From Octopus vulgaris (lineage: Eukaryota): 64,000 nt of DNA. The stretch is from assembly GCA_951406725.2 (NCBI GenBank), contig OX597843.1:4464001-4528000 (forward strand), written 5' to 3'. The notes under the pieces are model-generated. The model worked only from the letters and a program-made list of their open reading frames with translations, was not told the DNA's origin and did not search any database. Both the position numbers and the translations under genes were made by a program. This document shows, piece after piece, positions 1 through 64,000 of this stretch (position 1 is its first letter; each line of letters starts with the position of its first letter).

Positions 1-297
1 TGAGTGGTACTCCAAGAGGCTTTTAAGGGGTGCTTCAAAAGTTGGTATGATGTGCCAGGAACCTGAATGGGGTTCCAGGAATTTGAGTAGTACTCCAAAG
101 TTTGAGCAATGTCTCAGAAGTTTGAGTGATACTCCAGAAGTTTGAGTAGCATTTCAGGAATTTGAGTGGTGTCTCAGTAGCTTGTGCTGACAACCGGACT
201 TCGACTGGGCCAAAAAACACCTAGACGCCAAGAAAACATAAAACAAACATTAAAAAACATATATTCAAATCATGGATGTTTTGTTATTGTTATAAAT

Positions 298-331
<34 letters not shown>

Positions 332-429
332 CACGTGATCACGTGACCGACCAGACCATCAGATGTTGTTACACATCGCTGGTCACAATGCGTTCACATT
401 GCTTTTTAGCCTTCAAATGACGTCACCCC

Positions 430-605
430 GCTGGCTAAGCGAGCAGAGGAAAGAGTGGTGAAAGAGTACAGCAGGGATCACCACCCCCTGCCGGAGCCTC
501 GTGGAGCTTTTAGGTGTTTTTGCTCAATAAACACTCACAACGCCCGGTCTGGGAATCGAAACCGCGAGTCCACTGCCCTAACCACTGGGCCATTGTGCCT
601 CCACC
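430..605 (-). mobile_element. tRNA-derived SINE, family C, 5' part
   Basis: Minus strand reads GGAGGCACAATGGCCCAGTGGTTAGGGCAG..GGTTTCGATTCCCAGACC (Pol III A/B-box-like head); same family at 23877-24250 and 56965-57340. Confidence 0.75.
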
Positions 606-620
606 ATATATATATATATA

Positions 621-995
621 TTCTTTCACTTGTTTCAGTTTTGGCTGCAGCAATGCTGGAGCACCCACTTAAGGGTAGTTTTCACCAAACAAATTGACCC
701 GCTAGGGCTTATTCCTTGTAAGCCTAGTACTTATTGTATTGGTCTCTTTTGCCAAACCGCTAAGTTACAGAGACATAAACACACCAACACTGGTTGTCAA
801 ATGATGGGGGGCAAACACAGACACAAACACATAGATATATATATGTATACATATATACGACAGGCTTCTTTCAGTTTCCGTCTACCAAATCCACTCACAA
901 GGCTTTGGTTAGCCCGAGGCTATAGTAGATGACACTTGCCGAAGGTGCCACGCAGTGGGACTGCAAGCTTCTTACTACACAGCGACGCCTGCACT
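621..995 (-). mobile_element. tRNA-derived SINE, family A (diverged copy)
   Basis: Matches the reverse complement of the element at 4948-5360, including the internal (TA/CA)n tract. Confidence 0.8.
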
Positions 996-1054
996 TATTC
1001 TTATCACACAGCAACACCTGTATATATCTGCCGAAATTGCGAGGATGATCCGGT

Positions 1055-1240
1055 GGCACGTAAAAAGCACCCACTACACTCACGGAGTGGTTGGCATTAG
1101 GAAGGGCATCCAGCTGTAGAAACATTGCCAGATAAGACCGGAGCCTGGTGCAGCCTTCTGGCTTCTCAGATCCTCGGCCAAACCGTCCAACCCATGCTAG
1201 CATGGAAAGCGGACGTTAAACGATGATGATGATGATGATG
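1055..1240 (+). mobile_element. 5'-truncated 3' end of RTE-like LINE (family D) with (GAT)n tail and target-site duplication
   Basis: GATGATCCGGT at 1044-1054 and 1237-1247; the uninterrupted host repeat is seen at about 36830-36890; body matches 38745-38916. Confidence 0.8.
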
Positions 1241-1348
1241 ATCCGGTTCTTGACTGAAGATTGAAGGCTTCGAATGTCCCGTCCGTGTTTTTTGTATCGT
1301 CTTCTAAATGTTTTGCGTTCTTGTCCCAGTTTGTATTTTTTTACAAAT

Positions 1349-1383
<35 letters not shown>

Positions 1384-1401
1384 GATAAATTTAGATGAAT
1401 A

Positions 1402-1970
1402 CAGTGATCCCTCGTTTATCGCGGTAGATTGGTTCCGAGGCCGGCCGCGATAACTGAATTTCCGCGAAGTCGGGACACCATATTTACAGTATTTATTTAA
1501 CGTGTATTTGGACTTTTAAAACCCTTCCTGTACTGTTAACAACCCACCCATTACAGTAGTCTATTAATAACAAAGACGACTGTTAACCCTTCAGTGTTCG
1601 CATTATTCTACCAAAGTTAATCCTTTTTCATCCACATTGCCTTGAACTAATCAGGCATTATCTTGTAGCTATGAGATTTTGATGAGGTAGCTGTTAATTT
1701 TTAAAACGATATTGTAGGGTTGGTGTGAGAGACCAGATCTGGCCAGTTTGACCATAAAACAGGCAGAATACTTTTGGCCAGATATGGTCAGTTTAAATGC
1801 TAAAGGGTCAAGCAGTAACACTTTAGATTTAAAAAAATAAAGATTGTTCCTGTTACACAGGCCTGATTACAAAACAGAAAGCTGTGATTCGTCGTCTCTC
1901 TTCATTGCATCAATCACAGCCCGTCTAAAGTTCAAATACCCCTGTATACACCATGTTTTTCCACATGTGT
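1402..1970. mobile_element. Tigger/pogo-like DNA transposon end, interrupted by a MITE
   Basis: Starts TA|CAGTGATCCCTCG, typical of Tigger termini; no second TIR found, right boundary approximate. Confidence 0.45.
1587..1807. mobile_element. piggyBac-like MITE
   Basis: TTAA|CCCTT...AAGGG|TCAA; same family in opposite orientation at 39335-39546. Confidence 0.7.
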
Positions 1971-2050
1971 CTTCGGAGGGATTCTGGCTGCTATATTTAA
2001 TGTTTTTTTTATCAACCAGGCTTCCTTCATGGCTCAAAGACTATATACAT

Positions 2051-2081
<31 letters not shown>

Positions 2082-2082
<1 letters not shown>

Positions 2083-2335
2083 GGAGGCGCGTGGCTTAGT
2101 AGTTAGAGTGTCAGCATCATGATCGTAAGATTGTGGTTTCGATTTCCTGGACCGGGTGACGTGTTGTGTTCTTGAGCAAAACACTTCATTTTCACATTGC
2201 TCCAATCCACTCAGCTGACAAAAATGAGTAAAGCTGCGATGGACTGGCATCCCGTCCAGCTGGGGAACACATACGCCATAGAAACCGGGAAACGGGGTCC
2301 ATGAGCCTAGCTAGGCTTTAAAAGGGTGCATTTAC
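2082..2335 (+). mobile_element. tRNA-derived SINE (family C-related)
   Basis: GGAGGCGCGTGGCTTAGTAGTTAGAG..GGTTTCGATTTC head; tail shared with 28730-28830. Confidence 0.65.
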
Positions 2336-3030
2336 TTTATATATATATATCTGAACATACATACAATCTGTGCGTGAGTGTAGTTGTGGTTTAACCCCAA
2401 GTTAACCTGTCTGTGTAGATTAAGGCATTCCGGCCATGACTATCCCGTCTTTATAGGAATATGTTGCACTACATGATGCAACGTTTTTAAGCTGGTGATG
2501 TTTGTTTTAAAGCGAGATTTTGTTGTTACTAACACAGTACTTTGAGCATCATGTAAAAGATCTCATGTTAGCTGAACAGCTTCCCTAAGTAAATAACTTG
2601 AATGTATATATTTACAAACACAGGTGTGGGTGTATATATATATATACCTTAGTTATCGTATACAAACAACAAAGACAGATAAACAAAGAGACAAATATAT
2701 AGATTTAGTAAATAAACTAAAACAACCTGTATAGCTTAAGGGGTAGATCTGTCCGTGTGTGAGGAGTGAGGCGAATTCTAGCCGGTGAAGTGATCGGAAG
2801 GGACCAAATAGCGAAGAATATTGACATTGGTGATGGTCACATTTTGTAAACACGACCATCTTGGAGCCATTCTTACAAATTGTACTCCGAACGAGCGAGA
2901 GTGGCTACGGTGTAACGGCAAGCCACAAAGAGAAGGAAACAAATTTGCAAGAGTTATTGCCCTTTGGATTCGAGCACGTGTGTGTGTGTGTGTATGTGTC
3001 TTGTATCGATCTATTGCATTTCGATCTGTT

Positions 3031-3053
3031 TTAGGGTTAGGGTTAGGGTTAGG
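3031..3053 (+). repeat. Interstitial telomere-type repeat (TTAGGG)3-TTAGG
   Basis: Read directly. Confidence 0.9.
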
Positions 3054-3063
3054 AGCGGGGGAT

Positions 3064-3360
3064 GGATGAAAGGCAAAGTCGACCCCGGCGGAATTTGAAC
3101 TCAGAACGTAACGGCAGACGAAATACCTATTTCTTTACTACCCACAAGGGGCTAAACACAGAGGGGGACAAACAAGGACAGACATAGGTATTAAGTCGAT
3201 TATATCGACCCCAGTGCGAAACTGGTACTTAATTTATCGACCCTGAAAGGATGAAAGGCAAAGTCGACCTCGGCGGAATTTGAACTCAGGACGTAACGGT
3301 AGACGAAATACCGCTAAGCATTTCGCCCGGCGTGCTAACGATTCTGCCAGCTCGCCGCCT
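3064..3360 (-). mobile_element. SINE family B, partly duplicated
   Basis: Core GCCGAGGTCGACTTTGCCTTTCATCC on the minus strand twice; other copies at 24355-24560, 33780-34195, 40245-40468. Confidence 0.75.
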
Positions 3361-3711
3361 TATTCGATTAGCTTCTTTCGTCAAATAACTAAGTTACGGG
3401 GACGTAAACACACCAACACCGGTTGTCTAGCAGTCGCGTGGGACAAATATAGACACAAACATATATTTTGTTGTGTCTGGGAAAATCATTATGCCAATAT
3501 ATATATATATATAGGTACTATATATTGTAAGATCGACTACTTACGACTAGCTAGCGTGTCCAGTGCGCGCACCGGGTCCAGTCTTCGCTAGTAGTACCTA
3601 TTTCTTTATTACCCACAAGGGGCTAAACACAGAGGGGACAAACAAGGACAGACATAGGTATTAAGTAGTACCGCCACTGAGCGGGACTGAACCCGGAACC
3701 ATGTGGTTTGG

Positions 3712-4947
3712 AAGCTAACTGTGGGCCACCTCGCTATGCCACTGCTTCTATGGACACATTCAAACTCCGATGTCTGGCAGCTGACTTGGCAGACACCCCT
3801 AAAATTATTAACCATCTTACAAACAATAACTCTGAGCACATTTTCAAACTCCACCCGTCTAACACCCGTGGACATGTTTACAAAGTCAGAAAACAGCACA
3901 GCTCCTTCCATGACTTTCGGAAACATTTTTTCACACTCAGAGTTGCTGAAGCATGGAACAAACTGCCGGCATCAGTTGTTAGTTGTCGGAGCACTGCATC
4001 CTTCAAAACTTCCATGCTTCCTGAGATTCGCCAACACTACACCTGATCTTCTCCCCTCCATACACACGCTGAAGCATGGAACAAACTGCCGGCATCAGTT
4101 GTTAGTTGTCGGAGCACTGCATCCTTCAAAACTTCCATGCTTCCTGAGATTCGTCAACACTACACCTGATCTTCTCCCCTCCATACACACACTGAAGCAT
4201 GGAACAAACTGCCGGCATCAGTTGTTGGTTGTTGGAGCACTGCATCCTTCAAAACTTCCATGCTTCCTGAGATTCGTCAACACTACACCTGATCTTCTCC
4301 TCCCCTCCATACACACACTGAAGCATGGAACAAACTGCCGGCATCAGTTGTTGGTTGTTGGAGCACTGCATCTTTCAAAACTTCCATGCTTCCTGAGATT
4401 CGTCAACACTACACCTGATCTTCTCCCTCCATACACACACTGAAGCATGGAACAAACTGCCGGCATCAGTTGTTGGTTGTTGGAGCACTGCATCCTTCAA
4501 AACTTCCATGCTTCCTGAGATTCGTCAACACTACACCTGATCTTCTCCTCCCCTCCATACACACACTGAAGCATGGAACAAACTGCCGGCATCAGTTGTT
4601 GGTTGTTGGAGCACTGCATCCTTCAAAACTTCCATGCTTCCTGAGATTCGTCAACACTACACCTGATCTTCTCCTCCCCTCCATACACACACTGAAGCAT
4701 GGAACAAACTGCCGGCATCAGTTGTTGGTTGTTGGAGCACTGCATCCTTCAAAACTTCCATGCTTCCTGAGATTCGTCAACACTACACCTGATCTTCTTC
4801 TCCCTCCATACACAAACACACAAGCATGTATCTGACTCATGCATTGTTCACTTCCCAGACATTTGTACATTACTGCAGATGCTTTATTCGCACTTTGGAC
4901 AAGTTGAGGGGCACCTGAGCACTGTATACAATAATTTCATTATTATT
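3712..4947 (+). mobile_element. CR1-clade LINE 3' end carrying an internal tandem array
   Basis: ORF 3708..4046 has TRGH-x-YK..FFTLRVAEAWNKLP..FK, the CR1 ORF2 C-terminal signature; ends in an (ATT)n tail; unamplified copy at 12520-12882 (-). Confidence 0.85.
3946..4825 (+). repeat. Tandem array, 7 copies of a 122-126 bp CR1-derived unit
   Basis: CTGAAGCATGGAAC recurs at 3946, 4069, 4192, 4318, 4440, 4566, 4692. Confidence 0.95.
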
Positions 4948-5119
4948 AGGCGCAGGAGTGGCTGTGTAGTAAGTAGCTTGCTAACCAACCACATGGTTCC
5001 CGGTTCAGTCCCACTGCGTGGCACCTTGGGTAAGTGTCTTCTGCTATAGCCTCGGGCCGACCAATGCCTTGTGAGTGGATTTGGTAGACGGAAACTGAAA
5101 GAAGCCTGTCGTATATATG

Positions 5120-5154
<35 letters not shown>

Positions 5155-5360
5155 GTGTGTCTGTGTTTGTCCCCCTAGCATTGCTTGACAACCAATGCTG
5201 GTGTGTTTACGTCCCCGTTACTTAGCGGTTCGGCAAAAGAGACCGATAGAATAAGTACTGGGCTTACAAAAGAATAAGTCCCGGGGTCGATTTGCTCGAC
5301 TAAAGGCGGCGCTCCAGCATGGCCGCAGTCAAATGACTGAAACAAGTAAAAGAGTAAAGA
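4948..5360 (+). mobile_element. tRNA-derived SINE family A, full length
   Basis: Head GGCGCAGGAGTGGCTGTGT..GGTTCAGTCCC (A/B boxes), internal (TA)n/(TG)n, tail ..AAACAAGTAAAAGAGTAAAGAG. Confidence 0.85.
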
Positions 5361-5532
5361 GTATTATTATTATGAATTTAGGCATAACTACACAATAGGG
5401 CCCCAACTATTTTGTTGCTTTGTTACTGTGTCGTCTTGTAACATTCGGGAAAGTTGATGCTTTTTAAAGAGATTTTCTACAAATTTTTTTATTTTGACAC
5501 ATTCTACGAGTATACGAAGTTTTAAAGTTTTC

Positions 5533-5953
5533 GGCGATTTTTCGTCTCTAGTAGACCTTTCCGTCGATTTCCGTAAAAAAACTTCTTTTTTTTTACATAT
5601 GGCCTTGCGAGAACTTTTGAAGTAATGAGAGCGAAAGAGACTAAGAGAAAGCGATTGTATGACGAGGGAAGTTCTTTTGAAGTTACCGTGCATGTGAAGC
5701 ATTGCTGTACATGTGTGTGTGTGTTTGATGGGGTGTGGAGACAGACAGTATGTTGTGTAAGTGAAGTGCTTCTGTTAGTGTGTGTGAAGAGACAGAGAAT
5801 GTGTGAAAGAAAGAGATAACTGAATTTTTTTACTCGGTGTATGTGTATATATGTATGTATATTACTTCGAAAGTTCCCGCAAGCCCATATGCAAAAAAAA
5901 AATTTTTTTTACGGAAATCGACGGAAAGGTCTACTAGAGACGAAAGATCGCCC
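5533..5953. mobile_element. MITE with about 90-bp TIRs (possibly PIF/Harbinger-like)
   Basis: TTCGTCTCTAGTAGACCTTTCCGTCGATTTCCGT at left, its reverse complement at right ending GCCC|TTA; second copy 16628-17171. Confidence 0.75.
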
Positions 5954-6054
5954 TTATATTTTGTTTCAAGCGGATGTAAAAACCCAAAAAGGTTGACATC
6001 CCGCGCTAACATCTTCACTGCAGAGAGATAAACGATGGCGCCAAATCGAAAAAT

Positions 6055-7115
6055 CCCCCTCATCCTTCCTCATTTGGTCTTCTCCCCTTCTTCTTCCTCC
6101 ACCTCTCATGCTTTCTTTGTTTTTCCCTTTTGCCGTATCTTCTCTCCTCCCCTTTCTATACAAAACGTGTTTGTTGGTTACTCTCCCTTTCCCCCTCGCT
6201 TTTCTTCCCTCCCTTTACAACGTCATCTGAATCGTTGTCTTACTCATTTCTCTCCTCCTCCCCGTCCTCTTTCGTTCTCATTTCTGCCAACACTCATCTC
6301 CTCTCTCTCTCTTTGAATTATATTTGTCACTTTCTCTCTTTCCTCCTCCCTTTGTTTCCCTAAGTATCTTTTTGTTTTCTCGTCATTCCTCCTCCTCTCT
6401 CTAATACTCAAATCTGTATCGCTGACTGCTGCCCGTTCGTAGCCTCCCCTTTTCTCCTCTTCCTCCTCCTACACCATTTTTCTCTCTTACAATAAGTCTA
6501 ATCTCCTCTCTCTCTCTCTCTATCTTTAAAATCTATTTGTCCTTTTCGCTCCTTCCTCCTCCCTTGGTTTTTATATCTATCTCTCTTTCTACCTCTCCTC
6601 ATCCCGTTCTCCCTCCTCTCTCAAACACGTCAGTCTGTATGGCTGACTGGCTGTCCGTTCGTAGCCTCCTCCTCCCACACCATTTTTTCTCTCTCTTTAA
6701 AATCTATTTGTCCTTTCCGCTCCTTCCTCCTCCTTGGTTTCTATATCTATCTCTCTTTCTACCTCTCCTCCTCCCACACCATTTTTTTCTCTCTCTTTAA
6801 AATCCATTTGTCCTTTTCGCTCCTTCCTCCTCCCTTCGTTTCCATATGTATCTATCTTCCTACCTACCTCTCCTCATGCCTCTCTCCCTCCTCTCTCAAA
6901 CACTTCAGTCTGTATGACTAACTGCCTGCATGCCCGTTCGTAGCCTCCTCCTCCCACAATATTTTTTCTCTCTCTTTAAAACCCATTTGTCCTTTTCGTT
7001 CCTTCCTCCTCCCTTCGTTTCCATATCTATCTATCTATCTTCCTACCTCTCCTCATGCCTCTCTCTCTCCCTCCTCTCTCAAACACTTCAGTCTGTATGG
7101 CTGACTGCCTGCATG
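6055..7115. repeat. Polypyrimidine (CT-rich) degenerate tandem repeat
   Basis: TCAGTCTGTATGGCTGACTG-like motif recurs four times (about 6410, 6630, 6905, 7088) in CT-rich sequence. Confidence 0.7.
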
Positions 7116-7868
7116 CCCATTCGTCGCTGCGTGCCAGTAGTAGTAGCAAAGAGGCTCGCTACGCAGCACATCGTATATCGTCTGCCATAATAATATTTTC
7201 CCCTTCACTCTGCTTAAAAAGGTCAAAGTAATACGACCATGTAAACCCTACTAACTTAACTTGACCACAACTGGTCATTTCTTCACCTTCAGTCTCACGA
7301 AAAAAAAAAAAGTATCACATACCGAAACCACCCGAGTTCATCATCCGTCACTCTTCGTCCATTAAACTAACACGAAAAATACACAAACATACCTCGGCCG
7401 TACCCGTAGGATAATCTCGTAAGTCGGATATTTTTCAAAACTTTTACTGCCTCCACATTTCTTTCACCATTCTGTAATCTTTCATGTATCGAGAAATTAA
7501 AAATAATTAATCTCACAAAATTAATCAAAAAACAACAAAAACCCCGACCATTCATAACGACAAACGGCGATCCTTCGTTACGAATTAACCGAAATAGCAG
7601 TCAAATCTTTTTCAAATTCTGAAGGTGTACCCTTGCATGTATTTAAAAAAAACACAAAATTTAAATAGGAAAGGGAAAAACAAGCAATATCTGAAATAAA
7701 GATGGGATTGTCCTGGCGCTGGGGAAGTCTTTGACGGTTCCATGTTGCTAGGACAGGCTTGGCTTGGTCTTTGATTAAATAACAGCCACGATCTCTTTGG
7801 TTAAACCCCGTCCCTTTAGAATTCATATACGCATGGATGTGTAAATGTGTGTTTTATATAATGTATGG

Positions 7869-8140
7869 GCATTCCTTCGATATACCTCGACAAAACCAAA
7901 ACATTTCACTTCGGGTGTTTCCGTGGGTTTGTGGGGTTGTATAGAAATGACGAAATTATGCCAGCAATGTCTCGATTTAAACTTGAATAAAAAGAAAGCC
8001 TTGCATATTTGTTCTTATCTGTTTCATGTGTGGATGTATAAAATCCACAAATTTCCAAGCAGAAAAACAGAAATCGAGCTGTCATTTGCTTCCACGGAAA
8101 TACCCGAAGTGAAGGGATTTGGTTTTGTCGAGTTATAAAG
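7869..8140. mobile_element. MITE with about 55-bp TIRs (MULE-like family)
   Basis: CTCGACAAAACCAAA..TTCGGGTGTTTCCGTGG inverted as CCACGGAAATACCCGAA..TTTGGTTTTGTCGAG; second copy 17239-17513. Confidence 0.7.
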
Positions 8141-8254
8141 CAATTCTTTTAATTGATTAATGAAGATATTGCATCATTTGATAGAAACCGTTCTCATCAG
8201 ATGACAGCGTAGACTTCAAATATAAAGGATACCTATCTTTCTCTTTTTTTCTCT

Positions 8255-8461
8255 CTTTTACTTGTTTCAGTCATTTGACTGCGGCCATGCTGGAGCACCG
8301 CCTTTAGTCGAGCAGATCGACCCCGGGACTTATTCTTTGTAAGCCCAGTACTTATTCCATCGGTCTCTTTTGCCGAACCGCTAAGTAACGGGGACGTAAA
8401 CACACCAGCATCGATTGTCAAGCAATGCTAGGGGGACAGACACAGACACACAAACACATAT

Positions 8462-8515
<54 letters not shown>

Positions 8516-8675
8516 GACAGGCTTCTTTCAGTTTCCGTCTACCAAATCCACTCACAAGGCATTGGTCGGCCCGGGGCTATAGCAGAAAACACTTGCCCAA
8601 GGTGCCACGCAGTGGGACTGAACCCGGAACCATGTGGTTGGTAAGCAAGCTACTTACCACACAGCCACTCCTGCA
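8255..8675 (-). mobile_element. SINE family A, full length
   Basis: Reverse complement of 4948-5360. Confidence 0.85.
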
Positions 8676-10056
8676 CTGTTTTAACCTGGACGTTATCAAA
8701 GAAGCTTGAGAGGCGGTTGGATGGAACCTACACTCGCCTCCTTATGAGAGCTCAAAATCTCTCGTGGAAGCATCATCCAACCAAAGTGCAAATATATGGG
8801 AAACTACCACCTGTGTCATCTCTTGTGAAAGGTAGGAGAGTCAAGTTTGCTGGACATTGTTGTAGAGCTGGAAAAGAGGTAATCTCTACTCTCCTTCTCT
8901 GGAAGCCATCTGCTCGCAATACCAGAGGGCTCACACTCTCCTACCCTGATGTAATCTCCAGGGATACAGGCATCCAGCAACATGACCTCCGTAGTGCCAT
9001 GATGGACCGTGAAGTCTGGCGTAGCATGGTAAATTCCATTATCTCGACCACGGTCAAACAATGAATGATGATGATGGTTAGGGTTAGGGTTCTCTTGTGG
9101 AAGCGTCATCCAACCAAAGTACAAATATATAGGAAACTACCACCTGTGTCATCTCTTGTGAAAGGTGGGAGAGTCCAGTTTGCTGGACATTGTTGTAGAG
9201 CTGAAAAAGAGGTAATTTCTACTCTCTTCCTCTGGAAGCCATCTGCTCGCAATACCAGAGGGCTCACACTCTCCTACCCTGATGTAATCTCCAGGGATAC
9301 AGGCATCCAGCAACAGGACCTCCGTAATGCCATGATGGACCGTGAAGTCTGGCGTAGCATGGTAAATTCCATTGTCTTGACCACGGTCGAACAATGATGA
9401 TGATGATGGTTAGGGTTTTCTTGTGGAAGCGCCATCCAACCAAAATGCAAATATATGGGAAACTACCACCTGTGTCATCTCTTGTGAAAGGTAGGAGAGT
9501 CCAGTTTGCTGGACACTGTTGTAGAGCTGAAAAAGAGGTAATCTCTACTCTTCTCCTCTGGAAGCCATCTGCAAGCAATACCAGATGGCACACACTCTCC
9601 TACCCTGATGTGATCTCCAGGGATACAGGCATCCAGCAACAGGACCTCCGTAGTGCCATGATGGACCGTGAAGTCTGGCGTAGCATGGTAAATTCCATTG
9701 TCTCGACCACTGTCAAACAATGATGATGATAGTTAGGGTTAGGGTTTTCTTGTGGAAGCGCCATCCAACCAAAATGCAAATATATGGGAAACTACCACCT
9801 GTGTCATCTCTTGTGAAAGGTAGGAGAGTCCAGTTTGCTGGACATTGTTGTAGAGCTGAAAAAGAGGTAATCTCTACTCTTCTCCTCTGGAAGCCATCTG
9901 CTCGCAATACCAGAGGTGCACACTCTCCTACCCTGATGTAATCTCTAGGGATACAGGCATCCAGCAACAGGACCTCCGTAGTGCCATGATGGACCGTGAA
10001 GTCTGGCGTAGCAGAGTAAATTCCATTGTCTCGACCACAGTCGAACAATGATGAGG
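8676..10056 (+). mobile_element. RTE-like LINE 3' end, four tandem copies of about 330 bp
   Basis: ORFs 8717, 9065, 9394, 9720 all encode RRVxFAGHCCR..LLWKP..MMDREVWR (RTE ORF2 C-terminus) followed by a (GAT)n tail; periods 333/326/329 bp. Confidence 0.85.
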
Positions 10057-10149
10057 ATGTTAACATATTCACATCAATAATGGAACTCAAAATATTTACA
10101 TCGTTTCTGTTGTTGTATCTCTGGCAGAAGGAGTTTCGAAAGCAATGCA

Positions 10150-10575
10150 TACTTTGTTTCAGTCATTTGAGTTCGGGGCCATGCTGGAGCACCGCCTTTA
10201 GTCGAGCAAATCGACCCCCAGGACTTAGTCTTTGTAAGCCTAGTACTTATTCTATCGGTCTCTCTTGCCGAACTGACGGGGACGTAGACACACCAGCATC
10301 GGTTGTCAAGTGATGTTGAGGGGACAAACACAGACACACAAACATATACACATACATACATATATATATATATATATGAGATTTATCATTATATACCTAT
10401 ATATATACATATACACGACAGGCTTCTTTCAGTTTCTGTCTACCAAGTCCACTCACAAGGCTTTGGTCGGCTTAAGGCTATAGTAGAAGACATGCCCAAG
10501 GTGCCACGCAGTGGGAATGAACCCGGAGCCATGTGATTGGTAAGCAAGCTACTTACCACACAGCCACTCCTGTAC
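10150..10575 (-). mobile_element. SINE family A
   Basis: Reverse complement match to 4948-5360. Confidence 0.8.
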
Positions 10576-10734
10576 CCATGTCAAACGTTTTCTTTCAAAT
10601 GGTGTAATGTTTTCATACACACACACATACTAACATACATACACACACACACACACATTATATATATGTATATATATATATAATCGTTTTCTTGAGTTAT
10701 ACGTTCTTGTCCATGTTGTAATTTTCTACATACC

Positions 10735-10776
<42 letters not shown>

Positions 10777-10997
10777 CATAGGCGATCATTCGGTCCTAGT
10801 AACATAACTGTCACTTATAAACCCACGTGGGTTTATTTACATTTCTGAAGAAAAGAAGATAATCTTCCCCCCACCACTAACCCCATATATATAAAAAATC
10901 AAACATTTTATGGAAAGTGACGATCTTCTTCAAATGTAAACAAATACACGTGAGGTAAAATGGGACTCATATCGAAAGAATGCCTATATATATATAT

Positions 10998-11155
10998 ATT
11001 CTCTCCTTGTTTCTTTCTGTGTCCCTTTCTGTAGAAGAGCGTAGGCTCGAAACGTAAAAGACCTTTTCTATTCCTGAGCGTTATACTAATACATCTGTTT
11101 GTTTTGTACTCCACCTGTCTTCGCCTTTTGCTTTTTTTTTCGTAAACTCTCCCTA
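10998..11155 (+). mobile_element. Short dispersed repeat, Penelope-like terminus (tentative)
   Basis: GAGCGTAGGCTCGAAACGTAAAAGAC also at about 32801 and 37042; always flanked by (TA)n. Confidence 0.45.
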
Positions 11156-11179
11156 TATATACATATACACACACATATA

Positions 11180-11742
11180 TATATACGACGGGCTTCTTTC
11201 AGTTTCCGTCTACCAAATCCACTCACAAGGCTTTGGTCGGCCCGAGGCTATAGTAGAAGACACTTGCCCTAGGTGCCACACAGTGGGAATGAACCTGGAA
11301 CCATGTTGTTGGTAGACAAGCTACTTACCACACAGCCACTCTTATGTATATTTACTCTTTTACTTGTTTCAGTCATTTGACTGCGGCCATGCTGGAGCAC
11401 CGCCCTTAATCGAGCAACTCGACCCCGGGACTTATTCTTTTGTAAGCCCAGTACTTATTCTAACGGTCTCTTTTGCCGAACCGCTAGGTAACGGGGACAT
11501 AAACACACCAGCGTCGGTTGTCAAGCAATGCTAGGGGGGCAAACACACACACACGCATATATAAATATACATATACAGATATACGACAGGCTTCTTTCAG
11601 TTTCCGTCTACCAAATCCACTCACAAGGCATTGGTCGGTCCGAGGCTATAGCAGAAGACACTTGTCCAAGGTGCCACGCAGTGGGAATGAATATGGAACC
11701 ATGTGGTTGGTAAGCAAGCTACTTACCACACAGCCACTCTTA
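11180..11742 (-). mobile_element. SINE family A: head fragment plus full-length copy
   Basis: Head at 11180-11345 and full copy at 11353-11742. Confidence 0.8.
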
Positions 11743-12500
11743 TGTATATTTATTTAGTATTTTTAATGTTCGTGATTAAGACGAATATTCCAGCCAATGC
11801 CTCCAAGAAACTCTTGGGTACTCCCGTGTTTCTCCTACATTTCCCCTTGGAATACTGCTTTTCATGTCCCCATTACCATCGTATGAAACGTTCTTCGCTG
11901 TAAACCTCAACGTGGCTTCAATTTAAGCGCCACGCCAGGTTTTAGGTCTCCACAGAAATTTAAAAAAAAAAGTCGGTCACTTGTTGAATGAAAAAGTTGT
12001 AAGTGAAACACGATTTACCTAATTTAGAGGTGATTTAATTATTCCGGAGAGGATTGAGTGTTGGTGTGAACTATTCGGGGTTGAATTTGTGAGAAGCTTT
12101 TGGTCAAAAAAAAAAAAAAATAATAAGTAAAACGGACGAAAGCTGCGCAATTAAAAATTGATACTGGTGTTCAGTTAATGATGAGAGATGTCATAAAAAA
12201 CTAACTTGGCTTTCCAGAATTACCGAAACGAATCGGGGCTTACCCAAAGTTCGTTTACTCTCTCTCTCTGTCGTAGAAAAGTAGATATTTTTTAATGGAA
12301 TTTTCTGTAAATTCCTTTCAGTAGGTTCTGATTAGTTCTGAAGAGGATTCCAGTTTAAGGTCTTCAGTTTTTGGTATTTTCAGAAAATTTTGCAAATTTG
12401 TGTTAAACTCATGGGAATTCATACCATTATTGGGAAAAAAAGTGTGATTTGAGGGCAATTTAGCAGGGGGAAAAAAAGCACTTTTTAATTAATTTTTGTT

Positions 12501-12519
<19 letters not shown>

Positions 12520-12531
<12 letters not shown>

Positions 12532-12882
12532 AATTATTATATACAGTGCTCAGGTGCACCACAACTTGTCGGAGTATATGCAGTGATGTAGAAATGTCTG
12601 GGAAGTGAACAGTGTATGAGTCAGATAGATGCTTGTGTGTGTGTGTATGGAGGGGAGAAGATCAGGTGTAGTGTTGGCGAATCTTAGGAAGTTTTCAAGG
12701 ATGCAATGCTCCGACAACCAACAACTGATGCCAGCAGTTTGTTCCATGCTTCAGCAACTCTTAGCGTGAAAAAATGTTTCCTAAAGTCATGGAAGGAGCT
12801 GTGCTGTTTTCTGACTTTGTAAACATGTCCACGGGTGTTAGATGGGTGGAGTTTGAAAAGGTGCTCAGAGTTATTGTTTGTA
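12520..12882 (-). mobile_element. CR1-clade LINE 3' end (single, unamplified copy)
   Basis: Reverse complement of 3815-4060 plus 4800-4947. Confidence 0.85.
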
Positions 12883-13479
12883 GTTTATGATTACTTCTCT
12901 GAGATGTAAAATATTACTTTAATTTACGTAATTTAATATATAATAACCCTAATCACAAAATTGAGCTTAATTAAAAGAACGTCCTACTGTATGTTTGAAA
13001 AATTAAAACAAAAATAATGCTGAAAACTTCATTAAGTGTTGAAGCTCATTAAAAATTAATTTTCCTACAACCTGATTCTGTGCTCTGAGACAGAAATTCT
13101 TCCAGGGTCTTCCCCTCATTCACATATTCCAGAGGAGAGGTGGGGGTTGTTCGAACCCTAATTGTTAAACGTTTTGTGTCAATAATAAAGGAGAGAACAA
13201 AAATTATTTTACAGGCCCGTGTCTATGCATACACACGTGTGTGTGTGTTTATACACAGCTTACGTTTGGTCCACACTTAAAATGGGTTTTTGGACCATGT
13301 TTTTGCGAACCCTTAAAAGTGATGGTCAAAAGAGTGTGTTCAGTTAACTAGAAATTGTGTTGAATTCTGTCTGTCAAAAGGAAAAGATCCTATACTTGTG
13401 TTTGTGTGTGTATGTGATCAACTATTCTGAAGAACTTAGTCGTTCAGAATTGCCGTTAAAATCGCAATTTATTAATGAA

Positions 13480-13788
13480 AAAATCGGAGACAAGACTACC
13501 GAACGTCGCAGCGGTGTCATCCTACGTAACTCGAGATCCCTTAAAAAAAAAACCAATGAAAATAAGGGAAACTTAGCCTGGAACAAAAGAGGCGGGAGTT
13601 CCCCAGCTGGTCCCCCACTTTGTAACCGAACACTTGGCTGGAAATGGCGCGTTATTTATTTACTTTTTTAAAATGATCATTTCCTGTCACGGCTTTATTG
13701 TGTGTCTCGTTGTGCAAAAGGGGCGAACTTGTCGCTCCTTCTTTGATCTCCTACCATTGGCCTGGGATGAAACGATAGCTTTGGATTT
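13480..13788 (+). promoter_or_regulatory. Candidate Jade promoter/5' UTR
   Basis: Non-repetitive, relatively CpG-rich; YY1-like AAATGGCG at 13642; lies just upstream of the candidate start exon. Inference only. Confidence 0.35.
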
Positions 13789-13804
13789 ATGGCTGTAGAT
13801 GTAG
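13789..13804 (+). CDS. Jade: Jade candidate coding exon 1 (MAVDV-)
   Basis: ATG GCT GTA GAT GTA G|GTATTT gives the phase-1 donor that exon 2 needs; no homology support. Confidence 0.5.
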
Positions 13805-15935
13805 GTATTTCGATCGTTGCTCTATAATACTTGTTAGTTTATATAACCGTATAGTATTCATTATAGAAGCAAAAATTATTGCAAAGTGACTCCAGGGTTT
13901 GAGAACTTCGTATATATCTGCACCTAACAGTTTGATTAGCCACCAAAATATCCATATCTATGTCTTAATGTTTGAATATATGTCTGTCAATATATTTATG
14001 TCTATATCTACGTCTCTGGGGTTTATATCTACACGTCTCTGGGGTCTATATCTCTCTGTGTCTGTCTATAATTGGGTACCCTATAATTGTCTCTATATCT
14101 GTCTCTGTGTCAGTACATCTACATATCTATGTCTTAATGTTTGAATATATGTCTGTCAATATATTTAAGTCTATATCTACACGTCTCTAGGGTCTATATC
14201 TCTGTGTGTCTGTCTATAATTGGGTACTTGTATAGTACCCTATAATTGTCTCTATATATCTGTCTCTGTGTCAGTACATCTACATATCTATGTCTTAATG
14301 TTTGAATATGTCTGTCAATATATATATGTCTATATCTACACGTCTCTAGGGTCTATATCTCTGTGTGTCTGTCTATAATTGGGTACTTGTATAGTACCCT
14401 ATAATTGTCTCTATATCTGTCTCTGTGTCAGTACATCTACATATCTATGTCTTAATGTTTGAATATATGTCTGTCAATATATTTATGTCTATATCTACAC
14501 GTCTCTAGGGTCTATCTCTCTGTGTGTCTGTCTATAATTGGGTACTTGTATAGTACCCTATAATTGTCTCTATATCTGTCTCTGTGTCAGTACATCTACA
14601 TATCTATGTCTTAATGTTTGAATATATGTCTGTCAATATATATATGTCTATATCTACACGTCTCTAGGGTCTATATCTCTGTGTGTCTGTCTATAATTGG
14701 GTACTTGTATAGTACCCCATAATTGTCTCTATATATCTGTCTCTGTGTCAGTACATCTACATATCTATGTCTTAATGTTTGAATATATGTCTGTCAATAT
14801 ATATATGTCTATATCTACACGTCTCTGGGGTCTATATCTCTGTGTGTCTGTCTATAATTGGGTACTTCCATAATTGTCTCTATATATCTGTCTCTGTGTC
14901 AGTACATCTACATATCTATGTCTTAATGTTTGAATATATGTCTGTCAATATATTTAAGTCTATATCTACACGTCTCTGGGGTCTATATCTGTGTGTCTGT
15001 CTATAATTGGGTACTTGTATAGTACCCTATAATTGTCTCTGTGTCAGTACATCTACATATCTATGTCTTAATGTTTGAATATATGTCTGTCAATATATTT
15101 AAGTCTATATCTACACGTCTCTGGGGTCTATATCTGTGTGTCTGTCTATAATTGGGTACTTGTATAGTACCCTATAATTGTCTCTGTGTCAGTACATCTA
15201 CATATCTATGTCTTAATGTTTGAATATATGTCTGTCAATATATTTATGTCTATATCTACACGTCTCTAGGGTCTATATCTCTCTGTGTCTGTCTATAATT
15301 GGGTACTTGTATAGTATCCTATAATTGTCTCTATATATCTGTACATGTGTGTGTGTGTGTGTGTGTGTTTGATGGGGTGTGGGAGACAGACAGTATGTTG
15401 TGTAAGTAAAGTGCTTCTGTTAGTGTGTGTGAAGAGACAGAGAGAGTAATGTGTGAAAGAAAGAGATAACTGAAATTTTTAACTCGGTGTATGTGTGTAT
15501 GTTTGTATGCATGTGTGTGTGTATGTATCTATGTATGTGTGTGTGTGTGTGTGTATGTATATCTGTGTGTTTGCCTCTTTCTTGTGTAAATATGAATGTC
15601 TTTCCTGTTTTACTCGTTCGAGCCGTTGGACTTGCTGCAATCCTGGGGCACCGCCTTGTAGGGTTTAATCGACTCCCGGAGTATTTCCGAAACCGTTAAC
15701 GAACCATCACTGTTTGTCAAGTGGGTTGAAAGTGACAAACATGAAGACACACACGTTTGCTACACGGGGCTTCCACACAGTTTCAAAACTTGGGTACTAA
15801 ACCTAAAATAGCATAGTTGCATAACGATTTTCTTAATTATTATTGCCACACCTATGTAGAGGGAAACTGAGAGAAGCCTATCGTCTGTCTATCCATCCAT
15901 CTATTTATCTGTCTATCTATTTATCTATTTATCTG

Positions 15936-15996
<61 letters not shown>

Positions 15997-18900
15997 GTTC
16001 TTGTATTTGTCCGTTACCGCCGCTTGACAACCGGTGTTGGTGTGTTTATTTCCCTGTAACAAGCAGTTCGGCAAAAGAATCTGATATAAGTACCGTACCA
16101 GGCTTTAAAAACACAAGTACCTGGGTCTATTCGCTCGACTAAAAAATTCTTTAGGGCGGTGCCCCAGCATGGCCGCGCAGTCCGGTGACTGAAACCATTA
16201 AATGATAAAAGCCGTTTGTCTGTGTGTGTTTGTGTATATGTATGTATGTAGACAAACACAACGCCTGACCTACATTATCCAGTGTGTATAATTGAGGTCA
16301 AAGCGATCTTATCTCTTATGGCGCGGTTTTCCCTTTCATCCCCGACAGACCTTGGGACATGACCACGTGTATATTTTCCCGGTTTCTCTAACCGCCGTTT
16401 ACATTTCTTATATACATAAAACCCCTAACGAAGGCCTTCTCGACCCCTCTCTCCCTGTTGTCATCATTTAGTGTTTTTCGAGTGTTCTTGCTATCGATTT
16501 CGTCTCTCTTTTAATATACCCCTCTATTACTTATCTAAAACAACATTTTCATTGATATGCTGTTCAGATATGGCATAACCTTACTTGAATTCGTATATTT
16601 AGTTGGCGGAATTCTAATTCGCCATTTAGGCAATCTTTCGTCTCTAGTAGACCTTTCCGTCGATTTCCGTAAAAAACTTCGTTTTTTTTTTTACATATGG
16701 GCTTGCGGGAACTTTTGAAGTAATGAGAACGAAAGAGACTAAGAGAAAGCGATTGTATGACGAGGGAAGTTCTTTTGAAGTTACCGTCCAGGGGAAGCAT
16801 TGATGTACATGTGTGTGTGTGTGTGTTTGATGGGGTGTGGGAGACATACAGTATGTTGTGTAAGTGAAGTGCTTCTGTTAGTGTGTGTGAAGAGACAGAG
16901 TAATGTGTGAAAGAAAGAGATAACTGACATTTTTTACTCGGTGTATGTGTATATGCATGTATGTGTGTGTGTGTGTATGTATCTATGTATGTGTGTGTGT
17001 GTGTATCTATGTATGTGTGTGTGTGTATCTATGTATGTGTGTGTGTGTGTGTATGTATCTATGTGTGTGTATATGTATGTATATTACTTCAAAAGTTCCC
17101 GCAAGCCCATATATAAAAAAAAAAATTTACGAAAATCGACGGAAAGGTCTTCTAGAGACGAAAGATCGCCCTAATGGCTAATTTAAGCACCCCATATAAC
17201 TCCTCGTAATTTTATTTTTTGGAATTTTCAAAAAGTTTGGCATCCCTTCGATATAACTCGACAAAACCAAAACATTTCGCTTCGGGTATTTCCGTGGGTT
17301 TGTGGAATAGAGATATAACGAAATTATGCCAGCAATGTCTCATTTTAAACTTGAATTAAAAAAAGCCTTGCATATTTGTTCTTCCCTGTTTCATGTGTGT
17401 ATGTAGAATCCGCAAATTTCCAAGCAGAAAACAGAATCGAACTGTCATTTGCTTCCACGGAAATAACCGAAGTGAAGTGTTTTGATTTTGTCGAGTTATA
17501 TCGAAAGAATGCCGAAAAGTTTTTGCGAATTTATGTTCTACATGGGAACTCATACGATTATGCAATAAAAAGTATTTTTAAAGTCTTTTCAAAGTGTGTG
17601 AGTTAAGGATGATTTAGCTGTCGTTTTTAGCACACACGGGAATTCATACGGTTATTTAAAAATTAAAAAAAAAATTGTTTATACCCAGCCCCTAAATCCT
17701 AAAATTTGCACTCCTTTTCGAATTTTTTGTAATCAGATTAAAATAAGGACAGTCCGAATTCTGGGGAGAAAAATATTGATAAAGAAACAAGGAAGGTGGC
17801 GGTTACTCTCTTTTACTTGTTTCAGTCATTTGACTGCGGCCATGCTGGAGCACCGCCTTTAATCGAGCAACTCGACCCCGGGATTTATTATTTTGTAAGC
17901 CCAGTACTTATTCTATCGGTCTCTTTTGCCGAACCGCTAAGTAACGGGGACATAAACACACCAGCATCGGTTGTCAAGCAATGCTAGGGGGACAAACACA
18001 CACACGCATATATATATACATATATGCGACGGGCTTCTTTCAGTTTCCGTCTACCAAATCCACTCACAAGGCTTTGGTCGGCCCGAGGCTATAGTAGAAG
18101 ACACTTGCCCAAGATGCCACGCAGTGGGTCTGAACCCGGAACCATGTGGTTGGTAAGCAAGCTACTTACCACACAGCCACTCCTGCGCCTATTGGTAGTG
18201 ATTTATACTAAAAATAAGTTAAATCGCCCTTAAATCACCCATTTTTTTTTGTTTGGTATTTGCATAATGGTATGAATTCCTGTGTATAGAATGCGGCCCC
18301 ACTGGGGCACCACCTTGAAAATATTTTACTTGTTTGTTAAGGCTTGCGATACTTCATTGATCTCTTTACGGTGATGTAAACATACTAACACTGCTTATTA
18401 AGCAGTGGTGGAGGACACACACACACATATATATATACGACGGGCTTCTTTCAGTTTCCATTTACTAGATTCACTCAAGGCATTGGTCAGCCGGAGGCCA
18501 TAGAAGACACTTGCCCAATGTGCCACGCAGTGGGACTGAACCCGGAACGCCTGCGCCTAGTTAATCTAAATTTTATAGACTGACTTTATCAATATACTAG
18601 CAGTATTGGTGCAGGAGTGGCTGTGTGGTAAGTAGCTTGCTAACCAACCACATGGTTCCGGGTTCAGTCCCACTGCGTGGCATCTTGGGCAAGTGTCTTC
18701 TAGTATAGCCCCGGGCCGACCAATGCCTTGTGAATGGATTTGGTAGACAGAAACTGAAAGAAGCCTGTCGTATATATGTATATATATATATGTTTGTGTG
18801 TTTGTGTTTGTCCCCATAGCATTGCTTGACAACCAATGCTGGTGTGTTTACGTCGCCGTCACTTAGCGGTTCGGCAAAAGAGACCGATAGAATAAGTACT

Positions 18901-21900
18901 GGGCTTACAAAGAATAAGTCTCGGAGTCGATTTGCTCGACTAAAGGCGGTGCTCCAGCATGGCCGCAGTCAAATGACTGAAACAAGTAAAAGAGTAAAGA
19001 GAGTATATTGATAAACTGACACAAGTTAAAACAAAATATAATAAGTGGTTTTTAAGCTTGTATGTATTCGCTTCGCTTATTCAGGATATTCAATTCTATT
19101 TTTATATGTTCCCCTGGATTGTTTTGGTTTTATTAGTTCTGCAGGTAGTCTGTGCCTAATGTCTTCTTGCCTTGTCTTGAGACAGCATTTACCCGGGGTA
19201 GGTTGAGCTGGCTTCATTCATCCTCAATGCTGCATCTCTCACAGACGCTGAGCAGGCCTGGCGATTTGAGGCCAACAACTGTGTGATCTCCAACCACTCC
19301 TTATTCCAGCGGCGAACACTGTAGATATGGGGTCCTAGGTTGGGTTCCAGATCAGCCTTGACTGTCATCAGCCAGGTTTATCGTTGTCCACCACATCGCT
19401 TTCGCCAACCCTGAAAGGGAGCTGGGGCAATTGCTTCGTGGGTTGGGTTCCAGATCAGCCTTGACTGTCATCAGCCAGGTTTATCGTTGTCCACCACATC
19501 GCTTTCGCCAACCCTGAAAGGGAGCTGGGGCAATTGCTTTGTGGGTTGGGTTCCAGATCAGCATTGACTGTCATCAGCCAGGTTTATCGTTGTCCACCAC
19601 ATCGCTTTCGCCAACCCTGAAAGGGAGCTGGGGCAATTGCTTCGTGGGTTGGGTTCCAGATCAGCCTTGACTGTCATCAGCCAGGTTTTTTATTGTCCAC
19701 CACATCGCTTTTGCCAACCCTGAAGGGGAGCTGGGGCAATTGCTTCGTGGGTTGGGTTCCAGATCAGCCTTGACTGTCATCAGCCAGGTTTTTCGTTGTC
19801 CACCACATCGCTTTTACCAACCCTGAAGGGGAGCTGGGGCAATTGCTTCGTGGGTTGGGTTCCAGATCAGCCTTGACTGTCATCAGCCAGGTTTTTCGTT
19901 GTCCACCACATCGCTTTCGCCAACCCTGAAGGGGAGCTGGGGCAATTGCTTCGTGGGTTGGGTTCCAGATCAGCGTTGACTGTCATCAGCCAGGTTTTTC
20001 GTTGACCACCACATCGCTTTTACCAACCCTGAAGGGGAGCTGGGGCAATTGCTTCGTGGGTTGGGTTCCAGATCAGCCTTGACTGTCATCAGCCAGGTTT
20101 ATCGTTGTCCACCACATCGCTTTCGCCAACCCTGAAAGGGAGCTGGGGCAATTGCTTCGTGGGTTGGGTTCCAGATCAGCATTGACTGTCATCAGCCAGG
20201 TTTATCGTTGTCCACCACATCGCTTTCGCCAACCCTGAAAGGGAGCTGGGGCAATTGCTTCGTAGGTTGGGTTCCAGATCAGCCTTGACTGTCATCAGCC
20301 AGGTTTTTCGTTGTCCACCACATCGCTTTCGCCAACCCTGAAAGGGAGCTGGGGCAATTGCTTCGTGGGTTGGGTTCCAGATCAGCCTTGACTGTCATCA
20401 GCCAGGTTTTTTGTTGTCCACCACATCGCTTTCGCCAACCCTGAAGGGGAGCTGGGGCAATTGCTTCGTGGGTTGGGTTCCAGATCAGCCTTGACTGTCA
20501 TCAGCCAGGTTTTTCGTTGTCCACCACATCGCTTTTACCAACCCTGAAGGGGAGCTGGGGCAATTGCTTCGTGGGTTGGGTTCCAGATCAGCCTTGTCTG
20601 TCATCAGCCAGGTTTTTCGTTGTCCACCACATCGCTTTTACCAACCCTGAAGGGGAGCTGGGGCAATTGCTTCGTGGGTTGGGTTCCAGATCAGCCTTGA
20701 CTGTCATCAGCCAGGTTTATCGTTGTCCACCACATCGCTTTTACCAACTTTGAAGGGGAGCTGGGGCAATTGCTTCGTGGGTTGGGTTCCAGATCAGCCT
20801 TGACTGTCATCAGCCAGGTTTTTCGTTGTCCACCACATCGCTTTTGCCAACCCTGAAGGGGAGCTGGGGCAATTGCTTCGTGGGTTGGGTTCCAGATCAG
20901 CCTTGACTGTCATCAGCCAGGTTTTTCGTTGTCCACCACATCGCTTTTGCCAACCCTGAAGGGGAGCTGGGGCAATTGCTTCGTGGGTTGGGTTCCAGAT
21001 CAGCATTGACTGTCATCAGCCAGGTTTTTCGTTGTCCACCACATCGCTTTTACCAACCCTGAAGGGGAGCTGGGGCAATTGCTTCGTGGGTTGGGTTCCA
21101 GATCAGCCTTGACTGTCATCAGCCAGGTTTTTCGTTGTCCACCACATCGCTTTTGCCAACCCTGAAGGGGAGCTGGGGCAATTGCTTCGTGGGTTGGGTT
21201 CCAGATCAGCCTTGACTGTCATCAGCCAGGTTTTTCGTTGTCCACCACATCGCTTTCGCCAACCCTGAAGGGAAGCTGGGGCAATTGCTTCGTGGGTTGG
21301 GTTCCAGATCAGCCTTGACTGTCATCAGCCAGGTTTTTCATTGTCCACCACATCGCTTTCGCCAACCCTGAAGGGAAGCTGGGGCAATTGCTTAGTAGAT
21401 GAATTCTCCTGTGCCTAACGTTATAAACCCAAACTCGAATCGAATATCAAAGTTTAAAATGTTGTAATCAACTAAAAATACTGCAATATGCAATACAAAC
21501 AAAGCAAAACCAAACTTCGACGCAATAACATTTTTATGCAGCGAGTTGCTACCAACACTGAACATGTCGTGCCGCAAACAGAACAGAACTCCGCGCAGTT
21601 GCACTGCGGGCATATAACAGCAATCGAGGCAATCAAAATCAGGTGATCACAACACCTAAGATGAAAGATCACCAATTTTTTCAGTATTATAATTTCCTTT
21701 ATGAAATAAAAGAATACTTGACCCTCCCCTCAAAACCACCTTTTTGCTATTCTCAGAGCTACAATATTGATTTCAAATTGCCGAGCAAGCTTATTGAAAG
21801 CCTGCACTATATTTCCCCCCTTTTTTTTCCCCCTGTCTTATGAGACTCACATAAAACTGTTCTGACCCCTGAACTGTGAATATTTATTAAAATATTTTCT

Positions 21901-24900
21901 ATCTTTTATTTCAGTTGTCATCGACTCATCACAATGTCCATTCGCAGTAAAAGAACATTTTGGATGGAACAAAGTCCAGGTTAGGAACTGAAAGACCCTT
22001 TTTTCTTTTTCTCTCTCTCTTACTTTTCTCACTTTTATGCTAGCCAGACAGGGAATTGAGGCTTTTTGATGATTTGCCGTACTTGGGAAGTCCGGCCATG
22101 CTCAGATGGTGTTTTTTATGTGCCACCTGAACAGGAACCAGTCCAGCAGCACTGGCAATGATCTCGCTCGAATGTTTTTTTTCACATGCCAGTAAGGCGA
22201 TGCTGGTAATGATCACGCTCGAATGGTTCTTTTTATGTGCTACCTGCACGGAATCCAGTTAACCGCTCTGGCAACGATCACTCTCGGATGGTGCTCTTAG
22301 CGCGCTACTAGCATGGATACCAGTCATCGAATTTGATTTCGATTTCACTTGCCTCAACAGGTCTTCTCAAGCGGTCTTGGATAAGATAAGTCACAGCTGA
22401 ACTGTTCATGCTGATAATAACTTTGCAACAAGGCCGAGACAGTAAAAAGCAATTTGCATAAAGACTGGCAAAATTCAGGATAAGTTACAGCAAATGAAAT
22501 AAAAAGGTATAGTGTGTTGCTAGAGTTATATCGTCGTTTAGCGTCCACTTTCCATGCTAGCATGGGTTGGATGGTTCGACCGGGGTCTGGGAAGCCAGAA
22601 GGCTGCACCAGGCTCCAGTCTGATCTGGCAATGTTTCTACAGCTGGATGCCCTTCCTAATGCCAACCACTCCATAAGTGTAGTGGGTGCTTTTAAAGTGC
22701 CACCGGCACAGGTGCCAGACGAGTCTGGCAAACGGCCACGATTGGATGGTGCTTTTTATGTGCCACCAGCACGGGGACCAGTAAGTACAAATCTTCAAGA
22801 GACCTTGGGAGGATTTATTTTAGGCAAGCCCCTGAGGTACACTGAAAGCCCAGGGAAGAGTATGCAGGAACTGGGTAGAAAATATTTTTCTGACAAAAAA
22901 CAATATAGAAGGTAATAAATAAGGAATGGTTTCATAGAGTAAAAGAGGTGTAGTGACAAGTTGAAAAGTTATAAAAGATTGATGCCAGGGTTTGATGTTG
23001 AGCTACCAGTGATGAAACTGCACTTGTATTGAAGTTAAGGAGTTAAAAAATAAGGGATGAATTATATATATATATACAGGATGTCCTAGAAGTCGCGCAC
23101 CATTCTGGTTTTCATTGAAAATAATTAAAGCAGTTTATTTTATAATATTTTTTCTGCATGTTTTATTGTAGAGGGTGCTCAATTTGAGCATTTGTTACAA
23201 TTGATTTCAATAAAGTGTTTTTGAAAGCAATAAGGGTGTATTCTTTTAAAAAAACCAGGATGGTGCGCAACTTCTGGAACACCCTGTGTGTATGTGTGTA
23301 TATATATATATGATAGGCTTCTTTCAGTTTCCACCTACCAAATCCACTCGTAACATTTTGCTTGGTCCAAGGCTAGACGATATTTACCCAAGGTGTCATA
23401 GTGGGATTGAACCCAGAACCACGTGGTTGAGAGGTAATCTTATTACCACACATCCATACAAGCACACATGAATATATACGTATGTGTGTGTCTATATATC
23501 TCCTCTTGTAGTGTTTTAATTAGTTTTGGTGCTATAATAGAAAATACTTGCCCAAGGTGTCACACTGTGGGACTTTCAGAAGAGGGCTTCTTAGACTGCA
23601 CAGCCCCTGTTACAGGTTATATATGTCATCAAAATTAGGTGGTTTTATGAAGGATTTGCAACTTACATGAAACAAACAAAAAAACGTTTTGGTTTTATTT
23701 TGCTAATTTTTCTATTTTTCCTTGTATTGCAGATAATGAAAGTTTTCGTGAGAAACGAGCACGCCTCAGCAGTGATGAAGAAGAGGATCGACGGAGTAAG
23801 TAATTATTATTATTATTATTAGCAGTGGGGGGGAAAAAAATCAAAAGGGAATACTATATTGTAGGGAGTATTAGTGGAGGCGCAATGGGGCAGCGGACTC
23901 GCGGTCGTAGGATCGCGGTTTCGATTCCCAGACCGGGCGTTGTGAGTGTTTATTGAGCGAAAACACCTAAAAAGCTCCACGAGGCTCCGGCAGGGGATGG
24001 TGGTGATCCCTGCTGTTCTCTTTCACCACAACTTTCTCTCACTCTTACTTCCTATTTCTGTTGTACCCGTATTTCAAAGGGCCGGCCTTGTCACTCTATG
24101 TGTCACGCTGAATATCCCCGAGAACTACGTTAAGGGTGCACGTGTCTGTGGAGTGCTCAGCCACTTGCACGTTAATTTCACGAGCAGGCTGTTCCGTTGA
24201 TTCGAATCAACCGGAACCCTCGTCGTCGTAACCGACGGAGTGCTTCCATCATCAGGGAGTACTATATTGTAGTGAAGGCGCATGGCTCAGTGGTTAGAGC
24301 GTCGAGCACGGGAGCCAAAAGGGGGCTGGCATCGACTACGTTTGGATGGTGCTTTTGGCAGAATCGTTAGCACACCGGGCGAAATGCTTAGCAGTATTTC
24401 GTCTGCCGTTGCGTTCTGAGTTCAAATTCCGCCGAGGTCGACTTTGCCTTTCATCCTTTCGAGGTCGATAAATTAAGTACCAGTTGCGTACTGGGGGTCG
24501 ATCTAAATTGACTAGCCCCCCTCTCCCCAAAATTTCAGGCCTTGTGCCTAGAGTAGAAAAAGAGATTATTATTATTATTATTATTATTATTAGTAGTAGT
24601 AGTAGTAGTAGCAGTAGTAGTAGTAGTAGTAGCAGCAGTAGTAGTAGTAAGGTAATGAGGGGGCAGAACCACTCCTGCTCCGGGCAAAATGCTTGGCAGT
24701 ATTTCATCAATCTTGGTGTTGTGAGTTCAAATTCCACTGAAGTCGACTTTGCTTTTTATCCTTTGTGGGGGTCAATGAAATAAATACCAGTTGAGCTCTG
24801 GGATCAATGTATCCGACTTAGCCCCTACCCTGAAATTGCTTGCCTTGTTCCAATATTTGAAGCCGTTTCTGTACCAAGGCAAAATACTTGGCACCATTTT

Positions 24901-27900
24901 GTCCATCCTTGTGTTGTGAGTTCAAATTCCACAGAGGTCACCTTTGCCTTTTAATCTCTCGGGTCTTGTATAATTTAAAAAACCAATTGAGCACTGGGGT
25001 CGATGTAATTGACTTAACTCCCACTCCCTTAAAATTGCTGGTTTGTGCCAAATTCTTGGTCTCAAGCATTTGTCTTATGAAGAAAGGCTGAAGACGCTCG
25101 ACCTTTATTCTCTAGAAAAACGACGACGCCGTGGTGATCTCATTCTTGCTCACAGCATCATAAGCGGAAAGTGTGAATTCTCGAAAGAGCTGTTCTTCAC
25201 TCCTGCTCCAGAGCGTTGGCTGCGGGGTCATTCCGAAAAGCTCTATCTGCGACAATTTCATCTCAATCGAAGGAGAGGGGCTTTCTCCGTCCGGGTTGCC
25301 GATCCGTAGAATAAGCTGCCGGACGAGATGGTGAAGATGCCAACGACCGCTCAGTTCAAAGTCTCCCTTGACCTCAAGTGGCCTGAACTCTTTACATGAA
25401 CACCACCCTGTACATAACTCCATGTCCCCCTACATGGCCTTGCTTTTTGCTTTTTGAGCCAAAAAATTAACTTAAGTAGAGTCTGTCATTTTCTGTTTCC
25501 TTGTCTGTATCATCTTTGTTTCTCTTTTTTTTATTATACAGGCAGTAAAATGAGTCCTAATGGTCTGCGGAGTCCAACGTTTGGCTCACAGCACAATAAA
25601 CCTGCTGAAGTAAGTATTGTCGTTTTGTTGTTGTTATTGTCATCCGGTGTCTTTATTGCCTGATGCGTACAAAGTATCAAACTGAATTAAAACTAGCCAT
25701 CTTTACACTGTATATTTATAATATTTCCATCTATACTCTGTTTCAATTGGTTTAATCTGTGGTAGTCATCAGGTGTCTTATTCCTGGATGTGTACATACT
25801 ACCAGACTGGATAAGAACCGATCATCTTTACACTGTATATCTCTCTCTATATAAAGCTGAGGTTGTCTGTGTGTGGTAGGTTTGGTAGCCTTCAACTAAC
25901 ACTACCTCCTCCAAGACCCTGTGGCGCAAGTTGACCAAAATTGACAGTTTGATAGAAGACTTGCTCTTCCTTCCGTAGAAGATAAAGTTCAAATCGGACC
26001 ATGTTAACACCAAAAATTATTTACATCAAAAAGAATCTTTTTTGAAACTACAACACATTTGAGTGAGGACGTTGCCAGTGCCGCTGGACTGGCTCCTATG
26101 CAGGTGGCACATAAAAGGCATCATTTGAGCGTGGCCGTTGCCAGTGCCGCCTGACTGGCCCTCATGCCGGTGGCACGTAAAAGCACCCACTACACTCTTG
26201 GAGTGGTTGGCGTTAGGAAGGGCATCCAGCTGTAGAAACTCTGCCAGATCAGACTGGAGCCTGGCGCAGCCTTCTGGCTTCCCAGACCTCAGTCAAATTG
26301 TCCAACCCATGCTAGCATGGAAAGCGGACGTTAAACGATGATGATGATGACACTCGTATTTATGTGTAGACACACACACACACGTATATATATTCACACA
26401 TACATAATTGGTCTCTTCATTCTCTACCTTGTCTCCCCGCAGTTGTTCCGGAAAGATCTTATAAGTGCCATGAAATTGGCTGATTCTGATCCTCTCCAAC
26501 CTGAAGAATACTTCGAGATTGCTGACCCTTGGCGCCAGGAATGGGAGAAAGGGGTTCAGGTACCAGTGAACCCTACCAGCATTCCAGAGATAAATGTCAG
26601 GTAGGTTTTTCTCTCCACTGTTTCTTTCTCTAGCTCTGTCCCCCCTCCCTTGCCAGCTCCCTTCTCTCCCTGTACATGTTGTAAAGCTGTTGACATTAGG
26701 GAGAGAACCCAGCTGCCAGAGACCCTGCCAAAAACTGGCAGTAGAGCTTAGTGCAATCTTGTGACTTGCCAGTTCTTGTCAAAATTCAAAACCATCCGAC
26801 CCATACCAGCAAGAAAAATGTTAAATGATGGTTATAATGACGATCAGTGGTTCTCAATACTTGGATATGATATTTTTGAGCAAGTCAACATTCCTAGACC
26901 AACCAAAGACAATTGCCATCTTTTTAACCCTTTTCAGGGGCGTAAGCAGCCCACATATGCATACCTCTTCTTCCTTTGGACACTAAACTCTGTTCGTGAA
27001 GACCTGTTGAGGCAAGTGAAATCAAAATCAAATTCGATGACTGGCATCCGTGCTAATGGGGTGCAAAGAGCACCATCCGAACGTGATTGTTGACAGACCG
27101 GCTAACCGGCTTCTGTGCCAGTGGCACATAAAAGGGCACCATTTGAGTGTGATCGTTACCAGCGTCACCTTACTGGCACTTATGCCCCATGCTAGTAGGG
27201 TGCTAAGAGCACCATCAAAGGGTGATCGTTGCCAGAGCGGCTAACTGGCTTCTGTGCCGGTGGCATGTAAAAGGCACCATGTTCCTAACGCTAGCTCAAT
27301 GATAACAATGTTATTTTACTAAATTCTCTGTTATATTTAAAGTAGTTGAAAGAAACACAGAGCATCTCAAAATAAATACAGTCACGAAAGGGTTAATTAA
27401 GCTGGTGTCAAATGTAAATGATGTAAATAAACATGAAATTTTGATGAAAGGTCTTAATTGGGATCATTTCAAAATAAGTCTGTATCATAGAGCTAAGGGT
27501 GGGTCCAAGTTGGTTAGTATCAGATGATTTAAACAAACATAACAAATGCTTATTTATATTGTTGTTCTTTGAATATTTCAGAGTTTTGCGAGAGAAACCC
27601 AAATCTGGCGACTTCAAAATGTAAGTATTTTGGCCTTTTGCTTCCATGTTTTTGTGTTTCCTTTTGTCTTTGTAACCACAGGTCAGTAGCAGTGGCAAAT
27701 ATTTTTCCAGCTGTGGCCATTCGGATATAATGTGTGTAGGACCACGTCCCTTCCTTGTTGTTTAGTACGAGGTCAGCAGACATATGATCAAAGGTCTTCC
27801 AGCTGTGACCATCCTGTTTTTTATTTAGATGTGTGATCGTTGACAGAGTGGCTAACCAGCTTCTGTGCCAGAGTCACATACAAGACACCATTCGAGTGTG

Positions 27901-30900
27901 ATCGTTACCAGCGTCGCCTTACTGGCACTCGAGCCCCGTGCTAGTAGGGTGCCAAGAGCACCATCCGAGCATGATCATTGCCAGAGTGGCTAACTGGCCT
28001 ACATGCTGGTGGCACGTGAAAGGGCACCATTCGAGCGTGATTGTTACCAGCGTCGCCTTACTGGCACCTGTGCAAAAAGATTCGAGCAAGGTAATTGCCA
28101 TTACCACCTGACTGGCCCCCGTGCCTGTGGCATGTAAAAGCACCCACTACACTCTTGGAGTGGTTGGTGTTAGGAAGGACATCCAGCTGTAGAAACTCTG
28201 CCAGATCAAGATTGGAGCCTGGTGTAGCCATCTGGTTCGCCAGTCCTCAGTCAAATCGTCCAACCCATGCTAGCATGGAAAGCGGATGTTAAACAGTGAT
28301 GATGTTTATAGGTCCTTAGCTCCAGGTCTAATGTATCTCCTTGTTTAGTCCCAGCTTAGTCAGATTCCAACAGGTTTATGATCTGGGAGTCTTCCAGTTG
28401 CGACCATCCTGTCTTTTATTCAGAAGTAGTGTATCTAGCTCCTGCCTAAGTTGCAGTGACATAAATACACCAACACCTGTTGTCAAGCAGTGGTGGGGTA
28501 CAAATATGCACACACACAATGGGTTTACCATCCAACCCGTGCTAGCACGGAAAAAGGACATTAAACGATTATATATATATATATATATATATATGCATGT
28601 GGAGGTGCAATGGCCTGAGTGAAAACACCTAAAAGCTCCACGAGGCTCCGGCAAGGGGTCGATGCGACCCCTGTTGTACACTTTCGCCCCCAACTTTCTC
28701 TTACTCTCTCTTCCTGTTTCTTGAGTAACGCTGCGATAGACTGACGTCCCTTCAGTTGGGGGGGAACACATATGCCACAGAAACCGGGAAACCGGGCCCA
28801 TGAGCCTGGCTAGGCTTCAAAAGGGCAACGTTTATATCTTTCTCTTTTACTTGTTTCAGTCATTTGACTGTGGTCATGCTGGAGCACCACCTTTTTCTTT
28901 GTTTGTTACCCACTACCACATATAAAATTTATGTGCATGACAAGTAAATGGCCGATGTCCAGAGAACTTAATTATCTTTTTGTTATATTCCATCTTGAAT
29001 TTACTGAAATCTACTTTTTTTTTTCCTCTGTTTTCTGTTCAGCCCTCGCAACCCGCGTAAACTGCTGCACGCCACCCAGGACGAGAACTACAGGCAGAGC
29101 ATCCATGAGCTGACGGGCATGCAGCAACTGGCAGAACAGGTGGTCCGTTACGACCTGGACGATATCGATGTGTGTTGGCTGACGAAGGTGAATGAAGAAC
29201 GGGAAGAAATGGGTAAGTCGGTGCCCTTGTGTCCCTTATTTAGAGGTCTACATGTTTCGTTCATCTATCCCTCGGTGCTCTTAGTGTATGGTACGGAATC
29301 GGTACCTGCCATGCCTTATTTAGCCTTTCTTATTTCTCTCATGCCTTCTCTGTCTATTTGTAGGTGATACTTTGATAGACGAATGGATTATGGAAAGGAT
29401 TATTGAAGAATTAGAAAACCAGGTAAATATGAACACGTAACCGCTTTTCTACTGACTTCTGGTTATAGGAAATTTTGCTGTGAGACACCGTATGAACAGT
29501 GGCAAAGCATCGTTGTGGAAGAGGGAGACCCAGGAAGACATGGGACAAAGTGTTAAAGGCCATTCTCAAATGTTGGAAGACTGAGATGTGTGGCATGTTG
29601 CTGTACTCAAGAAGTTCTGCTCACCACAACAGAATTGAGATCCTAAAACTTTTTATATCCTTCAGTTTGGATATATGATTTAACGAAACAGGGGTAATGT
29701 CATGTCTTCATGCAACATACTGCCACTGCAGCTGTGCATGACTCCAAAATGCCGTCTCTCCACATAAAAAGCACTGATGATAGTGCAATAGTAGGAGACA
29801 CTTGCCCAAGGTGCCATGCAGTGGGACTGAACCCGGAACCATATGGTTCATAAGCAAGCTATTACCACACAGCCACTCCTACGCCTATATACATATATAC
29901 AACAGGCTTCTTTCAATTTCCGTCTACCAAATCCACTCACAAGGCTTTGGTCGGCCCGAGGCTATAGAAGACACTTGCCCAAGGTGTCACGCAGTGGGAC
30001 TGAACCTGGAACCATGTGGTTGGTAAGCAAGCTACTTACCACACAGCCACTGCTACGCCTATATACATATATACGGCAGGCTTCTTTCAGTTTCCGTCTA
30101 CCAAATCCACTCACAAGGCTTTGGTTGGCCCGAGGCCATAGAAGACACTTGCCCAAGGTGTCACGCAGTGGGACTGAACCTGGAACCATGTGGTTGGTAA
30201 GCAAGCTACTTACCACACAGCCACTGCTACGCCTATATACATATATACGGCAGGCTTCTTTCAGTTTCCGTCTACCAAATCCACTCACAAGGCTTTGGTC
30301 GGCCCGAGGCTATAGAAGACACTTGCCCAAGATGTCACGCAGTGGGACTGAACCTGGAACCATGTGGTTGGTAAGCAAGCTACTTACCACACAGCCACTG
30401 CTACGCCTATATACATATATACGGCAGGCTTCTTTCAGTTTCCGTCTACCAAATCCACTCACAAGGCTTTGGTCGTCCCAAGGCTATAGCAGAAGACACT
30501 TGCTCAGGGTGCCATGCAGTGGGACTGAACCCGGAACCATGTGGTTGGTAAGCAAGCTACTTACCACACAGCCACTCATCGTTGTTTGTGTATGACATTA
30601 TACTTTAGCCATGAGACTCAATCAAGATTAATATTTTGCCTTGTCTTTTTCAGTGCCACGATACAATGCAGCAGACCATAAAGACCGAAGAAGGTCTTGG
30701 TATTGAGTACGATGAAGATGTCACATGTGATGTGTGTCATTCAGTGAGTCTCCCCTTCCTATCGTCTCTCATTTTGGATCTTTTCCGTTTGACCGGCAGT
30801 TTTTTAAAATAATTTCTTTGTAACTAAACACTTTGAAACTTCGTATTCTGGTAGAATGTGTCAAAATAAAACATCTTTTTCTCTTGGCTTTATTGAGAAA

Positions 30901-32189
30901 ATTCTATAGTTTGTAAGATATTTGTTGTTGTTTTTTCTTGCATTTCGGCAATTTCAACCAATCAATGACGTCTATTGAGGTGAATACAATTTCTCCGGAG
31001 CGTTGTCAACAACAATAATTTCTGGTGTCATATGAAATTGTCTCTGTTATTTAGGATCTTTTCGGTTTGACCGGCAGTTTTTAAAAATAATTTCCACGTA
31101 ACTAAACACTTTTAAACTTCGTATACTGGTAGAATGTGTTCATAAAACATCTTTTTCTCTTGGCTTTATTGAGAAAATTCTATAGTTTGTAAGATATTTG
31201 TTGTTTTTTTCTTCTTCAATTTCTGCAATTTCAACCAATCAATGACGTCTATTGAGGTGAAAACATTCTGTGCCGTATGAATATGTCCCTCGTTTAAGAA
31301 ACAGAGATCTTTTCGGTTTGACCGGCAGTTTTCTAAAATAATTTCCACGTAACTAAACACTTTTAAACTTCCTATACTGGTAGAATGTGTTTATAAAAAA
31401 TCTTTTTCTCTTGGCTTTATTGAGAAAATTCTATAATTGACAGCAACAAGGCAACGATATAGCCGCTAAGTGGTCACTAGACGTGCTAGAAATAGCAGCC
31501 GAATATCTCGAATTACCCTATTTCAATGTATGTAAGGAACCCCCAAATTTTGGAAAAAAAGGTTCTGTAAGAGATTATAATACTAGGTTCTTTTCGGTTT
31601 GACCGGCAGTTTTTTAAAAATAATTTCCACGTAACTAAACACTTTTAAACTTCGTATACTGGTAGAATGTGTTTATAAAACATCTTTTTCTCTTGGCTTT
31701 CTTGAGAAAATTCTATAGTTTGTAAGATATTTGTTGGGTTTTTTCTTGTATTTTGGCTATTTCAACCAATCAATGACGTCTATTGAGGTGAAAACGATAT
31801 CCACTCACAAGGCTTTGGTTGGCTCTAGGCTATAATAGAAGACACCTGCCCAAGGTGCCACACAGTGGGACTGAACCCGGAACCATGTGGTTCGTAAGCA
31901 AGCTACTTACCACACACCCAATCCTACACCTATATATATATATATACATATATACGACGGGCTTCTTTCAGTTTCCATCTACCAAATCCACTCACAAGGC
32001 TTTGGTTGGCCCTAGGCTATAATAGGAGACACCTGCCCAAGGTGCCACACAGTGGGACTGAACCCGGAACCATGTGGTTCATTAGCAAGCTACTTACCAC
32101 ACAGCCACTCCTATAAAAATATTTGTTTCAAGTCATGTTTTCATGTCAAGAATCTTTGCAAAACAAATACATAAATGTATAACCGATGA

Positions 32190-32224
<35 letters not shown>

Positions 32225-32469
32225 GAGGGAATATTATTCCAAACTTACAGGGAAAAATTCAATTTAGAATTACTAAATCAAATTTCACAAAATATAGTAT
32301 ATAAAAATATATAACGATGATTAATATATATTTTTTTATCTTATATTTAATCTTTCTATCATATGTAATTTTCGAGATGGTGTAATTTAATTTTTCATTT
32401 TGAATTGATAAATGGGTTTTTTTTTTCTTATTTACATATATATGTATATATATGTAAATTAGAAAAAAA

Positions 32470-32511
<42 letters not shown>

Positions 32512-35500
32512 CAGTCAAGAATGCTTATTTCTATCAAAGAAATAAGCATTCTTGATAGAAATAAACTTTGATAGAAATAAGCATTCTTGACTGCTATTTC
32601 TATTTTTTCGGTATGTGGTCAAGCAACCTGTTTTGCCTGTCCCTTTTTCTTATATACAATATATATACTGAACTTTACAGAAGTTCCTGCCGGTAATCGG
32701 CTATATTTACATACCGAATTCTACCAGTAAATAATTGGGGTTTTTTTAAAAGCCTTTATAGAAATTATTTACTCTTATCATTATATATATATATATATAT
32801 AGCGTAGGCTCGAAACGTAAAAGACTTGTTTTATTTCTATTCCTGAGCGCCATACTAATACATTATTTGTTTGTACTCCACCTGCCTTCGTCTTTTGTTT
32901 ATTTTTGTAAACCTTCCTATTATATATATATATATATAAATTAGAAAAAAAACACCTTTTATCAATTCAAAATGAAAAATTAAATTACACCATCTAGAAA
33001 ATTATAAGTGTGTGTATTCTTATGATCCTCCCTCTCTCTATTTCAGCCTGATAGTGAAGAGAACAATGAAATGGTTTTCTGTGATGGCTGTGATATTTGT
33101 GTCCACCAGGTAATTATTTTTAATTACTAATTAACCAAGTTTCTTTTGTTACTGCCAGAACAGAATTTATGACATTTTCCCTTTTAAATTGATGTCTTTT
33201 GTCTCTGTCCCTTTCTTTTTCTCCTTCCCTCCAAGGCTTTGGTTGACCCAAAATTATAGAAGAAAACACTTGCCCACGGTGCCAAGCAGTGGGAATGAAC
33301 CTTTAACTATGTGGTTGAGAAACAAGCTTCTTACCACACAGCCACACCTGCCCCTAATATTCACCAATAAATAATGATTTTATTGGTTTCAAAATTTGGC
33401 ACAAGATCGGCAATTTTGGGGGAGGGGTTAAGTCAATTACATCGACCCCGGTTTTTAGCTGGTCCTTATTTTATTGACCCTGAAAGATTGTGAGGCTAAG
33501 TTGACCTTGGCAGAATTTGAAATCAGAACATAAAAACTGGTAAAATGCCACTTAGCATTTTATGTGACCTGCTAATGGTTCTGCTAGCTTGCTGCTGCCT
33601 TACCAATGAGAAGGCCAGCAATTTCAGCAGGAGTGGAAAGTTGGTTATATTAACCCCGTGCTCAGCTAGTCCTTAATTTGTCGACCCCAAAAGGTGGAAA
33701 GACAAAGTCTACCTCGGTGGAATTTTAAACTCAGAATGTAAAGGCAGATGAAGCATTTTGCCTGGTATGCTAATGATTCTTATTTCTTTACTACCCACAA
33801 GGGTCTACACACAGAGGGGATAAGCGAGGACAGACAAATGGATTGAGTTGGTTATATCAACCCCAGTGCGTAACTGGTACTTATTTAATCGACCCCGAAA
33901 GGAGGAAAGGTAAAGTCCACCTTGGCGGAATTTGAACTCGGAACATAACGGCAGAAAAAATACCTATTTCTTAACTACCCACAAGGGGCTACACACGGAG
34001 GGAACAAACAAGGACAGACAAATGGATTATGTCGATTATATCGACCCCAGTGCGTAACTGGTACTTATTTAATCAACCCCAAAAGGATGAAAGGCAAAGT
34101 CGACCTTGGTGGAATTTGAACTCAGAACGTAATGACAGACGAAATACCGCTAAGCATTTCGCCCTGCGTGCTAACGATTCTGCCAGCTCGCCACCTTTTT
34201 TTTCTGCGTAGAGCTTAGGTGTTTCGCTCATAAACACACATTGCCTGGTTTGAGATTTGAACCCACGATCCATCGACTGCAAGTCCGCTGCTCTAACCAC
34301 TAGGCCATGTACCTCCACAAATGCTAATGATTCTACCTGTTTGCCACCTTATAATCATATAATAAATTTTCTCAAATGCTAAAAGGATTTTGATAATGAT
34401 GTGTTTGTCAAAATATTGCCCTTCTTCCCTTGTTAATCTCATTGTTCCTCCCATGTTTTCTTGTAGGCCTGTTATGGTATACAAGCAATACCTGAAGGCA
34501 GTTGGCTATGTAGACCTTGTTCCCTAGGGGTCAAACCTGTCTGTATTCTGTGCCCAAATACAAACGGAGCTATGAAGAGTACCCGGTAAGTAGGGGTTAC
34601 TGATGTTTCTGGTTTGAAGAATTTTGTGTTTGTGGGTGACTGAAAAAGTCTCGTGTCTGGTTCGGAGCTTTGTGTGCCTGTGTCTACCTCCAAAGAGCTT
34701 TGTATGAGCCAGAAACATGTGCTAAGCTCTTGGAACCATAGAGTGCTGTGCGTGAGTTTCTGGGTTAGAGGGTATGTGTGTGGTTCAAATGGCTTTGTAA
34801 GTGTTACATGTGTTTCTGGTGATGGTTTCACATAAAAAGCACTGGTGATGTGTGTGTGTGGCTCAACAGATTGTGTTTCTGGTTCATATTATTTCGGTAT
34901 ACTAGCAGTATCGCCTGGCATTGCTCGGGTTTGTTTCGACCCTTTAGAATTGGAATTTTTGAAAAGTAAAAATTTTGCATTCTCTTTAAGTGAACATTTT
35001 TCTGGTTGAAATACACCGAAAAGTGGCGACACAGCAGTAAAAAAATAGGGATTTTCATAGAAAAAAAAAAGCACCTTTTTGATGTAAATAATAGCCTTCT
35101 TCTATCATACTCTCAATTTTGGTCAACTTGTGCCGCAGGGTCTCGGAGGAGATAGTGTTAGTTGAAGGCTACCAAACCTGCCACACACTGACAACTTCAC
35201 ATAGAAAAAAAGCACCTTTTTGATGTAAATAATTTTTGGTGTTAACATGGTCCGATTTGAATTTTTTCTTCTACGGAAGGAAGAGAAAGCCTTCTTCTAT
35301 CATACTCCCAATTTTGGTCAACTTGTGCCGCAGGGTCTCGGAGGAGATAGTGTTAGTTGAAGGCTACCAAACCTGCCACACACTGACAACTTCACATAGA
35401 AAAAAAGCACCTTTTTGATGTAAATAATTTTTGGTGTTAACATGGTCCGATTTGAATTTTTTCTTCTACGGAAGGAAGAGCAAGCCTTCTTCTATCATAC

Positions 35501-36678
35501 TCTCAATTTTGGTCAACTTGTGCCGCAGGGTCTCGGAGGAGATAGTGTTAGTTGAAGGCTACCAAACCTGCCACACACTGACAACTTCAGCTTTATATAT
35601 AGAGTTTTCTCTGATTTAGGTTGGACAATTTGACAGGAGCGGGCCAGGTAGAAGACTACCCCAGGCTACTGTGTCTGTTTTGGCAGGGTTTTTATGGCTG
35701 GATGCTCTTTACGTGGCAACAGCCCCTACACTAATGTAAATTAAATCCTTCGTTGTCATTTCTTCAAAATCCCTAGCTTAAAAATAGGCAGTTACTTACT
35801 CTCTTTTACTTGTTTCAGTCATTTGACTGTGGCCATGCTGGAGCACCGCCTTTAGTCGAGCAAGTCGACCCCGGGACTTATTCTTTGTAAGCCCAGTACA
35901 TATTTTATCGGTCTCTTTTGCCGAACCACTAAGTAACGGGGACATAAACACACCAGCATCGGTTGTCAAGCAATGCTAGGGGTGACAAACACAAACACAC
36001 ACACATACATATATATACACATATACGACAGGCTTCTTTCAGTTTCCGTCTACCAAATCCACTCACAAGGCATTGGTTGGCCCGGGGCTATGGCAGAAGA
36101 CACTTGCCCAAGGTGCCATGCAGTGGGACTGAACCCAGAACCATGTGGTTGGTTAGCAAGCTACTTACCACACAGCTACTCCTGCGCCTATAAAATTCTT
36201 CAACACTTTCCAACCCGATTGAAACAAAGTCTGTGTATTTCAGCAGAAATATAATAACTAAAGGGTTATAGAACTTTCTGCATGATTCCAAGAACTTCTG
36301 TAAGTAATGTGTAATATTATATTGTTCTTGTGTTTATGAATTTCTTCAGAAGCGGTACCAAATGGGCACACGTGAACTGTTCTCTGTGGATACCGGAGGT
36401 TAGCATTGGCTGCGTTGAACGGATGGAACCAATAACTAAAATATCACAGATTCCGGTAATTAGACTCCCTTTATTTATTTGTGTTGTTTTTATATATATA
36501 TATATATATATATATCTTTTATTTGTTTGTCATTAGACTGCGACCAAGCTGGGGCATCACCTCAAAGCATTTAGCCAAACAAATTGACTTTGTTAGCCTG
36601 TCAGTTTATCTCTTCACATAATAACAACCTGTTAAATATTAATATCAATTTCTACCCTGATTTAATTTTATGTATGTG

Positions 36679-36728
<50 letters not shown>

Positions 36729-37163
36729 CCTTGTTTCGTATACATTCAATCCTTTTTCCAAGAAATCTAATGCTCGTAGCTTAGTTTTTCCTTGGGGCTG
36801 GCCGAATCGGAGCGATCTCAAGATTAATCAGCCGAAATTGCGAGGATGATCCTGTTCTTGACTGAAGATTAGAGGCTTTAAATGACCCGTCCGTTTTTTT
36901 TTTTTTGTGTCATCTATTTGAATGTTTTGCGTTCTTGTCCCATTTTGTATTTTATATATTTTTTAACGCCATGTTAGATCGTTAGCTCCTACACGCATTT
37001 TTTTCTCTCCGTGTTTCTTTTCTGTGTATCTTTCTGCCAAAGAGCGTAGGCTCGAAACGTAAAAGACTTGTTCTATTTCTATTCCTGAATGCTATACTAA
37101 TACATTTGTTTGTTTGTACTCCACCTGCCTTCATCTTTTGTTTATTTTCATAAACTTTCCCTT

Positions 37164-37197
<34 letters not shown>

Positions 37198-40100
37198 TCA
37201 TATAATCATTCTTTTTAGGATTGGTGACACTGAAATTACAGCTATAAATATTAAAATAATAGCATGTAGTTATTAGGTTAGATATATATATATATATATA
37301 TGATGATGATGATGATGATATATATGTACACATACACACGCATGCTTTTATATAAGAATTTTTTTAAAAATATTTCTTTCTCTGTGTTGCAGCCAAGTCG
37401 TTGGGCATTAGTGTGTTGTCTATGCAAGGAGCGCGTTGGAGCATGCATTCAGTGCTCAGTGAAAACCTGCAAGACAGCCTTCCATGTTACCTGTGCTTTC
37501 AACAACAACCTGGAGATGCGAACGATATTGGATGAATCTGATGTGGAGAGCGGAGTAAAATTAAAGGTACGTACAACTGGACATGTTCCTTTCTCTTCTC
37601 TTGTTGCGCTGCCAGATAATCTCTGTCCCTCTCCGAGCTTATTAACCTGTGTAAGGTACCTTTCAGTGGTGGACATCCTCTCTGCCTCTGTTCATCTTAG
37701 ACACAAGTGGTTGCGGTACCGATGGGGACGGTCTGGAAAAGGGAGCGCCATCTGGAGAGCAAAATGAAGAACATCTTGATACTCTCTGTCGCTCCAGTGG
37801 TTCGGTCTCTACCGTCTCCTGCCGACTGTACTGTCGTTGCGGCACTTTTTTGCTGAAAAAAAAAAACAGTTAATAGAAGAAATGAGAGAGGAGGAGGGAC
37901 GACTAACACTGTGTAATATGGTTTTGGTCCCTGGCTGGTAACTGTTATTTCCTGTGTGCTGACTCCTAGAAAGCATGAAAAATGGTCAATATTTCCTTCA
38001 AACTTTGCTTTTGTTATATTTATAACCTCAAAGAATCCCTCTCAAAACATGGCTGTTTTGCTCTCTCCCACCACTCTTGCTCATGATCAGAGATGTACAT
38101 ATTGTCAGGTACTAAGGGACATAAAATCTCAAGTGGTTACGGTCAAGCAACTGACAACCAAATCTGTTGTATTGAACAGAATATTTACTATAACGATATT
38201 TCTGTTTCGGCCACTCAGCATTGAATCAAAGATTTTCGGTAATCATGAGGTAGACCCAGGAAAACCTGGGACGAGGTGGTGAAGCACGACCTTCGAACTT
38301 TAGGTCTCACCAAGGAAATGACTAGAGACCGAGACCTATGGAAGTATGCTGTGTGTGAGAAGACCCGGCAAGACTAGTGAGGCCATAACCCGTGGCCCCT
38401 ACCTGGGACGTAGTCAGTCCACCTGTGCATACCTTCCTTCTTGTGACACTTGTGAAGACCTGTTGAGGCAAGTGAAAATCAAAATCAAACCAAATCAAAA
38501 TAGATGAACATCAATGGAATTTGTATCTTTGTGGTACCAGTGCAGGTGGCACATAAGAAAACCATCCAAACGTGGCCGTAGCCAGTACCGCATCGACTGG
38601 CCTCTGTGCTGTGGGCACGTAACAAACACCATCCGAGCGTGGCCGTCTGCCAGCCTCGTCTGGCACCTGTGTCGGTGGCACATAAGAAAACACCATCCGA
38701 GCGTGGCCGTCTGCCTGCCTCGTCTGGCACCTGTGTCGGTGGCACATAAAATCACCCACTACACTCTCGGAGTGGTTGGCGTTAGGAAGGGCATCCAGCT
38801 GTAGAAACACTGCCAGATCTGACTGGCCTGGTGCAGCCTTCAGGCTCCCCAGACCCCAGTTGAACCATCCAACCCATGCTAGCATGGAAAGTGGACGTTA
38901 AACGATGATGATGATGCATTATTCCATAGCTCTCAGATGTCCATCATCATCTGACATGGGTTGGATGGTTTAACCAAAGCTGGCAGGCAGGAGAGGTGCA
39001 CCAGGTTCCATTCTGATTCAGCATGGGTTTCTACATTTGGATGCCTTTCCTAAAGCCAACCACTTTACAGAGTGTGTTGGGTGCTTTTAATGCGACACCA
39101 GCACGAATGCTGTTATGTGCCACTGGCACACAACACTCGTTAGTCAGTTCTCTTAATTAGGAGTGGTAGGTTGGGCCCTTAACATTTCTGCTGGAGAGAA
39201 CAGGTCTTCTTGGGTACAGCAATATGATTGCTTATTTTTAGAACCACATTGTAGGTTAGGTGTGAGAAGCCGGATCTGGTCAGCTTGACCATAAAACAAG
39301 GTAAAATATTTTCTCCTGGACATGACTGGTTTAACCCTTTAGCATTTAAACCGGTCATATCCGGCCAAAAGTATTCTGCCTGTTTTATGGTCAAACTGGC
39401 CAGATCTGGTCTCTCACACCAACCCTACAATATTGTTTAAAAAATTAACAGCTACCTCATCAAAATCTCATAGCTACAAGATAATGCATGATTAGTTCAA
39501 AACTATTTGGATAAAAAAATAATTAATTTTGGCAGAATAATAAGGGTTAAAGGGCCAAAAGAGCTAAAAATACTAAGCTCAGCCCTAAAGACATTCTAAA
39601 AATGAACAGCTTCCTCATCCAAAATCTCAAAGCCACAAGATAATGCATGATTAGTTCAAAACAATGAGAATAAATAAGCATTAATTTTAGCGGAATAATG
39701 CAAACACTAAGGGTTTAAAGGGCCGAAAGAGCTAAGAATACCAAGCTCAGCCCTAAATACACTCGCTTATGTATATCACACTATATTTCTCCCTCTTTCC
39801 TTTGCTCCAGGCATATTGTCCTAAACACAGTAAAAAACGTGAACGCAGCCAAGCCGATTCCGAGTTGGAATCTCCCAGAAAAGAGATTGTAAACTGTCGT
39901 AAGGAACTCTCTGTAGAGGAGAAAGCCAATATGCGGGCTTCAAGGTAAGTTTTTTTTAAAAACTCCTACTTCATCATCATCATCATCATCGTTTAATGTC
40001 CGTTTTCCATGCTAGCATGAGTTGGACGGTTCGACCGGGGTCTGGGAAGCCAGGAGGCTGCACCAGGCTCTAGTCTGATCTGGCAGTGTTTCTACAGAAG

Positions 40101-43100
40101 GCAAAAGCAGGGGACCAGTTGAGAAGCAGTAAGGGGTAAATTAACCATTTGCTCTACAAGGATGATCTGAAGCGTTTTAGTAAAAATGAAAAAGAGATAA
40201 TTTCCTTAACCCCTTGACGCCGGTATTACCTGATATGGCAGCGATTTGGCAGAAACGTTAGCACGCCGGGCAAAATGCATAGCCGTATTTTGTCTGTCGT
40301 TACGTTTTGAGTTCAAACTCCGCCGAGGTCGACTTTGACTTTCATCCTTTTGGAGTCGATAAAATAAAGTACCAGTTTTGCACTGGGGTTGATGTAATCA
40401 ACTTAATCCGTTTGTCTGTCCTTGTTTGTTCCCTCTGTGTTTAGCCCCTTGTGGGTAGTAAAGAAATATATACTGAATATACGCAAACATTCACTTATTA
40501 TTCAGCTGAATCCATAGTGAGGATTAACCGGGAGGGCAAGGCAGTTTTCCTTTGCCTAGTGGCTGTAGCGAAAGAGGTGATATGGTGGACCCATTTGAAA
40601 GGGCTAAGGTCAGACACTTTCCTCTTTGGCCAAGGCCTCATCAAGATGAGAGTAGAGAGGGAAGTGATGTCTGGTAGCAAGTTTATTGAAAGGTGAGTGA
40701 ATGTCTGGAAGAATGGTCAGTATGAACGGACCAATTCTGAGGATACACCTGTGAGAATTAAAAGGTAATATAAAAGGAGAAAGGGGCTCTCTACCCACCT
40801 TTTGACCAGGCTCCCGTGGCTTTTATGGGTTAGATATTATGTAGTATAAAAAAAGTATTATAAAAGGAGAAAGGGGCTCTCTACCCCACTTTTGACCAGG
40901 CTCCCGTGGCTTTTATGGGTTAGATATTATGTAGTATAAAAAAGTATTATAAAAGGAGAAAGGGGCTCTCTACCCCCCTTTTGACCAGGCTCCCGTGGCT
41001 TTTATGGGTTAGATATTATGTAGTATAAAAAAGTATTATAAAAGGAGAAAGGGGCTCTCTACCCCACTTTTGACCAGGCTCCCGTGGCTTTTATGGGTTT
41101 TCTCACGAGTAACCCTTTCGAAGCGCCTCCCCCTATTGGGAGTTTTAATTGTTACTTATATTTTGTTGCCATCCTTTTTTTGTACATGGACCTTTTTCAA
41201 ACGGACAAAACCCTTTGTAACTTTCATCTTGTGTTTTGTCCCTTTATGTTTTAATTGATTTTCGTTAACCCTTGTGGCCAATAAACGAATTAATTATTAT
41301 AATTATTATTATTATTATTCTTTTTCTTTTGTAGACTAACTCAGCTTGACGAGGAGTTTTACACTCTGGTCAATGTGCGGGAGGTCTCTACAAAGTTCAA
41401 CATTGACTACGATGTTGTGGATTTGGTGTATGTCTACTGGAAGTTGAAGCGAAAGGTAGGTCATTGGAGATTGTTCTTGTTGTTATCATTCCCTGGTCAA
41501 CCCTGTTACGACACACCTGTTTAGTAATAGATATCTTAACGACAAATTAATACCTGAGAGGTAATATTTAATCATCACCCAAATGTGCATGCAGTGTTAG
41601 AACAAGCTATACTGCAAGAGAAAGCATGAGTGAACTTCTCATATTGGCTCTTGGTGTAAAATGCATTCTTGTTTATATTGCTAGTGGGGAGATAAATCCC
41701 CCACCATCTCCAGCGCTGAGACCACCGGATCATGTGATTTTTGACCTTCCTTGGTTTTGTCAATGATGAACACCCGACCGCTAGAGATAGCAGTGACTTA
41801 TCTCCCCTGCCAGTGATATCTCTATATATATAAACGGCAAAATGTCTGTTTGTGTGTGTGTCCTTTATACAAATCCACAATTTTTCAGTTAGAGGGCTTG
41901 CACTGTCTATGGTCATTCAAAACCGCCCAAGGGTGGTGGTGCACATCTTTACATTTCCCCAGTCACCCCACAAAGCCATTAAATATATATATATGAACAG
42001 CAAAATGTCTGTGTGTGCATGTCCTTTATACAAATCCACAATTTTTCAGTTAGAGGGCTCGCACTTTCTATGGCATTCAAAACCGTCCAAGGGTGGTCGT
42101 GCACATCTTTACATTTCCCCAGTCACCCCGCAAAGCCATTAAAAAATCAATTGAAGTGAATTTCTTGTGAATTTTCTATCCAAAACCCAATCAAAATGCC
42201 CTAAACTTGCTACGCCAATTGAATGCCAGCTAGCTGTATGTGATTAGTCGGAGATTTGGACAGTACTTGCGTGTATGTGTGCATGCCACCAGTGTTATCC
42301 AAGGGAAAGGCAAAGGGGCCGATACAGCTTGGCACCTGTGACATCGCAACTCATTTCTGCAGCTGAGTGAACTGGAGCAATGTGAAGTAAAGTGTCTTGC
42401 TCAAGAGAGGGATTACACAAGAGTAGGGAGCGGAAGAGAGGGGGCTGAGAGTGAAGAGTTGAGAGAGTGTCAAAGGTACTTTCTCTATCACACACACATT
42501 CTTATGTAATGTCTCTTTTTTTCCAGGCCAATTATGACCGGCCCCTATTGACACCTAAGCGAGATGAGGCAAGTCTCCTGGAGAGACAACAAGAAGATAG
42601 TCTTGCAGCTCGCATGAAGATGTTTGTCCATCTACGCCAGGATCTTGAAAGGGTAAGCATTTTCTTTAGATTATCTTTTGTTTCAGTCTTGAGTACAGGT
42701 GCCAGTAAGGTGGATATTTAAACAAAATTTTAATATTTTTACCTTTTGCTTAGTTTACCTGGATTTACCTGTAATTAGAGTCACTTTGAGTCAAAAGTTA
42801 TGCAACAGAATTTGATTAAGAACCCTTTCTTTAATTATGTTCCAAATACAGTCAACTCTCGCTACTATGCCACCCTGCGGGACTGAGCCAAAGTGGCATA
42901 GTACCGAGGGTCTGTTATCTAAACACTACGTAACCAAAAATTTACTGAACATATGAATAAAAATTCATAGGGTAGGAAGTAAGGCCAATAAGAAGTTCAA
43001 TGCAATGGTAAAAAGAAGACATCCAAGTTTATTAAGTTCAGATTGCTTTTAGTTAATCCCGAAGCTCTCAAAAATTGTCGGCTGACGCATCTTCTTTCGG

Positions 43101-46100
43101 CGGATTTCATTCATTTCATTGTCTAGCCTATCACACACCTTCATGACGCTGGGTTCTCCGCTGCTCTGCTGCTGCATAAACTTTCGGATAGTGCTCCATG
43201 CTCTCCAGGCATCTGCAAACGAAACGTATTCCTCTTCCACAATTACCTCGTCGTCTTCACTTTCCACCGGCTCTTCGTTATGCATTACCTCCTTTGCTAT
43301 TTCTTCTAGAGGGAAACATGTCGGACAATACAAGGGGCGGTAACTTGTATCAGATGTTACTAATGATACGAGGGGCCCGACAATAACGTTTTTCGCAGCA
43401 TCGATAATCTCCTTCTTTTCCTTCAGCGTAAACTCAGTCCGCTTGCGTTTCTGAGCTGACATTGTGTGCTACTTTCTGGACTTTTCCGCAAGATTTACAA
43501 ATACGAAATGTACAAAATGTAGGAGTACAAAATTTCGAAAAGTTGCATGCGCTTCAGTTTACAAGTGGCATAGTAAAAATTTTTTGTTTATTATTTGGCC
43601 GGGACCGCGCAAAACTGGCATAGTAGCGAGAGTTGACTGTATCACATTAATATATTGATAAGTATATGTTACAGTTGTTGAATGAAACTAGTCTAAATTC
43701 ACGATTATTTTAGCATTTAATTGAAACTCATGAGGGGTCTATTTTGGTCAGAAATATAGTAACGAAAGGGTTAATGCTTTGATAGGGTGGTGAGCTGGCA
43801 AAATGCTTAGTAGCATTTCATCTGCCTTTGTTATGTTCTGAGTTCAAATCCCGCCGAGGTCTAATTGGTTTTTCATCCATTTCGGGGTCAATGTAATTGA
43901 CTTAACCCTCTCCCCTATAATTGCTGGCCTTGTACCAAAATTTGAAACTAATACTCTTTTACTCGTTTCAGTCATTTGACTGCGGCCATGCTGGAGCACC
44001 GCTTTTAGTCGAGCAAATCGACCCCGGGACTTATTCTTTGTAAGCCCAGTACTTATTCTATCGGTCTCTTTTGCCGAACCGCTAAGTGACGGGGACGTAA
44101 ACACACCAGCATCGGTTGTCAAGCAATGCTAGGGGGACAAACACACACGCATATATACGACAGGCTTCTTTCAGTTTCCGTCTACCAAATCCACTCACAA
44201 GGCATTGGTCGGCCCGGGGCTATAGCAGAAGACACTCGCCCAAGGTGCCACGCAGTGGGACTGAACCCGGAACCATGTGGTTGGTAAGCAAGCTACTTAC
44301 CACACAGCCACACCTGCACCTATATATACGACGGGCTTCTTTCAGTTTCCGTCTACCAAATCCACTCACAAGGCTTTGGTTGGCCCGAGGCTATAGCAGA
44401 AGACACTTGCCCAAGGTGCCACACAGTGGGACTGAACCCGGAACCATGTGGTGGGTTAGCAAGCCACTTACCACACAGCCACTCCTGCATACATATATAC
44501 GACGGGCTTCTTTCAGTTTCCGTCTACCAAATCCACTCACAAGGCTTTGGTTGGCCCGAGGCTATAGCAGAAGACACTTGCCCAAGGTGCCACACAGTGG
44601 GACTGAACCCGGAACCATGTGGTGGGTTAGCAAGCCACTTACCACACAGCCACTCCTGCATACATATATACGACGGGCTTCTTTCAGTTTCCGTCTACCA
44701 AATCCACTCACAAGGCTTTGGTTGGCCCGAGGCTATAGCAGAAGACACTTGCCCAAGGTGCCACACAGTGGGACTGAACCCGGAACCATGTGGTGGGTTA
44801 GCAAGCCACTTACCACACAGCCACTCCTGCGCCTGTATTAAATTTTGATACATGTTCTTGTATTTAATTGTTTTTATCGTTGTTTTTTTTTCTTCTTCTT
44901 TTCTTTGCAGGTTCGTAACCTGTGTTATATGGTGAGTCGCCGGGAGAAGATGAAGCGTCACTATTACCGAGTGAAGGAGAGTGTGTTTCAAGCCCAAGTG
45001 GAACTACTCACCAGTGACAAACAACTGATGACCTCGCGGGAGGTGAACAAGATCCTTGCCAAATATGAAGACAACAGCATCTATAACGTGTTCCTTATGC
45101 AAGACCACGACCCCGACACGACAGTCCTGTCCGACTGGGGCATATCACGGGTAGGCTACGAAGACTTCATCAAGCGCCACTTGTCCTTTGGCGCCTCCGA
45201 CAGCAAACACCAGTCGGTCTACCGTAGCCCGCAGCGGACGCCGATGTCTGTGAAAGGGTGCGTGCGGAAGAAGGCGCGCCAATCTCCGTCCAGCGAGAAC
45301 AGTAAACGAGAAGGGATGCCGAAGTATGACATTAAGAAGTTGATCCCTCACAAGAACAAGGAGAACGCGAAGTCTGATGATGACGATGATGAGAGCCAGG
45401 GGTCCGGGGACAACGACGCCCCGGAGAACTTGCTCCCGAAACGGCAACCGACAAAGAAAATGATTAAGAGAACGATCGGCCCTTGTCGGAATGTTTTGAA
45501 GGATCGCAAGTGTTCCCTGCTGACGACACCGAACAAGACGAGCAGCGGTCGGAAGAGCAAATTGAAGAGCATCATCAAAGTTCATAAGTTGAAATTTGAA
45601 AAAAAGGCCCTGAAAAAGAAGCTGGCCGATAAATTCAGCCACAACCAGCATTTGTCGCAGAGATATCCGAAGTTCAAGATGATCGACTATCCGATATCGG
45701 ATGTGAAGGTCGAGAAAACGGAAGCTAACGAAAACAAGGACAAATCGAACGTATTGCTGGATGTGAGTGTCCACCAAAACAAGGGTGGCCCTGTTTTGAG
45801 CCTGAAACAAAGGCGCCGGTTCGGTCATCACAAAATGAAGCGGGAGAACTCGCAGCAGACGGATGACGTCCCGAGCCAGGACTCCGACGATGATGAACTG
45901 ACTCGGTACACCGTGACACCTTTGAAACCGACCGGCCACGTTTCGGAACGCATCAAGGCTGAATTGCATGGTCTGTTGGAGAAATCTAAGCTGTTGGTGC
46001 CTGAGAAATTGCGGGAGAATCTGCAGGATAAGTTATTGCAATCCAAGAAGATTCAGTGCTTCATGAGTAATTTACAAAAGAACTGCCATCCTCCCGATTA

Positions 46101-46386
46101 CAATTCCTCTTATTGGAGGTTTGCCAAAATGACGCGGAAGCACATCCAAGACTACCTCGCTGATGATTGCTCTGCTCTCGAGAACCAGGAAAACGGCACC
46201 GCCTCCTCCGTCTTCGACCGGTTGTCTTCGGGCCTCTTCAAATACGTTCACGACGATTGGTACGAGGGCGGCCACAACAGCGGCGTGGGCCCCGCGGACG
46301 ACTACAAGGCTCAGAAGTACGTTCCGACGTCCAACGGCAAGCAGACGCGGCTGTTGGGGGGCGAGGAACGACATCGACATCATCAT

Positions 46387-46421
<35 letters not shown>

Positions 46422-46944
46422 GAGGCATTTGAACAACTCTGATCACAGTAAAACCTGTCCAAGGTTGTCACTCGAGCGTCGAGTACGACGGAAGCTAAGC
46501 CACGATTTGGACGCTTGCCGGGTGAGTGACCCCTTGGTTAATTGCACTCCACTGCAGGAGAATTCATCTGAAACTCAAGCTGACATTGTGAGTAGTAGCA
46601 CTAGTAATAATAATAATAATAACAACAATAATAATAACAATAATAATAATAATAACACTGACACATTTAAAACTTGTCGACAAGCGACGCAGCCGCATGA
46701 GGGACCACACGACGACGAAGACTCTGAGAATATTGACCACAGTATATATGTTGACTCTTTCAGGCGACTCTCCGCGATTCCACGGCGAATCACTCGCAGC
46801 CTCACCACCGAATGGAACGGTGATGACGGCGGGGGCGAAAGCAGCGGCAAGTCATCTTCATCTTCATCTTCGTCAAAGCAGTTCCCCAAATCGAAGCCGG
46901 CCGAAGTGAGCAGGAGTTACCGCTCGCTGTCCACTTCCAGCTGA
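13789..46944 (+). CDS. Jade: Jade-family PHD finger protein (JADE1/2/3, PHF17, Drosophila rhinoceros homolog), 16 coding exons, about 1179 aa
   Basis: join(13789..13804,23733..23795,25542..25609,26443..26600,27582..27620,29043..29212,29364..29422,30654..30743,33047..33109,34467..34585,36350..36455,37393..37566,39811..39944,41335..41455,42527..42652,44911..46944) = 3540 nt, open frame, all introns GT-AG. Motifs [29 protein letters not shown], [17 protein letters not shown], [28 protein letters not shown] are diagnostic of JADE proteins. Vertebrate paralog number cannot be assigned. Confidence 0.93.
13950..15340. repeat. Minisatellite, about 10 copies of a 125-142 bp AT-rich unit
   Basis: CATATCTATGTCTTAATGTTTGAATAT recurs about every 140 bp; unit contains the hairpin GGGTACT-TGTAT-AGTACCC. 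Confidence 0.95.
15885..15993. repeat. (TCTA)n microsatellite
   Basis: Read directly. Confidence 0.95.
16628..17171. mobile_element. MITE, second copy of the 5533-5953 family
   Basis: Same long TIRs; internal (TG)n/(TATG)n expanded; an internal fragment also at 15341-15560. Confidence 0.8.
17239..17513. mobile_element. MULE-like MITE with 9-bp TSD
   Basis: TIRs GGCATCCCTTCGATATAACTCGAC / GTCGAGTTATATCGAAAGAATGCC; flanks AAAAAGTTT and GAAAAGTTT (8/9). Confidence 0.7.
17804..18190 (-). mobile_element. SINE family A, full length
   Basis: Reverse complement match. Confidence 0.85.
18608..19002 (+). mobile_element. SINE family A, full length
   Basis: Direct match to 4948-5360. Confidence 0.85.
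19163..21408 (-). mobile_element. 5'-truncated RTE-like LINE insertion with internal 103-bp array
   Basis: Minus strand encodes [33 protein letters not shown]; flanked by CTGTGCCTAA(T/C)GT at 19150 and 21409 (TSD). Confidence 0.8.
19338..21393. repeat. Tandem array, about 20 x 103 bp
   Basis: GGTTGGGTTCCAGATCAG at 19338, 19441, 19544 and onward with constant period. Confidence 0.97.
22095..22780 (-). mobile_element. Two fragments of RTE-like family D 3' UTR
   Basis: 22095-22365 and 22530-22780 match the reverse complement of 38450-38916. Confidence 0.7.
23077..23286. mobile_element. Tc1/mariner-type MITE
   Basis: TA|CAGGATGTCCTAGAAGTCGCGCACCATTCTGG and CCAGGATGGTGCGCAACTTCTGGAACACCCTG are imperfect inverted repeats. 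Confidence 0.75.
23733..23795 (+). CDS. Jade: Jade exon 2 ([20 protein letters not shown])
   Basis: TTGCAG|..|GTAAGT, phase 1-1; basic-then-acidic stretch like the JADE N-terminus. Confidence 0.8.
23877..24250 (+). mobile_element. SINE family C, near full length
   Basis: Near-identical to the reverse complement of 56965-57340. Confidence 0.8.
24355..24560 (+). mobile_element. SINE family B
   Basis: GAGTTCAAATTCCGCCGAGGTCGACTTTGCCTTTCATCC core; decayed copies follow at 24650-25055. Confidence 0.75.
25056..25470 (+). mobile_element. CR1-clade LINE 3' fragment (second family)
   Basis: [38 protein letters not shown], classic CR1 ORF2 tail, with an in-frame stop. Confidence 0.85.
25542..25609 (+). 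CDS. Jade: Jade exon 3 ([22 protein letters not shown])
   Basis: ATACAG|..|GTAAGT; KPAE joins LFRKDL as in JADE. Confidence 0.88.
26050..26348 (+). mobile_element. RTE-like family D 3' end with (GAT)n tail
   Basis: Matches 38560-38916; further pieces at 26935-27280 and 27830-28303. Confidence 0.75.
26443..26600 (+). CDS. Jade: Jade exon 4 (EPC-N/EPL1 region)
   Basis: [33 protein letters not shown]; AG/GT boundaries. Confidence 0.95.
27582..27620 (+). CDS. Jade: Jade exon 5, 39-nt microexon ([12 protein letters not shown])
   Basis: TTTCAG|..|GTAAGT, phase 2-2, open in frame. Confidence 0.75.
29043..29212 (+). CDS. Jade: Jade exon 6
   Basis: [27 protein letters not shown]; |GTAAGT donor. 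Confidence 0.92.
29364..29422 (+). CDS. Jade: Jade exon 7
   Basis: [19 protein letters not shown]; TGTAG|..|GTAAAT. Confidence 0.92.
29790..30577 (-). repeat. Tandem array of SINE-A heads, about 4.5 x 174 bp
   Basis: GTGGGACTGAA at 29821, 29994, 30168, 30342, 30519. Confidence 0.92.
30654..30743 (+). CDS. Jade: Jade exon 8 (start of PHD1)
   Basis: [30 protein letters not shown]. Confidence 0.96.
30775..31795. repeat. Four near-tandem copies of a 130-250 bp element fragment
   Basis: TCTTTTCGGTTTGACCGGCAGTTTT at about 30778, 31056, 31308, 31589; family not identified. Confidence 0.85.
31798..32112 (-). mobile_element. Two tandem SINE-A heads
   Basis: Duplicated head separated by (TA)n. Confidence 0.8.
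33047..33109 (+). CDS. Jade: Jade exon 9 (PHD1)
   Basis: [21 protein letters not shown]. Confidence 0.96.
33780..34195 (-). mobile_element. SINE family B, tandemly duplicated
   Basis: Same duplication pattern as 3064-3360; older decayed copies at 33385-33780. Confidence 0.75.
34467..34585 (+). CDS. Jade: Jade exon 10 (PHD1 end, Zn knuckle)
   Basis: [40 protein letters not shown]. Confidence 0.96.
34902..35604 (-). mobile_element. Non-autonomous Helitron-like element with internal about 195-bp tandem repeat
   Basis: Minus strand starts TCTATATATAAAG and ends CCCGAGCAATGCCAGG..CTAG|T; 5' part also at 25845-26035 (+). Confidence 0.65.
35798..36189 (-). mobile_element. SINE family A, full length
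   Basis: Reverse complement match. Confidence 0.85.
36350..36455 (+). CDS. Jade: Jade exon 11
   Basis: [35 protein letters not shown]. Confidence 0.96.
37393..37566 (+). CDS. Jade: Jade exon 12 (PHD2)
   Basis: [40 protein letters not shown]. Confidence 0.96.
38247..38916 (+). mobile_element. RTE-clade LINE 3' end (family D) with ORF2 tail, repetitive 3' UTR and (GAT)n tail
   Basis: [35 protein letters not shown] is an RTE/BovB-type C-terminus. Confidence 0.85.
39335..39546. mobile_element. piggyBac-like MITE with TTAA TSD
   Basis: TTAA|CCCTTTAGC...TAAGGG|TTAA. Confidence 0.8.
39811..39944 (+). CDS. Jade: Jade exon 13
   Basis: AYCPKHS completes PHD2; |GTAAGT donor. Confidence 0.94.
40495..41318 (+). 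mobile_element. Tx1/L1-like LINE 3' fragment
   Basis: [19 protein letters not shown] resembles the fragment at 59299-59547; ends AATAAA plus (ATT)n. Confidence 0.55.
40771..41100. repeat. Tandem array, about 3.7 x 89 bp
   Basis: TAAAAGGAGAAAGGGGCTCTCTACC at 40771, 40861, 40950, 41039. Confidence 0.95.
41335..41455 (+). CDS. Jade: Jade exon 14
   Basis: [22 protein letters not shown]. Confidence 0.95.
41819..42290 (+). mobile_element. Helitron-like 5' fragment, internally duplicated (about 160 bp x2)
   Basis: A|TCTCTATATATATAAACGGC start; no 3' CTAG end found. Confidence 0.4.
42527..42652 (+). CDS. Jade: Jade exon 15
   Basis: [25 protein letters not shown]. Confidence 0.96.
42849..43639 (-). 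mobile_element. Tigger/pogo-family DNA transposon, internally deleted
   Basis: Perfect 24-bp TIRs CAGTCAACTCTCGCTACTATGCCA, TA on both sides; ORF 43049..43462 has a CENP-B-type N-terminus ([16 protein letters not shown]) and a Tigger-type C-terminus ([12 protein letters not shown]). Confidence 0.88.
43953..44835 (-). mobile_element. SINE family A with head amplified to 4 x 171 bp
   Basis: GTGGGACTGAA at 44255, 44426, 44597, 44768; a single 3' body at 43953-44150. Confidence 0.9.
44911..46944 (+). CDS. Jade: Jade terminal exon 16 (677 codons plus stop)
   Basis: TTTGCAG|[13 protein letters not shown]; ORF 44845..46944; low-complexity tail with polyQ, polyN, polyS. Confidence 0.93.
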
Positions 46945-47113
46945 AGTATAACTCTGTATGTATGTATGTACGTTATGAAGTAATACCACCACCATCGGTT
47001 TTCTGGTATGTTTTTTGTTGGTGTTGGTTCCTGGAATATGGCCAAACGGTCCTGGTTTCACTTCTGGCACTTGTCTTCTGCCATACCCTGGGGTGTGTTC
47101 GGGCCATAGAGTG

Positions 47114-47502
<389 letters not shown>

Positions 47503-47522
47503 ACCCCACACACACACCTATC

Positions 47523-47918
47523 ATCTTTTACTTGTTTCAGTCATTAGACTGCGGCCATGCTGGAGTAGCACCACCTTGAAGAATTACCGGTCAACTAAAT
47601 CAACCCTCGTAAAATTTTTATTGTTAAGCCTGAAAACTTATTCTATTAATCTCTTTTGCCGAACCGCTAAGTTACGGGGGACATGAACTCATCAACACCA
47701 GTTGTCAAGTTGTGGTGGGGGGGTGACAGGCAGGAAAGACACACACACACACACACGTGTATATAGACAGATATGCAACGGGCTTCTTTTAGTCTCCATC
47801 TACCAAATCCACTCACAAGGCTATAGTAGATAATGCTTGCGTAAGGTGCACCAAGTGGGACTGAACCCAAAACCATGTGGTTGCAAAGCAGACTTCTTAC
47901 CACACAGCTATGCCTGCG

Positions 47919-47976
<58 letters not shown>

Positions 47977-50448
47977 ACATACCGCTGGTCACAGTGTGCT
48001 TCCTTATATGGTTCTAGCTTTCTAATGATGCCACCACTGCGGCCATCCTGGGGCACCACTTTGACAAATTCTTAATCAAATGGATCGACTTGCAAGACTG
48101 AAAGTCTTTCAAAGCCTGGTACTTATTCCATCAGTCTCTTTTGCCAAACTGCTAAGTTACGGGGATGTAAATAAACCAATACCGGTTATCAGAGAATAGT
48201 GTGTGTGTGTGGGGGAGGCACAGATGCAGACACGCATATACATGCACACAGTGGGCTTCTTTCAGTTTCCGTCTACCAAATCCACTCACAAGGCATTGGT
48301 CGACCCAGGGCTGTAGTAGAAGACACGTGTCTAAGGTGCCATGAAGTGGGACTGAACCAGGAACCATGTGGTTGGTAAGCGAGCTACTTACCACACAGCC
48401 ACACCTGTCTGTGCGCGTTTGTGTATGTGTGTGCATCTTTGTGTCTATGTCTGTTCCCCCACACCATCACTTGACAACTGGTGTTGGTTTGTTTACGTCC
48501 CCATTGCTTACTACAATAAGTACCAGGTTTTAAAAAAAAACAATAATAGCACTGGAGTTGATTTATGTGACTAAAAATTCTTCAAGGTGTTGCCCCAGCA
48601 TGGCCACGGTTTAATGACTGAAACAAGTAAAAGATAAAATATGTAAATGTATATATAAATGGTTTTTCATGTTTACTTTTCTATGCCAGCATGGGTTAGA
48701 TGAGTGTTGTGTTGAGGCAGAGTTTCATATAGCTGGGTACCCTTCTTGACTCATCAAATAACAAACACCCCAGAAATGGTTACACAGGCTCTTAGAAACG
48801 AATGATACCAAATTAATTAATCTTTGGTTTATAGGCGCAGGAGTGGCTGTGTGGTAAGTAGCTTGCTAAGCAACCACATGGTTCCGGGTTCAGTCCCACT
48901 GCGTGGCATCTTGGGCAAGTGTCTTCTGCTATAGCCTTGGGTCGACCAATGCCTTGTGAGTGGATCTGGTAGATGGAAACTGAAAGAAGCCTGTCGAATA
49001 TGTGTGTACACCATTTGATGATGGGTGTTGGTTTGTTGACATTTGTGTGATTTAGCCATTAAGCCTTGTGAGTGGATTTGGTGGATGGCAACTGAAAGAA
49101 GCCTGTCTTTGTGTTGGTCTGATTATTTCCTCATAACTTAGTGGTTTGGCAAAAGAGACCAATAGAATAAGTTACCAAGCGCAGGAGTGGCTGTGTAGTA
49201 AGTAGCTTGCTTACCAACCACATGGTTCCGGGTTCAGTCCCACTGCGTGGCACCTTGGCAAGTGTCTTCTCCTATAGCCTCGGGCCAACCAAAGCCTTGT
49301 GAATGGATTTGGTAGACGGAAACTGAAAGAAGCCTGTCTTGTATATATATATATGTATGTATGTATATATATATATGTTTGTGTGTCTGTGTTTGTCCCC
49401 TCAACATCACCTGACAACTGATGCTGGTGTGTTTATGTCCCCGTAACTCAGCGGTTCAGCAAAAGAGACCGATAGAATAAGTGCTAGGCTTACAAAGAAT
49501 ATTTCCCAGGGTCGATTTGCTCGACTAAAGGCGGTGCTCCAGCATGGCCGCAGTCAAATGACTGAAACGAGTAAAAGAGTAAAGATTTTAAAAAAAAATA
49601 ATGGGGTCAAATTCATTTGACTAAAATTATTCCAGATGGTGCCCCAGCATGGCTACAGTTCAGTGATTGGAACAAACTAAATATAAGATGTGTGTTTTAA
49701 ATGAAAAATACCCGGTGACAAGTGAAAATTTTCTAAATAATCATTATTATTTACTAAAGCTTTTAAACATTCACAAAAAATGGATAGTATGTGTTTGGGT
49801 ATTAGCACCCTTATAGCAAGAATAAGACGTGGGTTCAATTCTCATGCTCGGTAGTACCTTTTTTTTTTCTTTTTTTTTTGGGGCGAGGGCTTATATGCCT
49901 CAGTGTTAGACTATTTTCTATAGCCAGACCGGTGTCTGCTACTCTAGGCCGACGAAGGACAATCATCCTGAAACACGTGTCCCTAGATGCAGCCCGGAAA
50001 AAAGCCCCTAGTGGGTAATAAAGAAAGTGTTTTCTATAGCCATTATTATACAGTGAACACTTATAAGCCAAAAGGCTTATAATTATTATTAACAGAATAG
50101 GCGTAGGAGTGGCTGTGTGGTAAGTAGCTTGCTTACCAACCACAGGGTTCCGGGTTCAGTCCCACTGCGTGACACCTTGGGCAAGTGTCTTCTACTATAG
50201 CCTCAGGCTGACCAAAGCCTTGTGAGTGGATTTGGTAGACGGAAACTGAAAGAAGCCTGTCGTATATATATATATATATATATATAGGTGCAGGAGTGGC
50301 TGTGTGGTAAGTAGCTTGCTTACCAACCACAGGGTTCCGGGTTCAGTCCCACTGCGTGGCACGTTGGGCAAGTGTCTTCTACTATAGCCTCGGGCCGACC
50401 AAAGCCTTGTGAGTAGATTTGGTAGACGGAAACTGAAAGAAGCCCGTC

Positions 50449-50483
<35 letters not shown>

Positions 50484-50647
50484 TGTGTGTCTGTGTTTAC
50501 ATCCCCGTAACTTAGCGGTTTGGCAAATGAAAAAAAGAGAATAAGTACTAGGATTACAAAGAATAAGTCCTGGGGTCGATTTGCTCGACTAAAAAGGCAG
50601 TGCTCCAGCATGGCCACAGTCAGATGACTGGAACATGTAAAAGAGTA
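47523..50647. mobile_element. Cluster of SINE-A copies in both orientations
   Basis: Minus: about 47523-47920, 48010-48410. Plus: about 48440-48640, 48833-48998, 49178-49585, 50100-50647. Confidence 0.8.
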
Positions 50648-51248
50648 ACAAATGCACATAACACATACATACATGTATACACACAGAAAACATATATCTA
50701 TTATATATACACATAAATGCATGTGTATATATTATAGCTATGTATATATGTTCACACACACAGACAAATAAGTGAAACCATATTTTGTTGGGTCCCGCCA
50801 TCATCAGTGGGATTGTGGCAAAAACAAAAGAAATAACATAAAAACCTGTTGCAAACCTTGTTATATGACATTGTTAATTGTTTAATTGTTACATTTATGC
50901 ATTTGTTTTCCGCAAGATTCTTAATGTGAAATCCTGTCGAAACGGGTGTCGTTATATTTTGGGGGTGGTCTTTTTTTTTTTGTGCTTGCCAAATAAACAC
51001 ACACCTATGTATTTGTTCTTCTCTTCAGCTTTCTTACCATTCTTATTTTATATCCGTTGTCTGAAAATCTTTTGTCACGTCTCCTGTGACCTCTTCAGTA
51101 ACTCTCCATCCCATGTGTCTCCCATTCTGTTTAGTCTGTTCTATCTTTCTATATCTGTGCATGCATTTGCATTTCTACCTGTGCATATGTATATGGGTTT
51201 ACTTACTATACTGTTCTTACCCATAACTTATTTTTTTTTTATTATTTA

Positions 51249-51754
51249 CCATAAATCCTCAAGTATAATCCGCATTTTTTTCCCCAAAATTTAAAAGGCA
51301 AAATCCCTAGTGCGTACTATATACGAGGTTAAAAATGAAAAATATTTTCTAAGCAATGTCCGAGTCTCTATTTGCTGTCTGACAATATTTATTCAGATGC
51401 ATTTTGTGATGTTGGGTGTGAAAATCCCTTAAGCTAAGCCTGAAAGCAATGAAGTCATAAAAGAATCATCCATTACTTGCACTAAGCGACATTTATTAAA
51501 ATAAAAGTATTCAGAATACAGAATAACATTTAACAAAAACAATTTGCAAACATATTTACATTCCCATATAACAGTTAAGAACATCACCATTATTGTATTA
51601 CGCATGCGCAGAAGTGTTTGTTCGGCTAGGTGCTGATGGCTTAATTTCACACAACTCAAGATAGAGAACGGGTGCATATTATACACAAGGTTTAGGTTTT
51701 TCAGAGGTACAGCCTCCTAAAAATCCCCTGCGTATTATACTCGAGGATTTAAGG
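51249..51754. mobile_element. Tc1/mariner-superfamily (Tc2/pogo-like) MITE
   Basis: TA|CCATAAATCCTCAAGTATAATCCGCA ... TGCGTATTATACTCGAGGATTTAAGG|TA. Confidence 0.8.
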
Positions 51755-52134
51755 TACTTATTTCTCTGTTTTTCTTTCTCATTCCGTCTTAAGTATGTCT
51801 ATGTGTGTCATGTGTGTGTGTGTGTGTATAGGTTTTGAAAAACAAAAGGCACCGATACAAACAGTATAATACATAATGGATTAAACAGAACTGGAGGAAA
51901 CACATGGGATGGAGAGCCGCTGCTGAGGTCACAGGATGTGTGATGAAAGATTTCAGACAAAGGACGCTAAAATAAGAATTATATTAAATCTGAAGTGAAG
52001 GAGTATATCATGCATGTGTTTAATTGGGAGGAGGGAATCAACATCCTGAAATATAACAATAATTGTTTATCATTAAGTTTCCCTGTCTGAAGGGTTTTCA
52101 TTTTTCTCTTATATTCCTCCAACCCTGATGGCTT

Positions 52135-52965
52135 CATTGAAAAAAAAGTTCATTTCTTCTTTTGAATCTTAAACACTAGCAATTGTCCTCTGATGTTTGA
52201 GATTTGGTTGGGTAGAGAGATGCCAAGGACCTAAGACACTGCTGATTGAGTCCATAAATTCAAAATTGCTTTTGACCCTACCCAATCAGCCGCCGGCAAA
52301 ATTTTTACATTTAAGAGCCTGGCAGGGTCACCACCCTGACCCCAAGAGATAAGTATCTTTTATCCATTAAGTTTCTATTCAGGGTGGCAGCCCACACCCT
52401 CAGGCACTTATCAATTTTTGCCCACCATAGGTGGGGAGAAACCAAATTAGGGTTATAGTCAAATTTTTGAGCCTCCGCAGGGGTGTCGAAAAGCACACCC
52501 ACCGTTGTGTACCTCGCACCCCAGTGGATAAACCTAAAATTTAGCAGGTATCCTACCAATTCGTTTTCTATATCAAAATTGCTTTTGACCCTACCCAATC
52601 AGCCGCCGGCAAAATTTTTACATTTAAGAGCCTGGCAGGGTCACCACCCAGACCCCAAAAGATAAGTATCTTCTATCCATTCAGTTTCTATTCCGGGTGG
52701 CAGCCCACACCCTCAGGCTTTTGTCAATTTTTGCCCACCATAGGTGGGGAAAAACAAAATTAGGGTTAGGGTCAAATTTTTGAGCCTCTGCAGGGGTGTC
52801 TAAAAGCGCACCCACCGTTGTGTACCTCGCACCCCAGTGGATAAACCTAAAATTTGGCAGGTATCCTACCAACTCGTTTTCTATATCAAAATTGCTTTTG
52901 ACCTGACCCAATCAGCCACCGTTGTGTACCTCGCACCCCAGTGGATAAACCTAAAATTTAGCAGG
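52135..52965 (-). repeat. Duplicated cassette containing a LINE ORF1-like fragment
   Basis: About 310-bp internal repeat; whole block recurs at 61588-62105 and 62675-63190; minus frame FIHWGARYTTVGVLFDTPAEAQKF aligns by eye with YIAKGSGYGTVVVQFGTEEEAKRL of ORF 54715..55542. Confidence 0.75.
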
Positions 52966-54300
52966 CTAAACTCCGGCTTTTGTCAATTTTTTGGTTGAAA
53001 ATCTTTTGCGCGTTCATTTCGTACAGCTGTTTTGCATTACGGAGGGTATTTTTGAGCATCGTGTTGAAGCGCGCATGAATACAGCTTGATTTCACGTCAG
53101 TGACGTCACAATGTGTAACTGTAAAAGATGTCATGCCGCAGGAAGATAGTCCGACTTTATAGCGCATGTCGTTGTGAGGTTTGACACTCCGGATACCAAA
53201 GTGAACGGTGTTGTTCCACCATAGCGTGTTGAAGATGGATTCAGGTGTGTTCGGACCGAGCTGGTCACATTCCCATAGCTTGTTGATATCATCGTCGGAG
53301 AGAGATTCTGCGCGTCGAGGTAGGTTTTCCATTCCTTCACTTTTCAACACCTTTTGCTTTGTTTTTAGTACGTCATGTAGTTTCACGAATGTCCCGTCCG
53401 AGAATAGTGACGTCGAGTAGTGTTTTGACTTCAGATATCTTTCAATACTGGATAACATTCCCCTCAAAGATGAAGGTTCATAATTGCTACCGTCCAGCTT
53501 TTGTAACGAGATAAAGAAAGTACACAGAATGTCACAAAGTTCACTTTTGTCGATAGATTCAATTGGACGCGTGTTGCCATAAAAGCAAACAATCGTTTAA
53601 CATCATAGTTTGTTTTCCGAAGAGTATTTTTATTTTGGTTACCTTGAATGAATTTGTCTATTCCAGAATGATTATACCTCGGTTGAAATTCAAGTTCATT
53701 ATTGCTCTCATCAAAGAAATCGTCACGAAGAAGATCATTGTACACCTCATCAGAGATGTTAGATCTAGGGTTCAATGACACTGTTTCAGGTACCTTCGTT
53801 AACCTGTCGAACTTGGCCAGTATTGATCTTCACTTTGAACATTCTGTATGTTCCAAGAGGTTGAACAACGGATAACACTCTTCCCCCATCTTTACCATCA
53901 ATCTTAACAAAATCATTCACCTTGATATCGACAACAGTAGCCATCTCGTTCATAGATCTACCTGCACTGCAAGAGTATCGACGAGCAGACGAAATATGTT
54001 GGGATTTTTTGGGCAACAAAAAATTGAATTACCACCAGAAATGTTTATATTTTATGTGTATATGACTTTCAGTGATATCTGGTATAAAAAAAGATAGTAT
54101 GTTTGTTTAATTACATGGCTACATTCTACCTGCTCGTGAAAGTAATGAATGAAGTTTAGTTCTAACTTATGAATGACAAAAGTAGTGCCGTCACCGTGAC
54201 CTCGGGTCATCACCATGGATTGACCAATCAGAAGCAGCGCTCGCAGTATCTGACATATGTTAGATACCAAAAATATCTCAAAGTGTTCTCGCTCACATGT
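52966..54300 (-). mobile_element. Crypton-like (tyrosine recombinase, DUF3504-type) transposon remnant
   Basis: Frameshifted ORFs 53464..53781 (NQNKNTLRKTNYDVKRL) and 52958..53467 (SSIERYLK..AESLS..KLW..QLG..TP..WWNNTVHFGIR) match the CryptonA/ZMYM/QRICH1/KCTD1 domain pattern from memory; boundaries approximate. Confidence 0.75.
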
Positions 54301-54714
54301 GTGTAATAACAATTAAGAATATGTAAATATAAAAGGATACTGAGAAAATAAATTAAGTTTATGATAACATGCATGATATCTGAAAATGAAAATATGAAGA
54401 GTGTGCTACTCACCCCACTCTGAGTAACACCAGTCGCTGCCTTTGAGTCCGAATTCGTCTTTAGTCCCTGGTCTGATCCTTCTATTTCCGCTCTCACTAT
54501 CGCTTAATGACAACATTCTCTCGCTGCCTTTTTCACCGGGGGAGGGGTTTTCTAAATCCTGTGGTGTCTGCTCTTTTTTCTTGTGGGGGAAAGGGAGTGG
54601 GTGGGATGGAGTTGGACTGGGGTACGATATCACACTCAGTGTTCTTTCTTTTCTTCCTCTTCTTCCCTCTGCAACTATCCATTCTTCCTCCTTTCGTCCG
54701 TCTTTCTTTTCATC

Positions 54715-55542
54715 CTATTTTCTCTCCTTCGTCTCCACAACTGGTTCATCTGTTTTTTCCTCTATCTTTTTCTTCTGTAGTGGGCAGTGTGCTCTAATGT
54801 GGCCTTTTTGGCCACATTTAAAGCATCGCGGGATTCTGCCCTCTACCCATACTCTCAATACTATTTCTCCCATCGTCACCGTTTCCGCCAAATTTTCCAG
54901 CTCCTTCGCCTCCGCTTCTATGATCATTTCCAGTATTTTTCCTCTGTAGCTTCCTTCCTCTGTCTCTGTGGCTTGGAGGACAGTCATCTCCTCCTCACTT
55001 CCAACGAGGACGGCTGCCGCAACCCAAGTCACTTTTATATCAGGTGGAATTCCTTCTACCCTCACCTTGGAAGTCTTTCTTCCAAGGTAAGTGGGTAGAA
55101 GTACTAGTTCCTCAGATTTTGCAGTTGTACTTGCCAGCCTCTTTGCCTCCTCTTCTGTCCCAAACTGGACAACCACCGTCCCATATCCGCTTCCTTTTGC
55201 TATATATCTTACTTCCTTCGAAAGCCCCTTCAGAGCTTCTACTTTTTCCATCTTCATCCGCTCCACACTCCTACTCTCCACTGAGTGCACCATGTAGGTA
55301 ATAGTCTTCTTTTCCATATTTACCATAACCCTTTTCCGGGATAATAACTTTACGTCACTTCCCACCTCCAGTGTCATCTTACACAGCTCCTTCAGTTCGG
55401 TTGGGTCTACTTCCTTTTTCTTTACCTCTGCCGCGTCAGCAAAACTCTTTGCTCTTTCCAAATGCTCGTCCATTCTGTTTACCGCCTTAACGAGCTCCTC
55501 CTCTGATGAGGATAGTTCATACTCGCTAAGGTCTGAATACAT
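54715..55542 (-). pseudogene. Tx1/L1-like LINE ORF1 (gag-like) with CCHC zinc knuckle
   Basis: 275-aa ORF ending GRIPRCFKCGQKGHIRAHC; no ORF2 follows. Confidence 0.8.
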
Positions 55543-55624
55543 TCTCTTCCACTAGTACAACACTCGCCGAGAAACCGCTGGCAAGCAGCTCAAAAGATTC
55601 CGTTCGCCTTGTCAAAACTCGACG

Positions 55625-55895
55625 CATGCTCGACCTTATGTGGCCTTCCTCGCCACATTTGTAACACCTGGGCTTTCTACCCTCGACTACCACCATCATG
55701 CTTGTATTTTCTCCAATTGTAAGGGAAATGGGCAATTTTTCTAAGTCTGAGGGGTTTGCTTGGATGACAAGCTCTAAATCTTTTTCAATCACAGCTTTTT
55801 TCCTCAACAGTTCTCGTAACAGTGCAAACAGCTGCAAACGTATTTTCGGGCAATGTTTATATACCTTGTAGCTCACTCCATTGTTCCCTGGTGTG
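55625..55895 (-). pseudogene. Chimeric RT-fragment/ORF1-knuckle piece
   Basis: PGNNGVSYKVYK..LFALL fused to EGRKPRCYKCGEEGH; a deleted duplicate of 57690-58305. Confidence 0.7.
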
Positions 55896-55904
55896 GCAAC
55901 GACC

Positions 55905-56460
55905 TCGCTCAAATGGTGCCCTTTTACGTGCCACTGGCACAGGTGCCAGTAAGACGACTTTGGTAACGATCACGCTCGAATGGTGCCCTTTTACGTGCCA
56001 CCGGCACAGGTGCCAGTAAGACGACTCTGGTAACGATCACGCTCGGATGGTGCCCTTTTACGTGCCACTGGCACAGGTGCCAGTAAGACGACTTTGGTAA
56101 CGATCACGCTCGAATGGTGCCCTTTTACGTGCCACTGGCACAGGTGCCGGTAAGACGACTTTGGTAACGATCACGCTCGGATGGTGCCCTTTTACATGCC
56201 ACCAGCACAGGTGCCAGTAGGACGACTTTGGTAACGATCACGCTCGGATGGTGCCCTTTTACGTGCCACCGGCACAGGTGCCAGTAGGACGACTTTGGTA
56301 ACGATCACGCTCGGATGGTGCCCTTTTACGTGCCACTGGCACAGGTGCCAGTAAGACGACTTTGGTAACGATCACGCTCGAATGGTGCCCTTTTACGTGC
56401 CACTGGCACAGGTGCCGGTAAGACGACTTTGGTAACGATCACGCTCGAATGGTGCCCTTT
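55905..56460. repeat. Tandem array, about 8 x 67 bp, from the RTE family D 3' UTR repeat
   Basis: TGGTGCCCTTTTACGTGCC at 55914, 55981, 56048 and onward; unit has the palindrome ACTGGCAC-AG-GTGCCAGT. Confidence 0.95.
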
Positions 56461-56866
56461 AATACAACTCTGGTCTTACAGCCGTTTCTGTTTTGGGGAT
56501 CCAATGTGCTAAAGTTGACATATACAAAAGTTGAACTCGAAAGCTTCATCAGAGAGTCATTAAGTCCTTAATGGTAAGGATAGGAGGTTAAAAGTAAAGC
56601 CCAGGGCTATATTCAGAAGTTGTGAGATCACATCTGATTGCAGTCTATATTATATGTATATATTTGTGTGTCTTTGTGACCACCACTACTGCTTGACAAC
56701 CAGTGTTGGTTGTCTACATCCCCGTAACTTAGCAGTTCGGCAAAAGGAGTAAATACCAGGCTTCAAAAATAAATAAGTACTGGGGCCTATTTTTTTTCAA
56801 GGAGGTGCCCCAGCGTGGCCACTGTTTAATGACAGGGAGAAGTAAAAGATAGAAGATATATATACA

Positions 56867-57480
56867 CAGGTGTGCAAGAAGTAAATACACACCTGTAATT
56901 TTCAAACTCGTTTGTTTGATGCGCAAAGCAAAGATTTGCAATGTAATCGATAGGTAGGACTAAATGGAAGTGGAAGCACTCCGTCGGTTACGGCGACGAG
57001 GGTTCCGGTTGATCCGAATCAACGGAACAGCCTGCTCGTGAAATTAACGTGTAAGTGGCTGAGCACTCCACAGACACGTGCACCCTTAACGTAGTTCTCG
57101 GGGATATTCAGGTTGACACAGAGAGTGACAAGGCCGGCCCTTTGAAATACAGGAAGAAAGAGTGAGAGAAAGTTGTGGTGAAAGAGTACAGCAGGGATCA
57201 CCACCATCCCCTGCCGGAGACTCGTGGAGCTTTGGGTGTTTTCGCTCAGTAAACACTCACAACGCCCGGTCTGGGAATCGAAACCGCGATCCTACGACCG
57301 TGAGTCCGCTGCCCTAACCACTGGGCCATTGCGCCTCCACATACTAAATACTTTAGTATTTGGTTGACATTCCGTTTGCAGTTTTTAATTCAGAAACTCT
57401 TTTTGGCATTGAACTGATGAGCTTTGTGATTGTCTTTTGTGGAATTTTTGCCCACTTTTCATGCAACGATTGCATAGTCC
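56867..57480 (-). mobile_element. Tc1-like transposon 3' end interrupted by SINE C (56965-57340)
   Basis: WAKIPQKTITKLISSMPKRVSELKTANGMSTKY* is a Tc1 DDE transposase C-terminus; TIR-like CAGGTGTGCAAGAAGTAAATACAC at 56867. Confidence 0.8.
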
Positions 57481-57499
57481 TATGTATGCAAAGAGGGTG

Positions 57500-58190
57500 G
57501 GGTCCTTCCATTTCTGTCTTCTCTTTGATGGTCCCACGGTGACCCACTCCTGGTTGTTGTCTTCTTGCACTGCTGGCTGTTCTTTGGTATTTTGTGCATG
57601 CGATGCAGCTGCTATTTCTAGCAGTGTAGTTCTTGTTTTCGGCGTCGTGCTTGCCTCTGCAGTATTTTCTTTGGCTGTCTTCTTCTTGCAGCTCGACCTT
57701 ATGTAGCCTTTCTCGCCACATTTATAGCACCTAGGTTTTCTTCCCTCGACTATTACCATCAAGCTGGTATTATCTCCAATGGTGAGGGAGCTTGGCAATT
57801 TTTCCAAGTCCGAGGGGTTCGCTTGGATCACAAATTCTAAGTCTTGTCCATACCAGGTTGTGGGGCAATATCTTTTAGACTGAAGAATGGCAATTTCTTC
57901 CTTTTTGCCTAAGAGAATCGCTGCTGTTATGAAGTCCACATCTATTTCGGGCGGAATGTCCGTGACTGTTATCCTGCTAGTTCTCATTCCTAAATAAAAA
58001 GGTAGAAGAACTACCTCGTCTGACTTCAACGTTGTTGTTGAATGTTCCCTAGCTATTTCTTCGCTAGGGAAACGCACCTCTACCGTTCCGAAGCAACTAC
58101 CCCTTGTTATATACGTAGTTTGTTGCCATATCGGCCTCAAACATTTTTCTATGGCCTCTCTCTGCACGAAGTCAATTTTCTTATTCTTGA
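57500..58190 (-). pseudogene. Second Tx1/L1-like ORF1 fragment with CCHC knuckle
   Basis: YITRGSCFGTVEVRF..LLPFYLG..GRKPRCYKCGEKGYIRSSC. Confidence 0.8.
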
Positions 58191-58380
58191 CAGTTTTTCT
58201 ATCACAGCTTTTTTCCTCAACAGTTCTCGTAGCAGTGCAAACAGCTGCAAACGTATTTTCGGGCAATGTTTATATACCTTGTAGATCACTCCATTGTTCC
58301 CTGGTGAACCTTTTGCTCTTGCTTTTCTTATGAACTCATCCATTTCTTTCCGTTTGATGTCACTCAAATCAAATGGTACT
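58190..58380 (-). pseudogene. Non-LTR reverse transcriptase N-terminal fragment
   Basis: KARAKGSPGNNGVIYKVYK resembles the conserved (K/S)xPGxDG motif of RT domain 0. Confidence 0.6.
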
Positions 58381-58499
58381 CTTCTGGCGGCACTTCTGCA
58401 ATCTTGACCCGGGACGTCCTATGTCCCATCTAGGTCGGGAGAAGTACCAACTCCTTAGTTTTTAGGGGACTATCGGAATTCCTGCGGGCCACCTCTTCC

Positions 58500-58955
58500 C
58501 CCGAGGAGCTGGGTCAATTGCTTCGTAGACGAATTCTCCTGGTTGACGACGGAGGGCATGACCCAGCCAACGCTGACCTGAGTGTAGCTGGGGGTGGGAC
58601 ATCAGGAATCTACAAGGGAGTTCTCGTTTCTTGTCTTGAGACAGCATCCACCCGGGGTAGGTTGAGCTGGCTTCATTCATCCTCAATGCTGCATCTCTCA
58701 CAAACGCCGACCAGGCCTGGCGATTTGAGGCCAACGGCCACGTGATCTCCAACCACTCCTTATTCCAGCGGCGAACGCCGTAGATATGGAGGCCTAGGTT
58801 GGGTTCCAGATCAGCCTTGACTGTCATCAGCCAGGTTTTTTGTTGTCCACCACATCGCTTTCGCCAACCCTGAAGGGTTGATGGGGCAATTGCTTCATGG
58901 GTTGGGTTCCAGATCAGCCTTGACTGTCATCAGCCAGGTTTTTCGTTGTCCAACC
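58500..58955 (-). mobile_element. RTE-like fragments of the 19.2-21.4 kb family, in permuted order
   Basis: RWLGHALRRQPGEFVYEAIDPAP lies after, not before, the 3' end on the minus strand. Confidence 0.8.
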
Positions 58956-59099
58956 ATGAAGGGTTGCTGGCCTTGTGCCATAATATGAAACCAAGATAAT
59001 AAGAGTAATGTGTATTCAATAATGAAAGCATTTAGAATTCTTAAACTTCCAAATAGTTCGTCTTTCTTCTTAAGATTGATTTCTTTATTACCCACTAGG

Positions 59100-60564
59100 G
59101 GCGACATAGAGTAAACATACAATCACGAATGATGAAACCATTATGAACATTTGGGGTCAGTTAAAATCGAAAATGAATAATAAAATCGAATGATTACACA
59201 AAGACAAAGTAAACAAATTAGAAAATGCAGTGGGGCGGGTTCGCGACCCCATGTTTCCCGCCACGACACTTAACCTTGTGGTTTCATTTTTTTTTCTCCT
59301 ATCTCGCGTTTGTGAGGGATCCTTTACTTGCCACATTTTTCCATCTTTCATCAAGCACTTTCCTACTCAGGCTCCTTCTCTCCAGTTCTATATGTCTTTT
59401 CAGGTGGAATTTAAAATATTCCACCAGACCTGAACCAGAGATGTAGTCACCTGTTATCATCCCTTTCGTCCTTGTCTTCCATACTGCCTGCATCGCAGTT
59501 GAAACCACGGCGAGGGGTTTCCTTGATCTCCATGGACATTCCTCCAATACTTCCTGTCCTTAGTTCTTGTCTACAAATCCGCAACTGATAGGCTGTTGTC
59601 GATCATTAGTCTGTCAACATGTTAGAGCCAGTCACACTTTGCCCCTATGGTCATCCTGATTACCCAACCATGGACGTTCCCTCCCCCGACAGATGTGTTG
59701 CTCCTTTGATAGAGCTTGATGGCCATGACCATGGATCTTCTAAGATTCCTCAATCTAAAAAGCACCGTTGGCTCAGTTGTTCTCTTCTGTTGTCTCTTGA
59801 CAATCTGCCGTGCTACAGTGTCTTGACTTCACCGTAACCCCTGGCAGGGTTGCTGAAGGGGTGCTATGATTTGCCAAAGGGCAGCTTGTAACTCTGCAGG
59901 GCACAGTCATCATTCCATACCACTTATTCTCTTGCTAGAGCTTGGTGACGAAGCCATCCGCCATGTTGTGAACAACAGAATATTCCCACATGTGGGTGTC
60001 AGAAGGAAGAACAAGCTATTTAAAATACTTCTGTTGAAGAAGAAATCTGTGATAGAAAAAATGTCCATGATTTTCTCATAGTCATTCAGGAGGGGCGAGA
60101 AGGCTTGTAGACTGTCCAGCTTGGTCTCTGTAGCAACCATCACATGTACTGTATGTTGGGAGCAGCACCACATCCTTTGTTTTTAGATGACTCACTGAGT
60201 GCTCTTGTGCTTCATCGTCCGTCTCGAATCTGTCTTCTATTGTTCCATATACCTGGCCCCTCACTATGTATTTTATATCTTTCCATATAGGGACCTGGCA
60301 TTTTTCTATTTCACACTTTCGAAAGTTCTTAAATTTTTTTGATGAAAGATGGTACGTTTTGTAAACGACTGTCCTCTTCATATTTTCAACACTAGGTGAG
60401 GGTGAGATCTTTATATCCCCACCCTCCTCTTTCATTCTCTGAAAAAGCTCAGAGAGCTTCTCTGTTTCAATTGTAATACTTCTTGAAGACACAGCAGCTA
60501 CTGTCGCGAACTTTTTGGCTGGCTCTTGCAGCTGGTTTGCTTCTTGAATTATTTCGACCAACAT
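59100..60564 (-). pseudogene. Tx1/L1-like fragments: ORF2 C-terminus, endonuclease start, third ORF1 piece
   Basis: AMQAVWKTR..FHLKRHIELE (59299..59547); HVMVATETKL (60065-60145); YIVRGQVYGTIEDRF..LLPTY (60082..60564). Confidence 0.65.
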
Positions 60565-63500
60565 ACTCGGTCAAAATTGAGTCTACTTAGTAAAGTTTTC
60601 AATTATACTCCCTAAAAACAGTCAAGTTTGAGAGGGCAATAAACAGAACAACTTTTGTTGGATCCGTTTTTATTAAATTTTTAACCCCTTCGATGTCATT
60701 CATCCAAATTCTATCAGTTATTCTCGTATGCGCCATGTGGGATCTTTATTTTTGGTTAAATATTTAAAAAATGTCAATAAAGAGAACAACTTAATTTTGT
60801 TGGATCCATTCTTATTATATTTCTAACCCCTTCGATGTCATCCATCCAAATTTTCTCAGTGATACTCGTATGCGCCATGTGGGATCTGGATTGTCTTTTA
60901 TGAGCGTCTGAACTACTTCGATGTCTGCAGAGCCAAGCCTTTACGAATCAGTACCAATTACACCCCCTTGCCTTCCGGACCGGCTAGGAGACATGATTTT
61001 CTCATAGTCATTCAGGAGGGGCTAGAAGGCTTGTAGACTGTCCAGCTTGGTCTCTGTAGCAACCATCACATGCATATCGTGTGATCTGAGGTCGTCGAGG
61101 AAACAAGCTTTTTTTTTTTTTGCTGGCTCATGCAGCTGGTTTGCTTCTTGAATTATTTCGACCAACATACTCGGTCAAAATTGATTCTTACATAGTAAAG
61201 TTTTCAATTATACTCCCTAAAAACAGTCAAATTTGAGAAGGCAATAAACAGAACAACTTTTGTTGGATCCATTTTTACGAGTCTTTCCACTCCTTTGATG
61301 TCACCCATCTAAATTTTATCAGTGATTCTCAGATGCGCCATGTGGGGTCTCAATTTTTGGTTAAATATTTATAAAAATGTCGATGATGAGGATTAGAGGA
61401 AAGAGGCAAAGAAAGAAATGAAATATTATGGACAAATTTATGTGGTTACTTAGCAACATTTCATATTGTGTATAAAATAATAAACAGTCGAATTTGAGAA
61501 GGCAATAAACAGAACAACTTTTGTTGGATCCTTTTTTATTAATTTTTTAACCCCTTTGATGTCATCCATCCAAGATTTTCTCAGTGATTCATTGAAAAGA
61601 AAGTTCATTTCTTCTTTTGAATCTTAAACACTAGCAGTTGTCCTCTGATGTTTGAGATTTGGTTGGGTAGAGAGATGCCAAGGACCTAAGACACTGCTGA
61701 TTGAATCCATAAGGTCAAAATAGCTTTTGACCTGACCCAATCAGCCGCCGTTGTGTACCTCGCACCCCAGTGGATAAACCTAAAATTTAGCAGGTATCCT
61801 ACCAACTCATTTTCTATATCAAAATTTCTTTTGACCCTACCCAATCAGCCGCCGGCAAAATTTTTACATTTAAGAGCCTGGCAGGGTCAACACCCAGACC
61901 CCAAAAGATAAGTATCTTCTATCCATTCAGTTTCTATTCAGGGTGGCAGCCCACACCCTCAGGCTTTTGTCAATTTTTGCCCACCATAGGTGGGGAGAAA
62001 CCAAATTAGGGTTATAGTCAAATTTTTGAGCCTCCGCATGGGTGTTGAAAAGCACACCCACCATTGTGTACCTCACACCCCAGTGGATAAACCTAAAATT
62101 TGGCTACTGCCACGAACTTTTTTGCTGGCTCATGCAGCTGGTTTGCTTCTTGAATTATTTCGACCAACATCCTCGGTCGAAATTGATTCTTACATAGTAA
62201 AGTTTTCAATTATACTCCCTAAAAACAGTCAAATTTGAGAAGGCAATAAACAGAACAACTTTTGTTGGATCCATTTTTACGAGTCTTTCCACTCCTTTGA
62301 TGTCACTCATCTAAATTTTATCAGTGATTCTCAGATGCGCCATGTGGGGTCTCAATTTTTGGTTAAATATTTATAAAAATGTCGATGATGAGGATTAGAG
62401 GAAAGAGGCAAAGAAAGAAATGAAATATTATGGACAAATTTATGTGGTTACTTAGCAACATTTCATATTCTGTATAAAATAATAAACAGTCAAATTTGAG
62501 AAGGCAATAAACAGAACAACTTTTGTTGGATCCTTTTTTATTAATTTTTTAACTCCTTCGATATCATTCATCCAAATTTTCTCAGTGTTTCTCGTATGCA
62601 CCATGTGGGATCTGGATTGTCTTTTATGAGCATCTGAACTCCTTCAATGTCACTGATCAAAATTTTCTCTGTGATTCATTGAAAAGAAAGTTTATTTCTT
62701 TTGAATCTTAAACACTAGCAGTTGTCCTCTGATGTTTGAGATTTGGTTGGGTAGAGAGATGCCAAGGTCCTAAGACACTGCTGATTGAGTCCATAAGGTG
62801 AAAATTGCTTTTGACCTGACACAATCAGCCGCCGTTGTGTACCTTGCACCCCAGTGGATAAACCTAAAATTTGGCAGGTATCCTACCAACTCGTTTTCTA
62901 TATCAAAATTGCTTTTGACCCTACCCAATCAAACGCTGGCCAAATTTTTACATTTAAGAGCCTTGCATGGTCACCACCCAGACCCCAAAAGATGGGTATC
63001 TTCTATCCATTCGGTTTCTATTCCGGGTGACAGCCCACACCCTCAGGCGCTTGTCAATTTTTGCCCACCATAGGTGGGGAGAAACCAAATTAGGGTTATA
63101 GTCAAATTTTTGAGCCTCCGCAGGGGTGTCGAAAAGCACACCCACCGTTGTGTACCTCGCACCCCAGTGGATAAACCTAAAATTTGGCTACTGCCGCGAA
63201 CTTTTTTGCTGGCTCATCCAGCTGGTTTGCTTCTTGAATTATTTCGACCAACATACTCGGTCAAAATTGATTCTTACATTGTAAAGTTTTCAATTATACT
63301 CCCTAAAAACAGTCAAATTTGAGGAGGCAATAAACAACAACTTTTGTTGGATCCTTTTTTATTAAATTTTTAACCCCTTCAATGTCATCCATCCAAATTT
63401 TCTCAGTGATTCTCGTATGCGCCATGTGGGATCTGGATTGTCTTTTATGAGCGTCTGAACTCCTTCGATGTCTGCAGAGCCAAGCCTTTACGAATCAGTA

Positions 63501-64000
63501 CCAATTACACCCCCTTGCCTTCCGGACCGGCTAGGAGACATGATTTTCTCATAGTCATTCAGGAGGGGCTAGAAGGCTTGTAGACTGTCCAGCTTGGTCT
63601 CTGTAGCAACCATCACATGCATATCGTGTGATCTGAGGTCGTCGAGGAAACAAGCTTTTTTTTTTGCTTGCTCATGCAGCTGGTTTGCTTCTTGAATTAT
63701 TTCGACCAACATACTCGGTCGAAATTGATTCTCACATAATAAAGTTTTCAATTATACTCCCTAAAAACGGTCAAATTTGAGAAGGCAATAAACAGAACAA
63801 CTTTTGTTGGATCCATTTTTACGAGTCTTTCCACTCCTTTGATGTCACTCATCTAAATTTTATCAGTGATTCTCAGATGTGCCATGTGGGATCTCAATTT
63901 TTGGTTAAATATTTATAAAAATGTCAATGATGAGGATTAGAGGAAAGAGGCAAAGAAAGAAATGAAATATTATGGACAAATTTATGTGGTTACTTAGCAA
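60540..64000. repeat. Complex higher-order repeat of LINE-fragment cassettes, runs off window end
   Basis: About 1.09-kb (61588 vs 62675) and about 2.55-kb (60901 vs 63448) periodicities. Confidence 0.85.

Follow-up and report, generated by a model that had tools for sequence, protein, structure and literature searches.

Does the crowd of transposon fragments lying 3' of a Jade-like gene in this octopus sequence, nearly all of them pointing the same way, represent a uni-strand piRNA cluster, or the residue of another process? The window, that is the whole stretch of 64,000 nucleotides that was analysed, holds from 52133 to its right edge a block of at least 12 kb that is almost wholly transposon-derived, consists of broken pieces and continues beyond 64000. 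We consider it about an even chance that this low-copy, locally duplicated mosaic acts as a uni-strand piRNA cluster. The fragment mosaic announced by the original prediction is borne out, at a density higher than first stated, and its dense pieces come from many transposon families, as expected of a cluster. The gene, whose presumed name follows the original prediction and its domain layout, ends at a plus-strand stop codon at 46944, 5.2 kb before the block, which thus lies downstream on the predicted transcript strand, as in the gene-downstream clusters termed piC-DoG. The features are as follows.

44911..46944, plus: last coding exon of the Jade-like gene, a 700-codon open frame; upstream plus exons carry EPL1 and PHD-like domains; possible read-through source
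52133..52965, minus: ORF1f, decayed, frameshifted ORF1 fragment, tandem 313 bp x 2.1 (TRF); tblastn to P0104, E 1e-19
61588-62104 and 62675-63188, minus: further copies of ORF1f (self-blast, 92-98%)
52966..54420, minus: fragment of Crypton type; recombinase frame, truncated, at 52961-53596, with further frames upstream as far as 54028, and 54030-54420 unassigned; Pfam DUF3504 E 2e-8, QRICH1 E 1e-6
54421..55627, minus: ORF1a, an almost complete LINE ORF1 that has its start codon and a zinc knuckle (zf-CCHC), no ORF2 behind
55628..55783, minus: ORF1b, zinc-knuckle fragment, 85% like ORF1c
55781..55893, minus: 97% duplicate of the RT-like piece 58194-58306 (self-comparison)
55894..56460, minus: 67-bp x 8.5 tandem array of a SINE family common in the window; sense presumed from the (GAT)n tail that closes some copies
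56461..56642, unoriented: piece without six-frame match
56643..56864, plus: decayed SINE-A 3' part, ~70% identical to other copies; main plus piece
56865..57466, minus: Tc1 transposase C-terminus, stop and 3' end, split by SINE C; aligns with Sleeping Beauty residues 195-230, E 0.004; presumed terminal repeat
56966..57342, minus: full-length SINE C, ordinary insertion, 7-bp target-site duplication (TSD)
57467..58193, minus: ORF1c, N-terminus missing (ORF1 searches)
58194..58381, minus: RT N-terminal-like fragment, open frame, presumably HERO/NeSL-like; boundary with ORF1c uncertain by ~40 bp
58382..58507, minus: ORF1d fragment, E 9e-14 to P0072
58505..58952, minus: RTE-like 3' end (name presumed from motifs), split into two pieces whose order is permuted, with a short duplication inside; shares its family with the intron array 19171-21411
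58964..59000, plus: weak bit of 31-37 bp resembling the tail of a different SINE family, E 0.004-0.036
59079..59600, minus: LINE 3' end with a frame that we take to be an ORF2 C-terminus, 3' UTR and intact terminus; multi-copy by depth; tblastn to 40550-40714, E 1e-4
59601..60030, unoriented: old piece of low copy number that may be RTE-like; lowest shuffle p 0.03-0.04, uncorrected
60031..60065, plus: junction piece of 35 bp, an inverted copy (89%) of 58189-58223
60066..60148, minus: piece like the start of an APE endonuclease (name presumed from motifs); longer copy 60905-61110, third at ~63539-63619
60151..60570, minus: ORF1e N-terminal half (ORF1 searches)
60571..64000, minus: patchwork of direct duplications (81-99%) involving the ORF1e start with its flank, the APE-like piece and ORF1f; continues past the window edge; ORF1 profile matches all minus

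What the block is made of could be established to different depths. The predicted Crypton-like recombinase and Tc1 transposase end were both recovered on the minus strand by the matches given above. The RT, APE, ORF2 C-terminus and RTE pieces stand as open or near-open minus frames with suggestive motifs, but their names found no database support: word-index protein searches and Pfam were blank, the atlas yielded unnamed clusters only, PDB matches were spurious, and a metagenome scan returned two off-frame bacterial chance matches. One of the two predicted RTE families is retained by motif at 58505-58952, and the second, at 59601-60030, is fixed neither in identity nor in orientation.

The unusual feature of the block is its excess of LINE ORF1. 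Four or more divergent ORF1s had been proposed and six were found, all minus, by tblastn with 142 of 150 phmmer hits (eight low-complexity or zinc-knuckle-only hits being dropped) and with a profile built from 131 of these. The 313-bp repeat at 52133-52965 makes up the sixth; it had been taken as non-coding and matches an Octopus sinensis protein at E 1e-19. Five of the six share 30-55% protein identity, the exception being the ORF1b/ORF1c pair. No ORF1 match at E<1 fell in positions 1-52132, and six pieces in the block against none in the other 52 kb has p 4e-5 if insertion were uniform. ORF1a alone drew 393 phmmer hits, the best 80% identical and starting at its Met. The pieces carry zf-CCHC, and their atlas neighbours are zf-CCHC, RRM_1 and ZCCHC3-like, which is the RRM-like region with CCHC knuckle expected of a Tx1 ORF1; the label 'Tx1-like' itself is our presumption. 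No RT domain linked to ORF1 was found in the block or among 22 hits scanned.

All 12 orientable coding pieces lie on the minus strand, as predicted, eight of them oriented by database or profile and four by motif. This 12:0 (p 0.0005 against 0.5) exceeds the 27 minus to 19 plus of the repeats upstream in the same window (Fisher 0.005), so that the lack of bias by which the original prediction would have fallen was not seen against this local, rather than genome-wide, background. The database-verified pieces give 8:0 (p 0.008), and all oriented pieces of at least 100 bp give 14:1 (p 0.001). SINE-A at ~56650-56850, named in advance as the exception, is indeed plus, but so are 58964-59000 and 60031-60065; including these two bits of less than 40 bp yields 14:3 (p 0.013, Fisher 0.14), and pooling the ORF1s as one yields 9:1 (p 0.02). 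By length, ~10.9 kb is minus and 0.2 kb is plus, with another 0.8 kb unoriented, a tally in which the 2.9 kb of duplicates past 61110 are scored minus by descent. The strand bias is therefore real but moderate by count, since same-strand runs of 7-10 elements also occur in the upstream background, in the introns, and the block was selected post hoc. Such runs count against the cluster reading, as do the 5.2-kb spacer, whose repeats occur in both orientations, and the plus-strand AATAAA signals, which are not depleted (4 where 2.2 are expected outside the duplications, 15 where 4.1 are expected in all).

The ends of the pieces bear on how the block was built. The statement that they abut without tails or TSDs proved too strong, several pieces retaining a tail, terminal repeat or TSD: SINE C keeps its duplication, the terminus of the LINE end at 59079 is common to six other places in the window, where SINE copies share it, and the RTE piece and its intron copy stop at an identical point. 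The warning that local duplication inflates the count was justified, as duplicates make up about one third of the block. By self-blast, all long repeats internal to the block run in direct orientation, and a 35-bp inverted pair brackets 58189-60065 with no flanking TSD. Microsatellites are absent from the block, compared with 0.4-8% per 4 kb in the rest of the window.

Assembled contigs bear on the unity of the block and hint at its transcription. The share of 52100-62000 covered was 0.30-0.64 in 20 of the 24 contig sets and 0.03-0.04 in four. Junction bridging was examined over 56465-62100 (15 junctions) in four of the 24, and no inference, tissue pattern included, is drawn from the 20 sets outside those four. 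In the independent, genome-sized set X9, the contigs listed bridge at least two of the 15 junctions with 0-1 differences at depth 66-67, about the depth of the other near-identical contigs listed; bridging at about single-copy depth argues against a high-copy element or a misassembly. The summed depth of the named pieces is ~6-4,700 times the unique level, a rough proxy rather than a copy number; for most pieces it points to between tens and thousands of relatives with ≥90% identity. Most pieces therefore probably have relatives elsewhere in the genome, which guides made here could target. Among the matches listed in X1, X10 and X16 (76-199 million letters, three studies, two organisms, RNA by guess), at least seven of the 15 junctions are bridged, five of them with ≤2 differences, and eight have no bridging contig. 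Junction-bearing contigs have depth 6-18 in sets of 105-199 Mb, which would be hard to obtain from whole-genome DNA given the 3,306 Mb of the organism's DNA set, and two junctions recur in organism B at 95-96.5% identity. These observations hint at transcription of the block, reduced-representation DNA (ATAC, ChIP, capture) being an alternative source; the contigs carry no strand, no silent control stretch accompanies X1, X10 and X16, no splice-type joint appears among the 15 joints listed, and A>G counts mirror T>C counts, giving no strand cue from editing.

Beyond the observed composition, orientation and duplications, we infer transcription of the plus strand, which may begin as read-through from the Jade-like gene lying 5.2 kb upstream. 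Such a transcript would run antisense to numerous LINE, SINE, Crypton and Tc1 families and be processed into guide RNAs for PIWI proteins. Selection would keep antisense pieces, and deletions, tandem duplications and occasional templated copying may grind whole insertions to fragments, stripping most tails and TSDs with orientation unchanged. This reading is supported by the 12:0 and 14:1 bias, the missing microsatellites, the direct repeats and the X9 junctions; it weakens as the bias thins when the ORF1s are pooled or the tiny plus bits are counted.

A possible, though less probable, account is that of a passive graveyard inside an ordinary plus-strand transcript (a long 3' UTR, read-through, a lncRNA or the intron of a further gene), from which sense pieces were purged as RNA-disturbing, with duplication inflating the bias and no piRNAs of consequence. 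The hints of transcription fit it equally well, about a third of the block is duplicated, the Jade gene body alone already leans minus (26:17), and more than 35% of assembled octopus transcripts bear transposon fragments (PMC9115989). However, the intronic lean is only ~60% and its elements are interspersed with unique sequence and microsatellites, whereas the block is nearly all transposon, has no microsatellite and concentrates all six ORF1 pieces.

Rather doubtful is a reverse-transcriptase patchwork, in which a LINE enzyme would have switched among sense RNAs during insertion or break repair, leaving cDNA co-oriented from the start, and in which any RNA could be minus-strand from a LINE promoter further right. 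It would explain co-orientation and missing TSDs without selection, and short, partly permuted pieces, the 35-bp inverted templated copy at a junction and a diverged contig that joins 60150 to 58511 agree with it; LINE-1 chimeras with other RNAs are documented (PMC13174262). Yet decay varies widely, from intact frames to the frameshifted ORF1f and the 70% SINE-A, which indicates accumulation over time, SINE C arrived later by ordinary insertion and is likewise minus, and priming at 3' ends predicts tails rather than an ORF1 excess. The Tc1 end, whose halves are joined in contigs without SINE C, also has what we take to be a terminal repeat, usually absent from mRNA.

Repeated fixed-orientation insertion of site-specific LINEs into a shared target is very improbable. 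The ORF1 family dominates, and Tx1- or HERO-like clades are often target-specific, but the Crypton, Tc1 and SINE pieces stay unexplained, a single such LINE 3' end survives, and Rfam returned no tRNA, snRNA or rRNA match in the block (its 29 matches all fall on AT repeats upstream, below gathering score). There is no telomeric or microsatellite array in the block either; a telomere-addition model is unsupported, with just six scattered TTAGGG copies. Equally improbable are a misassembly and a big composite element, Pack- or Helitron-type, that is mobile and present in many copies: the RT/ORF1d junction has a diverged second copy (X10 contig 13; summed X9 depth 269, ~4 times the unique level), the inverted pair brackets 58189-60065 and the right end lies outside the window, but the X9 junction contigs, the lack of a TSD at that pair and the absence of terminal structure by eye at 52133 do not support it.

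Returning to the uni-strand cluster, the junctions of the block are unique, and small-RNA data that already exist would allow this definite candidate to be tested immediately; were no piRNAs to map to it, the block would be an ordinary, if striking, graveyard of transposons. A more specific, tentative and rather unlikely version is an ORF1-focused cephalopod cluster, fed by Jade read-through and shared by two octopus species, in which antisense 5' parts of many LINE families would have been retained by selection. If this is true, guides would hit full-length, mobilisation-competent transcripts and spare octopus mRNAs and lncRNAs with 3'-truncated LINE remnants, and control of LINE activity in octopus brain would become directly testable; should the ORF1 excess prove genome-wide, this would suggest that clusters can be moulded to act against intact elements alone. 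LINEs and SINEs abound in octopus genomes, and the brain transcribes a full-length RTE LINE (PMC9115989).

The block is a candidate of a known kind, since uni-strand piRNA clusters are known in flies, mosquitoes, mammals and a slug. Our literature search found no octopus locus of this sort described, in line with the original prediction, but the layout is known in a mollusc, the slug (PMC11615739), and is to that extent less novel than was proposed. piRNA expression has been profiled in O. bimaculoides (PMC12479628, section 22), and the supplement of that paper contains no 'piRNA' or 'Jade' text, though other supplements may list octopus loci. Drosophila flamenco and flam-like clusters are likewise strand-biased fragment mosaics (PMC10643416), but they extend over hundreds of kb with a Gypsy-driven bias, whereas 12 kb is visible here and Pfam found no LTR-element domain among 102 frames scanned over 52.0-61.2 kb, unlike a strict flamenco-like cluster with its Gypsy/ERV content. 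Class 4 somatic clusters of Crassostrea gigas, in which Academ, Crypton and Tx1 are most abundant (PMC6128900, section 9), recall the Crypton and Tx1-like pieces that dominate here, but are 31% transposon, with no insert strand bias described in that section. Mammalian piC-DoG clusters, which sit downstream of genes via read-through (PMC11615739), and mosquito read-through core clusters (bioRxiv 10.1101/2022.08.22.504762) likewise place a dense antisense archive a few kb 3' of a protein-coding gene that shares the strand of the predicted transcript; here read-through is predicted, the spacer is of mixed orientation, and LINE ORF1, Crypton, Tc1 and SINE pieces take the place of L1/ERV or viral inserts as cargo. 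In the slug Arion vulgaris, piRNAs were sequenced, whereas here they are predicted, and the passages of PMC11615739 report no ORF1 excess; its clusters are mostly uni-stranded and densely packed with antisense fragments, a molluscan arrangement of one-strand fragments with piRNAs from the other strand that the octopus block would resemble.

From 52133 to the end of the window, the DNA is almost completely tiled by transposon pieces, in agreement with the original prediction of a patchwork of at least 12 kb. The pieces of this block are as follows:

Crypton-type recombinase, minus strand, confirmed by database tool
Tc1 C-terminus, minus strand, confirmed by database tool
Six pieces of a single LINE ORF1 family, minus strand, confirmed by database tools
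RT-like, APE-like, ORF2-end-like and RTE-like coding pieces, minus strand, named by motif
67-bp SINE-derived array, minus strand
SINE C, minus strand
Decayed SINE-A part, plus strand
Two bits of less than 40 bp, plus strand

The predicted Crypton-like recombinase, Tc1 transposase end and plus-oriented SINE-A piece were thus recovered, and the four or more divergent ORF1s became six. The RT-, APE-, ORF2-end- and RTE-like identities are putative and based on motifs; database searches with these pieces did not confirm the names, and the identity of a second RTE family was not confirmed. The long repeats inside the block are all direct, with 81-99% likeness, and it holds no microsatellites, versus 0.4-8% per 4 kb elsewhere in the window.

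The coding pieces are, as had been claimed, all on the minus strand (12:0 minus to plus, p 0.0005), a bias that persists against the local background of upstream repeats (27 minus to 19 plus, from nine repeat queries drawn from the window, after merging of tandem copies; Fisher 0.005). The ratio is 8:0 for the database-verified pieces (p 0.008), 14:1 for pieces of at least 100 bp (p 0.001), 9:1 with the ORF1s pooled as one (p 0.02) and 14:3 when the tiny bits are included (p 0.013, Fisher 0.14). The strand count alone is moderate evidence, since the block was chosen for looking biased and the introns contain same-strand SINE runs of 7-10. Across 1-52132, SINE-A favours the minus strand (16 minus, 5 plus), chiefly in the body of the upstream gene, and the other families are balanced.

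The block is set apart by its density, diversity and ORF1 concentration. All six ORF1 pieces lie within it (p 4e-5 under uniform placement), and a search of the remaining 52 kb of the window with a profile built from 131 homologues gave no ORF1 at E<1. Five of them, compared pairwise, show 30-55% protein identity, with one pair at 85%; the sixth is a decayed 313-bp repeat at the block start and again at 61.6 and 62.7 kb, which matches an O. sinensis protein at E 1e-19. Octopus vulgaris, O. sinensis and O. bimaculoides have annotated proteins closely related to the family (species names from four of the ten matches looked up in NCBI, plus one more). Four public gene models (P0008, P0059, P0074, P0099) fuse the family to C2H2 zinc-finger arrays, a Helitron helicase, astacin or LDL-receptor repeats; these are probably prediction chimeras, although the zinc-finger fusion might be a real exaptation.

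We propose that the block may act as a uni-strand piRNA cluster, the interpretation given in the original prediction, which is plausible and partly supported and which we regard as about as likely as not. The contig depths, a rough proxy, point to relatives of most pieces elsewhere in the genome. A plus-strand transcript would arise by read-through from the upstream gene or from a promoter near 52 kb and would be processed into piRNAs; antisense pieces would have been favoured by selection, with deletions and duplications acting on them afterwards. The plus-strand gene upstream encodes EPL1 and PHD-like domains and is presumably Jade as first named, a name that fits this domain layout; its terminal 700-codon frame stops at 46944. 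AATAAA depletion was not found on the plus strand of the block, which argues mildly against unbroken plus-strand read-through. Directly 5' of the block, nested MITE-like elements (51018-52000; outer arms 51018-51136 and 51879-52000, 78%; inner arms, by eye, near 51246 and 51757) are a possible promoter source. A Jade intron carries an RTE-like 3' end with about 20 repeats of a 103-bp unit (19171-21411), a short duplication of which is also present in the RTE-like copy of the block. The last intron holds a small element with inverted ends (42849-43640), whose deleted, minus-strand transposase-like frame (43052-43468) had no match in Pfam. It is rather unlikely, if conceivable, that the block is a passive graveyard within an ordinary transcript.

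The claim that pieces abut without tails or target-site duplications held in part. The Tc1 end contains a SINE C insertion flanked by a 7-bp target-site duplication, the LINE end at 59079 retains a terminus common to SINE copies in the window, and the RTE piece and its intron copy share an end point; ORF1a keeps its start codon. The other junctions are rearrangement-like: the RTE pieces are permuted, tandem duplications are nested, and one junction holds a 35-bp inverted copy. A patchwork made by RT template switching is improbable in our judgement, and a pile-up of site-specific LINEs hardly credible, as no RNA-gene or repeat target was found in the block. The 35-bp inverted pair (58189-58223 and 60031-60065, 89% complementary, partial third copy at 55781-55810) has no flanking duplication; it may have arisen by templated insertion or be what remains of the two ends of a small element. 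The LINE terminus (59079-59122) recurs at 3129, 3600, 33782, 33966, 40422-40467 and 50004-50026 and matches the tail of a SINE family, a sharing likely due to a SINE-LINE partnership; by eye, the copy at about 49925-50030 apparently lies between 12-bp direct repeats.

For 52100-62000, 24 sequencing runs were listed, of which none is recorded as RNA; four were aligned to 56465-62100 at 90% likeness (32 contig rows listed), and 15 junctions were defined, that at 59600 by estimate. Among the contigs listed, the genome-sized set X9 (about 80% read) bridges two junctions by at least 31 letters, with 0-1 differences and depth 66-67, placing the mosaic in independent DNA. Its near-identical contigs have depth 65-68, versus 120-148 in locally duplicated parts, which suggests that the junctions are nearly single-copy. 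Misassembly and a high-copy composite, the latter an outcome that the original prediction had set against itself, are therefore very improbable. Three sets guessed to be RNA (X1, X10 and X16, from three studies, 76-199 million letters; X16 from a second organism) bridge seven junctions among the contigs listed, five with at most two differences; eight junctions had no bridge among them, one being short by a single letter. The second organism has two junctions in common, at 95-96.5% identity. In a 757-bp contig of X10 (contig 13), a 93% copy of 60150-60558 meets a 96% copy of 58181-58511, so that 60150 is joined with 58511; the contig also has the RT/ORF1d junction, with 96% identity. The mosaic therefore exists in a second, diverged form without 58512-60149, as a paralogue or allele. 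Contig depth measures neither copy number nor expression, and the RNA label is guessed; nevertheless, unique junctions reach depths of 6-18 in sets of 105-199 Mb, which would be difficult to obtain from whole-genome DNA and hints at another source. With SINE C as the reference, the representation of the unique contig is about 12-fold higher in X1 and X10 than in X9. These junction-spanning contigs hint at transcription of the block, on a strand that they do not give: editing counts and contig joints carried no strand information.

As a candidate piRNA cluster, the block resembles in layout the reported uni-strand clusters of a slug and the read-through clusters of mammals (PMC11615739) and mosquitoes (bioRxiv 2022.08.22.504762), its own piRNAs being predicted and its read-through conjectural. 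Like the somatic clusters reported from oyster (PMC6128900), it contains Crypton and Tx1-like elements. Strictly speaking, it is not of the flamenco type, because the strand bias of that type is reported to be driven by Gypsy (PMC10643416). Octopus piRNA data exist (PMC12479628); no octopus piRNA cluster locus was found described in the openly available literature searched. What distinguishes the block is its surplus of ORF1 pieces, its location behind a gene, and contigs from two organisms that hint at transcription.
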